Assembly (NCBI GenBank): GCA_050014195.1
Contig: JBEKDT010000008.1
Location: 1-64,000, forward strand
Length of the DNA: 64,000 bases
From: Desulfomonilia bacterium
Lineage (GTDB): Bacteria > Desulfobacterota > Desulfomonilia > UBA1062
Direction: 5' to 3'
Of the stretch, positions 1 to 64,000 are shown in pieces. The position numbers and the translations under genes are program-made. The notes beneath the pieces are model-generated. The model did not search any database and was not told the origin of the DNA. It saw nothing but the letters and a program-made list of their open reading frames with translations. The first letter of the stretch is position 1. Each line of letters starts with the position of its first letter.

Positions 1-125
1 GATAAGCCCGTGACAAAGCTCTACCGGTCGTGCCTGCCGTTCATCATTATTATGATCATTGCGCTACTTGTGATAACCTACTGTCCCTGGATGAGCCTTG
101 CGCTCATCGAGCACTTCGGCATCCG

Positions 126-563
126 CTAGTTGATGTCCAGAACCTCGATATCAAAGGTGAGCGCCTTGCCTGCAAGGGGATGATTGGCATCCAGCGTGAC
201 CGATTCCTTCTCCACGCCGACAACCACCACAGGGATCTCATCACCGTTTTCATCCACCAGTTTAAGCTGCATTCCCTCCTCTGGGACGATGTCTTCGGGA
301 AAATATTCCAACGGCATCTCCACGACAAGCTCTTCCCGGTGAGGTCCGTAGGCATGCTCAGGGGCTACGGTGAAGGTTTTGAGCTCGCCCACGGCCATGC
401 CCGTGGCTGCGGCTTCAAACCCCTGGATGACCTCGCCGGAACCGATTGTAAAGATGAGTGGCTCCCCGCCGATGGATGTATCGAACTCAAACCCGTCTTC
501 CAATCTGCCCCGGTAGTGAATCTTCACGGTATCGCCCTGCTGGGCGGTTTTGTTGATGAGCAT
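126..563 (-). CDS. FKBP-type peptidyl-prolyl cis-trans isomerase (SlyD/FkpB-like, no His-rich tail)
   Basis: VKIHYRGRLEDGFEFDTS, PLIFTIGSGEVIQGFE and LDANHPLAGKALTFDIEV are FKBP/SlyD signatures. Confidence 0.93.
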   Translation of the reverse strand: MLINKTAQQGDTVKIHYRGRLEDGFEFDTSIGGEPLIFTIGSGEVIQGFEAAATGMAVGELKTFTVAPEHAYGPHREELVVEMPLEYFPEDIVPEEGMQLKLVDENGDEIPVVVVGVEKESVTLDANHPLAGKALTFDIEVLDIN

Positions 564-731
564 TACCCGGCCCCTTTCATATCCGATGCGGATCGCGCCA
601 GGCTACCAGATTCCACATGGCTACGCAAAATAAAAAGGAGGGTATTGCCTGTCCCATGTTGCCCTTGGTTTTCCGGGCTCGGCCATGTATAATGAATAAC
701 GCATTTTCATGACTCAAGGAGGCGTTGTGCC

Positions 732-1445
732 ATGCCGTTAATCGAATATGCCCTTGATGGTAGTGTTGCCGTTCTCACCATGAGCAGCGGCGAGAACAGG
801 TTCAACATGACATTCATACATGATTTTCTTCATGCCATGGATGACATCGAGCAGAACACCGGGGTGGATGCACTGGTTGTGAAGTCCGCCCACGACAAGA
901 TATTTTGTAATGGGATCGATCTTGACTGGCTCAGACCCATTGCCCAGGCAGGGGACGCACCGGCCATCAAAGATTTCTGCTACGCCTTTAACCGTCTCCT
1001 TCGCAGGATACTCCTCTATCCCATGCCCACCATTGCAGCCATCACCGGGCACGCATTTGCCGGCGGGGCCATCATGACCTGCTGTTTCGACTTCCGGTTC
1101 ATGCGCTCCGACAGGGGTTTCTTCTGTTTCCCCGAGGTGGACCTTGGCATCCCCTTCTGGCCTGGCATGGTGGCCATGGTTAAGAAGGCCATTCCCGCCT
1201 ACAAGCTCGATGAGCTCTATTATTTAGGTACGAGGCTTACCGGCAGCCAGTGCGAAGAACACCATATCGTAGTGAAGTCGTACCCCATTGATGAGCTCAT
1301 GCCTGCAGTTATGGCCTTTGCCAAGTCCCTCAAGAAGAACCGGAAATTCTACCTGGCCCAGAAGGAGCGGATGAACGCGCCCATTATTAAGATCATTGAC
1401 GAGGAAGACCCTTTAGTCCTCGATCAGGCGCGGATACAGGCATGA
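732..1445 (+). CDS. Enoyl-CoA hydratase/isomerase family protein
   Basis: FCNGIDL, PTIAAITGHAFAGG and FPEVDLGI crotonase motifs; AAGGAGG RBS upstream. Confidence 0.92.
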   Translation: MPLIEYALDGSVAVLTMSSGENRFNMTFIHDFLHAMDDIEQNTGVDALVVKSAHDKIFCNGIDLDWLRPIAQAGDAPAIKDFCYAFNRLLRRILLYPMPTIAAITGHAFAGGAIMTCCFDFRFMRSDRGFFCFPEVDLGIPFWPGMVAMVKKAIPAYKLDELYYLGTRLTGSQCEEHHIVVKSYPIDELMPAVMAFAKSLKKNRKFYLAQKERMNAPIIKIIDEEDPLVLDQARIQA

Positions 1446-2506
1446 AATACCTTTCTGTCTATGCCGGCAAAAAAGCAATAGAGCTTATCTGTGATGAAGG
1501 GCTCAGGCCCGACATGGTAGAGGTGGTTGCAGGTGCTGCGGGCGGTCCCAAGTGGCTTGTGCTGTGCGGGCTCGACAGGGCGATCTTCACATCCTGGCTT
1601 CTGGAGCGTACAAGCCCGGTCCACCTCATCGGATCTTCAGTGGGTTCGTGGCGGTTTGCAGCCCTGGCCCAGGGTATGGATGCCTATGAGATGTTTCTTA
1701 AGGCCTACCTCCGCCAGACCTACACGACCGTACCTACGGCGCGGATGGTCAGCGCAGAGATCGGGAAGATCCTCGATGCATACCTCGATGATGCCGGCAT
1801 TGAAACCGTTCTCCATCACCCCTATGCAAGGCTCAATATATTGGCCACCAGGTGCTCCTGGCCGGGATCTATGGAACGAAAGTATACGGTGGTCTTATCC
1901 ATGGTGATGGCGGGAATCCTGAACCTTGTGAACAGGAGGCTTTTAAGGCCCTTCTTTTCCCGGACGCTCTTCTATGATGGAAGGGACATCCCGCCTTATT
2001 TCTCTATGGACGGCTTCCCTATAAGGCAGGTGAAGCTTGTCCATGAGAATGTGAGGCAGGCCGTCATGGCCTCGGGCTCCATGCCCGTGATCATGGAGGG
2101 CATTAAAGACATCCCCGGCGCACAGCCCGGCATGTACCGTGATGCAGGTATTATCGACTACCATATTGCCATTCCCTTCCACAGCTCGAAACTCGTGCTC
2201 TTCCCCCACTACATGGAACGCATCACACCGGGGTGGTTTGACAAGATGCTCCCATGGAGAAGGCCTGATGCGAAAGATCTTGAGAATGTCGTGCTGCTCT
2301 GCCCGGGCAAGGCCTTTGTCGAAAGGCTTCCGGGCGGCAAGATCCCCTCTCGTGAAGATTTCAGAAAGTTTTGGAAGCACGATTGCGAACGCATTGCCTT
2401 CTGGAATCAGGTGGTCTCTGCAAGCACGGTGCTTGGCGATGAGTTTATGGAGGTTGTCGAGAAGGACATGATCGCCGAGCATATCAGACCCATCGAGGAA
2501 TTGTAG
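1442..2506 (+). CDS. Patatin-like phospholipase family protein
   Basis: GAAGGPKW Gly-rich loop, GSSVG nucleophile elbow, YRDAG (DGG-like) motif; ATGA overlap with the upstream gene. Confidence 0.82.
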   Translation: MKYLSVYAGKKAIELICDEGLRPDMVEVVAGAAGGPKWLVLCGLDRAIFTSWLLERTSPVHLIGSSVGSWRFAALAQGMDAYEMFLKAYLRQTYTTVPTARMVSAEIGKILDAYLDDAGIETVLHHPYARLNILATRCSWPGSMERKYTVVLSMVMAGILNLVNRRLLRPFFSRTLFYDGRDIPPYFSMDGFPIRQVKLVHENVRQAVMASGSMPVIMEGIKDIPGAQPGMYRDAGIIDYHIAIPFHSSKLVLFPHYMERITPGWFDKMLPWRRPDAKDLENVVLLCPGKAFVERLPGGKIPSREDFRKFWKHDCERIAFWNQVVSASTVLGDEFMEVVEKDMIAEHIRPIEEL

Positions 2507-2604
2507 GAGCGGCTTTAGCCGCGACACCCCGGACGGGTCGCGCCTGAAGGCGCTCCTACATCTCCATAATATGCTGCATGATGTAGGCGTGGCTTTAGCC
2601 GCGA
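2502..2604. repeat. GTAG-type REP doublet (2502-2560) plus a single copy (2582-2604)
   Basis: TGTAGGAGCGGCTTTAGCCGCGA...TCGCGCCTGAAGGCGCTCCTACA inverted pair; second copy TGTAGGCGTGGCTTTAGCCGCGA. Confidence 0.8.
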
Positions 2605-2705
2605 TTCCATTCCATGCTTTTGCTATGCATGTTTGTATGATAAACAGATTATGAGCTAAACGGATACGTTTGTGCCCGCATGTCATGATTTCTTAAGGGG
2701 GTACT

Positions 2706-4265
2706 ATGTCTGATAAGCGTTATATCATCGCCATCGATTCCGGCACACAGAGCATCAGGGCCGTCCTCTTCGACATCGAGGGTAAGGAGCTCGCCATCGA
2801 GCAGAGGTCCTTCGAGCCTTACTTCTCGTTGCATCCGGGCTGGGCCGAGCAGAGTATCGAGGACTACTGGGAAAAGCTTTGCATGGTGACGAACGGCCTC
2901 ATGAAAAAGATCACCATCGACAAGGCCGGAATCGCAGGCGTGGGCATCACCACCCAGCGCGGTACGGTCATCCCGATGGACAAGGACGGCAATGCGCTGA
3001 GGCCCGCCATCATCTGGCTCGACCAGCGTTCCGTTGCCGACCCGCCCCCCCTTGGCGCAATAGGAACAGCGCTCTTCAGCGCGGCAGGTCTGCTGAATGC
3101 CATCAAGTATGCCCAGAAGCACTCCATCTTCCTGTGGATCAATAGGAACGAGCCCGAGATATACAAGAAGACCCACAAGTTCGTCCAGGCCTCAGGCTTC
3201 TTTGTGCGCAAGCTCACGGGCGAGTTCCACGACTCCTCGGGCATGGTCACCGGCATCTGGCCGTTCGAGTACAATAAGCTCAGGTGGCATTCGCTGAATC
3301 TGGCATATACGCCGCTCGGCATTGAAAAAGGACACTGCGTGCAGCTCTTCCGGCCCGATGAGATCCTCGGCCGGATCACGAGGAAGGCATCGGAAGAATC
3401 AGGAATGCCCGAGGGTCTGCCCGTGGTGGTAGGCGCCGGAGACAAGCAGAGCGAGCTCTTGGGAGCCGGCGCCATCGAGCCATCCATTGCGGAGATCAGC
3501 TTCGGAACGGCCACGGCCATGCATGTGCTCACGAGGAAATACATCAACGACAAGGGCATGAGGTTCTTCACCTGGCCCGCTGCCATTCCCAATGCATGGG
3601 ACATCGAGATGTTCATCCACCGGGGCTTCTGGATGGTGACCTGGTTCAAGCAGGAGTTCGGGGCCAGGGAGGCCGTTGAAGCTCAGAAGCGAGGTGTTGC
3701 GCCCGAGGTGATCTTTGACGAGGTCATCCGCACCATACCACCCGGCTCCATGGGACTTGTCCTGCAGCCCTACTGGTCACCCATGGTCTATAACAAGTTC
3801 GCCAAGGGCTCCATGATAGGCTTCGGTGCCGTGCATACCCGCGCCCATATCTACCGTGCCATCCTCGAAGGGATCGGCTTTGAGCTTCGCAGGCTCTCAG
3901 AGGTGGTCCAGGCCAGGATTGGTGTGAAGTTCAAAGAGATCCGTGTGGGCGGCGGCGGCTCCAAAAGCGACTCGGCCGTTCAGATCGCTGCCGATATGTT
4001 CGGTTTGAGTGTCTCACGTATGGAGACTTCAGAGATCTCCGCCCTCGGTGCCGCCATTGACACTGCCGTTGCTACCGGGATGCATAAGACATTCGAGGAT
4101 GCCGTTAAGTCCATGGTGAGAAAGGGCAGGACCTTCGAGCCCAAGGAGCAGAGCAGGAAGATCTACGATGATATGTACAACGATGTGTATAAGAGGCTTT
4201 ACACGGTGCTGGAGCCGGTGAACAGGAAGATCGCTCAGATCACGGGATATCCGCCGGCGGAATAA
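2706..4265 (+). CDS. FGGY-family carbohydrate kinase
   Basis: IAIDSGTQSIRA, GITTQRGT, IIWLDQR, GAGDKQ, YRAILEG and GGGSKS motifs. Confidence 0.93.
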   Translation: MSDKRYIIAIDSGTQSIRAVLFDIEGKELAIEQRSFEPYFSLHPGWAEQSIEDYWEKLCMVTNGLMKKITIDKAGIAGVGITTQRGTVIPMDKDGNALRPAIIWLDQRSVADPPPLGAIGTALFSAAGLLNAIKYAQKHSIFLWINRNEPEIYKKTHKFVQASGFFVRKLTGEFHDSSGMVTGIWPFEYNKLRWHSLNLAYTPLGIEKGHCVQLFRPDEILGRITRKASEESGMPEGLPVVVGAGDKQSELLGAGAIEPSIAEISFGTATAMHVLTRKYINDKGMRFFTWPAAIPNAWDIEMFIHRGFWMVTWFKQEFGAREAVEAQKRGVAPEVIFDEVIRTIPPGSMGLVLQPYWSPMVYNKFAKGSMIGFGAVHTRAHIYRAILEGIGFELRRLSEVVQARIGVKFKEIRVGGGGSKSDSAVQIAADMFGLSVSRMETSEISALGAAIDTAVATGMHKTFEDAVKSMVRKGRTFEPKEQSRKIYDDMYNDVYKRLYTVLEPVNRKIAQITGYPPAE

Positions 4266-4449
4266 AAATATGAGTGATCAGTGACCAGTGATCAGTAAGG
4301 GGCGGGCCTTGTACCCGCACGGCCTATCTATAAATTATAATCGATAGTTAAAAGGCTTCTTTTTACTCGGGGCATTGATTTTTCATCCTTGACATTCATG
4401 AGCACATGTCGCAGAAAGGGATAAAATTGCAATTCCATCATGGAGTGAA

Positions 4450-5916
4450 ATGTTGGGTTCTACTGGGGTTAAATTAGGGCTGCTGATCCTTATCCTTATA
4501 TTTATTCCGTCCTTTGTTTTTGCCGTAACCGCACGGGTCACCTGGAACAAGAACCCTGAGAGCGACATCGCGGGGTACTGGGTATACTACGGGACATCTC
4601 CTTCCAACTACGATCATCTTGTCGGTGTGGGTACAACCCCGAGCATCGACATAACCGGGCTGCAAGCCGGCAAGACCTATTATTTCGCCGTTACTGCCCG
4701 GGATATCAGTGGCAACCAGAGCGGTTTTTCCCAGCAGGTCAGAGTAACCATCCCTGCAGCCGCATCGACAAAGAGTAATACGAGTGGCACCGGCAGCGGA
4801 ACGGGCACAAACTCCGGCACCGGAAGCACCACGGATACAGGCACCAGCACTCTCAGTAGTACGGGCAATAACACAAATACGGGTTCCGCAAGCAGCACTC
4901 TCGGCAGCGCAACAAGCGGCTCGAGTACCGGCACTGGCAGTGAGTACCTCCTCGGGGGCGCGGTTGACCAGATAGGGAAGCTCATAAAAGATATACTGGG
5001 CCTTGGTCCGAATGATCCGCTCTATTCTCTGTCGAGTTCCGGCAGCTCTTCTCTGGTGCCGGCGAGGCAGGTATCCCAAGGCACGATTGCCGCGGATATG
5101 AAGGGGTTCTCTCTGGATAAGGCACAGGGTGCGGGTGATCTTACCGAGAAATATCCGGTGCGCGATGTGATCTTCCAGGCCCTTACGCCCTTTGACCTTA
5201 CGTTAGTCTACCCTGACGGAATATTCTTCTTTTACCCGCTTGACGCAAACTGCCCCGACATCAATGGTGACACGATCACGGTGGATACCCCCGGCTGCTA
5301 CTCATATATGGTCTTTGACGATATGGGCGATGTTGTCCATGTGCTGCGGCTCTCCGTGGCCGAGCAGATATACCGGCTTCAGACCTACATCCCCGCAAAT
5401 ACCCTCCTCCTTGAGGATGAGGTTTTCGGTGTGGCCATCGATATGCCCGTGAGCGCGACCCTCGTTGCCGCACCCATCGCCATCGGATGGGGCGGTGACG
5501 GGCTGTTTTCAGGCTCGACACAGCTTGCCCAGGGTGAGCAGGCTTTCTTCTTCGATATCCTCCCCTACGGCCTGGTCCTCGATGAGCCTGCAACGGTGTC
5601 TGTCCCCTATAAAGTCTCTCAGCCCTCTGTTTTGCGGTACGATGAGAACAACAATACCTGGGTGAGAGTTGAAGATGCAAAAGCCTCAGGCGGGTATGTA
5701 ACCTTCTCCACCCAGGTCCTCGGCCGGTTCAAGGTGACCGACCAGACCCAGGATGAAAGCGGCAAGGGCGGGAACGATCTCTCCAAGATCCGTGAAGACA
5801 CCTGCTTTGTCCAGAGAGCCCGGGGTAAAGACGATCACACCGGGGCCATAGCGCTGGCCTCTGTCCTTGCCGTTCTTGCCTTTGTAATCTTCCGGAACAG
5901 CCGCGTGCGGTTCTGA
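4450..5916 (+). CDS. Secreted fibronectin type III domain surface protein with Ser/Thr/Gly linker and C-terminal Cys-motif/TM anchor
   Basis: Signal peptide; WNKNPESDIAGYWVYYG...YYFAVTARDISGNQS FN3 pattern; C-terminus DTCFV + hydrophobic helix + RNSRVRF. Confidence 0.8.
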   Translation: MLGSTGVKLGLLILILIFIPSFVFAVTARVTWNKNPESDIAGYWVYYGTSPSNYDHLVGVGTTPSIDITGLQAGKTYYFAVTARDISGNQSGFSQQVRVTIPAAASTKSNTSGTGSGTGTNSGTGSTTDTGTSTLSSTGNNTNTGSASSTLGSATSGSSTGTGSEYLLGGAVDQIGKLIKDILGLGPNDPLYSLSSSGSSSLVPARQVSQGTIAADMKGFSLDKAQGAGDLTEKYPVRDVIFQALTPFDLTLVYPDGIFFFYPLDANCPDINGDTITVDTPGCYSYMVFDDMGDVVHVLRLSVAEQIYRLQTYIPANTLLLEDEVFGVAIDMPVSATLVAAPIAIGWGGDGLFSGSTQLAQGEQAFFFDILPYGLVLDEPATVSVPYKVSQPSVLRYDENNNTWVRVEDAKASGGYVTFSTQVLGRFKVTDQTQDESGKGGNDLSKIREDTCFVQRARGKDDHTGAIALASVLAVLAFVIFRNSRVRF

Positions 5917-6033
5917 AACGTAAAAAGCATTTACATTCATGAATTCGAATGGGATCCCCTCCAGGTGAGAAGCGCCCCAAAGGTAAGTGAATCCGCTTCC
6001 GGTTCAGATCTCTCTTTCATGAAATCGGCACCG

Positions 6034-6093
6034 TGGAGGAGCGGCTTCAGCCGCAACATCCGGAATGTGCCGCTTTTTAAAGGCTCTCCTCCA
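6034..6093. repeat. Degenerate REP doublet related to 2502-2560
   Basis: TGGAGGAGCGGCTTCAGCCGC...AAGGCTCTCCTCCA. Confidence 0.6.
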
Positions 6094-6345
6094 AGAGCAG
6101 TCATACCAGGTTGCATCAATCAACCCTGTACCCTCACCCCGATCCAAGGTCCTGAACAAAGTGACGGGGTATCGTAAACAGATCCTTCGCTGCGCTCCTG
6201 AGAAACCTACGGTTACTCACAGAATTTGGAATGCACCTCGTATCACAAGGGACAGGGATGATCTCATAACGGCAGGTAATCCGGATTTGCCCTGCCAAGG
6301 GTTTGCCCGGCGTGGGTGAGGGGAGAGACAAGAACAGTGGTCGAC

Positions 6346-6377
6346 AAAAAAAGAGGGGGTGCCCTGAGGCACCCCCT
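6346..6377 (-). terminator. Intrinsic terminator after the 6407-8023 lipoprotein gene
   Basis: AGGGGGTGCC/GGCACCCCCT stem with an A7 run on + (U-tract on -). Confidence 0.8.
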
Positions 6378-6406
6378 TGGTAGTCGGATTATCTCGATAG
6401 TACGTT

Positions 6407-8023
6407 TTACTCGTTTTGGCTGGGGTATGTCGATTTAACGTTCCCTTGTCCTACCCACAAGAACCAGTGTTCGGAGGACCCGAACCCACCGAGCTGGCTG
6501 AAGTTTGAGGTGAAGACATAACCATTCTGCCAGTAAACGATTGCCGGATTAGCACCGGAGTCGGGGTTCCACAAGTTCAAGGCGAGATCGAACAGGAGGT
6601 CCGAAGCGCCTGAACTGAGCCTGATCTCCCATGCGCCGCTCACATACCCGGTAATCGTCACGCCGGTGCCCCAACCGGAAGTAGTTCCCGAAAGTGACTT
6701 GGCTGTGTCGCCATAGCTGGCTGCCACCAATGCCGGGGTAAGGGTGAGGGCAGTCCCGCCAGTGTTCCATGTACATGCGAAGTCAGTGCCGAGTTCGGAG
6801 TTACTTACAACCGATGAGCGGTCGATGATGTCGACACCGGAAACGTTTGCACTCTTACCACCCGTGCCGGCTGAAGTAAGCACCACGGTGAACGCATCGT
6901 AAATCCTGATGCCGCCCTTCACGGTAAAGGATTGATTCATGGCTTCGTTGAAGTTGAGCACGAAGTTTGCGAATGGCGTTACGGTTGTTGCCGTCGGGGT
7001 GATTACATCACCGTAGACGACTCCGCCGCCGGGCACCGGGCTGGCTGCTGCCGGTCCGCCGGGCACAACGACCGAGGTGATGACCGGGGGTGTTGTATCC
7101 TTGTTCGGGGCAAAGTCAACGGTAAAGGCGGCAGAAACGGTCTCGTTGCAGCCGGGCTGGCATGCAAGTTTTAACCCGATGCAATTTCCCGTACTCTCCT
7201 CAGAACCATTGTAAGAAACATCATAGCCCGTCTTGATGACCTGTACGTAGTAGAATTCGCCGAAGTATCCGGAATTTATAACGAGACCTTGATCGATCGG
7301 AACGACATTGGTGAAGGTATAGGAACCGGTTGTTGCGCCCGCCGTGGCGTATCCCATGAACGTATCGAAGTATAGGCTGCCATTCGAATTGAGCAGGAGC
7401 CTCTTAAAGAGGAGGACCCCATTCGTATCAGCAGCAATGGGCGTGCCGGTACCGGTAGTGCCGGTGCCTGTTACATCGATTGCGGTATTGTCGGTCACGG
7501 TCACGTCGATCGTGGCGGTCGGCTTTGCAACGTCAAAGACAATGGAGCTTGCAAGGTTATTGACCGGCGTGCTTGCACCGCTGCCGCTCTCGGTGAATTT
7601 AGAGTCTTCGTCGGTTCCGTTGTAGCCGTCTCCGAGGTCGCTGTAGTAGACGTAAGCGGGCATGACGGTGGCATAACCGTAGGGGTTGCCGGTAACCGTG
7701 GTGAGGTCGCAGGTTACATTATAGCCCGACGAGCTATCCATGGAGTAGTCTTCTCCGTTGGCAGGGACACCACTAAAAGAGAACGATCCATCCGCACCGG
7801 TTACTACCTTGTGGACACCGCCGCTGTATGCGACAGACACTGTTGCGCCCTTAACGGGCAGGCTTGCACAGAAATCATAAACCGTCCCTGAGATAGAGCC
7901 CGTTGGTGAGAAAACGTTCGGGTTGGGGTTTGTCACCGATGAGCTCTTGTCTCCCTCCGCACAGCCGGCTATAAAGAAACCAAGCATAAGCAATGCGATT
8001 AATACTAGAAACCTCTTAGCCAT
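6407..8023 (-). CDS. Large lipoprotein with carboxypeptidase-regulatory-like/Ig-like beta-sandwich domains
   Basis: Lipobox FIAG-C; GSISGTVYD..PVKGATVSV..TGADGSFSFSGVP; DTTPPVITSV..LNFNEAM Ig-like pattern; GAGGAGG RBS. Confidence 0.75.
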   Translation of the reverse strand: MAKRFLVLIALLMLGFFIAGCAEGDKSSSVTNPNPNVFSPTGSISGTVYDFCASLPVKGATVSVAYSGGVHKVVTGADGSFSFSGVPANGEDYSMDSSSGYNVTCDLTTVTGNPYGYATVMPAYVYYSDLGDGYNGTDEDSKFTESGSGASTPVNNLASSIVFDVAKPTATIDVTVTDNTAIDVTGTGTTGTGTPIAADTNGVLLFKRLLLNSNGSLYFDTFMGYATAGATTGSYTFTNVVPIDQGLVINSGYFGEFYYVQVIKTGYDVSYNGSEESTGNCIGLKLACQPGCNETVSAAFTVDFAPNKDTTPPVITSVVVPGGPAAASPVPGGGVVYGDVITPTATTVTPFANFVLNFNEAMNQSFTVKGGIRIYDAFTVVLTSAGTGGKSANVSGVDIIDRSSVVSNSELGTDFACTWNTGGTALTLTPALVAASYGDTAKSLSGTTSGWGTGVTITGYVSGAWEIRLSSGASDLLFDLALNLWNPDSGANPAIVYWQNGYVFTSNFSQLGGFGSSEHWFLWVGQGNVKSTYPSQNE

Positions 8024-8754
8024 ATCTTCCTCCTCTACTTAATCTTTTTTATTTTTTTGGGACTCGTAAAACCCTTTCACTTACAAAACATCACCAAGCC
8101 ACAGCCACTATTATAGGGGCCTTGTCTCTTTTGTCAACAAAGAAAACAATGATTTTTATGGCCTTTATCCATGGGTGCACAGAGAAAAACCCGAAAGCGC
8201 CTATTTTACTTTGTCGAGATCCGGATATCATGTGCCTGTACAAAACGCTCCCCGCTATAAACAGTGTGAAGTTTAGCAATATATATGCCATCCAAAGAGC
8301 TAATAATAACAATATATTATACCATGCACATCGTGAGCTTTGTTGAATTTATACCACAACGGTCTTACGATGAACACACACACGGCATGGCAATGCCATA
8401 CATCTTCTTGTTGCAGTGATGCATAGACAATGTTCCATCATTGCACGATTCATTATCAAAAAATACACTACCTCGAAGGAATATAGCAAGAATAAATTGA
8501 TGATGTGCGGACGGTGCATCCGGGCTGATTTATCTATTACTGTATCATATGTTTCATAACATAATATTTAAGGTGATACTGAATTCTGTACCTGCGTGAG
8601 AGAGAATAGTCTGTGGTCTGCCCCAGCAAAGGCATGTGGTCAATGCATGTGCTGCAGAGCTGGGCATGCACACACAAATACGGGGCTCACGGTTCCGGGG
8701 AAGGGTTCTTTACTTGCAAAGCGTGGAGAGCTTTGATAATACACCGAAACAAGT

Positions 8755-8842
8755 GCCGGAGTGGTGGAACTGGTAGACGCGTCGGACTCAAAATCCGAAG
8801 GGCCTTGCGCCTGTGGGGGTTCGAGTCCCCCCTCCGGCACCA
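8755..8842 (+). tRNA. tRNA-Leu(CAA)
   Basis: Acceptor stem GCCGGAG/CTCCGGC, anticodon arm TCGGA-CTCAAAA-TCCGA, long variable arm, GTTCGAGTC T-loop, encoded CCA. Confidence 0.97.
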
Positions 8843-9471
8843 GATACATTTCTTGTTTTATGCCCTGATACACGCATTGCAACAACTTCAGACACTCCGG
8901 ACCGGACCATATTCCTCACTGCTGTCCGTCTCAGATCATGGAACAACCGACCAGCTAGATTTACCGATGCAAGGGCTTTCTCCCAGGTAGGCCGGAAGTC
9001 TTTACTCATAGGCATTCCCGTGTGATGATCGAAAAATACATTTTGGCATTCAGAAAAGTTAGTATCACGAATCTTCTTCTGAGCAAGGATAGCATCGAAG
9101 AGCTCGCCATACATATAAACCAACCGGGCCTCACCATTTTTTGTCGATCCCTTCTCAAGAACTATTCGATGAGCCCAGATATCAACCTGATGCCATTGTA
9201 GGCCAAGCAGCTCTCCTCGCCTGATGCCGGTGTAATATGCTGCAATCAAGAGCGGCTTGAGAGAAGATGGCAGGGCATCCCGGACTTTTACATACTCATC
9301 ATACTCAAAGAAACCGGTCCGCACATTGCTTTCCTTCCATGAATCCATGTCGTTTACATCGAGGAGCACACGCCGCCCGTCCCTGATACAAGGAATTTTA
9401 CCGGCCCAGAGCATCTCTCGGATTGCCCAATCAGTTCTACCTATCAGTGGAGCATATCCATCAATCGCCAT
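8843..9471 (-). pseudogene. Tyrosine integrase remnant fused to an excisionase-like HTH fragment
   Basis: YYTGIRRGELLGLQW, TKNG, FHDLRRT and SGHKT motifs; N-terminal arm/core-binding domains and the C-terminal catalytic Tyr are absent. Confidence 0.85.
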
Positions 9472-9591
9472 GTGCCGGATGGGTTAACGGGTGAATAATC
9501 GTCGGTGTGATTCACGCTATAGGCGTTCTGAAGATTGAGTCCGTCACCTTTTTATGACATGATGGGATAATATCGAATCGAGGGAAATGTC

Positions 9592-10128
9592 ATGCCGGAA
9601 GAGATCGAAGATCCGACCGAAAAATTGCATGAAGCGATCCAAGAGGAAGCGCGGGAGGCGAGGGAACAGTGGGTGCTTTGGGTGGCTCTCAGCACGGCCA
9701 TTCTCGCCGTACTTGCCGCCGTGTCTTCGCTCCTGGCGGGCCACCATTCCAATGAAGCCTTGATCGAGCAGATTCAGGCCTCGGATCAATGGGCGTATTA
9801 TCAGGCGAAGGGCGTCAAATCCGTGGTGCTTGAAAGTCGAATCGAAACGCTGCAGGCCCTCGGTAGACAGGCATCTGCCAAAGACCAGGAAAAGGTTGCG
9901 GCCTATAAGCAGGAACAGCAACAGATCGAGGAAATGGCGCGCGAGAAGGAGAAGGCCTCTTCCCTGCATCTGATGGCGCACAACATGCTGGCCAAAGGGG
10001 TCACCGCCTTTCAGATTGCCATTGCTCTCTCGGCGATCTCCGTTCTGACCAGAAGGAAATGGCTGTGGTATGGTGCCGGCGCTTTGGGACTGATCGGTCT
10101 GATCTATTTGGTGCACGGGTTGTTATAA
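9592..10128 (+). CDS. DUF4337-like membrane protein
   Basis: WVALSTAILAVLAA, ASDQWAYYQAKGVK and FQIAIALSAIS pattern. Confidence 0.8.
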   Translation: MPEEIEDPTEKLHEAIQEEAREAREQWVLWVALSTAILAVLAAVSSLLAGHHSNEALIEQIQASDQWAYYQAKGVKSVVLESRIETLQALGRQASAKDQEKVAAYKQEQQQIEEMAREKEKASSLHLMAHNMLAKGVTAFQIAIALSAISVLTRRKWLWYGAGALGLIGLIYLVHGLL

Positions 10129-10263
10129 GGTCACTCAGGAAAGGGATTTCTCGAGCATAAGGCAACCCGTTCTTCCAATGCTTATGAAACATGAACAGAA
10201 TGAATCATAAATATATCGTGCCATGGAATTTGATATGGGAATACTCCAGAGTATAGATTGCAT

Positions 10264-11197
10264 GTGAGGCAGTCGAAAAACCATTTTGGACAGAAGATAA
10301 TTTCCATCTAACTGGTATTTATTTAAACCATCATTGCCTTTTTTTGGATTTTTGCTTTCTTCAGGTCATACACTCATGGCAATGAACCTTTGTTGAAGAA
10401 TCACCCCTTTTTTTATTTCATGCAAAGCCATAGTTTGCGATCTTCTCTATATTGTGGACCATACAATACAAGAGCCATTGAATATTGACCTTGATCTTTC
10501 CCCTCAGAGTAAACCGGTCCAACCCTTTGTTGGTGCGGATATTGCCGAATACCGGCTCTACGATTGCCATACGTTGGGGGTAGATCTTACGACCTTCCTC
10601 ACTCTCGATCTTCTCCTTCTTCCTCTTCAGATCATCGACCTTACCGCTCCATCTCATGGATGCATTACCGGGAAGCTTGCAGCCGTCCAATGCAAAGAAG
10701 GTCCCCCCGAGCAGATTCATCTCCTCACAGACCAGCAGCACATCACGAAACAGTGGTAGGATCTCATCCTTCATGGAGGCAACAAACGGGGCTATCGTGA
10801 TGTGGTCAGGATACTGCCCGCACGAAAGTGCCATAAAGACCACGTTCTCCTTGCATGCCTGCTCGATCTTCCTCGACGAGATCAGTCCCCGTGAATACCC
10901 TAGCAGTACCACCTTCAGCAGAATATGGGGATCGTATGCCCGCCGTCCTGTCTCGTCGTTGCAATACTTCTCATCGAATATGCTCACGTCCATACGCTCA
11001 TCTACGAGCGTGTGGATCGCGAATTCCAGGGTCCCGGGCATAAGCTGTTCCTTTAGCGATACCGGTATCAGCATGTCCTGCGCATACGTGTAAGGCTTGT
11101 ACTTAGCCATGGCTTCCTTCCCTTTCTGAAATGGGAGAATGAAAGATCCTTATGCAACCCCGTACAAGAAATAGCCGACCTTTTTCGACACCCTCAC
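10264..11197 (-). mobile_element. Internally deleted IS1182-family element
   Basis: Terminal inverted repeats GTGAGGCAGTCGAAAAA (10264-10280) / TTTTTCGACACCCTCAC (11181-11197) around a shortened transposase. Confidence 0.82.
10418..11110 (-). pseudogene. IS1182-family transposase, in-frame internal deletion
   Basis: N-terminal GRRAYDP..SSRKIEQAC..PDH..ALDGCKL joined directly to C-terminal EGRKIY..VEPVFGNI..LRGK..HN; only 230 aa. Confidence 0.85.
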
Positions 11198-11264
11198 TCA
11201 AGATCTTCAGTTTCCAGCCTTCTCAAAACCGCGATGAAATCGAAAGAATCCTCAGTCTCTTGAA

Positions 11265-11762
11265 TCATAAAAGATAGCCTATCTGGAATGTAATGAAATT
11301 TTCACCGTAATTCGCTGTGTCTGTCCAATGAAAAATTCCTTTCCCATTAGAGAAATGTCTATAACCAACCGAGAGGTCATATTTTTCTGTCCTTATGCCA
11401 AGTGCAGATCGGAATGCAAACTGAAGACGTGTGCCCAGGTTTTCAGTGGTGCTTCTAAGGTAAGCACCGCCCGGCTCAAAAGAGATATACGATTTCCCTG
11501 AAAGGTTCATCCATAAACCTTTGGTAAGAGAAATTGCATCGTTGTGATTCGATCCATTCCAGGAACCGAGTGCCGCATTATAGTAACTATTAAGACCCAA
11601 TAGTGGAGGCGAGTCTATGTGATAGCTGAGAAATATGACCTGGGAATCTGTGGAGTAATGGAAACCCTGGCCACCCTCAAGAAATATACCATCGGCGTAT
11701 GCTGGTGTAGAGCAATATAGGAGCACAGGGATAAGGATCACAATACAAATTTTCATGCACAC
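11265..11762 (-). CDS. PagL-like lipid A 3-O-deacylase / acyloxyacyl hydrolase family outer-membrane protein
   Basis: Signal peptide; LGTRLQFAF, GYRHFSNG (His-Ser catalytic motif), NYGENF. Confidence 0.8.
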   Translation of the reverse strand: MCMKICIVILIPVLLYCSTPAYADGIFLEGGQGFHYSTDSQVIFLSYHIDSPPLLGLNSYYNAALGSWNGSNHNDAISLTKGLWMNLSGKSYISFEPGGAYLRSTTENLGTRLQFAFRSALGIRTEKYDLSVGYRHFSNGKGIFHWTDTANYGENFITFQIGYLL

Positions 11763-11799
11763 TATCCTTAATAATTAATAGAAATAGAGGAAAATCATT

Positions 11800-11839
11800 A
11801 GGGCTGTATGCCATCGACAAAAATCCGGCATACAGCCCT
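11800..11839. terminator. Strong hairpin, probable terminator
   Basis: 13-bp perfect inverted repeat AGGGCTGTATGCC/GGCATACAGCCCT between two - strand genes. Confidence 0.6.
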
Positions 11840-11847
11840 TTTTGTTA

Positions 11848-12108
11848 TTAATATTTCTCGCCTCTTTCGCCGGCTTCTATCCCCTTTATAACTTGTTCAA
11901 CAGCCTTATCTACGAGTTTAATAGCCTTTTCCCGATGACCGCCTTTGTTATGCTCTGCTTGCTCCAATTGTTTCCTGGCATCTTTCAGACTTTCAAGGGC
12001 AGCTCTCATATGCGGCTGTTCCATACCATTTGCAGCAAAGCCGATCACAGCACCACCGATGAAAAGCCCAATAACGAGAATAACAGTAGCCACCTTATTC
12101 TTTGCCAT
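11848..12108 (-). CDS. Small secreted helical protein (QPHM..HNKGGHR family)
   Basis: Signal peptide then QPHMRAALESL..AEHNKGGHREKAI; GAGGAGG RBS. Confidence 0.75.
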   Translation of the reverse strand: MAKNKVATVILVIGLFIGGAVIGFAANGMEQPHMRAALESLKDARKQLEQAEHNKGGHREKAIKLVDKAVEQVIKGIEAGERGEKY

Positions 12109-12516
12109 GTGCCCTCCTCATATAGATTGATATTTATAAAATATAACCAAGATAAGGCATGGCTGCAAGAAAGAAAGACCGTTTGCAATACTACGTTAGA
12201 CTGGAATTCGACCCCAATATAAAATACATACAAATTTATTTTACTTCTTCAGAGTCTATAACCACAGACGAAATCAAATGGTACAGCACTGATAAGTAAA
12301 CTGATGAATAACGATTCTAACCATTCGAGTCGAACGGATGAACCGAAGTGGGCCTCTTTGGAAACCAGAATACCGTCTGTCAGCCGACTACACCCAAAAG
12401 GCGGCACACTATAGAGCGGCTCAAAACAAAATTTACACATTGGGATAAAGTATAAATGATGAGTAGGAGACTGCTTCACATTGCTTTCTATGTCTCAATG
12501 GGAATCGAATCTTAGT

Positions 12517-13644
12517 TTACGGTGTGTGAGGCCAGATCAAATCGTAACTAACACTCCTACCTTTACCGGGATTCTGCTTTATTAAACCAAGTTCTAGAAG
12601 TCTATTCAGCTCACGAAATGCTGTGATCTTGCTTACACCGGTCATGGCTGAATACTTTCTTGTTGTGAGTCCACCTTCGAATGCATCACGGCCAACATCG
12701 AAGAGCTTATTAATAACCTTACGTTGCCGCTCGTTCAGGGGTGCCTGTGCGTGGGTACGCCAGAAAACAGCCTTCGTAAAAACCCCTGACAAGATGATTT
12801 CGGAGCGTTCAATAGCCCTAGAAAAACATCCAAGGAACCAAACGATCCAATCAGTGATATCGCTGCCGCCCTTCTGGCACTTTTCAAGGATTTCATAATA
12901 AGCACTCCGATCCTCCATGATCTGAGATGAGAGGCTGTAGTAATGGTACTTCTGTCCATCATCCTGGGCCAGAGCCATGTCGGTAAGAGCCCGGGCAATG
13001 CGACCATTTCCGTCCTCAAAGGGATGAATAGTGACAAACCAGAAATGCGCTATTGAAGCTCTTATCAGTCCTTCCATTTTACTCTTGCTGGTATTCCACC
13101 AGGAGAGGAAGAGAGCAATCTCATCATCGATCTTATTGGATGGTGGTGCTTCAAAGTGGATCTTTTCCTTACCAAGAGGTCCAGAGACTACCTGCATGGG
13201 TTCATCCCCTCTCCAGACACCCACCTGGATCTTATGCATACCCGAATATCCAGTAGGGAATAGTTCAGCCTGCCACCCACACAGTCGCTCAACATTAAGA
13301 GGTAGATTATGATTCTGCGTTGCATCCAAAAGTACGGCAACCAGACCATCCACGTACCGATCTATGGGAAGGCCCGCAGAAGGTAAACCTAACTTCCGTG
13401 CTACGGATGATCGTACAGAACGAGTATCGAGTTTCTCTCCCTCAATGGCGGATGTCTTCATTGTTTCTTCGGCAAGGACTTCGGCATGAGCCTGTGGATC
13501 GAGTGTAAGACCCTGGTCGACTACCTTGCCGAGGAGCCTTCCCTGGAGCAAACGGCTCTTACCTAGGAGGTCGAGAACCTCATCGCTCCTCCATGTGAAG
13601 TGAGTCCAGTTTGGCCTTTGCCATATGTACTGATGTGATTTCAT
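12517..13644 (-). CDS. Fic family protein (DUF4172-type N-terminus, C-terminal HTH)
   Basis: HPFEDGNGRIAR Fic motif; TSAIEGE inhibitory motif; YIWQRPNWTHFTW N-terminus. Confidence 0.93.
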   Translation of the reverse strand: MKSHQYIWQRPNWTHFTWRSDEVLDLLGKSRLLQGRLLGKVVDQGLTLDPQAHAEVLAEETMKTSAIEGEKLDTRSVRSSVARKLGLPSAGLPIDRYVDGLVAVLLDATQNHNLPLNVERLCGWQAELFPTGYSGMHKIQVGVWRGDEPMQVVSGPLGKEKIHFEAPPSNKIDDEIALFLSWWNTSKSKMEGLIRASIAHFWFVTIHPFEDGNGRIARALTDMALAQDDGQKYHYYSLSSQIMEDRSAYYEILEKCQKGGSDITDWIVWFLGCFSRAIERSEIILSGVFTKAVFWRTHAQAPLNERQRKVINKLFDVGRDAFEGGLTTRKYSAMTGVSKITAFRELNRLLELGLIKQNPGKGRSVSYDLIWPHTP

Positions 13645-13901
13645 CTTATAATCACTTCACTAACTGATATGATTAATCGGTATTATCACATCAGCCCATT
13701 AACAAGCAATGGTTCTCTTTACTCTGTTTATGTCGCTAACAAAGTCAGAGTTATGGAGAAAGGAGTGTGCTTATTTTGTGCCCGCGACGTCTAAACCTGT
13801 TCCAATTCCACCCAACTTCTGCCAACTGACCGCTTTGGATAACTCTTTGAAATTCTTTACTGCTACGCCTTTCCAGGTATGTAAATTAACCAGATAGAGG
13901 T

Positions 13902-13956
13902 CTCAAAATCCGAAGGGCCTTGCGCTTGTGGGGGTTCGAGTCCCCCTCCGGCACCA
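13902..13956 (+). repeat. attR: duplicated 3' part of tRNA-Leu
   Basis: Matches 8787-8842 with one substitution and one 1-nt deletion. Confidence 0.92.
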
Positions 13957-14034
13957 AAGTTTCTCTAGAGATCGTCCGAAGGTTTATCCGGTCTCCCACG
14001 CAAGATCTTCAGTGACAACCGATTCTGAATCGTT

Positions 14035-14778
14035 CTACCGATCATGGTCAACACGCCTCATGGCGTGCGCATTCATCCGTTCGGTTCCGGCCACGGCATG
14101 TGAAGGAAACCATTTGTTCATGAGGCGCCGGGACAGGATAGAGAGAAGCAGCAGTGCCGTGGCAAACGCGATCTGCCACACGTTGCCCTTTACCCCGCCG
14201 CTTCCATAGGTGGCAAAGACTACGGCAAGCGGCACGAAGCCGATGAGCGACCCGATCATGAAAGGGGAGAAAGGCACCCGGCAGCTCCCGCAGAGCAGGC
14301 TCATCAAAGTGGAGTTGGAAAAGGGGAAGAGCCTTCCATAAATCACCCACCAGAAGGCATTCTCTTGAAAGCGTCCTTGCCACACCTTCAGTTTATCCCC
14401 AAGGCGCCGTTCCACCACTGAAGCGAGGAGGGATCTTCCTGCAAGGTACAGGACCGAAGCGCCGAGTAACGAGGCAAGCAGGGAAAGAAACGTGCCCACG
14501 AATGCCCCGTAGATGACCCCTGCCACTGTGCTTGCCCAGAGCCGGGGGAGCCCAAGTGCAATGAGTCCGCCGCCAGCAAGGGTGAAGACGAGCGCGGAAA
14601 GAAGATGCCCGGATGATTGCCGCCCTCCTTGCAGGGAGGCCCTTATGGTATTTATATCGAAAAGGAGGTGTCGCAGGTCATCACTCTTCAGGAGGAGGGC
14701 CATGGCTGAGAAAAAGGCCATTACGAAAAAAAGGCGTGCGATGTCACCGATCATGTTCTTATCAAATCTACTGCTCAT
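14035..14778 (-). CDS. DedA/VTT (TVP38/TMEM64) family membrane protein
   Basis: AGVIYGAFVGT..YLAGR..RLFPFSNS..GSLIGFVP; start overlaps the GT2 stop (ATGA). Confidence 0.82.
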   Translation of the reverse strand: MSSRFDKNMIGDIARLFFVMAFFSAMALLLKSDDLRHLLFDINTIRASLQGGRQSSGHLLSALVFTLAGGGLIALGLPRLWASTVAGVIYGAFVGTFLSLLASLLGASVLYLAGRSLLASVVERRLGDKLKVWQGRFQENAFWWVIYGRLFPFSNSTLMSLLCGSCRVPFSPFMIGSLIGFVPLAVVFATYGSGGVKGNVWQIAFATALLLLSILSRRLMNKWFPSHAVAGTERMNAHAMRRVDHDR

Positions 14779-15512
14779 GTCTTTTCCATGATGGTATACC
14801 TGAGGGAGCGCTTTCTGAGCCAATAGACGCCGGCCAGATCTATAATGCCCGGCAAAAGCCTGCTGTTGATCCCACCACCGTATTTGCTTGTCCCATGCTC
14901 TCTCGGGCGGTGGTTAACCGGAATTTCTGCCACAGTGTATCCGGCCATGATGAAGAGGGCAGGGAAGAAACGGTGGGCGTTCCTGAAGAACCTGATACGT
15001 TTTGTGCAGGCACGCCGGAAAATCCGCATCGAACACCCTATATCCGTAACGTTATCCTTCAGCACGGCAGAACGTATGCGGTTCGCAATGCGGCTGGACA
15101 CGCGACGGATCAGATTATCGGCCCGTCTCTGCCTGATTCCGCAGAGCATGTCTAGACCGTTTTTTTTCATTTCCTTGAGCAGGCCCGGGATATCATGGGG
15201 ATCATTTTGCCCATCGCCGTCCAGCGTGGCGATGAATTCTCCTTTGGCTGACCCGAACCCAGCCTCCAGTGCCGCCGATTGCCCGCTGTTGGGTGAAAGG
15301 TGCAGGGAGCGGAAATTTACGAATTTTCCTGCGAGTTCGTCCATGATCTGCGGTGTGAGGTCTGTGGACCCGTCATCCACCATGACAAGCTCCCATGTGA
15401 GGTCATGTATGCCCGAAAGGGCTTGCCGGACTTCATCACACACCCCCCGGATGGACTCCTCTTCATTATAAAAAGGAATGACGATGCTCAAGGTTATGTG
15501 ATGTACTTCCAT
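14775..15512 (-). CDS. Glycosyltransferase family 2 (polyprenol-phosphate glycosyltransferase, ArnC/DPM-like)
   Basis: SIVIPFYNEE, VDDGSTD, GQSAAL, TLDGDGQNDP, HRFFP, NHRPR..G.SKYG. Confidence 0.9.
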   Translation of the reverse strand: MEVHHITLSIVIPFYNEEESIRGVCDEVRQALSGIHDLTWELVMVDDGSTDLTPQIMDELAGKFVNFRSLHLSPNSGQSAALEAGFGSAKGEFIATLDGDGQNDPHDIPGLLKEMKKNGLDMLCGIRQRRADNLIRRVSSRIANRIRSAVLKDNVTDIGCSMRIFRRACTKRIRFFRNAHRFFPALFIMAGYTVAEIPVNHRPREHGTSKYGGGINSRLLPGIIDLAGVYWLRKRSLRYTIMEKT

Positions 15513-15894
15513 CAAGATTTTTTCTCCGATAGCTATTTTAAAAATCCGGTGCCTGTGTGGCCGTCCCCCGTTGGATCCCGCATGAAAAACGAAACATACT
15601 CTACGATATGTTTCAAACAATAACAATGTGTTCCCGCTTTTTCAATTTGAAAGTACATCCGGATATTCAATCTCAGTATGTGAAAAGTGCATATTGATAA
15701 GGATGAATGGACACGATGGCAGACCCATGGCGGATATTCGAGTACGGGTTCGGACAGGTTGTAAGAAAATCCTGGATTTGTGATGCTGTATGAGGTAAGC
15801 CATTGATAGACTCAATAATGATTGCATAGTATTCTATGGTTAAGAGAAGCCCCCAACGACAGAAATCGGATGATAAAGAGTTTGATTTTTCCGC

Positions 15895-17523
15895 ATGGAG
15901 GAAGAACGATTTATCTGCTTTGACCACACCTCCTTCGAAAAAGGGCAGCTTATGCATTTTCTGAAAATGGAAGTATTATTCATTCCGATCGTCCTTTTCA
16001 TAAGTGTTTTCCTTTACTGCGACCGTTTGCCCGTCGATCAAATGGAGTCGAGAAACTTCATAACCGCAAGGGAAATCCTGATGAACGGCTCTTGGCTTCT
16101 CCCGACCTTGGAGGGGAATCTCAGGATAGCGAAGCCGCCGCTGCCCACATGGATCACGGCCCTCGCCATGAAGTGGGAGGGAACCGATGCCAACCTCATC
16201 GTCAACAGGATTCCTGCAGGGATATGCGCCCTCCTGCTTGCCCTTTTCACCTATCTTATCGCCCTGCGGGTTTCACGGGACAGGGGGGTTGCCGCGACAA
16301 CGCTGCTCGTACTCGCCACGAGTTATCTGTTCATGGTAACGGCACGACAAAACGAATGGGACATCTACGCCCATGCATCCATGGCCGGGGCGATATGGGC
16401 CTTGCTTGAGGCCTTCATGCGCAAAGAGGGGAAGAACCTCTTCTTCCTGCTTTTTTCGCTCTTCATGGTTATATCCTTTTACAGCAAGGGCCCGGTGGCC
16501 TACTGGGGCATGCTCTTAACCTTTATGATAAGCTATGTTATTGCCTGCGGGACAAAGGATCTTCGTGAGAACAAATGGGGCCTCTTATGGGGTTTCATAC
16601 TCTGTGTGCTCCTCTGTACATTGTGGCCTGCATATGTCTACCTGAACACCCCCCATGTGGCAAAGGCTGTGGCCTTGAGAGAGTCTGATGCTTGGTTTAC
16701 AAGGAACATCCAACCTATATGGTTTTATGTCACTCATATGTACAAGATAATGGGCATATGGCTGCCCTTGCTTCTCTGCGGACTGGTTGCACCTTTTATT
16801 GAAAAGGATTGGAAACCCGAGGAGAAACTGTTTGTCTACTGGTTCATCCTCATTCTCGTCTCTCTTTCCGTGTTTCCTGAGAAAAGAATGCGATACATCC
16901 TGCCTGCGGTTGTTCCGGGCTCTATCGTCTCGACGATCGTGATATACCGACTCCGGGAAGCCAGCGGATGGCCATGGAGGCTCATATATGGCGTTTCCTA
17001 TACCATAGCGGGCGTTCTGTTGGTCGGTGCGGCAGCATCCCTTGTCTATTTTTCAGCGCACAGGGTTCCTGCAATCCTGGGGGCGATCCCTCTCGCAATT
17101 GTCGGTGTGGCGCTTCTCTATGAATCGGTGACGAGAAAGACAAAGAACGCCCACATCATGGCCATTGCCGGGGTTTGTCTTTCCATCGTATTCCTACTCC
17201 CGATGATATTACAGCGCATGGGACCGGATGATGCCCGGTTGTTCATGCACGTACGGGAAAACCCTGAACTCATGTCAAGGGAATTTTGTACGACTCTGAA
17301 AGATCGTCGAGATAATACCATCGCCTATGACATAAGATGGGCCATAAACAAAAAAATTCAGCTGCTGCCCAATTTTTTCTATAATAGCCTGACCAAAAGA
17401 GGAAAAATCGACCCATATGCACTGATAACGACAAAGTGGATCGACCCGAAGGTTTTCAAGGGGCGGCTTGCAGATACAATAACAACCCAGCGAGCAACGT
17501 ATTATATATATCTGGTACCATGA
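15895..17523 (+). CDS. ArnT-like GT-C (PMT_2/GT39-GT83) membrane glycosyltransferase
   Basis: MESRNFITAREI..WLLPT..RIAKPPLPTW, SKGPV, EKRMRYILP; many TM helices; true start may be 15952. Confidence 0.85.
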   Translation: MEEERFICFDHTSFEKGQLMHFLKMEVLFIPIVLFISVFLYCDRLPVDQMESRNFITAREILMNGSWLLPTLEGNLRIAKPPLPTWITALAMKWEGTDANLIVNRIPAGICALLLALFTYLIALRVSRDRGVAATTLLVLATSYLFMVTARQNEWDIYAHASMAGAIWALLEAFMRKEGKNLFFLLFSLFMVISFYSKGPVAYWGMLLTFMISYVIACGTKDLRENKWGLLWGFILCVLLCTLWPAYVYLNTPHVAKAVALRESDAWFTRNIQPIWFYVTHMYKIMGIWLPLLLCGLVAPFIEKDWKPEEKLFVYWFILILVSLSVFPEKRMRYILPAVVPGSIVSTIVIYRLREASGWPWRLIYGVSYTIAGVLLVGAAASLVYFSAHRVPAILGAIPLAIVGVALLYESVTRKTKNAHIMAIAGVCLSIVFLLPMILQRMGPDDARLFMHVRENPELMSREFCTTLKDRRDNTIAYDIRWAINKKIQLLPNFFYNSLTKRGKIDPYALITTKWIDPKVFKGRLADTITTQRATYYIYLVP

Positions 17524-17713
17524 GATCGAAACCACCCTGTTTCGATGTACCTCGATGGCACAGCCAATGACCCCGGTCGAGAGTTCAAAAGAATTTCATC
17601 CTTCGTGTCCCTCGTACTCTTCGTGGTGAAATATTCCTCTCTCGTGCTCCTCAGTGATCCGAGTATGCTTTACGGTGATGAACCAAAAAAAGAACCGCAA
17701 AGACTTAAGATCC

Positions 17714-18280
17714 CTACAGGGGATAATTATCTTCGAGTATCTCGACCTTGCTTACAAGGTAATTTTTTCCAATATCCCCGGTGAGAAACACCTTCGATTT
17801 CTGGTAAAGGAGTTCTGTTACCTGGAGTTCGGTCATGGAAAGCTTTATCAGGGGGAATTGTCTATGAGAGTTCAAATCAATAAGCTTCTTGATCTGTTTT
17901 TGCGCAGTTCCATCTACGGCAATGAGGCTGTAATACCGGATGCTCTTTTTTGCAATGTTATGACCTTTATTCTGTGCATCTACGAAATTGCCATATTGTG
18001 CCTTCAGCTGATCGGCGTCTTTCTTCGGCATGACGATGATGCGGCCATCGAGGTATTTTAAAGAATCAGGGTAGAAGACCGGATTGGCGGTAAAGAGAAC
18101 GAAGGTGTCTTCCAAAGATGCCATTTTGAGGGCCTTTACGGAATGGTCTTTTGTTGTAATCTCGATTTGTTTCCCCTTGTCCTGTATGGCCCCGCCTGTC
18201 CTGGATGATGTGCATGCCGTAAGCAGTACCAGAACTATCGCGAAGATAAAGATATAAATGATGCCTCGATTTGTCTTCAT
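17714..18280 (-). CDS. Hypothetical lipoprotein
   Basis: Lipobox LLTA-C; GAGGAGG RBS upstream of the ATG at 18280. Confidence 0.65.
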   Translation of the reverse strand: MKTNRGIIYIFIFAIVLVLLTACTSSRTGGAIQDKGKQIEITTKDHSVKALKMASLEDTFVLFTANPVFYPDSLKYLDGRIIVMPKKDADQLKAQYGNFVDAQNKGHNIAKKSIRYYSLIAVDGTAQKQIKKLIDLNSHRQFPLIKLSMTELQVTELLYQKSKVFLTGDIGKNYLVSKVEILEDNYPL

Positions 18281-18660
18281 TTTCATTCCTCCTCTATAGA
18301 CACGTGTTACACAAGATTTTCCCCAGGATTCCATATGAATTACTTTATACTCAGCCATGTATCAGAAGCATGACCCATGGATACCCTGGGGATTTCGGAA
18401 AGAAGATATAGTTTGGGACGCAGGAATTGTCAAGCCAGTACTCTTATGCCTGGTTGCATCCTTATGCTTAAGGATACGCCTTAAGGATAAGATGGCATTC
18501 TTAGCGTCTGCGTGCGGCTTAAAGCCGATTTCTTCATCAGGACATAGCCAGCTATCAGGAAATCTGATATAGGGGGTTATGTGATTGTGGGTTCTATGGT
18601 TGCGGTGTATGCGCTCCATGGAACGACTACGGGATAAACAATTGTCGGGAGGTTGCCTGC

Positions 18661-19338
18661 ATGCGGCATCAGGATGTGAAAGATGCTTTGAGGAAGGTGC
18701 GCCGTATCGGTTTCGGTCTCTTTTTCGTATCACTTACATTGATTGGTTGTGGTTCGGGCGGTTCAGGTATATGGCACGGGACCTTCATGGATTGTACCGT
18801 TGAAGGTCTCACCTTCAAGACAGAGACCATGAGCGGCGAGACGGATTCTCAGGGTGTTTTTTCCTACAGGCAGGGAGAAAAGGTAACCTTCTCCATCGGA
18901 GGCATCGTTTTAGGGACTGCCACTGCGAAGTCCGCCATGACCCCGGTGGATCTTGTAGCAGGGGCGCAGAATGAGACGGACCCGACAGTGACCAACATCA
19001 CCCGGCTCCTCATCACCCTTGATGAAGATAATATTATTGGGAACGGCATAACAATAAGCCCCGAGGTGAGGGAAGCTCTTGTAGGAGCCTCCATCAATTT
19101 CGACCAGGATCCTGCCGTATTTGCTCAAGATGCTGAAGTACTTGAGGTGATAAACACGGTAAACCTTCATTTTAACCTGGTCGGGATGGGAGAACGCACC
19201 CTCTGCAGTGTGGAGGAAGCGCAGGATCACCTTGGAAATACCCTCGACGAGCTTGCAAAGAACGGTTATGATCACACGAGCGCATCAGGCGGCCACGGCG
19301 GGTCGGGGAGCGGAGGCGGCGGCGGAGGCTGTGGCTGA
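18661..19338 (+). CDS. Hypothetical lipoprotein (adhesin-like N-terminal module), Gly-rich C-terminus
   Basis: Lipobox LIG-C; VEGLTFKT..SGETDSQGVFSYRQGEKVTFSIG..NITRLLITLD module. Confidence 0.72.
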   Translation: MRHQDVKDALRKVRRIGFGLFFVSLTLIGCGSGGSGIWHGTFMDCTVEGLTFKTETMSGETDSQGVFSYRQGEKVTFSIGGIVLGTATAKSAMTPVDLVAGAQNETDPTVTNITRLLITLDEDNIIGNGITISPEVREALVGASINFDQDPAVFAQDAEVLEVINTVNLHFNLVGMGERTLCSVEEAQDHLGNTLDELAKNGYDHTSASGGHGGSGSGGGGGGCG

Positions 19339-19394
19339 GGCGGATAGCCGACATCATCGGTCGATGATGAAAAAATCCTACAAAAAATAGAGCT

Positions 19395-20000
19395 TCACAT
19401 AAACAGGTAAATGTGCGGAATAACCCAGATGCCTATGTTCGCGAGCGCATGCACGATAAATGGGGCCCAGATTGTCTTTCTCCACTCGTAGATCGAGGCG
19501 AAGATGATGCCTCCTGTGAGCTGGATCATGGAGATATGTCCGTGCATGGAGGCAAAGAGCAGGGATGTCAGAATAATACAGAGTGCTGCAGAGAGGCGCT
19601 GTCTGAGCCATGTGTAGATCATCCCCCTAAAAAAGAGCTCCTCCACAAAGGGACCTATAAGGCAACCCGTGATGAAAAATTCAAACCATTGATCGATGTG
19701 CTGTTTCGTAAGGAGAATGCCCACGAGCCCTTTTCCCATGAAAAATCTTGATGCCAGATCAATGGCCAGTACGACCGCGCCGAAAACAGCAGCAGAAACA
19801 AGCCCGATGGCAAGTTCTTTTTTTAGGGACGCGGTAAGAATGCCGCAGAGTCTGAATGCGAAGATAAAGATAAAGGCCGTCTCAAAGAGTCGTGCTGCAA
19901 GGGTGTAGAGGAGACCGTCTATTGACAGGTAGGCCGACAATAGCCTGAATCCCGCCTCTATGAGACAAATTGCAATGATGACTGAAAGCCTCCTGTCCAT
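19395..20000 (-). CDS. CPBP (CAAX/Abi) family intramembrane glutamic protease
   Basis: PFVEELFFRG, FASMH and HALAN motifs. Confidence 0.9.
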   Translation of the reverse strand: MDRRLSVIIAICLIEAGFRLLSAYLSIDGLLYTLAARLFETAFIFIFAFRLCGILTASLKKELAIGLVSAAVFGAVVLAIDLASRFFMGKGLVGILLTKQHIDQWFEFFITGCLIGPFVEELFFRGMIYTWLRQRLSAALCIILTSLLFASMHGHISMIQLTGGIIFASIYEWRKTIWAPFIVHALANIGIWVIPHIYLFM

Positions 20001-20179
20001 GGATATTTATATATAGGGTATGGAAAAAAGGCACAAGTGTCGTGGCAGAGAGTTCGCACACCATGAGGAGAGGGTCTGCACGTCGAAGCCTCATTGAGAA
20101 GGATATGTGTTGATGCAATCCTTATATAGTAATGAAGCTCTGTCGCAAACCAATGGCAAGGCACTAACTACACCCTCAC

Positions 20180-20266
20180 CGAAGTCCCACAATTCGTCAG
20201 GATAGACGAATTGGATGTACTTCACGTTCATCCGAAGGGTGAGGGACATGGATGTCCCGAGTCACT
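20180..20266 (-). repeat. Dispersed palindromic element, single-unit copy of 32841-33003
   Basis: Near-identical reverse complement of the second unit at 32918-33003. Confidence 0.85.
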
Positions 20267-20343
20267 CCCCGCAGGAGAGGGGGCTTATGGGGCACAATGA
20301 AAAGCATCATAAGCGAAATGGAGAGGAATCATGAGCTTTTTAT

Positions 20344-20388
20344 CCCCTCTCCCCATGCTGTCTATGGGGAGAGGGTTAGGGTGAGGGG
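20344..20388. repeat. REP-like palindrome (CCCCTCTCCCC...GGGGAGAGGGTTAGGGTGAGGGG type)
   Basis: Hairpin followed by a GGGTGAGGGG tail; related half-copies near 6131 and 6314. Confidence 0.65.
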
Positions 20389-20444
20389 TCCATCCTTACT
20401 TGTCGAATTGACGAGCCCGAACAAGTGCGGCTATACTGGCTGTC

Positions 20445-22319
20445 ATGAAGAGGGTGGTCATCGGCACGGCAGGGCATGTGGACCATGGCAAGACATCGCT
20501 CATCAAGGCGCTCACGGGCATAGACTGCGACCGGCTCAAGGAAGAAAAGGAGCGGGGGCTCACCATTGAGCTTGGGTTTGCCTCGCTGATTTTGCCGTCA
20601 GGGGAACGTATAGGTGTGGTGGACGTACCGGGGCATGTACGATTCATCAGGCACATGCTTTCAGGCGCTTCGGGCATTGATCTGGTGCTGCTGGTGATTG
20701 CCGCCGATGAGGGGGTGATGCCCCAGACAAGGGAGCACGTACAGATCTGTGAATTGCTCGGTATCGAGCGGGGAGTTGTGGCGCTGACCAAGAAGGATCT
20801 CGTGGATAGCGACCTGCTGGAGCTGGCCGCCTCTGATGTGCGGGACTTTATCCAGGGGACCTTTCTTAAGGATGCCCGCATTATCCCGGTGAGCTCCACT
20901 ACGGGCGATGGGCTTGATGCGCTCACCTCGGAGCTCGTTATACAGGTTAAGCTGGTGCAAGAGAGGCAGGCGACCGGGATACCGGTGCTGCCCGTGGACC
21001 GTGTCTTCACCATCAAAGGATTCGGCACGGTTGTGACGGGAACCCTTGTCCGCGGCACTTTTTCTCCTGACCAGGAGGTTGAGGTCCTACCGAGCGGCAA
21101 GGCTGCCAAGATCCGCACTATTCAGGTCCATGATGAAGACGTTGATGCGGCGTTAGCCGGCATGCGCACGGCAATCAATCTCCACGGTGTGGGCACAGAA
21201 GAGATAGCCCGGGGTGAATGGGTGGTTCCGGCAGGGGTTTTTGATACGACGAAGCTGCTTGATGCAAGGCTCAACTTATTACGAAAGCCGGGCAGGGGGG
21301 GAATCAGGCTCTATATCGGGACTGCAGAGGTCATGGGGGATGTGAGCCTGCATAAAGTTGACGGGCAGGATATTGGAAGGATAAGGGTAAAAAAGGGCGT
21401 TGTTGCTTCTTATGGCGACAGGTTTATCATACGGTCCGTCTCCCCTTCGGCTACCATCGGCGGCGGTATGGTCCTCAACCCCCATCCTGCCCGCAGGTTT
21501 TCCGAAGAGGTGATCCGCGATCTCCTGGGCCCTGACCCTGCCACGCGCATCATCGGTATCGCCAAGGACGCCGGGATGCACGGCATTTCACGAAGGGTCA
21601 TTGAGGCGGTGTTCCCACAGGCGGCCTTAAGGTTGGATAGGCTTATCGTAGGCCTTCTTTCATCGGGAGACCTTATTAAATTCGATACGGTAAATGAACT
21701 TTTTGTGCATACTGTATATCATGACAAGCTCAGAGGGATCATTGTTTCCCGCGTTCAGGAATATCATATGGCGAATCCTTCATCACCCGGTATATCCCGT
21801 GAGCATTTAAGGATGTCTGTGCAGGGGGGCGTGGAACAGAAGCTGTTCCATAAAGTTCTTCAGGATCTTGTTAAGAAAGGCGAAATTGTTGAGTCGGGGC
21901 CCAACATCACGGCCCCGGGTTTCAGTGCGACCATGGCGGCCGATCGTACGGTCCTTGGCGAGAGGATAGCCGAGATCCTCGATCGCCAAGGGTTTGAACC
22001 GCCGAAGGTCTCCGAGCTTGCCGAAATGCTCCGCATCCCTATCAAAGATGTCATTGAAATCCTCGGCTTTCTCAGCCATGACGGCAAGGTAACCAGGATC
22101 AAAGACGATATTTACCTTTCCATACGGAATGAGGAGATGCTCAAAGAGCGCGTAAAGGAATTCATCATCAAGAACCAGTCAATGGCTCCTGTAGATATGA
22201 AGACCGTCATAGGCGCATCAAGAAAGTATGCCATTCCCTATCTTGAGTATCTCGACCGTATCCGTTTTACCTTGCGCGTCGGTGATGTCCGCAAGCTTGC
22301 AGCTGCCAGGCCGTCATGA
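20445..22319 (+). CDS. selB: Selenocysteine-specific elongation factor SelB
   Basis: GTAGHVDHGKT, EEKERGLTIELGFA, DVPGH and C-terminal winged helix SRKYAIPYLEYLD. Confidence 0.97.
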   Translation: MKRVVIGTAGHVDHGKTSLIKALTGIDCDRLKEEKERGLTIELGFASLILPSGERIGVVDVPGHVRFIRHMLSGASGIDLVLLVIAADEGVMPQTREHVQICELLGIERGVVALTKKDLVDSDLLELAASDVRDFIQGTFLKDARIIPVSSTTGDGLDALTSELVIQVKLVQERQATGIPVLPVDRVFTIKGFGTVVTGTLVRGTFSPDQEVEVLPSGKAAKIRTIQVHDEDVDAALAGMRTAINLHGVGTEEIARGEWVVPAGVFDTTKLLDARLNLLRKPGRGGIRLYIGTAEVMGDVSLHKVDGQDIGRIRVKKGVVASYGDRFIIRSVSPSATIGGGMVLNPHPARRFSEEVIRDLLGPDPATRIIGIAKDAGMHGISRRVIEAVFPQAALRLDRLIVGLLSSGDLIKFDTVNELFVHTVYHDKLRGIIVSRVQEYHMANPSSPGISREHLRMSVQGGVEQKLFHKVLQDLVKKGEIVESGPNITAPGFSATMAADRTVLGERIAEILDRQGFEPPKVSELAEMLRIPIKDVIEILGFLSHDGKVTRIKDDIYLSIRNEEMLKERVKEFIIKNQSMAPVDMKTVIGASRKYAIPYLEYLDRIRFTLRVGDVRKLAAARPS

Positions 22320-22460
22320 TCAATTGGGCTTTCGCGGTATCATCTTGCGGATCAGTTTGGCCCTGTCTTTGAGTTTGAGCTTCCAGTAGAGCGGGCTCAG
22401 AATAAGGGTTTTGATGAGTTCCCTTTTATTTATATGTTGATCTTTATTTTCATTTTGCAT
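22320..22460 (-). CDS. Small basic protein, 46 aa (not in ORF track)
   Basis: MQNENKDQHINKRELIKTLILSPLYWKLKLKDRAKLIRKMIPRKPN; sigma-54-like motif immediately upstream. Confidence 0.5.
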   Translation of the reverse strand: MQNENKDQHINKRELIKTLILSPLYWKLKLKDRAKLIRKMIPRKPN

Positions 22461-22471
22461 GAAATATTTAC

Positions 22472-22487
22472 TGCTTAAATCATGCCA
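22472..22487 (-). promoter_or_regulatory. Sigma-54-like -24/-12 promoter
   Basis: TGGCATG-ATTT-AAGCA with correct GG-N10-GC spacing; IHF-like TTCAATAAGTTA about 20-30 bp upstream. Confidence 0.5.
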
Positions 22488-22794
22488 TGGAAATAAATAA
22501 CATAATCTTTCAATAAGTTATACAAGATGGGGATGGGATTTAATCCGGAAGAGTAAAAAAATGATGGTTTTTATGACACGCTCTGTGTCTCCATCACAAC
22601 CGTTTATTACCATCAATTGTACTCCAGGAGCCTATTTAAGCCATTATACCTATTCCAGGCCAAGGCCCCTTTGGGAATAATCAAAAAATTGACGGTATAT
22701 CTCCAGGGTTACGAGCGTCGTTGTTTATGCACGGGAAGAAGAGATTGAAGATGCTTATGTATTATCAAAGGAATACAGATCATGCCGAGAGGTA

Positions 22795-23493
22795 TCACTT
22801 CGGGGCGGGCACCGAGGAGGTGCATGCCTTTGATATCAGGATGTCGATGTCTTCACCAAGATCTGTATCGGCATATTGCTGCTTCACGGACTGAAAACGG
22901 TTGCATGCCGCCTTTTTGTTGCCTTTTTTCAGATAGAATTTGCCGATGTACAGGTAGTGCTTGGCAAGAACTGTCCTTGCCTCTTTCAGACCGTTAGTTG
23001 CATCTTTTCCATAGGGGGAATCCGGATAGCTCTTCATGAATCCCTCAAAACTCTGTATGGCCTTCGTGGTCTCCGTCTGATCCCGGTCAAAGGTGCTCAT
23101 CTGTTTATAATGACACATTCCGATCCTAAAGAGGCAATAACCTGCATCTAAATCCGTAGGGTAAAGAAGCCTGAACTCCTCGTAGTTCTTCAGGGCCAAT
23201 TCATAGTCCTCATGATCATAGTAGAGGTTTCCGGTCTCTAAAATCGATTTTCGTGCAAGCTCATGGCCCGGGTAATAAGTCCGAACTTGCATAAAGGCAT
23301 CTGCAGCCTTCTCCACCTTTCCCTTCTTGGCGAGAGCAGCGGCTTCATCGTAGAGTTCTTGAGCGGGCTTGATTTTTTTTTCAGCCTCGTGGGCACAACT
23401 GCTGATGATAGCTATGATCACCATGGATACAATGATGAAGGGTACCTTTTTCATGCGCTGAAGCACCTTAAGACAAATCGCACATGGAATCAA
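22795..23493 (-). CDS. bamD: Outer membrane protein assembly factor BamD
   Basis: Lipobox ISS-C; TPR helices; EEFRLLYP, DRDQTET..F..F...YPDSPY, LA.H.LYIGKFY; start may be 23454. Confidence 0.9.
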   Translation of the reverse strand: MIPCAICLKVLQRMKKVPFIIVSMVIIAIISSCAHEAEKKIKPAQELYDEAAALAKKGKVEKAADAFMQVRTYYPGHELARKSILETGNLYYDHEDYELALKNYEEFRLLYPTDLDAGYCLFRIGMCHYKQMSTFDRDQTETTKAIQSFEGFMKSYPDSPYGKDATNGLKEARTVLAKHYLYIGKFYLKKGNKKAACNRFQSVKQQYADTDLGEDIDILISKACTSSVPAPK

Positions 23494-24671
23494 GGATGGA
23501 TTTCATAGATGGCGCCATCCTTAATAGTGAGGAGATAGATTGATTTCTCTAATGTTCCATCTGAGGAGAAGGACGTGATGCCGCTTACCCCGTGGTAATT
23601 TTTCAGATTTGCGAGGTATTCTTGCAAGGCCTCGCGGGATGGCTGCTTCGACTGAAAAAATTTCTGGAGGATAGTGGCAGAATCATAGGCGCTCGCCTCC
23701 CATACCGAAGGGGGATACTTGAATGTATGAGAAAAGGTGTGGTTGAATTCTTGTACAGTCGAAAGGATGCTGCCCTGATAGTATCCGCTTAAATATATCG
23801 CATTCTCCACATACCTGCCTCCTGCTTTGAGAAAATCAGGGGTGTCCCATAAGATGGGTCCGAAGAGACGGATATCCTTGATCTTCATTAAGCTGATATA
23901 TGAGGCGACCATGGCGGCGTTCGCCGAGGTATCGGGGATGAGGAGTGCTTCGAAATCAATTGATTTGACCGTGGAAGAGGTCTTTTTCCCTGTGCCTGAA
24001 AACAGGGAGCCCACCTGCTGTTTGAAGTCCACGTTCTGAGGAGAATATACGGTTGTTCTCACGACATTAACGCCATATGCAGGGGCCAGACGCTGAAACT
24101 TTTCGGAGAATGTCTTTCCGAAACGATCATTCGGGCTCATGACCGCAAACTTGGTGATGCCCATGGACCGCGCTGCATTCAGGAGCGACTTTACCTGAAT
24201 GTCTATGGTGATGAAGTTTCTGAAACAGTAGGTTCCATCTTGGGGGGGGAGCTCGGCCTGGGGAAAGATGAAGGCGGGAATATGCCGTGTCTGCAGTTCC
24301 TTGCAAGCGATCTCACTCGTGCGTTCTCCAACCCCTACCAGGCCGATGATGGCTGTTACCTTGTAGTTTTCGTCAAGGTCTTTGATTATGGATGGTATGG
24401 AGTCCTCATTGTTCCCGTAATCTCTGATTATATACTCTACATTCGGCGTAGGGCCCGGAGTGAAGACACCCCCTGCCATCTCGATTGCCCTGAGGATTCT
24501 CTGGCTGACGGATTCCCATTTTCCGCTCAAGGGGAGGACCAACCCCACGGTATTTCTTGTGGCAGATCCAATGTCGTTGTTCATTGATGCTCTCAGGGCT
24601 ACTGGGTAGCCGGAAAGTATAGTGTAAGCAACAGCCAGGATGAGTAAGGTTCTTAGGAATCGTCTTTTCAT
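23490..24671 (-). CDS. Penicillin-binding protein activator LpoA-like / periplasmic binding fold protein
   Basis: VGLVLPLSG, AIIG, DFEALLIPD, EASAYDSA and GVSGITSF pattern. Confidence 0.75.
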   Translation of the reverse strand: MKRRFLRTLLILAVAYTILSGYPVALRASMNNDIGSATRNTVGLVLPLSGKWESVSQRILRAIEMAGGVFTPGPTPNVEYIIRDYGNNEDSIPSIIKDLDENYKVTAIIGLVGVGERTSEIACKELQTRHIPAFIFPQAELPPQDGTYCFRNFITIDIQVKSLLNAARSMGITKFAVMSPNDRFGKTFSEKFQRLAPAYGVNVVRTTVYSPQNVDFKQQVGSLFSGTGKKTSSTVKSIDFEALLIPDTSANAAMVASYISLMKIKDIRLFGPILWDTPDFLKAGGRYVENAIYLSGYYQGSILSTVQEFNHTFSHTFKYPPSVWEASAYDSATILQKFFQSKQPSREALQEYLANLKNYHGVSGITSFSSDGTLEKSIYLLTIKDGAIYEIHP

Positions 24672-24825
24672 CACACGAGCGAATACTATATGAAGACCTT
24701 CCGCCAAGTCAATGAGATGGAAGCTTAATTTTCATCAAGTGCTGCAGGCAACATATTTTGCTTGACAACTTCTCCGGCATCCACTGAGTATAGGTTTCCA
24801 AAAAAGTAAATCAAAGGAGAAACCA

Positions 24826-25110
24826 GTGGCCGAACTTGGGACACGGTATAAATGCTATAAGTGCGGTACGAAATTTTATGACTTGGGCAAGCCTCAGCCC
24901 ATATGCCCCTCCTGCAGTGAAGATCAGAATAATGAAGAGACAAAGCGTATGCTTAAGCGAAAGAGGAAGCGTTCGCTGGCCAAGGTGAAGACCGAAATCA
25001 GGGCGTTGCCGGAAGAGAACGAAATCCCTGTGGAAACAGATGAAAACGTGGAAGAGTATGTTCTCGATATGGAGGACATCGTCCTGGAGGAAACTTCGGA
25101 TACGAAATAA
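24826..25110 (+). CDS. FYDLN acid domain (TIGR02300-like) zinc-ribbon protein
   Basis: ELGTRYKCYKCGTKFYDLGKPQPICPSC plus acidic tail. Confidence 0.88.
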   Translation: MAELGTRYKCYKCGTKFYDLGKPQPICPSCSEDQNNEETKRMLKRKRKRSLAKVKTEIRALPEENEIPVETDENVEEYVLDMEDIVLEETSDTK

Positions 25111-25192
25111 TCAGATCAGAAACAGAGGGGATTCGTTGTTACCCCGCCCTTTTTTTGATACTATCGAATCTTGAATCGGATATCGAATAGGG

Positions 25193-25729
25193 TCAACCCC
25201 CTGTCTTTTCCTGCTTCTGCAGCTCTTTTGTCACCTTTTGTGCGGTTTTCTGGATATATGGCTGCATCTGTTCAGGAATGAACCCTTTGATGAGACCCGC
25301 TGTCTTTTTCGTATAGGGCAGGACTTTCGAATTCACGAGGATAGCGGAATTTTGGGGCAATATCACTTGCAGTATGGTCATGACTAAAAGAGCAATGAGA
25401 AACCCCTTCACAAAACCAAGTGCTCCACCCATGGCTGTGTCAACCGCAGCCAATACAGAAGCATTCAGGATCTTCTGAAGTATATGCATGAAGATCTTTA
25501 TAATAATAAAGAAGAAAAAAAAGACCACAATGAAGCCCAGGACACCTCGAACATCTTCCACGTGCAGAATTGATAAGAAATGAGTAATATTCGGTGAGAA
25601 TTTCTTTGCGAGGTAGAGCCCCCCGATGATGGATATGAGGGATGAGACACCTTTTATCAGGCCGTGGTAGACGCCCAGTCCGGTGAAGGCTATTATGACG
25701 GTGATCGTGAAGATATCGAGTGCGTTCAC
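25193..25729 (-). CDS. cvpA: CvpA family protein
   Basis: NALDIF..GVYHGLIKG..VDTAMGGALGFVKG..SKVLP; GTG start overlaps the upstream stop. Confidence 0.85.
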   Translation of the reverse strand: MNALDIFTITVIIAFTGLGVYHGLIKGVSSLISIIGGLYLAKKFSPNITHFLSILHVEDVRGVLGFIVVFFFFFIIIKIFMHILQKILNASVLAAVDTAMGGALGFVKGFLIALLVMTILQVILPQNSAILVNSKVLPYTKKTAGLIKGFIPEQMQPYIQKTAQKVTKELQKQEKTGG

Positions 25730-26136
25730 TGTTTGGCCTTTATTAATTCGATCCACACCACATCTTTCATGGATATCTGGTACATCCCGTAAGGCAACTT
25801 GCCATATACCTTCAAGATGCCGTTTGTCTTGAGATTGCACATGCTGCCTGACCCCTTCAGAGATACGCAGATAGAGCCTTCCTTCATCTCTATGCGGGAG
25901 ATTGTATCAAAAGGTATCTCAACCCGGCCTTTTCCCATGTATACATTGAATGTGGTCTTGCCGTCGAATGTTACCGATGCGATGCTCACCTCATTGTTTG
26001 ATGTGTCCTTGATCTTCGCATTAAAGGGGGACTCGACAGGACCTTGGCCGGGATTCCCTGCACTGCCCATCCCCATGAGAAAGACACCCAGCATCAGAAA
26101 AAATACTACACGGAAAAGATGCCCCTTTTTTTTCAT
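25726..26136 (-). CDS. Hypothetical exported protein
   Basis: N-terminal hydrophobic LMGMG motif; translationally coupled to both neighbours. Confidence 0.65.
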   Translation of the reverse strand: MKKKGHLFRVVFFLMLGVFLMGMGSAGNPGQGPVESPFNAKIKDTSNNEVSIASVTFDGKTTFNVYMGKGRVEIPFDTISRIEMKEGSICVSLKGSGSMCNLKTNGILKVYGKLPYGMYQISMKDVVWIELIKAKQ

Positions 26137-26354
26137 AGCTCTATAACCTCCTTCACAACCCCTTCTGTTTTAAGTGCCTGGATGAGATCGAACATCACCT
26201 CCCTGCCGCCTGCGGAGTAAGTTATGGTGAGAAGACCCTGAACAGGGTCCTTGGTGCTTACAATACCCAGGCCGTCGTAGCCCTGGACGACATAGTTCAC
26301 ATAAAAGATGTCCTTCTGGTCGACCTTGAGGGAGACTGCCTGGAAATCCTCCAT
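26133..26354 (-). CDS. DUF4911-like small protein
   Basis: LKVDQKDIFYVNYVVQGYDGLGIVSTKDP pattern. Confidence 0.75.
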   Translation of the reverse strand: MEDFQAVSLKVDQKDIFYVNYVVQGYDGLGIVSTKDPVQGLLTITYSAGGREVMFDLIQALKTEGVVKEVIEL

Positions 26355-26635
26355 GATTTTTTTTGATACCATAAGAGATACGCTGCTGCAAGCATAGTGC
26401 AAGATATCTTAAGTAAAAGCTTGTGTGGCAGGGCTTTATTGAATACATTCTGGAATCAGAATGGGATTAATCTTCTCTATGCATGCATATTAAGTCGCGC
26501 CAACGGATGATTTCGAAATGGTGCAAATCGGATTATCAACAGGAGTATAATGATTTCAGGTTTCTCTGTGTCATTTTGAGGCCATTCAAAATGGTTGTGG
26601 TTCTTGAGAGATGTCCGGGTGGTTCAATAAAATCC

Positions 26636-26934
26636 TTGACATCATCGAGTTTGAAATGATAGGGAAAATTGATCTGAATGAGTGAACAGCCATTCAGTCA
26701 AAGGCCGTGCAGGGCATGTTGACGGGGGCCGGGTGGGTAGCTGATGTTCATGATATTCCCATACGGTTGAGATCTTCGGTGCTGGGATCGTAAAAGTGCC
26801 AAAAAGTGATCTTCGGTATGTCTGCCGGTCGGCTTTGGCAGATAAAGGGCAGTAGATATCTTGGGCAAAGGTGGAGAAGGTCGGCTCATGGCACGGGTGC
26901 TTTCTGAAGCGACCAACGTCTAAGGAGGCAGGTT
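26636..26934 (+). promoter_or_regulatory. atp operon promoter (TTGACA at 26636) and long structured 5' leader; candidate riboswitch
   Basis: Perfect -35 box, then about 265 nt without a credible ORF containing several stems (TCCCA/TGGGA, TCTGCC/GGCAGA). Confidence 0.5.
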
Positions 26935-27363
26935 TTGATAGAAATTAATTTTACCCTTATTATCCAGATGATCAATTTCTTTCTTCTTATATTCATCCTC
27001 AACAAGATCCTCTACAAGCCTATCCTGAAGATCTTGGAAGAGAGAGAGCAGAGGATCGAAGGCCAGCAGCAGCAGGCCAAGAAGATCATCGAAGACGGCC
27101 AGGTGATCTTGACTGATTACAATAAGAAGCTCTATGATGCCAAGATTGATGCCATGAACACAAAAAATGCCGCACGGAACGAGGCATCCGAACAGGCCAA
27201 TGGTATTATCGAAGATTCCCGCAAGAAGTCCGAAGAAATCATTACTCGGATGCAGCAGGAGATGGCCTCTGAGTTGACTCAGGCGAAAAAGGAGCTCGAT
27301 CCGGAGCTGAGTGTCATGGCTGCAACGATAGCCCAGCAGATCTTGGGGAGGAAGGTGGCATGA
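26935..27363 (+). CDS. ATP synthase F0 subunit b'
   Basis: TLIIQMINF..LNKILYKPI...LEERE..I; N-terminal TM plus coiled coil; first gene of the operon. Confidence 0.9.
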   Translation: MIEINFTLIIQMINFFLLIFILNKILYKPILKILEEREQRIEGQQQQAKKIIEDGQVILTDYNKKLYDAKIDAMNTKNAARNEASEQANGIIEDSRKKSEEIITRMQQEMASELTQAKKELDPELSVMAATIAQQILGRKVA

Positions 27364-27935
27364 AAGAGCGGATCAGAAAAATTCTGCCCCTTGTAATCAC
27401 CCTTGTGTTTGTCGCCTTCTCTTTTGCACTCGCCGCCGAGGGGGGTGGTGAAGAAGGCCATAAAGCAATCTGGACAATGGTATGGCGCATCGTCAATTTT
27501 GTTATCCTGATGGCGCTGTTGTGGAAACTCCTTGCGGACAAGATAAAAACATATTTCATAGACCGTAAAGATGAAATCGCCCAGATGATCGAAGAGGCAG
27601 ACAAGGCCAAGACCGATGCCGAGGTCCAGTTTGCAGATATCCAGCAGAAGCTCAAGAACGTTGAAAAAGACATCAAGGATATCAAAGGCGCCATTATGGG
27701 CGAACTGGAGAGTGAAAAGGCCCGCATCATCGAGGAAGGAAAGGTATCGGCGGAGCGTATAATCCAGCAGGCCAAGTGGACCGCTGACCAGGAAGTGGTC
27801 AAGGCCAAGAAAGATCTTAAGGAGCACGTGGTGGAAATGGCTGGAGACATGGCTTCGGGAATGATCACAAACAGCATGACCCCGGATGACCAGAAGCGTA
27901 TCCTTGAAGAATATTTAAATAAGGTAGTGAGGTAA
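27360..27935 (+). CDS. atpF: ATP synthase F0 subunit b
   Basis: WRIVNFVIL..R.DEI coiled coil; position before delta. Confidence 0.9.
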   Translation: MKERIRKILPLVITLVFVAFSFALAAEGGGEEGHKAIWTMVWRIVNFVILMALLWKLLADKIKTYFIDRKDEIAQMIEEADKAKTDAEVQFADIQQKLKNVEKDIKDIKGAIMGELESEKARIIEEGKVSAERIIQQAKWTADQEVVKAKKDLKEHVVEMAGDMASGMITNSMTPDDQKRILEEYLNKVVR

Positions 27936-27937
27936 CC

Positions 27938-28483
27938 TTGAAAGACGACATCGTAGCAAAACGATATGCGAGGGCGCTGTACGACCTGGGCAAGGAAGAG
28001 GGATTGCAGGAAAAGTTCCTTGGGGATCTCGAAGCCATAGTAACCATCCTTGAGGGGAGTGATGAGTTCAGGGACATCATGGAGAGCCCCCTGTACGACA
28101 TCCTCCTCAAGAGAAGGATAATGGGCGAGCTCATCAAGCAGATCAAGCTGACCAAGTACACGGAAAACTTCCTCGGCATCCTCCTCGACAAGGACAGGTT
28201 CGTGTGCCTGAATTCCATCCTGGATTCCTATCGTCAGACCATCGACGAGGCCTCGGGAAGGGTCAGGGCCACCGTGACCAGTGCTATGGAGCTTGATAAG
28301 ACCCAGCTCGAACGCATCGCCGGTACGCTTAAGCAGATCGTGAAGAAGGAAGTGGATCTTGACGTCACAATAGACCCTACGCTCATCGGCGGCCTCATCG
28401 CCGAGCTGGAGGGTATGATATACGACGGCAGCGTCAGGACGCAGATTGTGAGATTAAAACAGAGTCTAAAAGGGGAGATATAG
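27938..28483 (+). CDS. atpH: ATP synthase F1 delta
   Basis: VAKRYARALY, DPTLIGG, YDGSVRTQ. Confidence 0.95.
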   Translation: MKDDIVAKRYARALYDLGKEEGLQEKFLGDLEAIVTILEGSDEFRDIMESPLYDILLKRRIMGELIKQIKLTKYTENFLGILLDKDRFVCLNSILDSYRQTIDEASGRVRATVTSAMELDKTQLERIAGTLKQIVKKEVDLDVTIDPTLIGGLIAELEGMIYDGSVRTQIVRLKQSLKGEI

Positions 28484-29995
<1,512 letters not shown>

Positions 29996-30007
29996 TAGGG
30001 AGAGGAA

Positions 30008-32312
<2,305 letters not shown>

Positions 32313-32324
32313 GGGAGAATATTC

Positions 32325-32747
32325 ATGGCTGAAGAATATATGCAGCTTGACGTGGTCACGCCTGAAAAGGCGGTGCTCAGCCGCAAGGCCACCGAGGTAG
32401 TCGCGCCGGGCAGCCAGGGTGAATTCGGCGTACTCATCGGACACACCCCGTTCCTCACCACGCTAAAGCCCGGCCAGATCATCGTCAAGACCGAAGACCG
32501 GGATATATACCTCGCAGTAGGTGGGGGTTTTGCCGAGGTCATTGCCAACAGGGTGATCATCCTTGCAGAAACGGCCGACATGGCCGAAGACATAGATGCC
32601 TCTGAGGCGAAGGCGGAGATAGACCAGGCCCACGAGAAGCTGCGCGAGTTCAGCAAGGATGACCCGGAGTATACCAGATGGGAATCCAGGCTGATTAGGG
32701 CCGAGGTCAAACTTCGGGTATTGGAAAACTGGGAGAAATCAAAGTAA
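32325..32747 (+). CDS. atpC: ATP synthase F1 epsilon
   Basis: LDVVTPE, GEFGVLIGHTP, GGFAEV. Confidence 0.97.
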   Translation: MAEEYMQLDVVTPEKAVLSRKATEVVAPGSQGEFGVLIGHTPFLTTLKPGQIIVKTEDRDIYLAVGGGFAEVIANRVIILAETADMAEDIDASEAKAEIDQAHEKLREFSKDDPEYTRWESRLIRAEVKLRVLENWEKSK

Positions 32748-32773
32748 CGAGTGTATCACGCTTTGTGTGCTGC

Positions 32774-32800
32774 AAGAGGGGCCTTGTCCGGCCCCTCTTT
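32774..32800 (+). terminator. atp operon terminator
   Basis: AAGAGGGGCC/GGCCCCTCTT stem followed by T. Confidence 0.75.
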
Positions 32801-32840
32801 GATTATCATGGCATTCAAGTCCTTTTCGCCCCTTTGGGGA

Positions 32841-33003
32841 AGTGACTAGGGGACATACCTATCCCTCACCCTTCGGGCGAACGTGGAGTACATCCAATTC
32901 GTCTATCCTGACGGATTGTGACTCGGGACATCCATGTCCCTCGCCCTTCGGGTGAACGTGAAGTACATCCAATTCGTCTATCCTGACGAATTGTGGGACT
33001 TCG
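32841..33003 (+). repeat. Tandem 76-bp palindromic repeat (2 units); a third copy lies at 20180-20266
   Basis: Units begin GTGACT at 32842 and 32918 and share CCCTTCGGG and AATTCGTCTATCCTGACG(A/G)ATT. Confidence 0.85.
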
Positions 33004-33036
33004 CTGAAGGTCTCAGGGCCCTGGCATCAAGCCGTA

Positions 33037-33065
33037 TTGACTCTTTGGGAGAATCCCTCTATAAG
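33037..33065 (+). promoter_or_regulatory. Sigma-70-type promoter of tRNA-Arg
   Basis: TTGACT-N17-TATAAG about 20 nt upstream of the tRNA. Confidence 0.7.
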
Positions 33066-33086
33066 CGTAAAAGTTTATAACCGTGT

Positions 33087-33163
33087 GCGCCCATAGCCCA
33101 GATGGATAGAGCGTTGGACTACGAATCCAAAGGTCGCAGGTTCGAATCCTGCTGGGCGCACCA
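33087..33163 (+). tRNA. tRNA-Arg(ACG)
   Basis: GCGCCCA/TGGGCGC acceptor stem, TTGGA-CTACGAA-TCCAA anticodon arm, GCAGGTTCGAATCCTGC T-arm, CCA. Confidence 0.96.
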
Positions 33164-33497
33164 ACCCTAGAGCCATTCTACTTAAATCTAAGGAAGCCTA
33201 AATATCAAATGGGTAACACATGGGTAACACCAGAAAGAAAACTGAAGTCTTTTCATTGGAGCCTGACTGCCCCTTTTATCATCGATCTAGTGATTGATCA
33301 GTGGATTGTTCGCGCGTGGGAGTGACCCCCCGGGGGTAGACCGCCATAGGGGAGGTATGCTTGTACTGGGTCCCATATCTGCCCGCTGCACACGAGAGGT
33401 GCAAAACGGGCTATGCTATACTTATAATTTCCAGATAAGTTCTTGAACTCTGTATGCCTATAAAACCAATAATGCTTCCTATTGACTTTGTCGATGA

Positions 33498-33520
33498 GTG
33501 TTGTAATAAATATACAACAC
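33498..33520. promoter_or_regulatory. Palindromic operator overlapping the XRE gene promoter
   Basis: GTGTTGTA-N7-TACAACAC, downstream of TTGACT at 33482. Confidence 0.65.
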
Positions 33521-33548
33521 CACTTAATTGTGGGTTGTGGGGGGGACT

Positions 33549-33923
33549 ATGGATACTTTTGTGGGTTTTGGAGAATTCTTTAAAAAGATGAGAATGAAGA
33601 CTGGATTAACTCTACGTCAATTCTGTATGCAAAATGATCTTGATCCAGGGAACATTAGTAAAATTGAACGTGGTCTTGCACCACCACCTAGTTCAAAGAA
33701 AAATCTTGAAAAATATGCAGACCTACTCAAACTTAAAAAAAACAGTGATGATTGGTATACTTTTTTCGATCTTGCATCAGCATGTTCTGGTAAAATACCT
33801 CCAGACATGATGGATAATAATGAATTAGTTCAAAAGCTCCCATTAGTTTTTAGAACCCTTCGAGGTCAGAGTGTGCCACCTGATAAGCTTGATGAACTTA
33901 TTAAGTTAATTCGGAGATCTTAG
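33549..33923 (+). CDS. XRE-family HTH transcriptional regulator
   Basis: FGEFFKKMRMKTGLTLRQFC..DPGNISKIERG. Confidence 0.9.
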   Translation: MDTFVGFGEFFKKMRMKTGLTLRQFCMQNDLDPGNISKIERGLAPPPSSKKNLEKYADLLKLKKNSDDWYTFFDLASACSGKIPPDMMDNNELVQKLPLVFRTLRGQSVPPDKLDELIKLIRRS

Positions 33924-34555
33924 TGTCATTATTGAAGGTTGAATATTTATCTTATGATCAAATAGCAAGAGCCGCCGATGATTTTCTGGAAGAGAGATCT
34001 ATAACGGAAGTACCGGTAGATATCGAAAGAATTATTGAATATGACTTAAGACTTGATATCATTACCATCCCTGGCTTATTTAAGAATTTCGATATTGACG
34101 GCTTCATCACTGGTGATTTTTCAGCAATCTATGTGGACGAATCCATCTACACAAACAGGCCGAATAGATATAGGTTCACACTTGCTCATGAGTTAGGCCA
34201 TTACGTACTACATAAAGAGATCCTAGGACAGGTGCCCATTACCTCAATATCTGAATGGAAAAGATACCAAGCGAATCTTAGCCCGAATGACAGATCCACA
34301 ATAGAGTTTCAGGGATATGCCTTTGGTGGATTATTGTTGGTTCCTAGACATCATCTGCAAAAGCATTTCGATGCTAATTTACCTGAAATTCAACCACTGA
34401 TAAAAAAAGCAGTGAGGGAAAGAATTCACAGAAGTAATTACTTAGACTATGCCTTAGAACATCTTGCAACAATATTAGCACCAATTTTTGAAGTATCAGT
34501 GGATGTTATTTCCCGAAGAATTAAAAAGGACAACCTGCATGAAGATATTCCTTAA
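33923..34555 (+). CDS. ImmA/IrrE family metallopeptidase
   Basis: VPVDIERI, RYRFTLAHELGH (HExxH), EFQG..F...LLVP. Confidence 0.9.
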   Translation: MSLLKVEYLSYDQIARAADDFLEERSITEVPVDIERIIEYDLRLDIITIPGLFKNFDIDGFITGDFSAIYVDESIYTNRPNRYRFTLAHELGHYVLHKEILGQVPITSISEWKRYQANLSPNDRSTIEFQGYAFGGLLLVPRHHLQKHFDANLPEIQPLIKKAVRERIHRSNYLDYALEHLATILAPIFEVSVDVISRRIKKDNLHEDIP

Positions 34556-34665
34556 CACAAATTCGATTTACTCAATTCTGTAGAATATAAACCATTGACA
34601 ATCTTTAATTAGGGTATACTATATTATTTGCTCATTATGATCTGATCTAAAGGGGAGGTGATACC

Positions 34666-35157
34666 ATGAAAATCTCCATTGCCACTATTCTGATGTTCGT
34701 ACTGGTCGCTGTATTCTCATTAGCCTGGGCTGATGATTACACTGAGCAATCTGTAGGAAACATGGACTATGTCAATGGGCCAAATGGTTATCATGGGACC
34801 GGACAGAAAATCGGGAACATGTATTACTATAACGATAACCAGGGTAACCGCACCACTACACAATCCATAGGCCCGTTCGACTATACCAATGGGACGACCA
34901 CAACAAACAAGAATAGCAATAGCAACAGCTTATTCCCAACTACTACGAAACCATACAACTCCACTGGTCAACAGATAGGAAATATGTATTATCATCAGGA
35001 CAACCAGGGTGAAAGCTCTACGACACAATCCATCGGCCCATTTGATTATACCACGGGAAACAAAGGATATTCAGGGCAGGGCCAGCAGATAGGGAACACC
35101 TACTATTACCACGACAACAAAAAGAAATCGAATCTCATGGATGCCGAAGAAAAATAA
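34666..35157 (+). CDS. Secreted protein with internal beta-type repeats
   Basis: Signal peptide; GQxIGNMYYYxDNQG..TTQSIGPFDYT repeated; GGAGG RBS. Confidence 0.75.
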   Translation: MKISIATILMFVLVAVFSLAWADDYTEQSVGNMDYVNGPNGYHGTGQKIGNMYYYNDNQGNRTTTQSIGPFDYTNGTTTTNKNSNSNSLFPTTTKPYNSTGQQIGNMYYHQDNQGESSTTQSIGPFDYTTGNKGYSGQGQQIGNTYYYHDNKKKSNLMDAEEK

Positions 35158-35196
35158 TACAAATGAGACTTACATAATTTATACATAGTAATTTTA

Positions 35197-35820
35197 TTAT
35201 TTCTTGGGTTTCCATTCTCTTGCTAACTTCTGAGCTTCTGCTATTTGGTCAGGTGTCATATCTCGTTCAAGGTCGGTTCTTATATCGGAAGCACTAGGTT
35301 CCTTGTCATCTTTTTGACCTGGTAAATCTGATTGAGAAGCGGCTAGGTTTAACCACATATAAGCTAAAACATAATCTTTAGGTAACCCTTTACCTATAGC
35401 ATATGACATCCCAAGGAACTTCTGTGCATCTGCAACTCCTTTGTTGGCTGCTCTTTTATACCAGTATACCGCTATTTGATCATTTTTTTGAACACCTGCT
35501 CCAGCAGAGTACATCCTACCAATTGCATATTGGGCAAAAGTATCGCCTCCATGTTTAGCTGAGGCATTAGAAGCTTTCTGATACCAGGTCATAGCGTTTT
35601 TATAATCTTTTGGGACTCCCAAGCCATCATGATACATAGTCCCAATTAAACTTTGGGCATCACCATCTCCTTTCTCTGCAAGAGGTATCAATTTAATCAT
35701 TGCAGCTTGGTAATCCCCATTTAGATAAGTTTTAAAAAAGATATCTTCATAATCATCACATCTAGACACACTCGGAAATATCAGTAAAAGTAGAGTAATT
35801 AGAATGACTGCCTTCTTCAT
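35197..35820 (-). CDS. Secreted Sel1-repeat protein
   Basis: AQSLIGTMYHDGLGVPKDY, AQYAIGRMY, DYVLAYMWLNLAA, MTPDQIAEAQKLAREW. Confidence 0.9.
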   Translation of the reverse strand: MKKAVILITLLLLIFPSVSRCDDYEDIFFKTYLNGDYQAAMIKLIPLAEKGDGDAQSLIGTMYHDGLGVPKDYKNAMTWYQKASNASAKHGGDTFAQYAIGRMYSAGAGVQKNDQIAVYWYKRAANKGVADAQKFLGMSYAIGKGLPKDYVLAYMWLNLAASQSDLPGQKDDKEPSASDIRTDLERDMTPDQIAEAQKLAREWKPKK

Positions 35821-35985
35821 TGACCCCCCCCTCATTAGTACAAGGCTGCAATTCAAAGGTGAAATGATCGAAATACAATTATAATCCTATTGTGCTTATA
35901 GGGGGTAGTCTTTTGTTTCATATAGGACGTTTTTAACTATGATAATCCTTGATTATAGCATAATAGTGAATATATAATATCGGAG

Positions 35986-36408
35986 ATGACACACCAGAAT
36001 CAGATGGTGAGAGTTGCAGAAATGATTGCTTCTGGAGAGTCTCAGCTTGCAATTTCGCGTGCTACCGGCATCTCGCAACCGACCATATCAAGACTCGTCA
36101 ATAACAATGAAACAGTCAAAGCCCTTATAGAATCTATCCGAGAAAGAGCTATCACAGAATGCGCTGAAACCTCGTTCCAGAATATCAAGGGGATCATTTC
36201 TAGCACTGAAAAAGAAGACAAAGAGTTGCGGCTTAAATATTCTGCGAAGATGCTTGAATCTATAGGTGTGCTTCCGTCACACACACAGGCTGCAATTACG
36301 CTTAATGTATTCCAGCAAAATAATGATATCCACCTCGATCAAGCCGCAGATCTTGCGCTTAAGCACCTTGGTATAGACTCGACCAGGGTGATAGACGATG
36401 AGGATTGA
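35986..36408 (+). CDS. N-terminal HTH protein, possibly small-terminase-like
   Basis: GESQLAISRATGISQPTISRL HTH followed by a helical region and a short beta-tail. Confidence 0.6.
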   Translation: MTHQNQMVRVAEMIASGESQLAISRATGISQPTISRLVNNNETVKALIESIRERAITECAETSFQNIKGIISSTEKEDKELRLKYSAKMLESIGVLPSHTQAAITLNVFQQNNDIHLDQAADLALKHLGIDSTRVIDDED

Positions 36409-36542
36409 TTCATTGTGTCCCTCTCTGGCAATCAGTGAAGCATGTGCGGGTAGGGGGTTTATCCTTCCATATGAGAAGGGACCTATTACATTCATACGAT
36501 CCCATACAGATACCCCTACTACACCTGGTATATATAAGTATA

Positions 36543-36730
36543 GTGAGGTGGGGCTCACTCGAACGGAAAAGAAAAGGGATTTTTGCCTGATTTGCCGAAA
36601 ACCTTTTGATGGTGAGGATTTTCACCATATTTAGGGTGCTGATTCGGGTGAGGTTTTGCACCATGTCAAACTGGCCTTTTTGTTGTTTCGGGTGAGGTGG
36701 GGCTCACTTGTCGGGTGAGGTGGGACTCAC
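36543..36730. repeat. Five iteron-like repeats (putative replication origin)
   Basis: GTGAGGTGGG(G/A)CTCAC at 36543, 36692 and 36715; variants GGTGAGGATTTTCACC at 36611 and GGTGAGGTTTTGCACC at 36647. Confidence 0.7.
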
Positions 36731-37232
36731 TCGATAATTTGCTTTTCCTTGTTTCATTAAATCTCTTCAGGCTATCGTTGTAAGATATCTTTGCGGGTAT
36801 CTCGGGTTTCACGAAGTAAGGAGTCCCATAATGTTGCCAGTCATCAACCAGCATATAGAGTGTAGGTACACGCTCACCCTGAAGGGTACCGCCTGGTTTC
36901 TCTACTCTCAGAAAGCCATGAGCTATGAGTTGCACAATGCAGTCATTGAATGTCCGTCTGTTAATGTCCCATAAATTTTCCGCTTCATTATAGGTGAAAA
37001 TGAGACCGCGGTTATCATATATCCGCTTGGTATTCTGTCGTTTTCCATCTTTATGCCAAGATCTACGGCACAGAAAGAGCATCAAAACAAACTTTGAGGT
37101 ATGGCTTAATTTGATGAATGCCGCCGAACGAAGCATTTTGCGAGGCATTCTAACATCCAAGTCATGATTGTTTTTCTTGTCTTTGTCTTTCCACCCATAG
37201 CGGGTGAGAGTTTCAGTATCAGGAGCTTGCAT
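36666..37232 (-). CDS. Putative winged-helix replication initiator
   Basis: LRSAAFIKLSHTSKFVL..FTYNEA..INRRTF..QLIAHGFL..G..PTLY; iterons at its 3' end. Confidence 0.65.
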   Translation of the reverse strand: MQAPDTETLTRYGWKDKDKKNNHDLDVRMPRKMLRSAAFIKLSHTSKFVLMLFLCRRSWHKDGKRQNTKRIYDNRGLIFTYNEAENLWDINRRTFNDCIVQLIAHGFLRVEKPGGTLQGERVPTLYMLVDDWQHYGTPYFVKPEIPAKISYNDSLKRFNETRKSKLSSESHLTRQVSPTSPETTKRPV

Positions 37233-37401
37233 GGTGCCCTCCGTCTGATGCTTCCATCATGAGCATCAGCACGATCTTTGCTTCATCGGTCAAAGTGCGA
37301 TATGCCAAGGACCTTTTCATGTCATCAGGTATGGGAATCTCGCGCTCTAACCATTCCCGCTTTTCGCTTATTGTTTTGAGGTTATCAGGGGGCCTAATCA
37401 T
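37219..37401 (-). CDS. Small protein resembling the N-terminus of the adjacent rep-like gene
   Basis: IPDDMKRSLAYRTLTDEAKIVLML vs MPRKMLRSAAFIKLSHTSKFVLML; overlapping coupled ORFs. Confidence 0.55.
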   Translation of the reverse strand: MIRPPDNLKTISEKREWLEREIPIPDDMKRSLAYRTLTDEAKIVLMLMMEASDGGHHASS

Positions 37402-37753
37402 TGCGGGGTGCCTCCTGGGGGTATACCTTCATACCACCCTCAGCATCCAAGGTTGAAAAATATACTGCCGGTGGTGTTCCTGGACAAAATGAAGGGGGTT
37501 CCTGCTTACTTCCCCTGAACAGATACAACGAGCAAGTACCGTTCAGGCATTGCCGAACCTCTGAGGGTTGATTGCTACAACACCATAGGCAGTATGCCCG
37601 GATTGCTTTATTCCGTGCCTTGGGGTTCTGTTTGCCCTTACCCGTTCTATAGGGGAACAGGAGACAGGTCTTTATAAGGCACCCATTTACTTCCTTTGTG
37701 CTCCAGGCTGAACAATTCAGACATTTCTCTCGGATTGCTTGCCTTCTATTCAT
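37394..37753 (-). CDS. Cys-rich protein with two tandem C4 zinc-finger-like units
   Basis: AIRxxCLxC-x6-EVxxC-x4-CxLxxxR occurs twice. Confidence 0.7.
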   Translation of the reverse strand: MNRRQAIREKCLNCSAWSTKEVNGCLIKTCLLFPYRTGKGKQNPKARNKAIRAYCLWCCSNQPSEVRQCLNGTCSLYLFRGSKQEPPSFCPGTPPAVYFSTLDAEGGMKVYPQEAPRND

Positions 37754-37755
37754 TG

Positions 37756-38001
37756 CTACCTCTTTGTAGCATCCGTTGCACTGGTACTAGTGAAGGTGGG
37801 CAATGATAAGATGAACGCTTCTAAGTCGGATCGTCTATATCTGATTGACCTTCCTATGCGAGTGAAGGGGATTTTGAGCCGTCCATAGATTCGGTCCTGC
37901 TCGACCGATGAAACGCCCATACCGAGAAATTCGGCTGCCTCTTTGGTGTTGAGTAATTCCTTTTTTGACTGGTACACAGGATTTGTGAAAGCCATGCTCA
38001 A
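37756..38001 (-). CDS. Excisionase/AlpA-like HTH protein
   Basis: LLNTKEAAEFLG..IPFTRIGRSIRYRRSDLEAFI; AAGGAGG RBS. Confidence 0.88.
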   Translation of the reverse strand: MSMAFTNPVYQSKKELLNTKEAAEFLGMGVSSVEQDRIYGRLKIPFTRIGRSIRYRRSDLEAFILSLPTFTSTSATDATKR

Positions 38002-38098
38002 GCCTCCTTTTGTTGTGTGGTGGGTTTGTATTGTGGCTTGAGCAATATCAGATTAGATATGGCAAACAGCTAGCTACGTGCCAAGAAAATGAACAGAG

Positions 38099-38941
38099 TT
38101 AATTTATTGTTTCTTTGTACTCTTTAACGTATGTCCTGAAGGTTCGAAATTTTATATAGAAATCTATGTCTCCATCTTCCACATGAAGATACTCACCTTC
38201 CGTATCTGATTCAAAAGTAATATTATATTTACCTGGTACTGAATACTTTTTCTTGAAACGATCCCACAAGGCTTGAGCACTTAATGATCTTCCTTTATCT
38301 ACTTCCTCGATTGCCCTGAAAATAACAGCTCCCTTTACTGCGCGTTGTTTATTTTTGCTACTGCCGGCGTTATGCTCCCTAAGACTTTCTTTGGTCAATT
38401 CAAGCTCTTTGATATTAAGCATGTAACTCTTGATAATTTCTTGTTCTTGGGGTGTATTAGGTGTTTCCAGATCAGCATATGTCTTATGATATATATCCCC
38501 ATTCTTTTTATAATAGTTAGATGCCTCATTCAGCCAATATATGGCTAGGACGCCATGTTTTAAGGCACGATAGATAATACCTGTGTTTCTGCCTTCTTGA
38601 TCTACATCTTCCTTGATGGGAAACAATTCATTGATAACTGTTGTCTCAGATTTTCCTGAGGTCCACATAGGACACAAATCACCTGGCCGCCAGGTTTTAT
38701 GTACTTCAGTCTCGTTCAGCTTCTTGATAATCTGATTACATGTAGCTTTTATGTCTTCAGTTCCATCCAACATCTTGAATAATTGATTGTATATCTCTAT
38801 AGGCAAGAGAGTTAAGAGTATGTCTCTGACTTGCTTCTCCCAGCCTTCGATTCCCAGGCCCATCCAGTCAGGCTCTGTCCAGGCATCAAGGTCATCGGTG
38901 ATGTCATCAGTAAAGTCATTAGGTGGTTTACCCATAAGCAA
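38099..38941 (-). CDS. Hypothetical protein between int and xis
   Basis: 280-aa AT-rich ORF co-oriented with int and xis; no motif recognised. Confidence 0.6.
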   Translation of the reverse strand: MLMGKPPNDFTDDITDDLDAWTEPDWMGLGIEGWEKQVRDILLTLLPIEIYNQLFKMLDGTEDIKATCNQIIKKLNETEVHKTWRPGDLCPMWTSGKSETTVINELFPIKEDVDQEGRNTGIIYRALKHGVLAIYWLNEASNYYKKNGDIYHKTYADLETPNTPQEQEIIKSYMLNIKELELTKESLREHNAGSSKNKQRAVKGAVIFRAIEEVDKGRSLSAQALWDRFKKKYSVPGKYNITFESDTEGEYLHVEDGDIDFYIKFRTFRTYVKEYKETIN

Positions 38942-38969
38942 TTCCCCTCTTGCTTCCCCTTACTAAGAA

Positions 38970-39024
38970 CCATGGCCAGGGCAATGGGGATATTGCCTTT
39001 TCGGTTCGTCAACCTAGGCCATGG
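38970..39024 (-). ncRNA. int-alpA-like structured RNA motif
   Basis: CCAUGGCCUAG-GUUGACGAAC-CGAAAAG-GCAAU..AUUGC-CCUGGCCAUGG multi-stem directly 3' of the integrase; match to the motif is from memory. Confidence 0.65.
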
Positions 39025-39036
39025 ATATGTGATATT

Positions 39037-40269
39037 CTATGCCCTGATCGGGATAACCTTGCCCCTTGTCTCTTTGATTAGGCAAGCCTTCATGATCCTG
39101 TCTGTAACCCTCTGCATGGGCGCTCTAAGCTGTTCAGTCGAAATGATAAGATAACCGGCGGTTACATCATTGCCGGTGTAGTGATTCAAGAGACGCTTCA
39201 AGACGGCATAGCTGACTTCCTGTTCTGCAATGCTGGTGAAAGTCCTTCTCAGGTCATGGAGGCAGAAATCTACCTTGGACATTTCAATCACTGCCTCAAC
39301 TGCGCGTTTAAGCTCTATGAGGTGTTCCTTGCGTTTAAGCTCAGTTAGGTTTTTCTTTGATCCTTGTCCCGGGAAGACCCATTCATTCTCTCTTAATGCA
39401 AGCCTTCGGTTGAATATGTCAAAGAGAGTGTTGGACATGGGCAGGGTGTGCTCCTTGTGATTCTTGGCGATCTCAGCGCGTATGGTGAAGGTCTTATCCT
39501 TCATGTCCACATCCTCCCATTGCAGGGTAAGTATCTCTTGCTCTCTGCATCCTGAGAAGAGAAGGAGGAGTAGGGCGTCACTGGCTATGGGGTTCGAATA
39601 CTTTTTTACAGCATCGTGCCACACCCTCAGTTCATGTTCTTTGATAAGGGTCTGCCTTCTGTTTACCTGAAACCATTGCCTACTTTGTGAAAGCCTCTTG
39701 GTGGGATTCTCGGGCAGGGTTCCATCAGAGATTTCCTGAGCATGATTGTAGATTGCCCTGAAAGTCCTCATAACATTATTTGCTGCAACCGGACTACGTT
39801 CTGACGCTATCTTGAGGTGCCTCTTTGATATGTCATTCTTGCCGATCTCATCAAGAGGCCTGTTCATCCAATCAGAAAGCCACAGATGAAGAAGACAATT
39901 GTAAGTCCTCTTAGTGCCCTCTCTGAGTAAAGGTTTTGAGGTGAAATACTCTTCCATGGCCTTTTTCAAGGTGATACCCCTTATCCGGGCTAGGGCCTTC
40001 TCTCTGTTTGGATTGATACCGTTAGCCATCATGACAAGCTTTTCCCGGGCCTCTTTTCGTGCCTCATCAGGAGTTTTAACGCCATGCTTTCCGATGGTAT
40101 ACCGGATTAATTGCCCGTTCACTCTGCATAGAACAAAATAGATTATGCTACTTTCTGTTACCCGTATGCCGAACCCGGGCAAATCCTCATCGAAGTATTC
40201 AACTCTCTTGTTCCCCTGGGGTGTGGGCAACTTGTCTATGACCGATTTGATGAGCCGGATATTAGCCAT
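39037..40269 (-). CDS. Tyrosine integrase with N-terminal arm-binding domain (P4-like)
   Basis: YFDEDLPGFGIRV arm domain; SGCREQE (R), AKN (K), HDLRRT, LLNH and VTAGY (catalytic Y). Confidence 0.95.
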   Translation of the reverse strand: MANIRLIKSVIDKLPTPQGNKRVEYFDEDLPGFGIRVTESSIIYFVLCRVNGQLIRYTIGKHGVKTPDEARKEAREKLVMMANGINPNREKALARIRGITLKKAMEEYFTSKPLLREGTKRTYNCLLHLWLSDWMNRPLDEIGKNDISKRHLKIASERSPVAANNVMRTFRAIYNHAQEISDGTLPENPTKRLSQSRQWFQVNRRQTLIKEHELRVWHDAVKKYSNPIASDALLLLLFSGCREQEILTLQWEDVDMKDKTFTIRAEIAKNHKEHTLPMSNTLFDIFNRRLALRENEWVFPGQGSKKNLTELKRKEHLIELKRAVEAVIEMSKVDFCLHDLRRTFTSIAEQEVSYAVLKRLLNHYTGNDVTAGYLIISTEQLRAPMQRVTDRIMKACLIKETRGKVIPIRA

Positions 40270-40416
40270 ATATTTGACCTCTCTCCTTCGTGGGTAACAT
40301 ATGGGTAACAGATCGTGCGAAATATGTCAATACTCAACACAAGACATCAATAAGTGATCTTTGTAATATCAGTAAGTTAAATACATATCGTAACACGATA
40401 ATACATAGGCATTTAA

Positions 40417-40459
40417 ACTACGAATCCAAAGGTCGCAGGTTCGAATCCTGCTGGGCGCA
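40417..40459 (+). repeat. attR: duplicated 3' part of tRNA-Arg
   Basis: Identical to 33118-33160. Confidence 0.95.
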
Positions 40460-40797
40460 TAGTTAATTCAATAAGTTACATTCGATAAAACCTTTTTATG
40501 CTTGAATTTGTGATTATATTGTGATTGTTTGAAAATTTCTGTGATTATCACTGATCACAATAAGTGCATTTCATAATCCATTTGGTCGTACATTAATAGT
40601 TGCGTGGTTATGGTAGGGCCTCGCAACTCAGAATAACTGATGATCTTGTGAACAGATCTCCAGAATATTCACTTCGGTTCAAAGCAGACCTGATGGCACG
40701 AAATCAACACATAGGGCATCTTATTTCAAACACCACAGTTTGGCACAAAATCTACGCTCCTTTGATAGAGTAGGATCCACCGTATTTGATTCTGTTG

Positions 40798-41649
40798 TTA
40801 CCCACTCTTCCATTTTCTTTCACCCTTGAATGATCCATATTCGAAACAATAAATAGAATATCCGTCCCTGACACCCCTTAAAAATGTATTCAATGCCAGT
40901 TTGATCAGCAGCTGGCGCGCGGAGAGCCTTGCATACCGGGTGGTTTTGACAAGGATTGAGATCTTCTCTCGCATCCTGTATCCATGCGACAGGAATACAT
41001 TTTCCGGCGAATCGGATGTAATGCATAATGCCGCACCAAACCCCTTGAGCACCTCCTGAAATTTTAAATTGAATTGCCTGAAGCACCTGAGTGTCTGGAG
41101 ATCGCAGAACAGGAGGTGTTCCGGGAAGAGTTCTCTCAAAACCTTGATCAGTTTTGACATGGCCTCCTCGGTTAAATAGATGAATACCCCTTCGATGATA
41201 ATGACCGGCGGCTTGCCGGTACTGAATTGCGACAGGCGCTCAGACAGTGAATCCCCGGTCATATCATGCGGGATCCTGTGCAACGGGTTTGTGCATTCAG
41301 ATACCGGGAGGCATTCATTTTTGTATTCAATCAGCCCCGGATCATCGAGCTCTATCCAAATGCCGCCATTAAACCGGTAAGCCCGGGTATCAAATCCTGC
41401 TCCGATTATGATAACCAGAGATTCCGGATCTCTCTTTAATTCTTCCCTGATCAGGTCGTCAATGATGCGGTGTCTGGTTGCATTGCTTATCTTAGCGTCC
41501 TTGAAGGGTTTGAACCTCTCGAATATTTCATGGCCTTCATTTTTCATGAATACCTTTGCATAGGTATCGTTACACACCGGGTGTTTGCTCTGCGCATCCT
41601 CCATTCGTGCTCCGCAACAGAAATATGCAGTCTTCGACGCAGGTCTCAT
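40798..41649 (-). CDS. Class I SAM-dependent methyltransferase (LCM/TcmP family)
   Basis: SKTAY, RHRIIDD, IIGAGFDTRAYR, IELDDP, IIEGVFIYL. Confidence 0.88.
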   Translation of the reverse strand: MRPASKTAYFCCGARMEDAQSKHPVCNDTYAKVFMKNEGHEIFERFKPFKDAKISNATRHRIIDDLIREELKRDPESLVIIIGAGFDTRAYRFNGGIWIELDDPGLIEYKNECLPVSECTNPLHRIPHDMTGDSLSERLSQFSTGKPPVIIIEGVFIYLTEEAMSKLIKVLRELFPEHLLFCDLQTLRCFRQFNLKFQEVLKGFGAALCITSDSPENVFLSHGYRMREKISILVKTTRYARLSARQLLIKLALNTFLRGVRDGYSIYCFEYGSFKGERKWKSG

Positions 41650-41661
41650 AAAACCTCCTCA

Positions 41662-42177
41662 TCATTTCAATGAGAAACCGAACTCAATCTCACATTTACC
41701 GGTACTGTGCATAAGGCACCCGTTAAACTCCGGGATCATCTTGTAAGGCACTCCTATTCCATCGAGCCAGCCCTGGACCCTTGTGACGATCCCGCACTGA
41801 TAGATGTCTATCATTCCGAACTTCTTAACACCTTCATATGCAAAACATTCATGGAAACCGCCCCGGAACACGTTCTTTTCAGGGAAGTCGTAGTACAGCT
41901 TCATGAACTCTGGTTGTATGAGTTTATACGTCGAGTCGATTATTTCCTTCAGCTCTTCAAAGGTTTGAACAGGCCCACTGCCCCTGCCCATCAACTTCAT
42001 GATTCTTTGTATCTCTATGGCGGTCATTGACTTCACCGCCGCCTTGTTTATTCGGTTAGCCTGTTCGGCGCCCAATTCCTGCAGGCAATGGTAGAACCAC
42101 ATGGCATCGTGAGTCATCCAACCTTTTGAGAAGAATTCGCGGATCCCCTTTTTATCAAGCTGTTCCATCAGGTCCAT
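41662..42177 (-). CDS. Hypothetical protein (DUF6125/V4R-like metal-binding fold)
   Basis: KGWMTHDAMWF, ECFAY, YQCG and C-terminal GC..C. Confidence 0.65.
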   Translation of the reverse strand: MDLMEQLDKKGIREFFSKGWMTHDAMWFYHCLQELGAEQANRINKAAVKSMTAIEIQRIMKLMGRGSGPVQTFEELKEIIDSTYKLIQPEFMKLYYDFPEKNVFRGGFHECFAYEGVKKFGMIDIYQCGIVTRVQGWLDGIGVPYKMIPEFNGCLMHSTGKCEIEFGFSLK

Positions 42178-42558
42178 TGCATCTTCCTTTCATCTTTCAT
42201 TGTGGCCTCATTCGCATTTCATGCATACTGGCATGCAGAAATGTTCGACCCTGATTCATCACAGCCAGCCTCAGAAATTCATGAATAATAGTTCTGTAGT
42301 GCAATCCTAATTCACCTGTCGCCTTAATATAGGATTTTGAGACGAATCCTTTCGGTTGTATCAATATCAGGGAGAAGTGAGGGGTTACCCATTAGTAATA
42401 TAGATTTGACGTGGTCTCTTTAAAAAAAGTGGTCACTCAGAAAGTGCACATACCGTGAGGTTATCTAAGGTCAGCTTGCATTGAATATATCAACTTGAGA
42501 TCTCAGCAAGAGATTATGATGTCCAGAATACAGAGATCTATAAGTACATTTCACTCGG

Positions 42559-42877
42559 CGGGCGGGTGGCAGGGATAGAACGTAGACCTACTCGGGTGGC
42601 ACGGGCAAAGCCTGAAAGGCTTGCCCGTGGGACAGGAGAAATCATTACCAGCACACAATCTTCACTCATATTGTATGTTTTATCGATTATCTCATTCAGA
42701 ATCCTGTGAGAAAAGTACTATCAGGTCATTGGCTGGAAGTAGTCAAGTACATTATGATATGAGAAATGTGAGTGTTAAATCAGGATGGATCTTGCCTTGG
42801 TAATCACATCACACGGGCAAGGCCTTCGGCCTTGGCCCATGCCACCCGGTGATTTCTTTTATCTTGGCCACCCGTCC
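42559..42877. repeat. Inverted pair of REP-like units (42559-42629 and 42812-42877) around an AT-rich spacer
   Basis: CGGGTGGCACGGGCAAAGCC-TGAAA-GGCTTGCCCGTG and its near reverse complement. Confidence 0.7.
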
Positions 42878-43065
42878 ACCATCAAATACTTCACACCACA
42901 TTCAGTGATGAGCCTCTTCACCAGGAATTCTCCACCAACCACGGCGATCACGATGTTGTTGGGTAACGGGTCAATGGATTTGTCCACGATCAACATATCT
43001 CCAGGATAAATCCGGGCATCGATCATGGATGTTCCCTGACCCTGAAGAAGAAGGCCTCAGTTGGA
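42873..43065 (-). pseudogene. UmuD/LexA S24 peptidase fragment
   Basis: AFFFRV / frameshift / GTSMIDARIYPGDMLIVDKS..NIVIAVVGGEFLVKRL; both ends truncated. Confidence 0.75.
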
Positions 43066-43350
43066 CTCTTCTAGCACCTGTGGGTAATGGATTTGATTAG
43101 TTCCATATGGTTTCATCCCTTGATCAGTTGGGAAGTTCAAAGACAAATATCGTGGATAACGCCAATGTCCTCCGTGCCCGTCAAGGGCAACAATCAGCCA
43201 GACAACTGTAACAACTGTAAGGGCTACGATGAGTGCAATAGCTACTCCTTGATCATTCCCATGATGATCATCTCCTTGATCGTAGGCATACACTGTTGAA
43301 AAACCGAGAAAAGACAATATCACCAGTAAGCATAGCATTTTCTTGATCAT
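43057..43350 (-). CDS. Small exported/membrane protein
   Basis: Signal peptide plus second TM helix; AAGGAGG RBS; sigma-54-like promoter upstream. Confidence 0.6.
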   Translation of the reverse strand: MIKKMLCLLVILSFLGFSTVYAYDQGDDHHGNDQGVAIALIVALTVVTVVWLIVALDGHGGHWRYPRYLSLNFPTDQGMKPYGTNQIHYPQVLEESN

Positions 43351-43404
43351 GATATCCTCCTTCTCTCTTTTGCTGAGCTTCAGACTGTCCTATTTCTCAA
43401 ATTT

Positions 43405-43420
43405 TGCATAACATATGCCA
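43405..43420 (-). promoter_or_regulatory. Sigma-54-like promoter
   Basis: TGGCATA-TGTT-ATGCA. Confidence 0.55.
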
Positions 43421-43608
43421 GATATATAGCTTGTAATATCAGATAGATGATAGATGTAGTTGTTGTATTTCAGCCACAGATGATCATGGACATGGAGCTG
43501 TCTGCAGGAGATGGATGTCCTGTGCTGATGTTAGAGGAGAAGAGTGGGTTATATTTAGCTGGCCCAAGTATGGAGATGAGATAGTAGTTACACCGATTTG
43601 ATATTTAT

Positions 43609-43809
43609 CTATTCCTCATTACCCCGGAAGTAAAATGTTGCCGGTTTTATTGCCAACAAGATGGCCGCGATAAAGAAGATCCATACATGCCGTTTCGTGA
43701 AGGCTGCCAGATAGGACCCGACAATCATACCGATCAGGATGCAACTCCATTTCAACAAACCGATATCAAGCACAGACCAAACCTTTGTCCTGAATAGTCT
43801 CATCTCCAT
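43609..43809 (-). CDS. Small two-TM membrane protein
   Basis: WSVLDIGLLKWSCILIGMIVGSY..IFFIAAILLAIKP. Confidence 0.6.
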   Translation of the reverse strand: MEMRLFRTKVWSVLDIGLLKWSCILIGMIVGSYLAAFTKRHVWIFFIAAILLAIKPATFYFRGNEE

Positions 43810-43896
43810 ATTCTCATAATAGGTGCTAGTAACTCCTTAATGCAACCCCCATTATAAAACCCTTTCGTGTATGGAGCATGAGTGTAACCCCCGTCT

Positions 43897-44069
43897 TTGC
43901 CATTCTGACAATTTTAATGGTGCCCTTTAGGCATTTTGTCATATTTTGTACCTGTTCTTGCCCTGGCAAGAGGCTTTTTGCCAAAATGGCAATATCAGGA
44001 AAAGCAGGTTGGTTATTGTTGCCTGTTATCAATGAGTTATAAATTGTCAAAACCTGGCACGCCGCTTGC
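43897..44069 (+). promoter_or_regulatory. Complete sigma-54 promoter: two enhancer palindromes, IHF site, -24/-12 box
   Basis: TTGCCA-N3-TGACAA (43897), TTGCCA-N3-TGGCAA (43978), TATCAATGAGTTA (44027), TGGCACG-CCGC-TTGC (44055). Confidence 0.8.
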
Positions 44070-44117
44070 CTTATGTAAGATAGAAAGAAAAAAACAAACC
44101 CCAGGGAGGGAAAGACA

Positions 44118-44294
44118 ATGATGACATTATGGTTCGTACTCGGCGCACTGTTCACAACCGGAATAGGCATCAGGTTCACCTACAAGGTATTGGGACTCAC
44201 CCCGGCAGAAGCAACTGCAGTATTCGTCCTGGTCGTGACCCTGGTGGGCATCAACACCGGCCCGGCACGCGACATACTCATGAATCTGTTCTAG
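44118..44294 (+). CDS. 58-aa membrane protein (not in ORF track)
   Basis: GGAGG RBS; MMTLWFVLGALFTTGIGIRFTYKVLGLTPAEATAVFVLVVTLVGINTGPARDILMNLF. Confidence 0.7.
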   Translation: MMTLWFVLGALFTTGIGIRFTYKVLGLTPAEATAVFVLVVTLVGINTGPARDILMNLF

Positions 44295-44326
44295 GAAGGA
44301 TAGGGACTCCTGAAAGGAGAAAGGTC

Positions 44327-44569
44327 ATGAAACGCACGAAGAAAGACAAACTACCCCGCGAAGTTACCAACAGGCTGGCTCGGATCAGCGGCTACAGCCT
44401 GGTGCTCGTGACCATGACCTTCCTCGGGCTCTACGGCGGCATGGAACTCGACAAGGCTCTCGGCATGGCACCCAACTTCACGATGTTGGGCCTGGTGGTC
44501 GGCATCGCGCTGGGCTTCAAGGGGTTCATCCATGAAGTCGTGATCGAGAGAAAGGTAAAGAGGGCTTAG
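44327..44569 (+). CDS. AtpZ/AtpI-family small membrane protein
   Basis: LGLYGGMELDKALGMAPNFTMLGLVVG (GxxLD..P.F...G pattern); AAGGAG RBS. Confidence 0.78.
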   Translation: MKRTKKDKLPREVTNRLARISGYSLVLVTMTFLGLYGGMELDKALGMAPNFTMLGLVVGIALGFKGFIHEVVIERKVKRA

Positions 44570-44571
44570 TC

Positions 44572-44676
44572 ATGACAATCATCTTTGTCGCTATAGGCTT
44601 CACAGCATTCCTGGTCCTGACTGCAAGGTTCTTGAAACGCGCAGAGCACGCTCCCAGGATAGTGCATAACCGGTAA
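44572..44676 (+). CDS. 34-aa single-TM peptide (not in ORF track)
   Basis: MTIIFVAIGFTAFLVLTARFLKRAEHAPRIVHNR, 2 nt after the previous stop. Confidence 0.45.
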   Translation: MTIIFVAIGFTAFLVLTARFLKRAEHAPRIVHNR

Positions 44677-44866
44677 TCAACCAGGATACGCCTCCTCTAT
44701 GGCGTACTTCCTCCCCAGGGACGATCCATATCACACACTACGATCTCAAAAGGATCGTGGTTTTTTATTCAACTGATTCTCCCGCTAAAAGCAACGAGCC
44801 GCCTTGAAGGCGGCCCGCTTTCGTGATGTAGGTGCCGGATGGTTTCCCGGCTCTCTTGACTATCGA

Positions 44867-45130
44867 CTAGGACTGATACCTGACCCTTTGGTTGTTCAAC
44901 CCATCCCTTGCCTTTATGTAGTCCCTGTACATCCGGGCTATGCACAGAGCGATGCCCAGCACGAACAGTCCCAGCATGAAGGTTGGTTCTGTATTGAAGT
45001 TTACATCGATCCACCTGCCCGCGAACAGGAACAGGAACGAGGAGATGACCAGGGTGAAGCTCCATGCACTCAGCAGGATGATCTGATTCAGCGTCTTGGT
45101 CTGTAGCCTGTTCCTTCTTGTCTTTTTCAT
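44867..45130 (-). CDS. Second AtpZ/AtpI-family small membrane protein
   Basis: FLFAGRWIDVNFNTEPTFMLGLFVLG; AGGAGG RBS. Confidence 0.78.
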   Translation of the reverse strand: MKKTRRNRLQTKTLNQIILLSAWSFTLVISSFLFLFAGRWIDVNFNTEPTFMLGLFVLGIALCIARMYRDYIKARDGLNNQRVRYQS

Positions 45131-45882
45131 GGCCTCTCCTCCTTTCCGGCTATTCCCACCCCCGATCTCGATGGTGGGTCAGCAGGTCTTTATATAATCT
45201 CCTTCTCCTTAGCTCACCAAACCCTTCACTGCCTCGATGGCCGGTGCAGTGAACAAAGCAACAAGGACTGCATACAGGGCAAAAGAACCGAATTAAGCAG
45301 TATGTATGGATAAGGTGTACTGTTCATAAATTTCTCGGATAACTCATGGATGTTTCTTTCATGCATACTCTCCAACACTGCAAGCTGTTCGGGATCTGCT
45401 CCTCATCCCTCTGCAATATGAAGGATTCTTTTAGAAAATAAACAAGTAATGATAATAAATATACTATTATTAATACATTACACTATTATTAATTATTATC
45501 TTTCGATATTCCGAAAACGATTGTGGAAGTAATGGGGACAATTTCAGACACAAGGTTTTGAGCTTGTTACCATTACTGAGTGTTGGATTCGGAATTTTAG
45601 ATTTAATTGAAACCGTGAGCAGGAGAAGAGAAATGATGCCACGTGTAACGATAAGAGTCCACAATGAAAGATTAGGCCACAGATGTAAAAACTTCAGTAC
45701 GGCTCCATGCATTTTTGTTGAAGTCGAGTGCCGGAGAACCTTTGTCCCAGGACAAGCCGAAATAATCTCAAAACCAAAAACCAATAAGAACTTAAGAGAA
45801 AGGATGATGATGTGTCCAGATCCTATAGGTGAACGAGACCACCATCATTCATATCATAACAACATTTATCAAGGGGGGTAAG

Positions 45883-47916
45883 ATGTTTAAGAATCTGAAA
45901 CTTGGTACAAAGCTCATTTTGGTGGGATCGATCCTGCTATTGGTCCCGATATCAGTCGTGGGTTATCTCGCGGTGAAGCAGGCGAGCAAAGGTCTCTCCG
46001 AGATCGAGGACGAGCAGCTCACAGGTGTCACAAAATCCCTTGCACAGGCAGTCAACAATGCCCTGGAAGGTGAGATGATGGTCGTGAAGGATCTCTCGAT
46101 AAGCCCCGAGACAATACGTGCCGCCATCTCAACCAATGCAGGATCTCAGGGGGCACAGGGTGACATTGCTGCACTCAACCAGAGGCTTGGCCATTTCGCC
46201 CAGACCGACGGGCTGAAGGACAACTCTCAAGTCGTTTATGTTACAGGCCTCGAGGGTAAGGCAATTGCAGCTTCGGTTGAAAAGTACATCGGCGTCTCCT
46301 TTTCAGAAAGACAGTATATCAGGGATGCGCTTGCCGGTAATGTGAATGTCGGCAAAGCCGACGTCAACAAGGTTACCGGAGAGTTGTTTGTCCCCATTGC
46401 CACCCCTATCCATTCTCCGGATGGGAAGATTGTAGGAGCAATTGCAAATATCCTCTCCATCGGTGTGCTTGGTGATCTGATCTCCAACACAAAGGTCGGC
46501 AAGACAGGGTATGCCTGGATGATAGACAAGGAGGGCCGTTTCATCGCCCATCCTGATAAGGCGAACGTGTTGAAGCTTAATGTCTCAAGCCTGGATGGTA
46601 TGGAAGCAATTGCAAAAAAGATGTTATCAGGCCAGTCAGGTGTGGAACGCTATGTCTTCAAGGGGGTTGCGAAGACAGGAGGTTTTGCGCCGGTGGCTCT
46701 GACAGGGTGGAGTATCGGTCTCTCACTGCCTAATGGAGAGTTCCTTGCCCAGGCAAATCAGGTCCGCAACACAGTTCTTATGGTGGGTGTGATATTCTTT
46801 ATAACAGCGCTCGTGGTGTTTTACTTTTTTTCCCGGATCATCACCAATGGTATCCGTAAGGGCGTCGACCTGGCGGTCCATGTGGCGGAGGGGGATCTCA
46901 CCGCAAACATCGACATCCAGCAGAAGGACGAGATCGGCCAGCTGGCGGATGCCTTACGAAACATGATGACCAAGCTCAGGACTATCGTGGCGGATGTCCA
47001 CAGCGCAGCGGACAATGTGGCTGCGGGCAGCGAGCAGATGAGCTCCACGTCGGAGGAGATGTCCCAGGGCGCAAGTGAACAGGCTGCTGCTGCGGAAGAG
47101 GCATCCTCATCCATGGAGCAGATGGCATCCAACATACGCCAGAACGCGGACAATGCCCAGCAGACCGAGAAAATCGCTATTAAATCAGCTGAAGATGCCC
47201 GAGAAGGCGGTAAGGCTGTGGTGGAAACAGTAGCTGCAATGAAGACCATTGCAGAAAAGATAGCCATCATAGAGGAGATCGCCCGACAGACAGACCTTCT
47301 TGCCCTGAATGCCGCCATTGAAGCGGCCCGGGCCGGAGAACACGGCAAGGGCTTTGCCGTGGTTGCTGCTGCGGTGAGGAGGCTTGCAGAAAGATCGGCA
47401 GATGCAGCTGGTGAGATCAGCAAGCTCTCGGTGAGCAGTGTTGCGGTTGCCGAAAAAGCAGGGATGCTCCTTAACCAGATTGTGCCCGATATCCAGAAGA
47501 CCGCCCAACTCGTGCAGGAGATCACCGCAGCGAGTAACGAGCAGAATACCGGAGCGGAGCAGATCAACTCCGCCATCCAGCAGCTCAACCAGGTGGTCCA
47601 GCAGAACGCATCCGCAGCAGAGGAGATGTCTTCCACATCCGAGGAGCTCTCGAGTCAGGCCATGCAGCTCCAGGAGGCGATCTCCTTCTTCAAGATAAAT
47701 AAGGATGCCACGACCACAAAGAAGTCTCTATCCCTCAAAACAGCCAAGGTTGCTCATGTAATCTCGAAACCCCACGTTGTCAATATGCACCATGATGCAC
47801 CCAGGGTACTCAAAGGCAGAGACGAGAGTGCTTCCCGACATGCCGGCGTTCTCATCGACATGAGCGATCAGGAGACCAAGGAAGACGTCAAAGATGGGGA
47901 ATTCGAGCAATACTAA
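45883..47916 (+). CDS. Methyl-accepting chemotaxis protein (dCache, HAMP, MA domains)
   Basis: Two TM helices, KVGKTGYAW Cache, [42 protein letters not shown]. Confidence 0.96.
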
Positions 47917-48066
47917 ATTCGGATCACGGCGTGATGCATGAAGGGAGGTCCGTAAGTAACATGTTGTACAAAGGCATGATCCAGTGCCTCACGTAGGAAT
48001 GAACAGGACCATGGATGAACGACACAATAATGGAGATGGACATATTAACGGAACAAGGAGAAGGCC

Positions 48067-48588
48067 ATGAGTGTGGAAGGAATAATGGATACCAGGCAGT
48101 ACCTTTCGTTCAAACTCGATGAAGAGGAGTTTGCGCTGGATATTTCCAAGGTAAGAGAGGTCCTTGATTTCACGAAGATCACCAAGGTGCCCCAGACCCC
48201 TGCTTTCATGAGGGGAGTGATCAACCTCAGAGGGGCAGTTGTCCCTGTAGTGGATCTCAATAAAAAGTTCGGAATAAAGGATACGGAAAAGACGGTAAAC
48301 ACCAGGATCATAATCGGAGAAGTGGATATTGAAGGAGAGAACATAGTACTCGGAGTGCTTGCGGACTCGGTGCATGAGGTCATGGAACTCGAGCCTGATC
48401 ACATCGAACCAGCGCCGAAGATCGGAACCCGCCTGAACACGGACTTTCTCAAGGGCATGGGGAAGCGGGACGAGGAATTTGTCATGATCCTGGACATCGA
48501 CAAAGTCTTTTCTGCAGACGATCTGGCGATTGTCAACCAAACAAGCCAGGCCTCTGTGAATGCAGGCGAGCTTGACTCCGTTTTGTAA
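48067..48588 (+). CDS. cheW: Chemotaxis coupling protein CheW
   Basis: QYLSFKL..VREV..ITKVP..GVINLRG.VVPVVDL. Confidence 0.96.
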   Translation: MSVEGIMDTRQYLSFKLDEEEFALDISKVREVLDFTKITKVPQTPAFMRGVINLRGAVVPVVDLNKKFGIKDTEKTVNTRIIIGEVDIEGENIVLGVLADSVHEVMELEPDHIEPAPKIGTRLNTDFLKGMGKRDEEFVMILDIDKVFSADDLAIVNQTSQASVNAGELDSVL

Positions 48589-48741
48589 AAAGATCGCTTG
48601 AAATTCATTGGCGAGGTGGCGGTTGATATGGGATCACTGTTCCGGTCCGGTCTGTGAGGGGAGAAGCCCTATGAATTCGGGAAGTGAATGTCCGGCATCA
48701 AGGGACAGTAAAGGCTTTCCAATCATTGAGGAGATGAGCTG

Positions 48742-49605
48742 ATGGAGGACTCTCAGCAATACATCCCTATGAGGGCTGTGATGTCCAATGAGCTTTTCGC
48801 ACACCTTAGCGAGGTTATCTATAACGAGAGCGGCATCAAGATGCCGCTCTCGAAGAAGACCATGCTGGAAGCAAGGCTCATGAAAAGACTCAGATACATC
48901 GGACTTTCGACCCTCGGCGAATACTGCAATTATCTCTTCAGCCCCGAGGGAATGGCCAACGAGCTTGTGCACATGATCGATGTGGTCACCACCAATAAGA
49001 CCGAATTCTTCCGGGAACCCCAGCACTTCGAATACGTCGTGGAGCATGCCATCCCGAATCTCATCAAAGAGACGGGGGCAGGCATCAGAAGAGCCCTCAT
49101 GGTGTGGTCGGCGGCATGCTCTTCCGGTGAGGAGGCCTATACCCTCGCCATGGTCCTGGATGAGTTCTCGAAAAAGGCCCATGGGTTTCACTATATGGTC
49201 CTCGGAACTGATATCTCTACCAGGATGGTAGAGGCCGCGCGTCTCGGGATATACCAAGAAGAACTTGTCGTGCCGGTCCCCATCGACCTTCGCAGGAAGT
49301 ACCTCATGCGGAGCAAGGACCCGCACAGGAAAGAAGTGAGGATTGTTCCTGAACTGAGGGCAAAGGTGAGGTTCCGGCAGCTTAATTTCATGCATGAGGA
49401 CTTCGGCATGCGGGAGAAGATGGATATCATCTTCTGCAGGAACGTACTCATATACTTCGACAGGGCAACCCAGGAAAAGGTTGTGGGCCACCTCTGCAAG
49501 CATCTCGCGGACGGGGGTTACCTTTTCACCGGACACTCCGAGACATTGAGCGGCATGGTTCTCCCCTTGAAGACTGTTGCCAGCACCGTTTCGAGGAGGA
49601 TCTAG
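48742..49605 (+). CDS. cheR: Chemotaxis methyltransferase CheR
   Basis: TTNKTEFFRE, WSAACSSGEEAY, GTDIS, IFCRNVLIYF, GHSE. Confidence 0.96.
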   Translation: MEDSQQYIPMRAVMSNELFAHLSEVIYNESGIKMPLSKKTMLEARLMKRLRYIGLSTLGEYCNYLFSPEGMANELVHMIDVVTTNKTEFFREPQHFEYVVEHAIPNLIKETGAGIRRALMVWSAACSSGEEAYTLAMVLDEFSKKAHGFHYMVLGTDISTRMVEAARLGIYQEELVVPVPIDLRRKYLMRSKDPHRKEVRIVPELRAKVRFRQLNFMHEDFGMREKMDIIFCRNVLIYFDRATQEKVVGHLCKHLADGGYLFTGHSETLSGMVLPLKTVASTVSRRI

Positions 49606-49815
49606 ATGAACAGGAAGATCATAGCGGTGAACAGCCTTTCAGAGATAACTCATGGCGCAGGTTCCTTCTCTCTGGCCCATAAAGGCATCCGCATGGCAGG
49701 CGAACTGCCGGGAGGTGTTGTGAGATCACTTTTTGCAATTGCCCTCACGGCGGAAGCATGCGGCAGAGTATCCCATGGCCCGTGTTTGTGGGCCACAGGA
49801 GGGAAAGATGGGTAA
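49606..49815 (+). pseudogene. Probable deletion remnant (cheB-like start joined to STAS-protein-like C-terminus)
   Basis: Starts right after cheR with MNRKI, ends C..x7..CLW and overlaps the cheY start; cheB is absent from the cluster. Confidence 0.45.
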
Positions 49816-50173
49816 GAAGATCTTGAGCGTAGACGACTCGGCGAGCATCCGGCAGCTGGTCACCTTCACGCTCCAGAATGAGGGTTACGATGTGGTGGAG
49901 GCCGTCGACGGCCAGGACGCGCTCGTCAAGGCAAAGTCCACGACGGTGGACATGGTGATCACGGACCTGAACATGCCCAATGTGGATGGGATACAGTTAA
50001 TCCAGGCCTTAAGATCGGACCCTGCCTTCAAGTTCACGCCCATCGTGATGCTCACCACCGAATCGGCCATGAACAAGAAGGACGCGGGCAAGCAGGCAGG
50101 GGCCACTGGCTGGATCGTGAAACCGTTCAAGCCGGAGCAGCTCATTGCCGTGGTGAAACGGCTGCTCGGGTGA
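49808..50173 (+). CDS. cheY: Chemotaxis response regulator CheY
   Basis: ILSVDDS, ITDLNMP, MLTTES, GWIVKPF. Confidence 0.95.
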   Translation: MGKKILSVDDSASIRQLVTFTLQNEGYDVVEAVDGQDALVKAKSTTVDMVITDLNMPNVDGIQLIQALRSDPAFKFTPIVMLTTESAMNKKDAGKQAGATGWIVKPFKPEQLIAVVKRLLG

Positions 50174-50236
50174 AGGTTCGGAAGGAAAATCCGGTCTCAT
50201 GAAAAGATACATTCATTTTCATTAAGGAAGGCAGAT

Positions 50237-52393
50237 ATGGACGCGCAGAAGAATGTGTACCGGGAAGAGGCATACGAGCTCCTTGCAACCCTTGAAGACG
50301 CCCTCATCGAGCTGGAGCAGCATCCGGAAGACTTAGGTATAGTAGGGAGGGTCTTCCGGGCCATGCATACCATCAAGGGGTCAGGGGCCATGTTCGGCTT
50401 CGATGATATCGCTGCATTCACGCACACCATCGAGACGGTCTATGACCTCATCCGGGACGGGAACCTCAAGGTCAGCCAGGACCTCATCAGTCTGACGCTG
50501 TCTTCCTGCGACCAGATCAAGGCCATGCTGGATGCATCCCAGGGTCTGGTAGCGGCATCCGAGGAGAGGACCCGGGAGCTCGCTCAAGCATTCGTGGGCT
50601 ACCTCCCCCGGGAAGAGGAGCCATTGGATGAAGGCGCTGCGGGGCCTTGCCGCCCTGAACCCCAAGAGGAGGCACCCCGTCCGTTGACCACCTTCCGCAT
50701 CCGCTTCCGGCCGCATAGGGACCTCTTTGCCAACGGAACAAACCCCATCCCGCTCCTGAACGAGCTCAAGGCCCTCGGCGAGAGCGCGATCGTCTGTCAC
50801 ATGGACGACCTACCGGACCTTAAGGCAATCGACCCGGAGGCCTGTTACACGAGCTGGGACATCATCCTGACGACCTTGAGCGACATAAACACTATCAGGG
50901 ACGTGTTCATCTTTGTGGAGGACTCGAGTGAGATCTCGATAGAGCCCGTGGATACGCTCACGCCGAAAGACAATGATGCGGAGTATAAGAAGATGGGAGA
51001 GATCCTGCTGGAGCGGGGGTCCGTTCAGAAGGACGACCTGGACAAGGCGCTGAAAACTCAGAAGCGTCTTGGAGAGGTGCTGGTAGAAGCGGGGACGTTG
51101 GACAAGTCAGAGATCCGCTCCGCCCTTGCCGAGCAGGAACAGGTCAGGTCCGTGAGAAAGAAGCGCGCGGCGGCCGAGGAGACATCGAGCATCCGGGTGC
51201 CGGCAGCTAGGCTCGATGCCCTGGTGAACCTGGTGGGGGAGCTGGTCACGGTCCAGGCGCGACTGACCCAGTTCTCGGCCAGGAAGAGCGACCCGGACCT
51301 CCTGGGCATAGCCGAAGAGGTGGAGAGGCTCAGCGCAGAGCTTCGGGACATCTCCATGGGGATCAGGATGCTGCCCATCGGCACGACCTTCGCAAAGTTC
51401 AAGCGCCTGGTACGCGATCTGACAACGTCGCTGGGCAAGGACATCGACTTCGAGATGGAAGGAGAGGAGACCGAGCTCGACAAGACGGTCATCGACAAGC
51501 TCTCGGATCCGCTGGTCCACCTCATACGCAACAGCATCGATCACGGCATCGAGTCTCCGGATGCCAGGGTTGCCGCCGGAAAACTCAGCCAAGGCACGAT
51601 CAAGCTCTCGGCTCGGCACTCGGGGGCCCATGTGCTCATCTCGATCGCTGATGACGGAAACGGCCTCGATGTTGATGCCATCCGCGCCAAGGCCGTCGAG
51701 AAGGGAATCATCCCCCATGAGGCGGCATTAAGTGAGCATGAAATCAACGAGCTCATCTTCGCACCGGGATTCTCCACTGCCTCGACCGTCACAAGCGTCT
51801 CCGGCAGGGGGGTGGGCATGGATGTCGTGAGGAGCAGCATCGAAGGCCTGAACGGGACCGTTGAGGTCCGCAGCGCCAGGGGCAAGGGCACCACCATCAC
51901 CCTGAAGCTGCCGCTAACCCTAGCCATCATCGACGGGCTCCTGGTGAATATCGCAAACGAGGCCTTCGTCATCCCTTTAGGTGCGGTGGTGGAGTGCGTG
52001 GAGCTGACCGACGCAGAGAGAAACCATGCCCATGGCCGCCACCTCATCAAGGTCCGAGAGGAGATCATCCCCTACATCCCCTTGCGGGAGGTCTTCGGTA
52101 TCAACGGCGGCACCCCCTCCGTTGATCAGGTGGTGATCACCGAGCTCGGGGACAAAAGGGTGGGTTTCGTGGTTGACAAGGTCATCGGCCAGCACCAGAC
52201 CGTGATTAAGACCATGGGCGGCCTCCTCAGGGACATCGAGGGCGTCTCCGGCGCCACCATCCTGGGAGACGGCGCCGTGGCACTCATTTTGGATGTGTAT
52301 AAACTCATGCAACATGTTGAATTAATGGAACTGAATAAATATTGTGGGAATAAGCAGGTTGTTTTAATGGATGATTTGTCCGGATCGTCCTAA
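50237..52393 (+). CDS. cheA: Chemotaxis histidine kinase CheA
   Basis: FRAMHTIKGSG HPt, HLIRNSIDHG, DDGNG, SGRGVGMDVV, LPLTLAII, GATILGDG. Confidence 0.97.
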   Translation: MDAQKNVYREEAYELLATLEDALIELEQHPEDLGIVGRVFRAMHTIKGSGAMFGFDDIAAFTHTIETVYDLIRDGNLKVSQDLISLTLSSCDQIKAMLDASQGLVAASEERTRELAQAFVGYLPREEEPLDEGAAGPCRPEPQEEAPRPLTTFRIRFRPHRDLFANGTNPIPLLNELKALGESAIVCHMDDLPDLKAIDPEACYTSWDIILTTLSDINTIRDVFIFVEDSSEISIEPVDTLTPKDNDAEYKKMGEILLERGSVQKDDLDKALKTQKRLGEVLVEAGTLDKSEIRSALAEQEQVRSVRKKRAAAEETSSIRVPAARLDALVNLVGELVTVQARLTQFSARKSDPDLLGIAEEVERLSAELRDISMGIRMLPIGTTFAKFKRLVRDLTTSLGKDIDFEMEGEETELDKTVIDKLSDPLVHLIRNSIDHGIESPDARVAAGKLSQGTIKLSARHSGAHVLISIADDGNGLDVDAIRAKAVEKGIIPHEAALSEHEINELIFAPGFSTASTVTSVSGRGVGMDVVRSSIEGLNGTVEVRSARGKGTTITLKLPLTLAIIDGLLVNIANEAFVIPLGAVVECVELTDAERNHAHGRHLIKVREEIIPYIPLREVFGINGGTPSVDQVVITELGDKRVGFVVDKVIGQHQTVIKTMGGLLRDIEGVSGATILGDGAVALILDVYKLMQHVELMELNKYCGNKQVVLMDDLSGSS

Positions 52394-52723
52394 AATTAGG
52401 CTAGCACGTCCTCTTACCCTGCCATTTCACCTTAGATGGGTGCCAGGTGTCACGCTCCGGTATGAAGTGAGAGGCTTCGTATGTTTCACCCTAAGATCAT
52501 CAGCTTTAAGGCATCTAGAAACCGAGATGAATCGCAGGAATCTCTCTTATGAGACAACAAGAGAAGATGTGTTCTTTTTATGACACCAGATTAATGGCTA
52601 GTCCTTTTCCTGTAGGTTTTTCTGCTGGGGGTTTAGCTCTGCCTAATTACCCCTAAAATAGCGGAAAATCATTGAATATGTAGCATGCTGTTTGGTCGCC
52701 AATGATACCGCGAAACAGTACGG

Positions 52724-53356
52724 TTAGCTGTTATCAAATGTCTTTAGTATTGTGCCGGCATCCTCGATGATGAAGAGCTTGTCCATGTTCTTCAAGGAAC
52801 GCTCATGTGCCACTCTGTCCATTGAAGAAACACAGTCAGATACCACAACAGGGTAAAACCCCCTATTGGAGGCATCCCGTACGCTTGATTCAATGCCCAT
52901 CTCGGTGGCGATGCCGGTGAATATGATTGTGGTGATAGAACGGTTCCGAAGCATGTACTCGAATTTCGTCCCGAGAAAGATGCTCGCAAAGGATTTTTCA
53001 AGGACAACATCGTCCTTTTTCGGTTCAATTGTCTCAGGGATCATGCTCTCCTGCGAGCCAGACGACATAAAGGACGGCAGCTTGTTTACATCATCCACAT
53101 TGAACCGCCTCATCATCGAATAAAGGTACCATGAGGATGCAAATCTTCTGGGCAGGGGCGTTATTAATGTATAGAATACAGGCATCTTGCCGCGTAATAC
53201 TTCGATGAGCGGTTTCAAAGAGGATATGAACTCTTCCTTGTTGAATATCCTGTCAACCAGGCCGTTTTGCACATCCCAGACAACGAGGCATGAATGTCTG
53301 GGGTCAACTATCTCCTTGAGATTTTCATACACTTCGATTCCCTTTATGTTTTTCAT
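52724..53356 (-). CDS. Isochorismatase family hydrolase
   Basis: LVVWDVQN, LEK..ASIF.GT, TGIATEMGIESSVRDA..GFYPVVVSDC. Confidence 0.88.
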   Translation of the reverse strand: MKNIKGIEVYENLKEIVDPRHSCLVVWDVQNGLVDRIFNKEEFISSLKPLIEVLRGKMPVFYTLITPLPRRFASSWYLYSMMRRFNVDDVNKLPSFMSSGSQESMIPETIEPKKDDVVLEKSFASIFLGTKFEYMLRNRSITTIIFTGIATEMGIESSVRDASNRGFYPVVVSDCVSSMDRVAHERSLKNMDKLFIIEDAGTILKTFDNS

Positions 53357-53929
53357 CGCTTACCTCGTATCACCTTGTCGGATATGGACTTCCCCCACAA
53401 ACCCCACGTATTTCCCTATATAGCCCATATATAAATTATAAATTAATTTATATTATATGGTTGCTACATCCCTCATACCTCAATTAATACATTATATCAA
53501 TATGTTAAATGATTTTCTGTGTTTTTTTATCATAGTTCGCGACTCTGACAATCGGGATGTTAGTTCATGCTTTTTTGACGATAACTTGCTAAAAACTATT
53601 TGGCAACAGGCCGTTGAGACCTGACCCTGATGGTTCCTGATGGTTCCCTCAATTGGGAGACCTTCAAGGAGGGGTTACCCGGGGCGCTTCTTATCTTCAT
53701 CCTGCCCTTTGTGCTGTTCTGGGTCATCAGTCATATTTTCCCCATTTTTGAACAAGAAGAGGCTCACTAAATCAGCAAGAGCCTTCTCTCGCGGGAGAAT
53801 CGCTGTCGGCAGGGGACGCTCAAAATTTGAATGTTATGTTGTATTCTCTTCGAAATTATCCTACAATGGACAACATATCTACATAATTCGTTAAATAACG
53901 CCGATCCAACACTGCCCCGGGGAGATGAT

Positions 53930-54445
53930 ATGGAAGCAGGAAACAATGTACCCTGGCGTTGCTGTTTCATTGCATTCCTGACAGTGGTCTTTTTTTCTGC
54001 AAATATGTATGCGGAAGAACAGGATATACCAAAAAAGTTCTTCGTCACGCCGCCCCCGTTCAGTGCAGGCATCTATCCTTGCTCAATGTGCCACAAAGGC
54101 CTGCCCACCAACACACAACCAAGAAAACTTCAAGCCAATATGAACATCCCTCTCAAGCATATGCCCGGCGGCTGGTGCTTCGAATGCCATAATCCGGACA
54201 ACAGGGACAAATTACGGCTCGCGAACGGCACATTGGTCAGCTTTGAGGAATCATACATTCTCTGCGGCCAGTGCCACGGAACGATACTGCGAGAATGGAA
54301 GGCCGGCCTGCACGGGAAGAGGACCGGCATGTGGAACGGCGATAAGCAGTACTATCTTTGCGTAAGCTGCCATTCGCCGCATGAACCGCGGTTTAAGCCG
54401 ATCAAACCGTCTCCACCGCCGGTGAGACCGATGGAGATCAAGTAA
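53930..54445 (+). CDS. Tetraheme cytochrome c (CbcS-like)
   Basis: Four CxxCH motifs: CSMCH, CFECH, CGQCH, CVSCH; N-terminal export signal. Confidence 0.88.
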   Translation: MEAGNNVPWRCCFIAFLTVVFFSANMYAEEQDIPKKFFVTPPPFSAGIYPCSMCHKGLPTNTQPRKLQANMNIPLKHMPGGWCFECHNPDNRDKLRLANGTLVSFEESYILCGQCHGTILREWKAGLHGKRTGMWNGDKQYYLCVSCHSPHEPRFKPIKPSPPPVRPMEIK

Positions 54446-54469
54446 TACATAACGAGGACGAGAAGACCG

Positions 54470-55396
54470 ATGCGAAAAACCGTGAAGAAAATGGATGGAA
54501 TTCATCTTGACCGCAGGACCTTTCTCAAGGGCGTGGCCCTCGGCCTGGCGGGGACAGCGCTCCCGCTGAACAAGGCCGATGCCTCGTTCTGGGAATCGTT
54601 TTTTCAGAAGCACTTTAAGGAAATGAATGATGCCGAGATCAAGCAGGTACTCGGCTGTCTGGAGCGGGAATACGAAGAAAAATATAAAAAAGCGATCAAG
54701 GTGGGCAATCAGAAAGCGATGCCGCGAGTTCTCTTCGGTTACGGGCTCGATCTTTCCCGATGCATCGGCTGCAGGAGATGCGTTTATGCCTGCGTTGAGG
54801 AGAACAATCAATCCAGGGACCCGCAGATCCACTGGATATCGGTCCTCAGATTCAAAAAAGGGGAAAAGTGGGTCGATCTTATAGAATCGGAGAAGTATTA
54901 CAACCCAGAAAAGGTGCCTGAAGAGGGATATTTTTATATGCCGGTTCAGTGCCAGCAGTGTGAGAACCCGCCCTGTGTAAGGGCCTGTCCTACGCAGGCC
55001 ACCTGGAAAGAGCCGGACGGGATCGTGGTCATCGATTACAACTGGTGCATTGGCTGTCGCTACTGCATGGCCGCCTGTCCCTATGGAGCGCGCCACTTTA
55101 ATTGGACCGATCCGGGCCGCAAGTCAGGCGAGATCAATCCGCAGACGCACTATCTCGGGAACCGCCCGCGCTATAAAGGAGTGGTGGAGAAGTGCACCTT
55201 TTGTATCCAGCGGACGAGGAACGGACGTTACCCGGCGTGCGTTGAGGCCTGCCCCGTAGGCGCGCGCAAATTCGGGAACCTCCTTGATCCGAACAGCGAG
55301 ATCAGGTACGCCATTGAGCACAAGCGGGTGTTCCGGTTGAAAGAGGACCTGAATACTTATCCCAAGTTCTATTATTTCTTTGCGTACGGCGTGTAG
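54470..55396 (+). CDS. 4Fe-4S multicluster subunit (NrfC/DsrO/CbcT-like) with Tat-like signal
   Basis: DRRTFLK; CIGCRRC..C, CQQCENPPCVRACP, CIGCRYCMAACP, KCTFC..PACVEACP. Confidence 0.93.
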   Translation: MRKTVKKMDGIHLDRRTFLKGVALGLAGTALPLNKADASFWESFFQKHFKEMNDAEIKQVLGCLEREYEEKYKKAIKVGNQKAMPRVLFGYGLDLSRCIGCRRCVYACVEENNQSRDPQIHWISVLRFKKGEKWVDLIESEKYYNPEKVPEEGYFYMPVQCQQCENPPCVRACPTQATWKEPDGIVVIDYNWCIGCRYCMAACPYGARHFNWTDPGRKSGEINPQTHYLGNRPRYKGVVEKCTFCIQRTRNGRYPACVEACPVGARKFGNLLDPNSEIRYAIEHKRVFRLKEDLNTYPKFYYFFAYGV

Positions 55397-55407
55397 GAGG
55401 CCCACTT

Positions 55408-56640
55408 ATGGCAAGTTTTATCAAAAATTATTTTATTGCCTGGCGTCAGATTTTCATTGGCAACCGGGCTTACTACCTCTGGGTCGGCTTCCTGACGTTT
55501 TTTATTCTCCTCGGACTCAACGCGTATATTGATCAGTACCACCGGGGACTCATAGTAACCGCCATGAGGGATCAGGTTTCGTGGGGGCTGTACCTCTCGA
55601 ATTTCACTTTTCTCGTCGGTGTAGCTGCTGCCGCAGTGCTGCTCGTGGTTCCGGCTTACGTGTATAACTTCAAGCCGATCAAGGAAATCGTGCTGTTCGG
55701 CGAGCTGCTCGCCATCACGGCCATAACCATGTGTATCCTCTTCATCATGATCGACATGGGGCAGCCTTTGCGGGTATGGCATATTTTGCCGTTCATCGGC
55801 GCCATGAATTTCCCTTCGTCACTGCTCACCTGGGACGTGATCGTCTTGAGCGGATATCTCGCCATCAATGTAATCATTGCATTTTACGTTCTCTACCGGC
55901 TTTCGATCGGGAAGGAGTACCGTATGGCCGTGATCAGGCCGCTCATCATTCTGTCCATTCCATGGGCGGTGAGCATCCACACGGTGACGGCGTTCCTCTA
56001 TAACGGACTCTCGGCCAGGCCCTTCTGGAACGCCTCGATCCTGGCCCCGAGGTTTCTTGCTTCGGCGTTCTGTTCCGGACCCGCCATCATGCTGGTCCTG
56101 TTCCAGATCATCAGGAAACGTTCTGAGGTAGAGATCGATAACAAGGCGATCTTCAAAATCGCCGAATTGATCGCCTATGCCATGGCGATCAATTTGTTCC
56201 TTCTGGGCGCAGAGGCATTCAAGGAATTTTATTCGGGCGCCGTTGACAGCTATTCCATCCAGTATCTGTACTTCGGTCTTAATGGGAAAGCGAGTCTGGT
56301 ACCCTGGATGTGGGCCGCATCCCTGTTCAATATCACGGCGTTCTTTCTCTTTCTCTTTCCGAGGACACGTGAGAATTTCACGACACTAAACATCGGATGC
56401 GTGCTGATCATTATGGGCGTGTATATAGAGAAGGGGATCGGGCTTATTGTACCCGGCTTTGTTCCGGATACACTCGGGGAGATTTATGAATACTCTCCGA
56501 CCACATCGGAGATTGTCATTACCATGGGCGTATGGGCTTTCGGTGCGCTTATCTACACGATCCTGCTGAAAATTGCAGTGCCGATCTATACGGGAAAACT
56601 TCGGTTCGAGATAAAAGAACGGAACGTTATCACGCGGTAA
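55408..56640 (+). CDS. NrfD/PsrC-family quinone-interacting membrane subunit (DsrP/CbcU-like)
   Basis: DQVSWGLYLSNFTFLVG, DMGQP.R, SLLTWD, SIHTVTAFL, PRFLASAF. Confidence 0.92.
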   Translation: MASFIKNYFIAWRQIFIGNRAYYLWVGFLTFFILLGLNAYIDQYHRGLIVTAMRDQVSWGLYLSNFTFLVGVAAAAVLLVVPAYVYNFKPIKEIVLFGELLAITAITMCILFIMIDMGQPLRVWHILPFIGAMNFPSSLLTWDVIVLSGYLAINVIIAFYVLYRLSIGKEYRMAVIRPLIILSIPWAVSIHTVTAFLYNGLSARPFWNASILAPRFLASAFCSGPAIMLVLFQIIRKRSEVEIDNKAIFKIAELIAYAMAINLFLLGAEAFKEFYSGAVDSYSIQYLYFGLNGKASLVPWMWAASLFNITAFFLFLFPRTRENFTTLNIGCVLIIMGVYIEKGIGLIVPGFVPDTLGEIYEYSPTTSEIVITMGVWAFGALIYTILLKIAVPIYTGKLRFEIKERNVITR

Positions 56641-56774
56641 TGCCGCAGTCAGCGCCTTGCGTCCGGGGGATGCGCAAATCCTATTCCTGCCAGCAAGCGG
56701 TAGACAAACTCAAAAATATACGAGCCTCCCCTAGCCCTCCACAGGCGCAGATAATTACCCTGTCCCTTTCTCTT

Positions 56775-58151
56775 TCAGAACATCAGCCAGGCCAGGAGAT
56801 AGAGGGTATTGTTGTCCTGGGCATTCCTTCCAGATCCGTCATAGTCGGTATGGGCCCCATTGAATTCGGCGTAGATAATGTACTGCAGGGAGAATTTATA
56901 TTGCTGTTTCAACACGTAATCGAGCTCAAGCAGGTAGCCCTTGCTGTCGGGGCTGCCGTTCTGGCTTCCGCCTACCGGATCGGGTGCGTAGAGGACCGTA
57001 TCCTTGTTGCCGGTGGTTTGAAAGTAGCCCAGTGAGCCCCCGATATCTCCGGCGGGGCTGCGGTAGTAATAGCTGCCGTTCAGCTTGAACGTCTGCAGGG
57101 TATTGGATTCGTTGGCGGACAAGCCCTTGAGAAAGCTGGCGTCCAGCTCCTGTTTCTCATGGATCCAGGTGGTGCGCAGCGTTAGGAGGTGCGGATCGCC
57201 GATGAATTGATACTGGGCGTCGAAGGCCGTGTCGGTAAATCTGTCGGTGGAGCCCTTGCTGGCCCCGTCCGGGAAGATATCGGCCCTCAGGCCGTAGGTG
57301 CCGATCTCGATGTTGTGCTTATCCCAGTTATGTGCCAGTGCCAGTCGCCAGTACGGCACCGCGCCATCCGTCACCATGGTCGGGGTCGAACCGGCGCCCA
57401 GCGGCCGGGTAATGCCGTCAAAGGTGGTACGGTAGACACTCACGCCGCCATAGATCAGGTCGTTCCAGTAGCCATAGGCGCCGATACCGCCGACCTGGGT
57501 GGCGAGTGCACCGTCGATGAGCGTGCCCGCGGCGGGTGTCGGAGCGACGGCCGAGGTTGCGAACGGGAAGCCCCATATGGGCGTGCTGTTCCAGAGATCC
57601 TCCACACCGGGGGCGTTGTTCAGGGTAAGACCATAGGCCGTGTCCTTGTCGCCGATTTTCGTAGTGTTGGCGTAGCGGATGTCCGTCAGGTCCAAAGCGA
57701 TGGAGTTGGCCGTGCCGTCATAGGTCAGCTGCGCCAGGGCCCCGGTGTGTTCGCCGTAGATGCGGCCGCCGTAAAAGACACTGGCCTGCTGAGGCAGGTT
57801 GGTCCGCTCGGTGGCCGTATCTTCAGGATTGTCAAAGGGGGCGACGCCGTTATTCAGGATGCCGCTGTTCTTTTGGAGCGTGGTGTAAGATAACTCCAGC
57901 ATGGCCGACAGCGGCGGTGTATTGGGTTTCGATTGAGCCTGGGTGCTGAAGGCATACCCGTTCATTTTAAAGTTGCGGCCGAAAGGGGTCAACTCGGGAA
58001 AGACGGTATGACATACCGAGCAGGACAATCCGGTTTGATGCCCGAAGCTGGGTACGGCATAGGCCGATTTTTCCGCAAATGTTGCCAGGGAGAAGAAAAG
58101 ACATGCCGCAACCATCACCGCAGTTACGTTGGTAAAGATGTTCTTGAGCAT
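56775..58151 (-). CDS. Cyc2-like fused monoheme cytochrome c / outer-membrane beta-barrel
   Basis: Signal peptide then AVPSFGHQTGLSCSVCHTVFPELTPFGRNFKMNGY; beta-strand-rich body; C-terminal NNTLYLLAWLMF. Confidence 0.85.
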   Translation of the reverse strand: MLKNIFTNVTAVMVAACLFFSLATFAEKSAYAVPSFGHQTGLSCSVCHTVFPELTPFGRNFKMNGYAFSTQAQSKPNTPPLSAMLELSYTTLQKNSGILNNGVAPFDNPEDTATERTNLPQQASVFYGGRIYGEHTGALAQLTYDGTANSIALDLTDIRYANTTKIGDKDTAYGLTLNNAPGVEDLWNSTPIWGFPFATSAVAPTPAAGTLIDGALATQVGGIGAYGYWNDLIYGGVSVYRTTFDGITRPLGAGSTPTMVTDGAVPYWRLALAHNWDKHNIEIGTYGLRADIFPDGASKGSTDRFTDTAFDAQYQFIGDPHLLTLRTTWIHEKQELDASFLKGLSANESNTLQTFKLNGSYYYRSPAGDIGGSLGYFQTTGNKDTVLYAPDPVGGSQNGSPDSKGYLLELDYVLKQQYKFSLQYIIYAEFNGAHTDYDGSGRNAQDNNTLYLLAWLMF

Positions 58152-58184
58152 CGTTCATCCCTCCTTTTTTCTTTAAACCCTGCA

Positions 58185-58523
58185 CTATTTTTTATAGGTA
58201 TGCGTCATGTAATCGATGACCGCCTGGATCTCCTCGGGGGACAGATTGATGGCCGGCATCTTGCCACGGCCATGCAAGATGGAGTCGGTTATCACGCGCT
58301 TGGTGTCCTTTTTCCAGAATTCCGGTGCGAAGGCCGTGGGAGCAGGGTGGAACGCTACCGCCGCCGGACCTTTACCATCGCCTTTCATGCCATGGCAAAT
58401 CTGGCAGTTATTAGAATAAAGATCTTTTCCTTTGTCACTTTTTTCGGATGCTGTGATGAGATCGGATAAAAACATCAGCCCGAACAATAACATCAACAGG
58501 GTACAGATAATTTTTTGTTTCAT
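58185..58523 (-). CDS. Periplasmic monoheme cytochrome c
   Basis: Signal peptide; GKDLYSNNCQICHG..GDG.GP; distal Met in GKMP. Confidence 0.9.
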   Translation of the reverse strand: MKQKIICTLLMLLFGLMFLSDLITASEKSDKGKDLYSNNCQICHGMKGDGKGPAAVAFHPAPTAFAPEFWKKDTKRVITDSILHGRGKMPAINLSPEEIQAVIDYMTHTYKK

Positions 58524-58973
58524 AAATCCGCCCTTCATTTTGAATATAAAGAACAAAAATCAAAATTAATACATATAGTTTTTAGATGCATTTGTTATAA
58601 AGATAATCGATACGGTTAAATAGAATATATTCTCAAGGACAGAAGTCAAGGGTTCGATCTTACATTGTCCTGACTCTTTGATAATGTCCCCATGAGAACT
58701 CGATAGGAATGTCCCCATGACATTAAGTAACGTAATCGCCTGCAGCAGAGATTTCTGCAGGTAAAATAAGTGTTTGTTTTTAATTTTCTCCTTACGAGCC
58801 ATTGCTTACTTACAATCCATTACTATATATAAGTAGGATTTTCTCTTGTAACGATATTGATATTTCCCTCTGATTATATCTTTTTGCTATATCCAACGAG
58901 ATTTACATCAGATATTTTGCTTCACGAAAAATTGTTACCAAGGAGGTTGTGGGGGAAAAGGAGGTAAAATATT

Positions 58974-59246
58974 ATGCGTGCCTGGTACATACTTATGGCA
59001 ACATTCATCACTCTCATTATGGCAATGGTGATCTTGCTCGGGAATCTTGGTGATATTCAAGGAAACCATTGGGCAATGCCCTCTCAAATGAATGGTGCTT
59101 ATGGTGCTCAAGTGGCATCTCGCACGGAAACCTCTGCGTATCCCTGGCAACTTGATTATATAACCCTTGGTACCAAGGTAGAAATAGCGTATGCTTCCAT
59201 GCCTAATTATGTATTGCCATGTAAAGATGAACACAGGGTAAGATAG
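58974..59246 (+). CDS. Hypothetical small exported protein
   Basis: AAGGAGG RBS and N-terminal hydrophobic helix. Confidence 0.4.
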   Translation: MRAWYILMATFITLIMAMVILLGNLGDIQGNHWAMPSQMNGAYGAQVASRTETSAYPWQLDYITLGTKVEIAYASMPNYVLPCKDEHRVR

Positions 59247-59338
59247 AAGTTAGTACGGTCCTTGTGGAACTTTGAAAGAAGTGAATAGTCGAGGAACGGA
59301 CCTGTTAGGAAGCTGTTTGTATTGAGTATCTTGTAGGA

Positions 59339-62300
59339 TCAGTTGTTCATGAGTTTTATGATGAAGCGTGTGATACCCCCACAGATTATTCCTGCAAACA
59401 CAAAGAAATACATCCCCTGTGGTACAGAATCACTTGATACGGAAGTGGATATGAAACAGCCTCCACCGCCTCCACTCCCTTTACCATCTCCTTCAGATCC
59501 TTTCACCGACACATGTACAGGTATTGTTTGAGGACTGTTTGTAACATTTGTATCTGTTGAAATGACGGTAATGTTCTTGTCATACTCTCCTGCAGCTAGG
59601 CCGGCGGTCTTTAAGTGAACAGTGATCATGGTTTGATCACTAGTCAGAGTCCCACTTAGAGGTGAACCAATAATCCAATCTGCATCGGCGGAAATGGAAT
59701 AATTGAGCGTTCCTTCACCTGAATTCCATATATTAAAACTTTGATCTGCAGCATCAGACCCTTGTGCACATGATACTTGAAGTGATACCGGTTCGATCGA
59801 AAAGGTTGATTTTGCCGGGCTGATGCTGACCGGCTCACTCACCGTCAGGCTCACGGGGATAGTCTGGGGACTGTTTGACGCCCCTGGTGCACTGATGGTT
59901 ATAGTTGCTGGATATGTCCCTGAAACGAGGTCTGAGTTTGCAAAAGAGACAGTTATAACGTTATGCCCGCCGGCGGAGGTTCCGCTTGATGGTGAACATG
60001 ATAGCCATGCAGCGTTATCATAGATTGTATAATTAAGCGTCCCACCTCCTGAGTTCCACACATCAAAAGACTGACTCGATGCATTTGATCCTTTCACGCA
60101 TGTGACTGCCAAAGATGTTGGGGTGGCTGAAATGGATGAGGCTGCTGGAGGAGGAGTTGGTGAATTAACTGTCAGGCTTACCGGTATAGTCAGCGGGGTA
60201 TTTGATGCCCCTGCGGCATTAATGGTGATGCTTGCAGAGTAACTCCCTGCTGTTAGTCCGGTTGTTGCATAACTGATTGTGATGGAGTTATGACCGCTGC
60301 CACTGCACGTGGTGGTGGTTGTTCCTTGCGAAGGGCTGCAAGAGAGCCACGTTTGACTTGTTACGATCGTATAACTCAACGTCCCACCCCCTGAGTTCCA
60401 TACATCAAAAGACCGGCTTGATGGGTTGCTGCCTTGTATACAGGAAGAAGTAAGAGTTGAAGAGACATTATGTGCAATAACAGGAGGGGCTGTTGGATTG
60501 ACATTGAAAGTAACTGGAATAGTCTGGGGAGTATTCGATGCCATCGGATCGGTAATAGTTATTGTTGCAGAATAGGTTCCCGTGGTGAGGGCACTAGTGG
60601 AGTAAAATACCGAAATAGTCTTCTGGTCTGTTGTCCCGTTTGAAGTTCCCGATGCTGTACAGGCAATCCAGGATTGATTGGTAGATATCGAGAAATTGAG
60701 TGTACCGGAACCTGAGTTCCAGATTTGGAATGTTTGGGTTTCTGCGTTACACCCTTGCGAACATGAATTTGTAAGAGATGCAGGAGAACATGATATGGCG
60801 GGAGAGAGGACAGTGAGACTCACCGGGATAGTCTGCGGGCTATTCGATGAGCCCGGGTCTACCATCGTGATATTCGCAGTATAAATCCCTGGGGTAAGGC
60901 TGGAGGTTGTATAATTAACAGTAATGGTTTTTTTATCTGATACACCTGTTGAGGAGCCGCTTGTTGGAGTGCAGGAAACCCAAGTTTGATCAGTTGATAT
61001 CGTGTAATTCACAGTCCCTGCCCCTGAGTTCCAGACTTGGAATGATTGGGCTGCGGCATTGTTCCCATGTGAACATGAATTTGTCAGAGATGTTGGAGAA
61101 CTTGCAATTGTAGGAGGTGAAAGAACTGTGAGGCTCACCGGGATAGTCTGAGGGCTATTCGATGAGCCTTCAGCGTTTATTGTGATAGTCGCCGAGTAGT
61201 TCCCTGGGGCTAAGCTGGAGGTTGTATAATTTACAGTGATAGTTTTCTGATCTGATGCACCCGTTGAAGTGCCGCTTGCAGGAGTGCAGGATACCCAAGT
61301 TTGATCAGTTGAAATCGTGTAATTCAGAGTCCCTGTCCCTGAGTTCCAGACTTGGAACGATTGGGCAGGGGCATTATTTCCTCCTTGGCATGAACTAGTA
61401 AGAGATGTTGGAGAGGAAGATAGTACTTGTGGGATCGAGTAGGTTATATCGAGTGTCCAAAAGTTGAAGCTGTATCCCTGTTGATGGCTTCCTATTTTAT
61501 AAATACAATCATAATTCATGTTCATATCGAGGTGAAATAATCCGTTTGGTCTGCCTGAGGTTACACCCCAGCTGTTCACTATGATCCAATAGGAGTTGTT
61601 GGGATCTTCATCATTGTAACCAACACAGAGGACCGCATGGCCCCAGCCATAAAGATTTGAATAGGTATCACCACAGGAGAAATCGGGATTCCAAATTGTG
61701 TCTTCTGTTTGAGAATCCCAAAAGTCAATAAAGTTATTGCCATCTGCCTGTGTAGGCATGACAAAACTGAAATAAACAGCCTCATTCTGATTGAGTATGC
61801 TCTTAATATTTGCAATGGCTGTATCCTGACCGACGCCATGAGTCGGTATTGTTACAGCTGTTATCGATGAAATGGGATAATTAGGATTGGTACTGATAGA
61901 TGAGCCTGGAGTATTACATGAGGCATCTCCATCCTGCCAGTTTGCATTTGTATTAGACCAGGGTATGGCTTGCTGGTATCCGGGAGTTAAATAAAAATCG
62001 ACCAGAGATGGAAGGTCGCCACCTGAGCAACATGTTAACCCGATCGCAGTTGCGTTTGAATTAAGATATTGGACAGAGAGTCTGTCGTATATTTGGTTAT
62101 TTACATCGAGGGCAATGGCCATTACCCCTGTCCCTGCCCACGTCCAACAGTCTCCGCACTGACCCTGATCATATTCAGAAGGGATATAATCAAGATGGCT
62201 TAATAAACTCAGTGAGCTGCTTGTTCCACTGGCATACTGTACATACTTGTTCATCTGTGCTTGTGGAGCTTTTTGATATTTCTGTTCCCAATTGATCAGG

Positions 62301-62431
62301 GTTTCACTGTCAGGCCGCATTACACCATGCGCGCTTCTAAAATCATCTGCTTGAGCAGTTGGAAGAATACCGGCTAAGAAAATAAGGAAGAGTATCGCAA
62401 TATTGGTAAATGATTTCTTAAGATCAATCAT
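59339..62431 (-). CDS. Papain-like C1 cysteine peptidase with six BACON/Ig-like repeats and C-terminal GGGGG-CFI anchor
   Basis: DQGQCGDCW, GHAVLCVGY, WIIVNSWG catalytic motifs; six F.(V/I)WNSG.GT repeats; GGGGGCFIST plus TM helix. Confidence 0.9.
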   Translation of the reverse strand: MIDLKKSFTNIAILFLIFLAGILPTAQADDFRSAHGVMRPDSETLINWEQKYQKAPQAQMNKYVQYASGTSSSLSLLSHLDYIPSEYDQGQCGDCWTWAGTGVMAIALDVNNQIYDRLSVQYLNSNATAIGLTCCSGGDLPSLVDFYLTPGYQQAIPWSNTNANWQDGDASCNTPGSSISTNPNYPISSITAVTIPTHGVGQDTAIANIKSILNQNEAVYFSFVMPTQADGNNFIDFWDSQTEDTIWNPDFSCGDTYSNLYGWGHAVLCVGYNDEDPNNSYWIIVNSWGVTSGRPNGLFHLDMNMNYDCIYKIGSHQQGYSFNFWTLDITYSIPQVLSSSPTSLTSSCQGGNNAPAQSFQVWNSGTGTLNYTISTDQTWVSCTPASGTSTGASDQKTITVNYTTSSLAPGNYSATITINAEGSSNSPQTIPVSLTVLSPPTIASSPTSLTNSCSHGNNAAAQSFQVWNSGAGTVNYTISTDQTWVSCTPTSGSSTGVSDKKTITVNYTTSSLTPGIYTANITMVDPGSSNSPQTIPVSLTVLSPAISCSPASLTNSCSQGCNAETQTFQIWNSGSGTLNFSISTNQSWIACTASGTSNGTTDQKTISVFYSTSALTTGTYSATITITDPMASNTPQTIPVTFNVNPTAPPVIAHNVSSTLTSSCIQGSNPSSRSFDVWNSGGGTLSYTIVTSQTWLSCSPSQGTTTTTCSGSGHNSITISYATTGLTAGSYSASITINAAGASNTPLTIPVSLTVNSPTPPPAASSISATPTSLAVTCVKGSNASSQSFDVWNSGGGTLNYTIYDNAAWLSCSPSSGTSAGGHNVITVSFANSDLVSGTYPATITISAPGASNSPQTIPVSLTVSEPVSISPAKSTFSIEPVSLQVSCAQGSDAADQSFNIWNSGEGTLNYSISADADWIIGSPLSGTLTSDQTMITVHLKTAGLAAGEYDKNITVISTDTNVTNSPQTIPVHVSVKGSEGDGKGSGGGGGCFISTSVSSDSVPQGMYFFVFAGIICGGITRFIIKLMNN

Positions 62432-62459
62432 GTTGTCATCCTAATCCATTATTTACTAT

Positions 62460-62954
62460 TCACTTCAATGTTGGAAACTTGAAGATCATGGGTTTGCATG
62501 CACCTCTCGTGATAACTTTCAGAACACAATCAAGTTTCTTCCCCGGGTTAATGTCATTTCTCTGAATAAACATAAGATCAGGATAAGATGAATTCGGGAG
62601 AAGCAGGACAAAATCTCTAGACTCCACGGGAACAGAGGTCTCTTGAATTTTCTTCTCCGGGTAAAAGTGATATGTTACCTTAAATATTTCAACAGGTTGT
62701 TTATTACTTGCAGAAGCACTATCGCGCTCTATCTTCTCAATAGATACTATCTCGGCCTTGCCTTTGTAGTCTTTGTACTCACAAGGGCCACCGTCCTTCG
62801 GTAACGAATTCACATCAGAGGAATGTAATTGACAGCTCATTCCAAAGGTCAGCATGAAAACAAGCCACAGAGTTAACAACTGCTTATAGGGAAAAGTACT
62901 ACAACAATAATATGCTGTTGTTGTGGACCTCATAGAACAATATGTCGGCAACAT
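62460..62954 (-). CDS. Hypothetical protein, probable lipoprotein
   Basis: Hydrophobic stretch ending FGMS-C; GGPCEY..GACKP Cys pair; start uncertain. Confidence 0.6.
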   Translation of the reverse strand: MLPTYCSMRSTTTAYYCCSTFPYKQLLTLWLVFMLTFGMSCQLHSSDVNSLPKDGGPCEYKDYKGKAEIVSIEKIERDSASASNKQPVEIFKVTYHFYPEKKIQETSVPVESRDFVLLLPNSSYPDLMFIQRNDINPGKKLDCVLKVITRGACKPMIFKFPTLK

Positions 62955-62992
62955 ACGGATTCATTATAACATATACATTAGATCAAATCTTT

Positions 62993-63826
62993 TTACCATT
63001 CCATTATGAGCTGTAATCCATAGTAATCAGGAGCAATCAAAGGCACAACACTCAATTTATGGTCTTCTTGATCTCTTTCTTTGATACTCTGTGTTGCCTC
63101 CCATGCCATGTACCAGCCCAATGCCGCTTGAGAAGGGTAGTGTTGATTATCATTTATCCGGGATAAGCCGGCTAAGGTGGATGCCACATAAAGCGGATAT
63201 TTTATATACCACTCTTCATCATACATACCGGCTAGGGTCAAGAAAGGGATAGCGCCGATAAATGCATGACCGCTGACCCCATGGGTGCTCTTAAACGGCT
63301 TCCATGAAGAACTATCGCCCGGTTGTGACGGCCTGGCGGCACCAGTGACATACTGCATCAAAAGAACTGCAGGGCCTCCAACAGCAATGGAGCGTAAACT
63401 ACGTTCACCAAAGGTACCCATAGCCGATGAAGTCTGACCCTCTGGAAGAATTGTAACTACAGCTGCGGAAGCAAAGGACAAAGGAATAATGTACCACCCA
63501 TTACCAAAATTCTTGGAGATAGTTGATATTTTATCTGTCGTAGAGTTGCGTACATGATGCTGATACCAATCTTGTATATCGTCGTCACGGTCTGCACCTG
63601 CAAATGTGGCTGCTATGCCATAGGCAAGACATAGTCTCACGAAACGGTATTGGGAATAAAATTGTTTATAATCAAGCTCTAGGGTGTTGAATGTTTTGCC
63701 TGTATCGAAGATCCAATCCGCATCTCCATCTCCTGCATGGAGTAGGCTGGTATAAAGAGTTAGTGTTGTGATAACAAGGATTGTTACAATGAAGGACTTC
63801 TTTAAAGCTTTTTTGTAGTTGTTCGT
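62993..63826 (-). CDS. PAP2-family phosphatase with signal peptide (apparent ACG start)
   Basis: GAARP, GVSGHAF, SRINDNQHYPSQ motifs; frame open upstream of 63640 to an RBS-ACG at 63826. Confidence 0.8.
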   Translation of the reverse strand, partial: TNNYKKALKKSFIVTILVITTLTLYTSLLHAGDGDADWIFDTGKTFNTLELDYKQFYSQYRFVRLCLAYGIAATFAGADRDDDIQDWYQHHVRNSTTDKISTISKNFGNGWYIIPLSFASAAVVTILPEGQTSSAMGTFGERSLRSIAVGGPAVLLMQYVTGAARPSQPGDSSSWKPFKSTHGVSGHAFIGAIPFLTLAGMYDEEWYIKYPLYVASTLAGLSRINDNQHYPSQAALGWYMAWEATQSIKERDQEDHKLSVVPLIAPDYYGLQLIMEW

Positions 63827-64000
63827 AGTTGACTCCTTACCTTGCTTTTCTCGTGGTTGAAGTCCTATCGGTGATTAACATTACAGTCTATTGATTGTCA
63901 ATAAGAGGCAAGTATGATCGATGAATCATTATTATGTTAATTAATTAAATTAATTGATCACGATCATTGCCTTTAAATCATGATTAATAAAAATAATATA

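Follow-up and report, generated by a model that had tools for sequence, protein, structure and literature searches.

A Cyc2-like cytochrome-porin cassette adjoining a tetrahaem/Fe-S/NrfD module in a Desulfomonilia bacterium: a possible electron chain between the outer membrane and the quinone pool

The window analysed here is a 64,000-nucleotide stretch of a Desulfomonilia genome. A Cyc2-like outer-membrane cytochrome-porin and a periplasmic monohaem cytochrome c are encoded in it beside a tetrahaem/Fe-S/NrfD trio; the genes are intact, and the adjacency recurs in four congeneric genomes. The most likely reading, at about an even chance, is that both units form one electron chain in this lineage. 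If they are coupled, electrons could travel from the surface of the cell into its respiratory chain or the other way. The first unit comprises the periplasmic class-I monohaem cytochrome c and the Cyc2-family haem-porin, which carries one c-haem on the short N-terminal domain of a predicted 16-strand barrel; the porin's electron exchange would be limited to small dissolved species, for instance Fe2+/Fe3+ complexes. The second unit is a predicted inner-membrane complex of the tetrahaem cytochrome, the Tat-exported 4x[4Fe-4S] protein and NrfD, resembling the Geobacter Cbc4 complex or a cut-down ACIII. Dissolved iron or other small redox species would thus be connected, in either direction, through the Cyc2-like haem, the monohaem cytochrome, the tetrahaem cytochrome and the Fe-S protein to NrfD and the quinone. 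The passage between monohaem and tetrahaem cytochromes, and the direction of flow, are what we infer. A sequence-only reading of this DNA had proposed that the five genes cover outer membrane, periplasm and quinone pool, and they could indeed do so.

All five open reading frames of that reading were recovered at the stated coordinates, in two convergent units as described. The trio comprises a tetrahaem c-type cytochrome (53930..54445, + strand, 171 aa; four CXXCH; Pfam Cytochrome_C7 and Paired_CXXCH_1), a Tat-exported Fe-S protein of the DsrO/NrfC/PsrB class (54470..55396, + strand, 308 aa; four [4Fe-4S]-type Cys motifs; Pfam Fer4_11), and an NrfD-family integral membrane quinone-interacting subunit (55408..56640, + strand, 410 aa; PF03916). 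The opposing cassette comprises the Cyc2-family fused monohaem cytochrome-porin (56775..58151, - strand, 458 aa; variant signature, CSVCH, PEL, 16-strand model) and the periplasmic class-I monohaem cytochrome c (58185..58523, - strand; CQICH; Pfam Cytochrome_CBB3 and Cytochrom_C). The two units converge on a 134-bp spacer, and therefore are not one operon. As had been noted, no molybdopterin catalytic subunit was found in the locus; the genome has six PF00384 matches, none on this contig. The window also bears selB (20445-22319), likewise in agreement with the earlier description. The host lives in peat, is an anaerobe and encodes very few cytochromes.

In composition, the trio is a tetrahaem/4x[4Fe-4S]/NrfD module without a catalytic subunit; in sequence, it is a DsrOP paralogue. 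It would link the menaquinone pool to cytochromes of the periplasm by electron transfer. The tetrahaem cytochrome has an N-terminal hydrophobic anchor or signal. Alignment showed only three conserved spare His residues; where relatives carry the fourth, Asn70-Met71 (54137-54142) is found. The DsrJ model gave no match to this cytochrome, whereas it gives 159-172 bits on true DsrJ; the nearest solved relative is NrfB, a weak match (E 0.0017). The Fe-S protein has an RR motif and four Cys clusters, both read directly in the sequence; the Pfam TAT_signal match is weak (E 0.0035; 17.6 bits, below the cut-off of 22.7). The NCBIfam DsrO model scores 195.5 bits on this protein, just under the cut-off of 200, and 319 on true DsrO. 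The NrfD protein matches PF03916 (126 bits) and exceeds the NCBIfam DsrP cut-off (425.8 vs 350); it is the sole match to either model in the host genome. Its nearest solved relatives are the ActC chains of ACIII (8k9e, 6f0k, 6btm).

The barrel protein genuinely belongs with the fused cytochrome-porins of the Cyc2 type, placed at the family level. Of the features listed for Cyc2 in Keffer 2021, it has a signal peptide, a single CXXCH, a correctly spaced PXL (four residues past CXXCH), and more than 365 aa. The N-terminus reads P-S-F-G-H-Q-T-G-L-S-C-S-V-C-H-T-V-F-P-E-L-T-P-F-G-R-N-F-K-M-N-G-Y, which fits the haem motif pattern reported before, and the protein ends in LMF, with a C-terminal Phe. 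The signature AVPSFGHQT differs from AXPXFAR[Q/K][T/Y] at two positions (Ala to Gly, Arg to His); among the 269 stored homologues, this variant is common only to the two nearest relatives. Homologues at E<=1e-3 number 4835 of the 8000 scored, and representative clusters at the same threshold 3061. The Cyc2 signature appears in the N-terminus of the family consensus; a pattern search located the motif in 248 of the stored homologues, 162 of which have FARQT; and the homology to thousands of signature-bearing proteins is full-length. No Pfam or NCBIfam match was obtained for the barrel. The AlphaFold2 model (pLDDT 90.8, pTM 0.87) has 16 strands, and its Foldseek matches are 16-strand general porins (TM 0.40-0.47). 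The gene is thus not a chance ORF, given the 3061 clusters and the confident 16-strand model. The assignment to Cyc2 is upheld by the homologue clusters, the consensus signature and the predicted structure, with a signature that is itself a variant. The host genome search found the barrel gene to be single-copy.

The monohaem gene lies immediately upstream of the barrel gene and is co-directional with it. It encodes a CQICH haem motif and a downstream Met in GKMP. The coordinate 58523 corresponds to the ATG of MKQKII; a longer ORF, starting from a TTG at 58556, is also possible. A homologous gene directly precedes the barrel gene in 8/9 loci (the first nine listed, L034-L042). In the host genome, this protein is the sole match to PF13442 (Cytochrome_CBB3-type). 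The assembly is 100% complete, and only three ORFs in the whole genome have two or more CXXCH motifs. Neither COX1 nor any haem-copper oxidase was found in it, and three tblastn queries taken from Cyc2 loci elsewhere recovered neither a cytochrome b nor a Rieske protein nor a dihaem c4. CcsA-type haem attachment genes and two bd quinol oxidases are encoded. This gives an argument by elimination for coupling: in a cytochrome-poor genome, no other inner-membrane partner was found for the monohaem cytochrome. A lone octahaem cytochrome is encoded on contig C12.

Within the genus, a convergent monohaem(+Cyc2) cassette adjoins the trio in all four congeneric genomes that carry the trio, although the outer flanks differ between them. 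The cassette occurs as two types that are less than 50% identical, whereas the trio is 89-99% identical among the four carriers. Four of the five genes are under purifying selection, with dN/dS of 0.11-0.26 overall: 0.13-0.26 for the Fe-S protein (four congeners compared), 0.11-0.18 for NrfD, and 0.22 for the barrel against congener G003, with the monohaem cytochrome in the same range. The tetrahaem gene is relaxed (0.57-0.83). An isochorismatase flanking gene has a patchy distribution almost the same as that of the trio, which indicates that the four carriers form one subclade. Their co-occurrence is thus not independent evidence.

Across 80 Cyc2-family loci, the trio was near the barrel gene in one, which belongs to a congener of the same subclade. 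Among 17 trio loci (the callable ones of 20 fetched regions), none has a Cyc2-like or monohaem neighbour; three other genomes of the phylum carry a Cyc2-like gene, in no case on a contig with an NrfD match. By the synteny check that the sequence-only reading itself proposed, the pairing is restricted, in what was searched, to one subclade of one genus. Of 400 other genomes of the phylum, 54 carry the trio-type NrfD. At 9/17 trio loci, a cytochrome with at least six haems is encoded no more than two genes away, and at 3/17 a Mo-enzyme no more than three genes away; the neighbour of sister-family relatives is an octahaem cytochrome or a TtrA-like enzyme. The trio serves as a docking point for partners in the periplasm. 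Cyc2 relatives tend toward places beside quinone complexes: a fusion of cytochrome b with cytochrome c domains is near 13/79 Cyc2-family loci (at +2 in 10), a Rieske protein near 8/79 (+1 in 7), and a dihaem c near 13/79 (+1 in 10). In the closest clade, five loci have a DUF2231-cytochrome c fusion at +1.

The two units might instead be chance neighbours, which is less probable than coupling. The trio would then be a free-standing or leftover quinone:cytochrome module, with its real partner elsewhere (such as the octahaem on C12) or lost (a Mo-enzyme operon); the cassette, a mobile unit complete in itself, would have inserted beside it. The restriction to one subclade and the convergent layout, with no co-transcription, are consistent with this. 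In L028 and L029, the genes that directly follow the trio encode a TtrA-like MopB enzyme, then an FeS protein and a chaperone. The trio could likewise be left over from a Mo-enzyme operon of the kind that the sister family's trio anchors, a point counted against coupling. In G011, the trio-adjacent Cyc2 gene has decayed to a pseudogene remnant; in G002, the Cyc2 gene downstream of the trio is missing; and G013 has a remnant as well. G002 owes its co-directional layout to recombination of one cassette with a paralogous one. Between the host and G003, synonymous divergence is 0.16-0.19 for Cyc2 and monohaem but 0.02-0.06 for FeS and NrfD, which suggests separate histories. The composition of the window is also mosaic, and integrases and one transposase are carried. 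Against chance stand the monohaem cytochrome's lack of another inner-membrane partner found in the genome, the persistence of the cassette beside the trio in four genomes despite changed flanks and cassette type, the purifying selection on FeS and NrfD, and the habit of both gene families to adjoin redox partners.

If the units do form one chain, we lean slightly toward outward flow, in which quinol would be oxidised and dissolved Fe(III)-organic complexes would be reduced in anoxic peat. The lean follows from the lack of an oxidase for cytochrome c and from the trio relatives in the phylum, which lie beside large multihaem cytochromes, a setting that typically goes with electron transfer to the outside. 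A chain running inward is rather unlikely overall, somewhat more so than chance adjacency. The Cyc2-like protein would then oxidise dissolved Fe(II) or Fe(II)-organic complexes, and electrons would pass through the NrfD complex to the quinone pool, with the membrane potential helping if needed, and on to bd oxidase and oxygen at oxic-anoxic interfaces in peat. By established redox chemistry, menaquinone reduction is steeply uphill when the electron donor is a typical class-I cytochrome c, and there is no cytochrome c oxidase to make a downhill branch pay. The two bd oxidases of the genome are in line with inward flow. So is the Asn-Met that, in this lineage, replaces the conserved distal His of one tetrahaem haem; if Met is the ligand, the potential would rise. 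All three biochemically tested Cyc2 proteins are described as Fe(II) oxidases (Keffer 2021; PMC13692758), which argues against the outward lean, and measured Cyc2 potentials down to -130 mV are reported (PMC13692758). [quoted passage not shown]

The idea that the trio is a leftover of the sulfate-reduction complex DsrMKJOP, as automated annotation by the DsrP model would suggest, is refuted and keeps only a negligible probability: the DsrP cut-off is passed, the DsrO cut-off is nearly reached, and canonical DsrMKJOP occurs in one genus of the same family and in the sister family, but the host genome has no dsrA and no DsrK above the cut-off, the cytochrome has four haems and no DsrJ match, and sister-family genomes hold both the trio NrfD (56-64% identical) and a true DsrP (42-46% identical to the window NrfD), which are therefore distinct paralogues.

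Characterised Cyc2 systems (A. ferrooxidans Cyc2, Mariprofundus Cyc2PV-1, Leptospirillum Cyt572, Ghiorsea Cyc2TAG1_1) share with the barrel the signal peptide, single CXXCH, short N-terminal domain, PXL spacing, a barrel with 16 predicted strands, and a neighbouring gene for a small cytochrome c. They differ in the signature, and in their hosts; the host of the window is an anaerobe without haem-copper oxidase and with almost no other cytochromes. Cbc4 of Geobacter sulfurreducens (CbcS, CbcT, CbcU; GSU0068-0070) is described as an anchored tetrahaem, a four-[4Fe-4S] protein and an integral membrane subunit without a catalytic subunit, and is proposed as a quinone:cytochrome c oxidoreductase (bioRxiv 10.1101/2025.04.14.648717). 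The earlier comparison of the trio with CbcSTU holds for this three-part layout, a likeness by description; by sequence, the closest curated families of its FeS and NrfD proteins are DsrO and DsrP, while DsrM, K, J, A and B are all lacking and the cytochrome has four haems, not three. Four bis-His haems are reported for CbcS, in contrast to the three conserved spare His and Asn-Met here; the neighbour of the window trio is a Cyc2 cassette.

Nor is the pairing undescribed in concept, as had been supposed, since Cyc2 with an NrfD-type quinone complex, ACIII, is already the standard model of iron oxidisers (Kato 2015), and the Ferrigenium trio has been reported. The Cyc2-Cyc1-ACIII model of neutrophilic iron oxidisers likewise runs from Cyc2 in the outer membrane through a periplasmic cytochrome c to an NrfD-type complex; ACIII has ActB with a MopB-like domain, ActD, ActE and ActF, none of which is present here. 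Ferrigenium straubiae SU1-SU3 likewise combine an NrfD-like subunit, a 4x[4Fe-4S] protein and a multihaem cytochrome with no Mo subunit, as reported; that cytochrome has six haems, the one in the window four. These hosts are described as aerobic or nitrate-reducing lithoautotrophs with cbb3 oxidases, which the host of the window lacks. In the window, in contrast to these systems, the two units are physically adjacent.

The locus consists of five intact genes in two convergent units, as the sequence-only reading had described. On the forward strand, a tetrahaem cytochrome (171 aa, 53930-54445) with four CXXCH motifs and a hydrophobic N-terminus (Pfam Cytochrome_C7 and Paired_CXXCH_1) is followed by an Fe-S protein (308 aa, 54470-55396) and an NrfD-family membrane protein (410 aa, 55408-56640; PF03916, 126 bits). 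The Fe-S protein has a twin-arginine leader and four [4Fe-4S]-type Cys motifs (Pfam Fer4_11); its Pfam TAT_signal match is weak (E 0.0035, below the cut-off). These three genes are referred to as the trio. On the reverse strand, a class-I monohaem cytochrome c (58185-58523; Pfam Cytochrome_CBB3) is followed by a 458-aa barrel protein (56775-58151) with a signal peptide and a C-terminal Phe; these two genes are referred to as the cassette. The molybdopterin subunit is indeed absent from the locus, and none of the six PF00384 matches of the genome lies on this contig. The selB gene was also confirmed (20445-22319). A molybdopterin enzyme with an in-frame TGA is encoded elsewhere in the genome (contig C14, 108134-109405), which fits the presence of selB. 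Six promoter-like sites were counted vs. 7.4 +/- 3.2 in shuffles, and 11 terminator-like sites vs. 5.9 +/- 2.5. Directly upstream of the locus there is a chemotaxis cluster (45829-52393), consisting of a dCache-type chemoreceptor, CheR, a CheY-like receiver, and CheA; a single isochorismatase-family gene separates the two.

No family was assigned to the barrel by Pfam or NCBIfam. In the accessible text of Keffer et al. (2021, mBio), Cyc2 proteins are characterized by a length of 365 residues or more, a 16-strand porin, a signal peptide, a single CXXCH, an AXPXFAR[Q/K][T/Y] motif upstream of the CXXCH ("unique to Cyc2"), and PXL four residues downstream. The barrel has a hydrophobic leader ending in AYA, and its only CXXCH is CSVCH at residues 44-48. 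H48 is followed by T-V-F and then by P52-E-L54; L54 is invariant and P52 nearly so in the barrel alignment. The upstream signature, A-V-P-S-F-G-H-Q-T, matches five of the seven specified positions (Ala to Gly, Arg to His), and the exact motif screen as worded by Keffer et al. would drop this protein.

The variation was compared with that of the homologues. The word-indexed search found 4835 homologues at E<=1e-3 (8000 candidates scored), and in the exhaustive search, 3061 representative clusters reached E<=1e-3 and 448 reached E<=1e-30. The motif pattern was found in 248 of the 269 stored homologues: 162 of the 248 have FARQT, 14 have FERQT, 11 have FKRQT, and many others vary. FGHQT occurs in just two of the 269, the nearest relatives (93% and 87% identity). 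Forms closer to the signature are found in other relatives, with FGRQT (Arg kept, Ala to Gly) at 68% identity and FARQT at 59-64%. The consensus N-terminus of 54 diverse members has P-S-F-A-R-Q-T three residues before the CXXCH, and then P-E-L.

The AlphaFold2 model of the barrel, based on the 54-sequence alignment (pLDDT 90.8, pTM 0.87), begins with a short helical domain, which is followed by exactly 16 strands (residues 81-457). The Foldseek search of the PDB with this model returned general 16-strand porins (TM 0.40-0.47); OprP and OprO, porins named in the accessible text of Keffer et al., were not among the 50 matches listed. The PDB sequence search returned no match and no Cyc2 structure. 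Sequence and predicted fold together place the barrel in the Cyc2 family, with a variant signature. The CXXCH, the PXL, and the modelled 16-strand barrel thus fit Cyc2, and the signature fits it in part, with Ala and Arg replaced.

The trio has the layout of the Geobacter Cbc4 complex, as had been claimed. Cbc4 consists of the membrane-anchored tetrahaem CbcS, CbcT with four [4Fe-4S] clusters, and the integral-membrane CbcU (bioRxiv 10.1101/2025.04.14.648717, accessible part); the trio has the same three parts and no catalytic subunit, a likeness in layout. CbcS reportedly has four bis-His haems; in the window tetrahaem cytochrome, three spare His (H77, H128, and H151) are invariant. The nearest solved relatives of the NrfD protein are the ActC chains of alternative complex III (ACIII), which are distant (E 7e-10). 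ACIII also requires ActB (with a MopB-like domain), ActD, ActE, and ActF, whereas the window has three genes only, and no MopB match was found on its contig.

Both membrane-complex proteins also resemble Dsr subunits. The NrfD protein scores 425.8 bits against the NCBIfam DsrP equivalog model NF045798 (cut-off 350), and the Fe-S protein scores 195.5 bits against the NCBIfam DsrO model, just under the cut-off of 200. In canonical DsrMKJOP operons of the sister family and of another genus of the same family, DsrP scores 451-493 bits and DsrO 319 bits, and the true trihaem DsrJ matches NF038038 at 159-172 bits. The DsrMKJOP system combines trihaem DsrJ with DsrM and DsrK in the operon and with DsrAB; the trio instead has a tetrahaem cytochrome, which has no match to NF038038. 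In the genome (100% complete, 29 contigs), dsrA was not found and no DsrK scored above the cut-off; the window NrfD gene is its only DsrP-like and only PF03916 match. Sister-family genomes hold both a true DsrP (42-46% identical to the window NrfD protein) and a trio-type copy (56-64%), which makes the trio a distinct paralogue. A remnant of DsrMKJOP was rejected, given the four haems, the missing DsrJ-model match, and the lack of dsrA and of DsrK above the cut-off. The DsrP model therefore sets an annotation trap: it accepts a paralogue from outside the Dsr complex, as well as relatives of this paralogue (397-426 bits), although dsrA and a DsrK above the cut-off are missing from the genome, and automated annotation would probably name the NrfD protein a sulfate-reduction subunit.

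In a sample of 400 other genomes of the phylum, 54 had trio-type NrfD proteins (E<=1e-120), with 66% identity for the best match. Twenty of these regions were fetched, and crude gene calls recovered the NrfD ORF in 17. The full tetrahaem-FeS-NrfD order was seen in nine of the 17. A cytochrome with six or more haems lies within two genes of the NrfD gene in nine regions, and a MopB enzyme within three genes in three. Sister-family copies of the trio have either a TtrA-like Mo-enzyme operon after them or an octahaem cytochrome gene before them. Since the neighbours elsewhere are multihaem cytochromes or Mo-enzymes, the trio looks like a general quinone-to-periplasm adaptor, with the neighbouring gene as its putative redox partner. 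No Cyc2-like or monohaem gene was found near the trio in the 17 regions. In the reverse comparison, the trio adjoins the barrel gene in one of 80 Cyc2-family loci, which belongs to the congener G002; and in the three other phylum genomes with a Cyc2-like gene, none has this gene on the same contig as an NrfD match. Among these loci and genomes, the trio and Cyc2 were therefore not found together outside the genus.

For the Cyc2 family, the best 80 of 585 confirmed genome loci were examined. They include MAGs labelled delta-proteobacteria, Acidobacteria, Rhizobiales, Bacteroidetes, and Thermodesulfovibrionales, and the isolates Paraburkholderia kururiensis, Ralstonia psammae, and Methylomicrobium lacus; there are no recognised iron oxidisers among these 80. 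Judged by these homologues, the family is far broader than the iron oxidisers. In metagenomics, cyc2 is taken as a marker of iron oxidation. Since its relatives occur in many non-iron-oxidising groups, a cyc2 match alone, without context, does not indicate iron oxidation. The wide taxonomic range is consistent with the remark in the accessible text of Keffer et al. (2021) that Burkholderia, Ralstonia, and Xanthomonas sequences needed thinning. Cyc2 homologues in Desulfobacterota-related MAGs are noted in surveys (PMC8114936, PMC9769843, in the accessible parts). Within the phylum, a Cyc2-like gene is rare (3 of 400 other genomes).

Several kinds of genes recur beside Cyc2 in the 79 loci compared: a dihaem cytochrome c in 13 (at position +1 in 10), a cytochrome b fused to several cytochrome c domains in 13 (at +2 in 10), a Rieske protein in 8 (at +1 in 7), and a monohaem cytochrome c in 11 (at -1 in 8). 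A DUF2231-cytochrome c fusion is found at +1 in five loci, all of the closest clade. These recurrent neighbours suggest that Cyc2-family genes often adjoin a quinone-interacting or membrane-anchored partner. In the closest clade (loci L035, L037, L038, L039, and L042), the monohaem cytochrome c, Cyc2, and the DUF2231-cytochrome c fusion form a conserved unit. The window has no DUF2231-cytochrome c gene, and the trio occupies that direction instead.

Among 14 congeners, a Cyc2-like gene is present in G002, G003, and G011, with a fragment in G013; the trio is present in G002, G003, and G011. The flanking isochorismatase gene has a near-identical distribution (G002 and G003), which indicates that the carriers are one subclade and that the co-occurrence pattern is a single event. 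Co-occurrence within the genus was therefore rejected as independent support. G003 has the same layout as the window (91-99% protein identity). In G011, what follows the trio is the degraded C-terminal part of a Cyc2 gene, interrupted by stop codons (locus L026, 4040-4340), and then an intact monohaem gene; a different contig carries a monohaem-Cyc2 pair in which both genes are intact. In G013, a short internal Cyc2 piece lies beside a piece of a monohaem gene (locus L033, 5400-6040). In G002, a full Cyc2 gene lies directly upstream of the trio in the same direction, itself behind the leftover 3' end of a monohaem gene; on the downstream side, the trio is followed by a full monohaem gene and then a Cyc2 5' remnant of the first ~20 codons (locus L024, 13480-13800). 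The G002 layout was rejected as a second independent association, because the remnants and flank homologies show recombination between two paralogous cassettes.

These sequence comparisons indicate that members of the genus are acquiring, exchanging, and losing the cassette. Two types of cassette, which share 47-49% identity, adjoin the trio, whereas the trio itself shows 89-99% identity among the four genomes. The locus has different outer flanks in the window genome and in G002. The monohaem(+Cyc2) cassette has stayed beside the trio despite the change of type and the rearranged surroundings, which lends modest support to a functional link. However, the decay of Cyc2 beside the trio in G011 counts against a strict requirement for an adjacent Cyc2. 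The dN/dS values are low for FeS and NrfD (0.11-0.26), Cyc2 (0.22), and the monohaem gene (0.20), so these genes are all maintained; the value for the tetrahaem gene is relaxed (0.57-0.83). The synonymous divergence between the window and its G003 counterpart (locus L025) is 0.16-0.19 for Cyc2 and the monohaem gene (56775-58556) vs. 0.02-0.06 for FeS and NrfD (54470-56640). The cassette and the trio may have different recombination histories even within this pair.

One conserved His of the tetrahaem cytochrome is kept in five of seven aligned trio cytochromes, from G002, G011, and three sister-family homologues. In the window and G003, it is replaced by Asn70-Met71 (54137-54142). The replaced His is probably a distal haem ligand, since just three other spare His are invariant. 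If so, one haem might have switched from His/His to His/Met ligation, or might have lost its sixth ligand. The Asn-Met form of the tetrahaem cytochrome and the Gly-His form of the Cyc2 signature occur in exactly the same two genomes. With two lineages only to compare, this coincidence may reflect co-adaptation or chance.

The gene content of the genome points to the trio as the partner of the cassette. Only three ORFs have two or more CXXCH motifs: an octahaem cytochrome on contig C12, a 610-aa protein on contig C21, and the window tetrahaem cytochrome. The window monohaem cytochrome is the only PF13442 match in the genome. A haem-copper oxidase was not found, and neither cytochrome b nor a Rieske protein nor dihaem c4 turned up in tblastn searches of the genome with queries from other Cyc2 loci. 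The genome does have haem attachment genes (two PF01578 matches) and two cytochrome bd quinol oxidases. In such a cytochrome-poor genome, the only inner-membrane complex with a periplasmic haem subunit for the monohaem cytochrome would be the adjacent trio. The octahaem cytochrome (795 aa; C12, 29897-32284) is the only other large multihaem cytochrome in the genome; it stands alone, with no obvious redox neighbours.

The two units could therefore form one chain between the cell surface and the quinone pool. Electrons would be exchanged between a small dissolved redox species in the barrel, the Cyc2-like haem, the monohaem cytochrome c, and the tetrahaem cytochrome, and further between the tetrahaem cytochrome, the four Fe-S clusters, and NrfD with the quinone. 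By the argument in the accessible text of Keffer et al. (2021), a 16-strand barrel with just one haem speaks for dissolved substrates and against the minerals or syntrophic partner that had been suggested from the sequence. Cyc2 potentials of -130 mV (Ghiorsea), +208 mV (PV-1), and +560 mV (A. ferrooxidans) are given in the accessible part of PMC13692758; with such a spread, the family alone does not fix the direction of electron flow.

Outward flow is slightly favoured. The genome has no oxidase for cytochrome c, the relatives of the trio adjoin big multihaem cytochromes, and Cbc4 is viewed as a quinol oxidase (bioRxiv 10.1101/2025.04.14.648717, accessible part). The habitat is anoxic peat; the stretch was found in 20 peat/wetland DNA runs from 19 studies, most of which are possible sources of the same DNA. 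Inward flow, in which Fe(II) oxidation would feed the quinone pool, is only a little less probable. Fe(II) oxidation is the activity of all Cyc2 proteins tested, an NrfD-type complex and a bd oxidase figure in the iron-oxidiser models (Kato 2015, accessible part), and the trio of Ferrigenium is induced under Fe(II)-oxidising conditions, according to the accessible part of its description.

Outward flow could be extended to a reversed Cyc2 acting as the outer-membrane exit of a five-protein chain, with the cassette in a multihaem socket and co-adaptations that tune the potentials; taken together, these elements make an unlikely combination. Electrons would pass from quinol through NrfD, FeS, and the tetrahaem cytochrome to the monohaem cytochrome c and Cyc2, and then to dissolved Fe(III)-organic complexes. 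The cassette would occupy the place beside the trio that is taken by large multihaem cytochromes in relatives, and the changes from Ala-Arg to Gly-His in Cyc2 and from His to Asn-Met in the tetrahaem cytochrome would tune the potentials of the chain.

The claim that the pairing of these modules was undescribed holds only in part. The model that links Cyc2, cytochrome c, and ACIII dates back over ten years (Kato 2015, accessible part), and a compact cytochrome/FeS/NrfD complex in an iron oxidiser (Ferrigenium) was described in 2026, in a source accessible in part. A full-text literature search for Cyc2 with NrfD found no description of this adjacency in the text that is accessible. What is new is the combination of a DsrOP-type trio with a Cyc2 cassette in a cytochrome-poor anaerobe without dsrA or a haem-copper oxidase. 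A clear Cyc2-family member is thus found in an anaerobe, beside the only quinone-coupled cytochrome complex of the genome. If the two units work together, they would be among the simplest genetically defined routes between the cell exterior and the quinone pool, and a tractable system (five proteins, 1 + 1 + 4 haems) for the question of whether Cyc2 proteins are reversible.

Beyond the cassette, the region 59339-62431 encodes a secreted 1030-aa protein, in which a papain-like peptidase C1 domain precedes five or more BACON_2/Ig-like repeats and a hydrophobic tail at the C-terminus. In G003, the match falls into two neighbouring segments, which points to a frameshift in that genome. The window has a mosaic composition. 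The region 33500-40300 has a low GC content (0.38), and contains a full tyrosine integrase (39037-40269) besides an HTH/IrrE-like pair and a Sel1-repeat protein; at 8800-11100, there is a DDE transposase together with another integrase, which is shorter.
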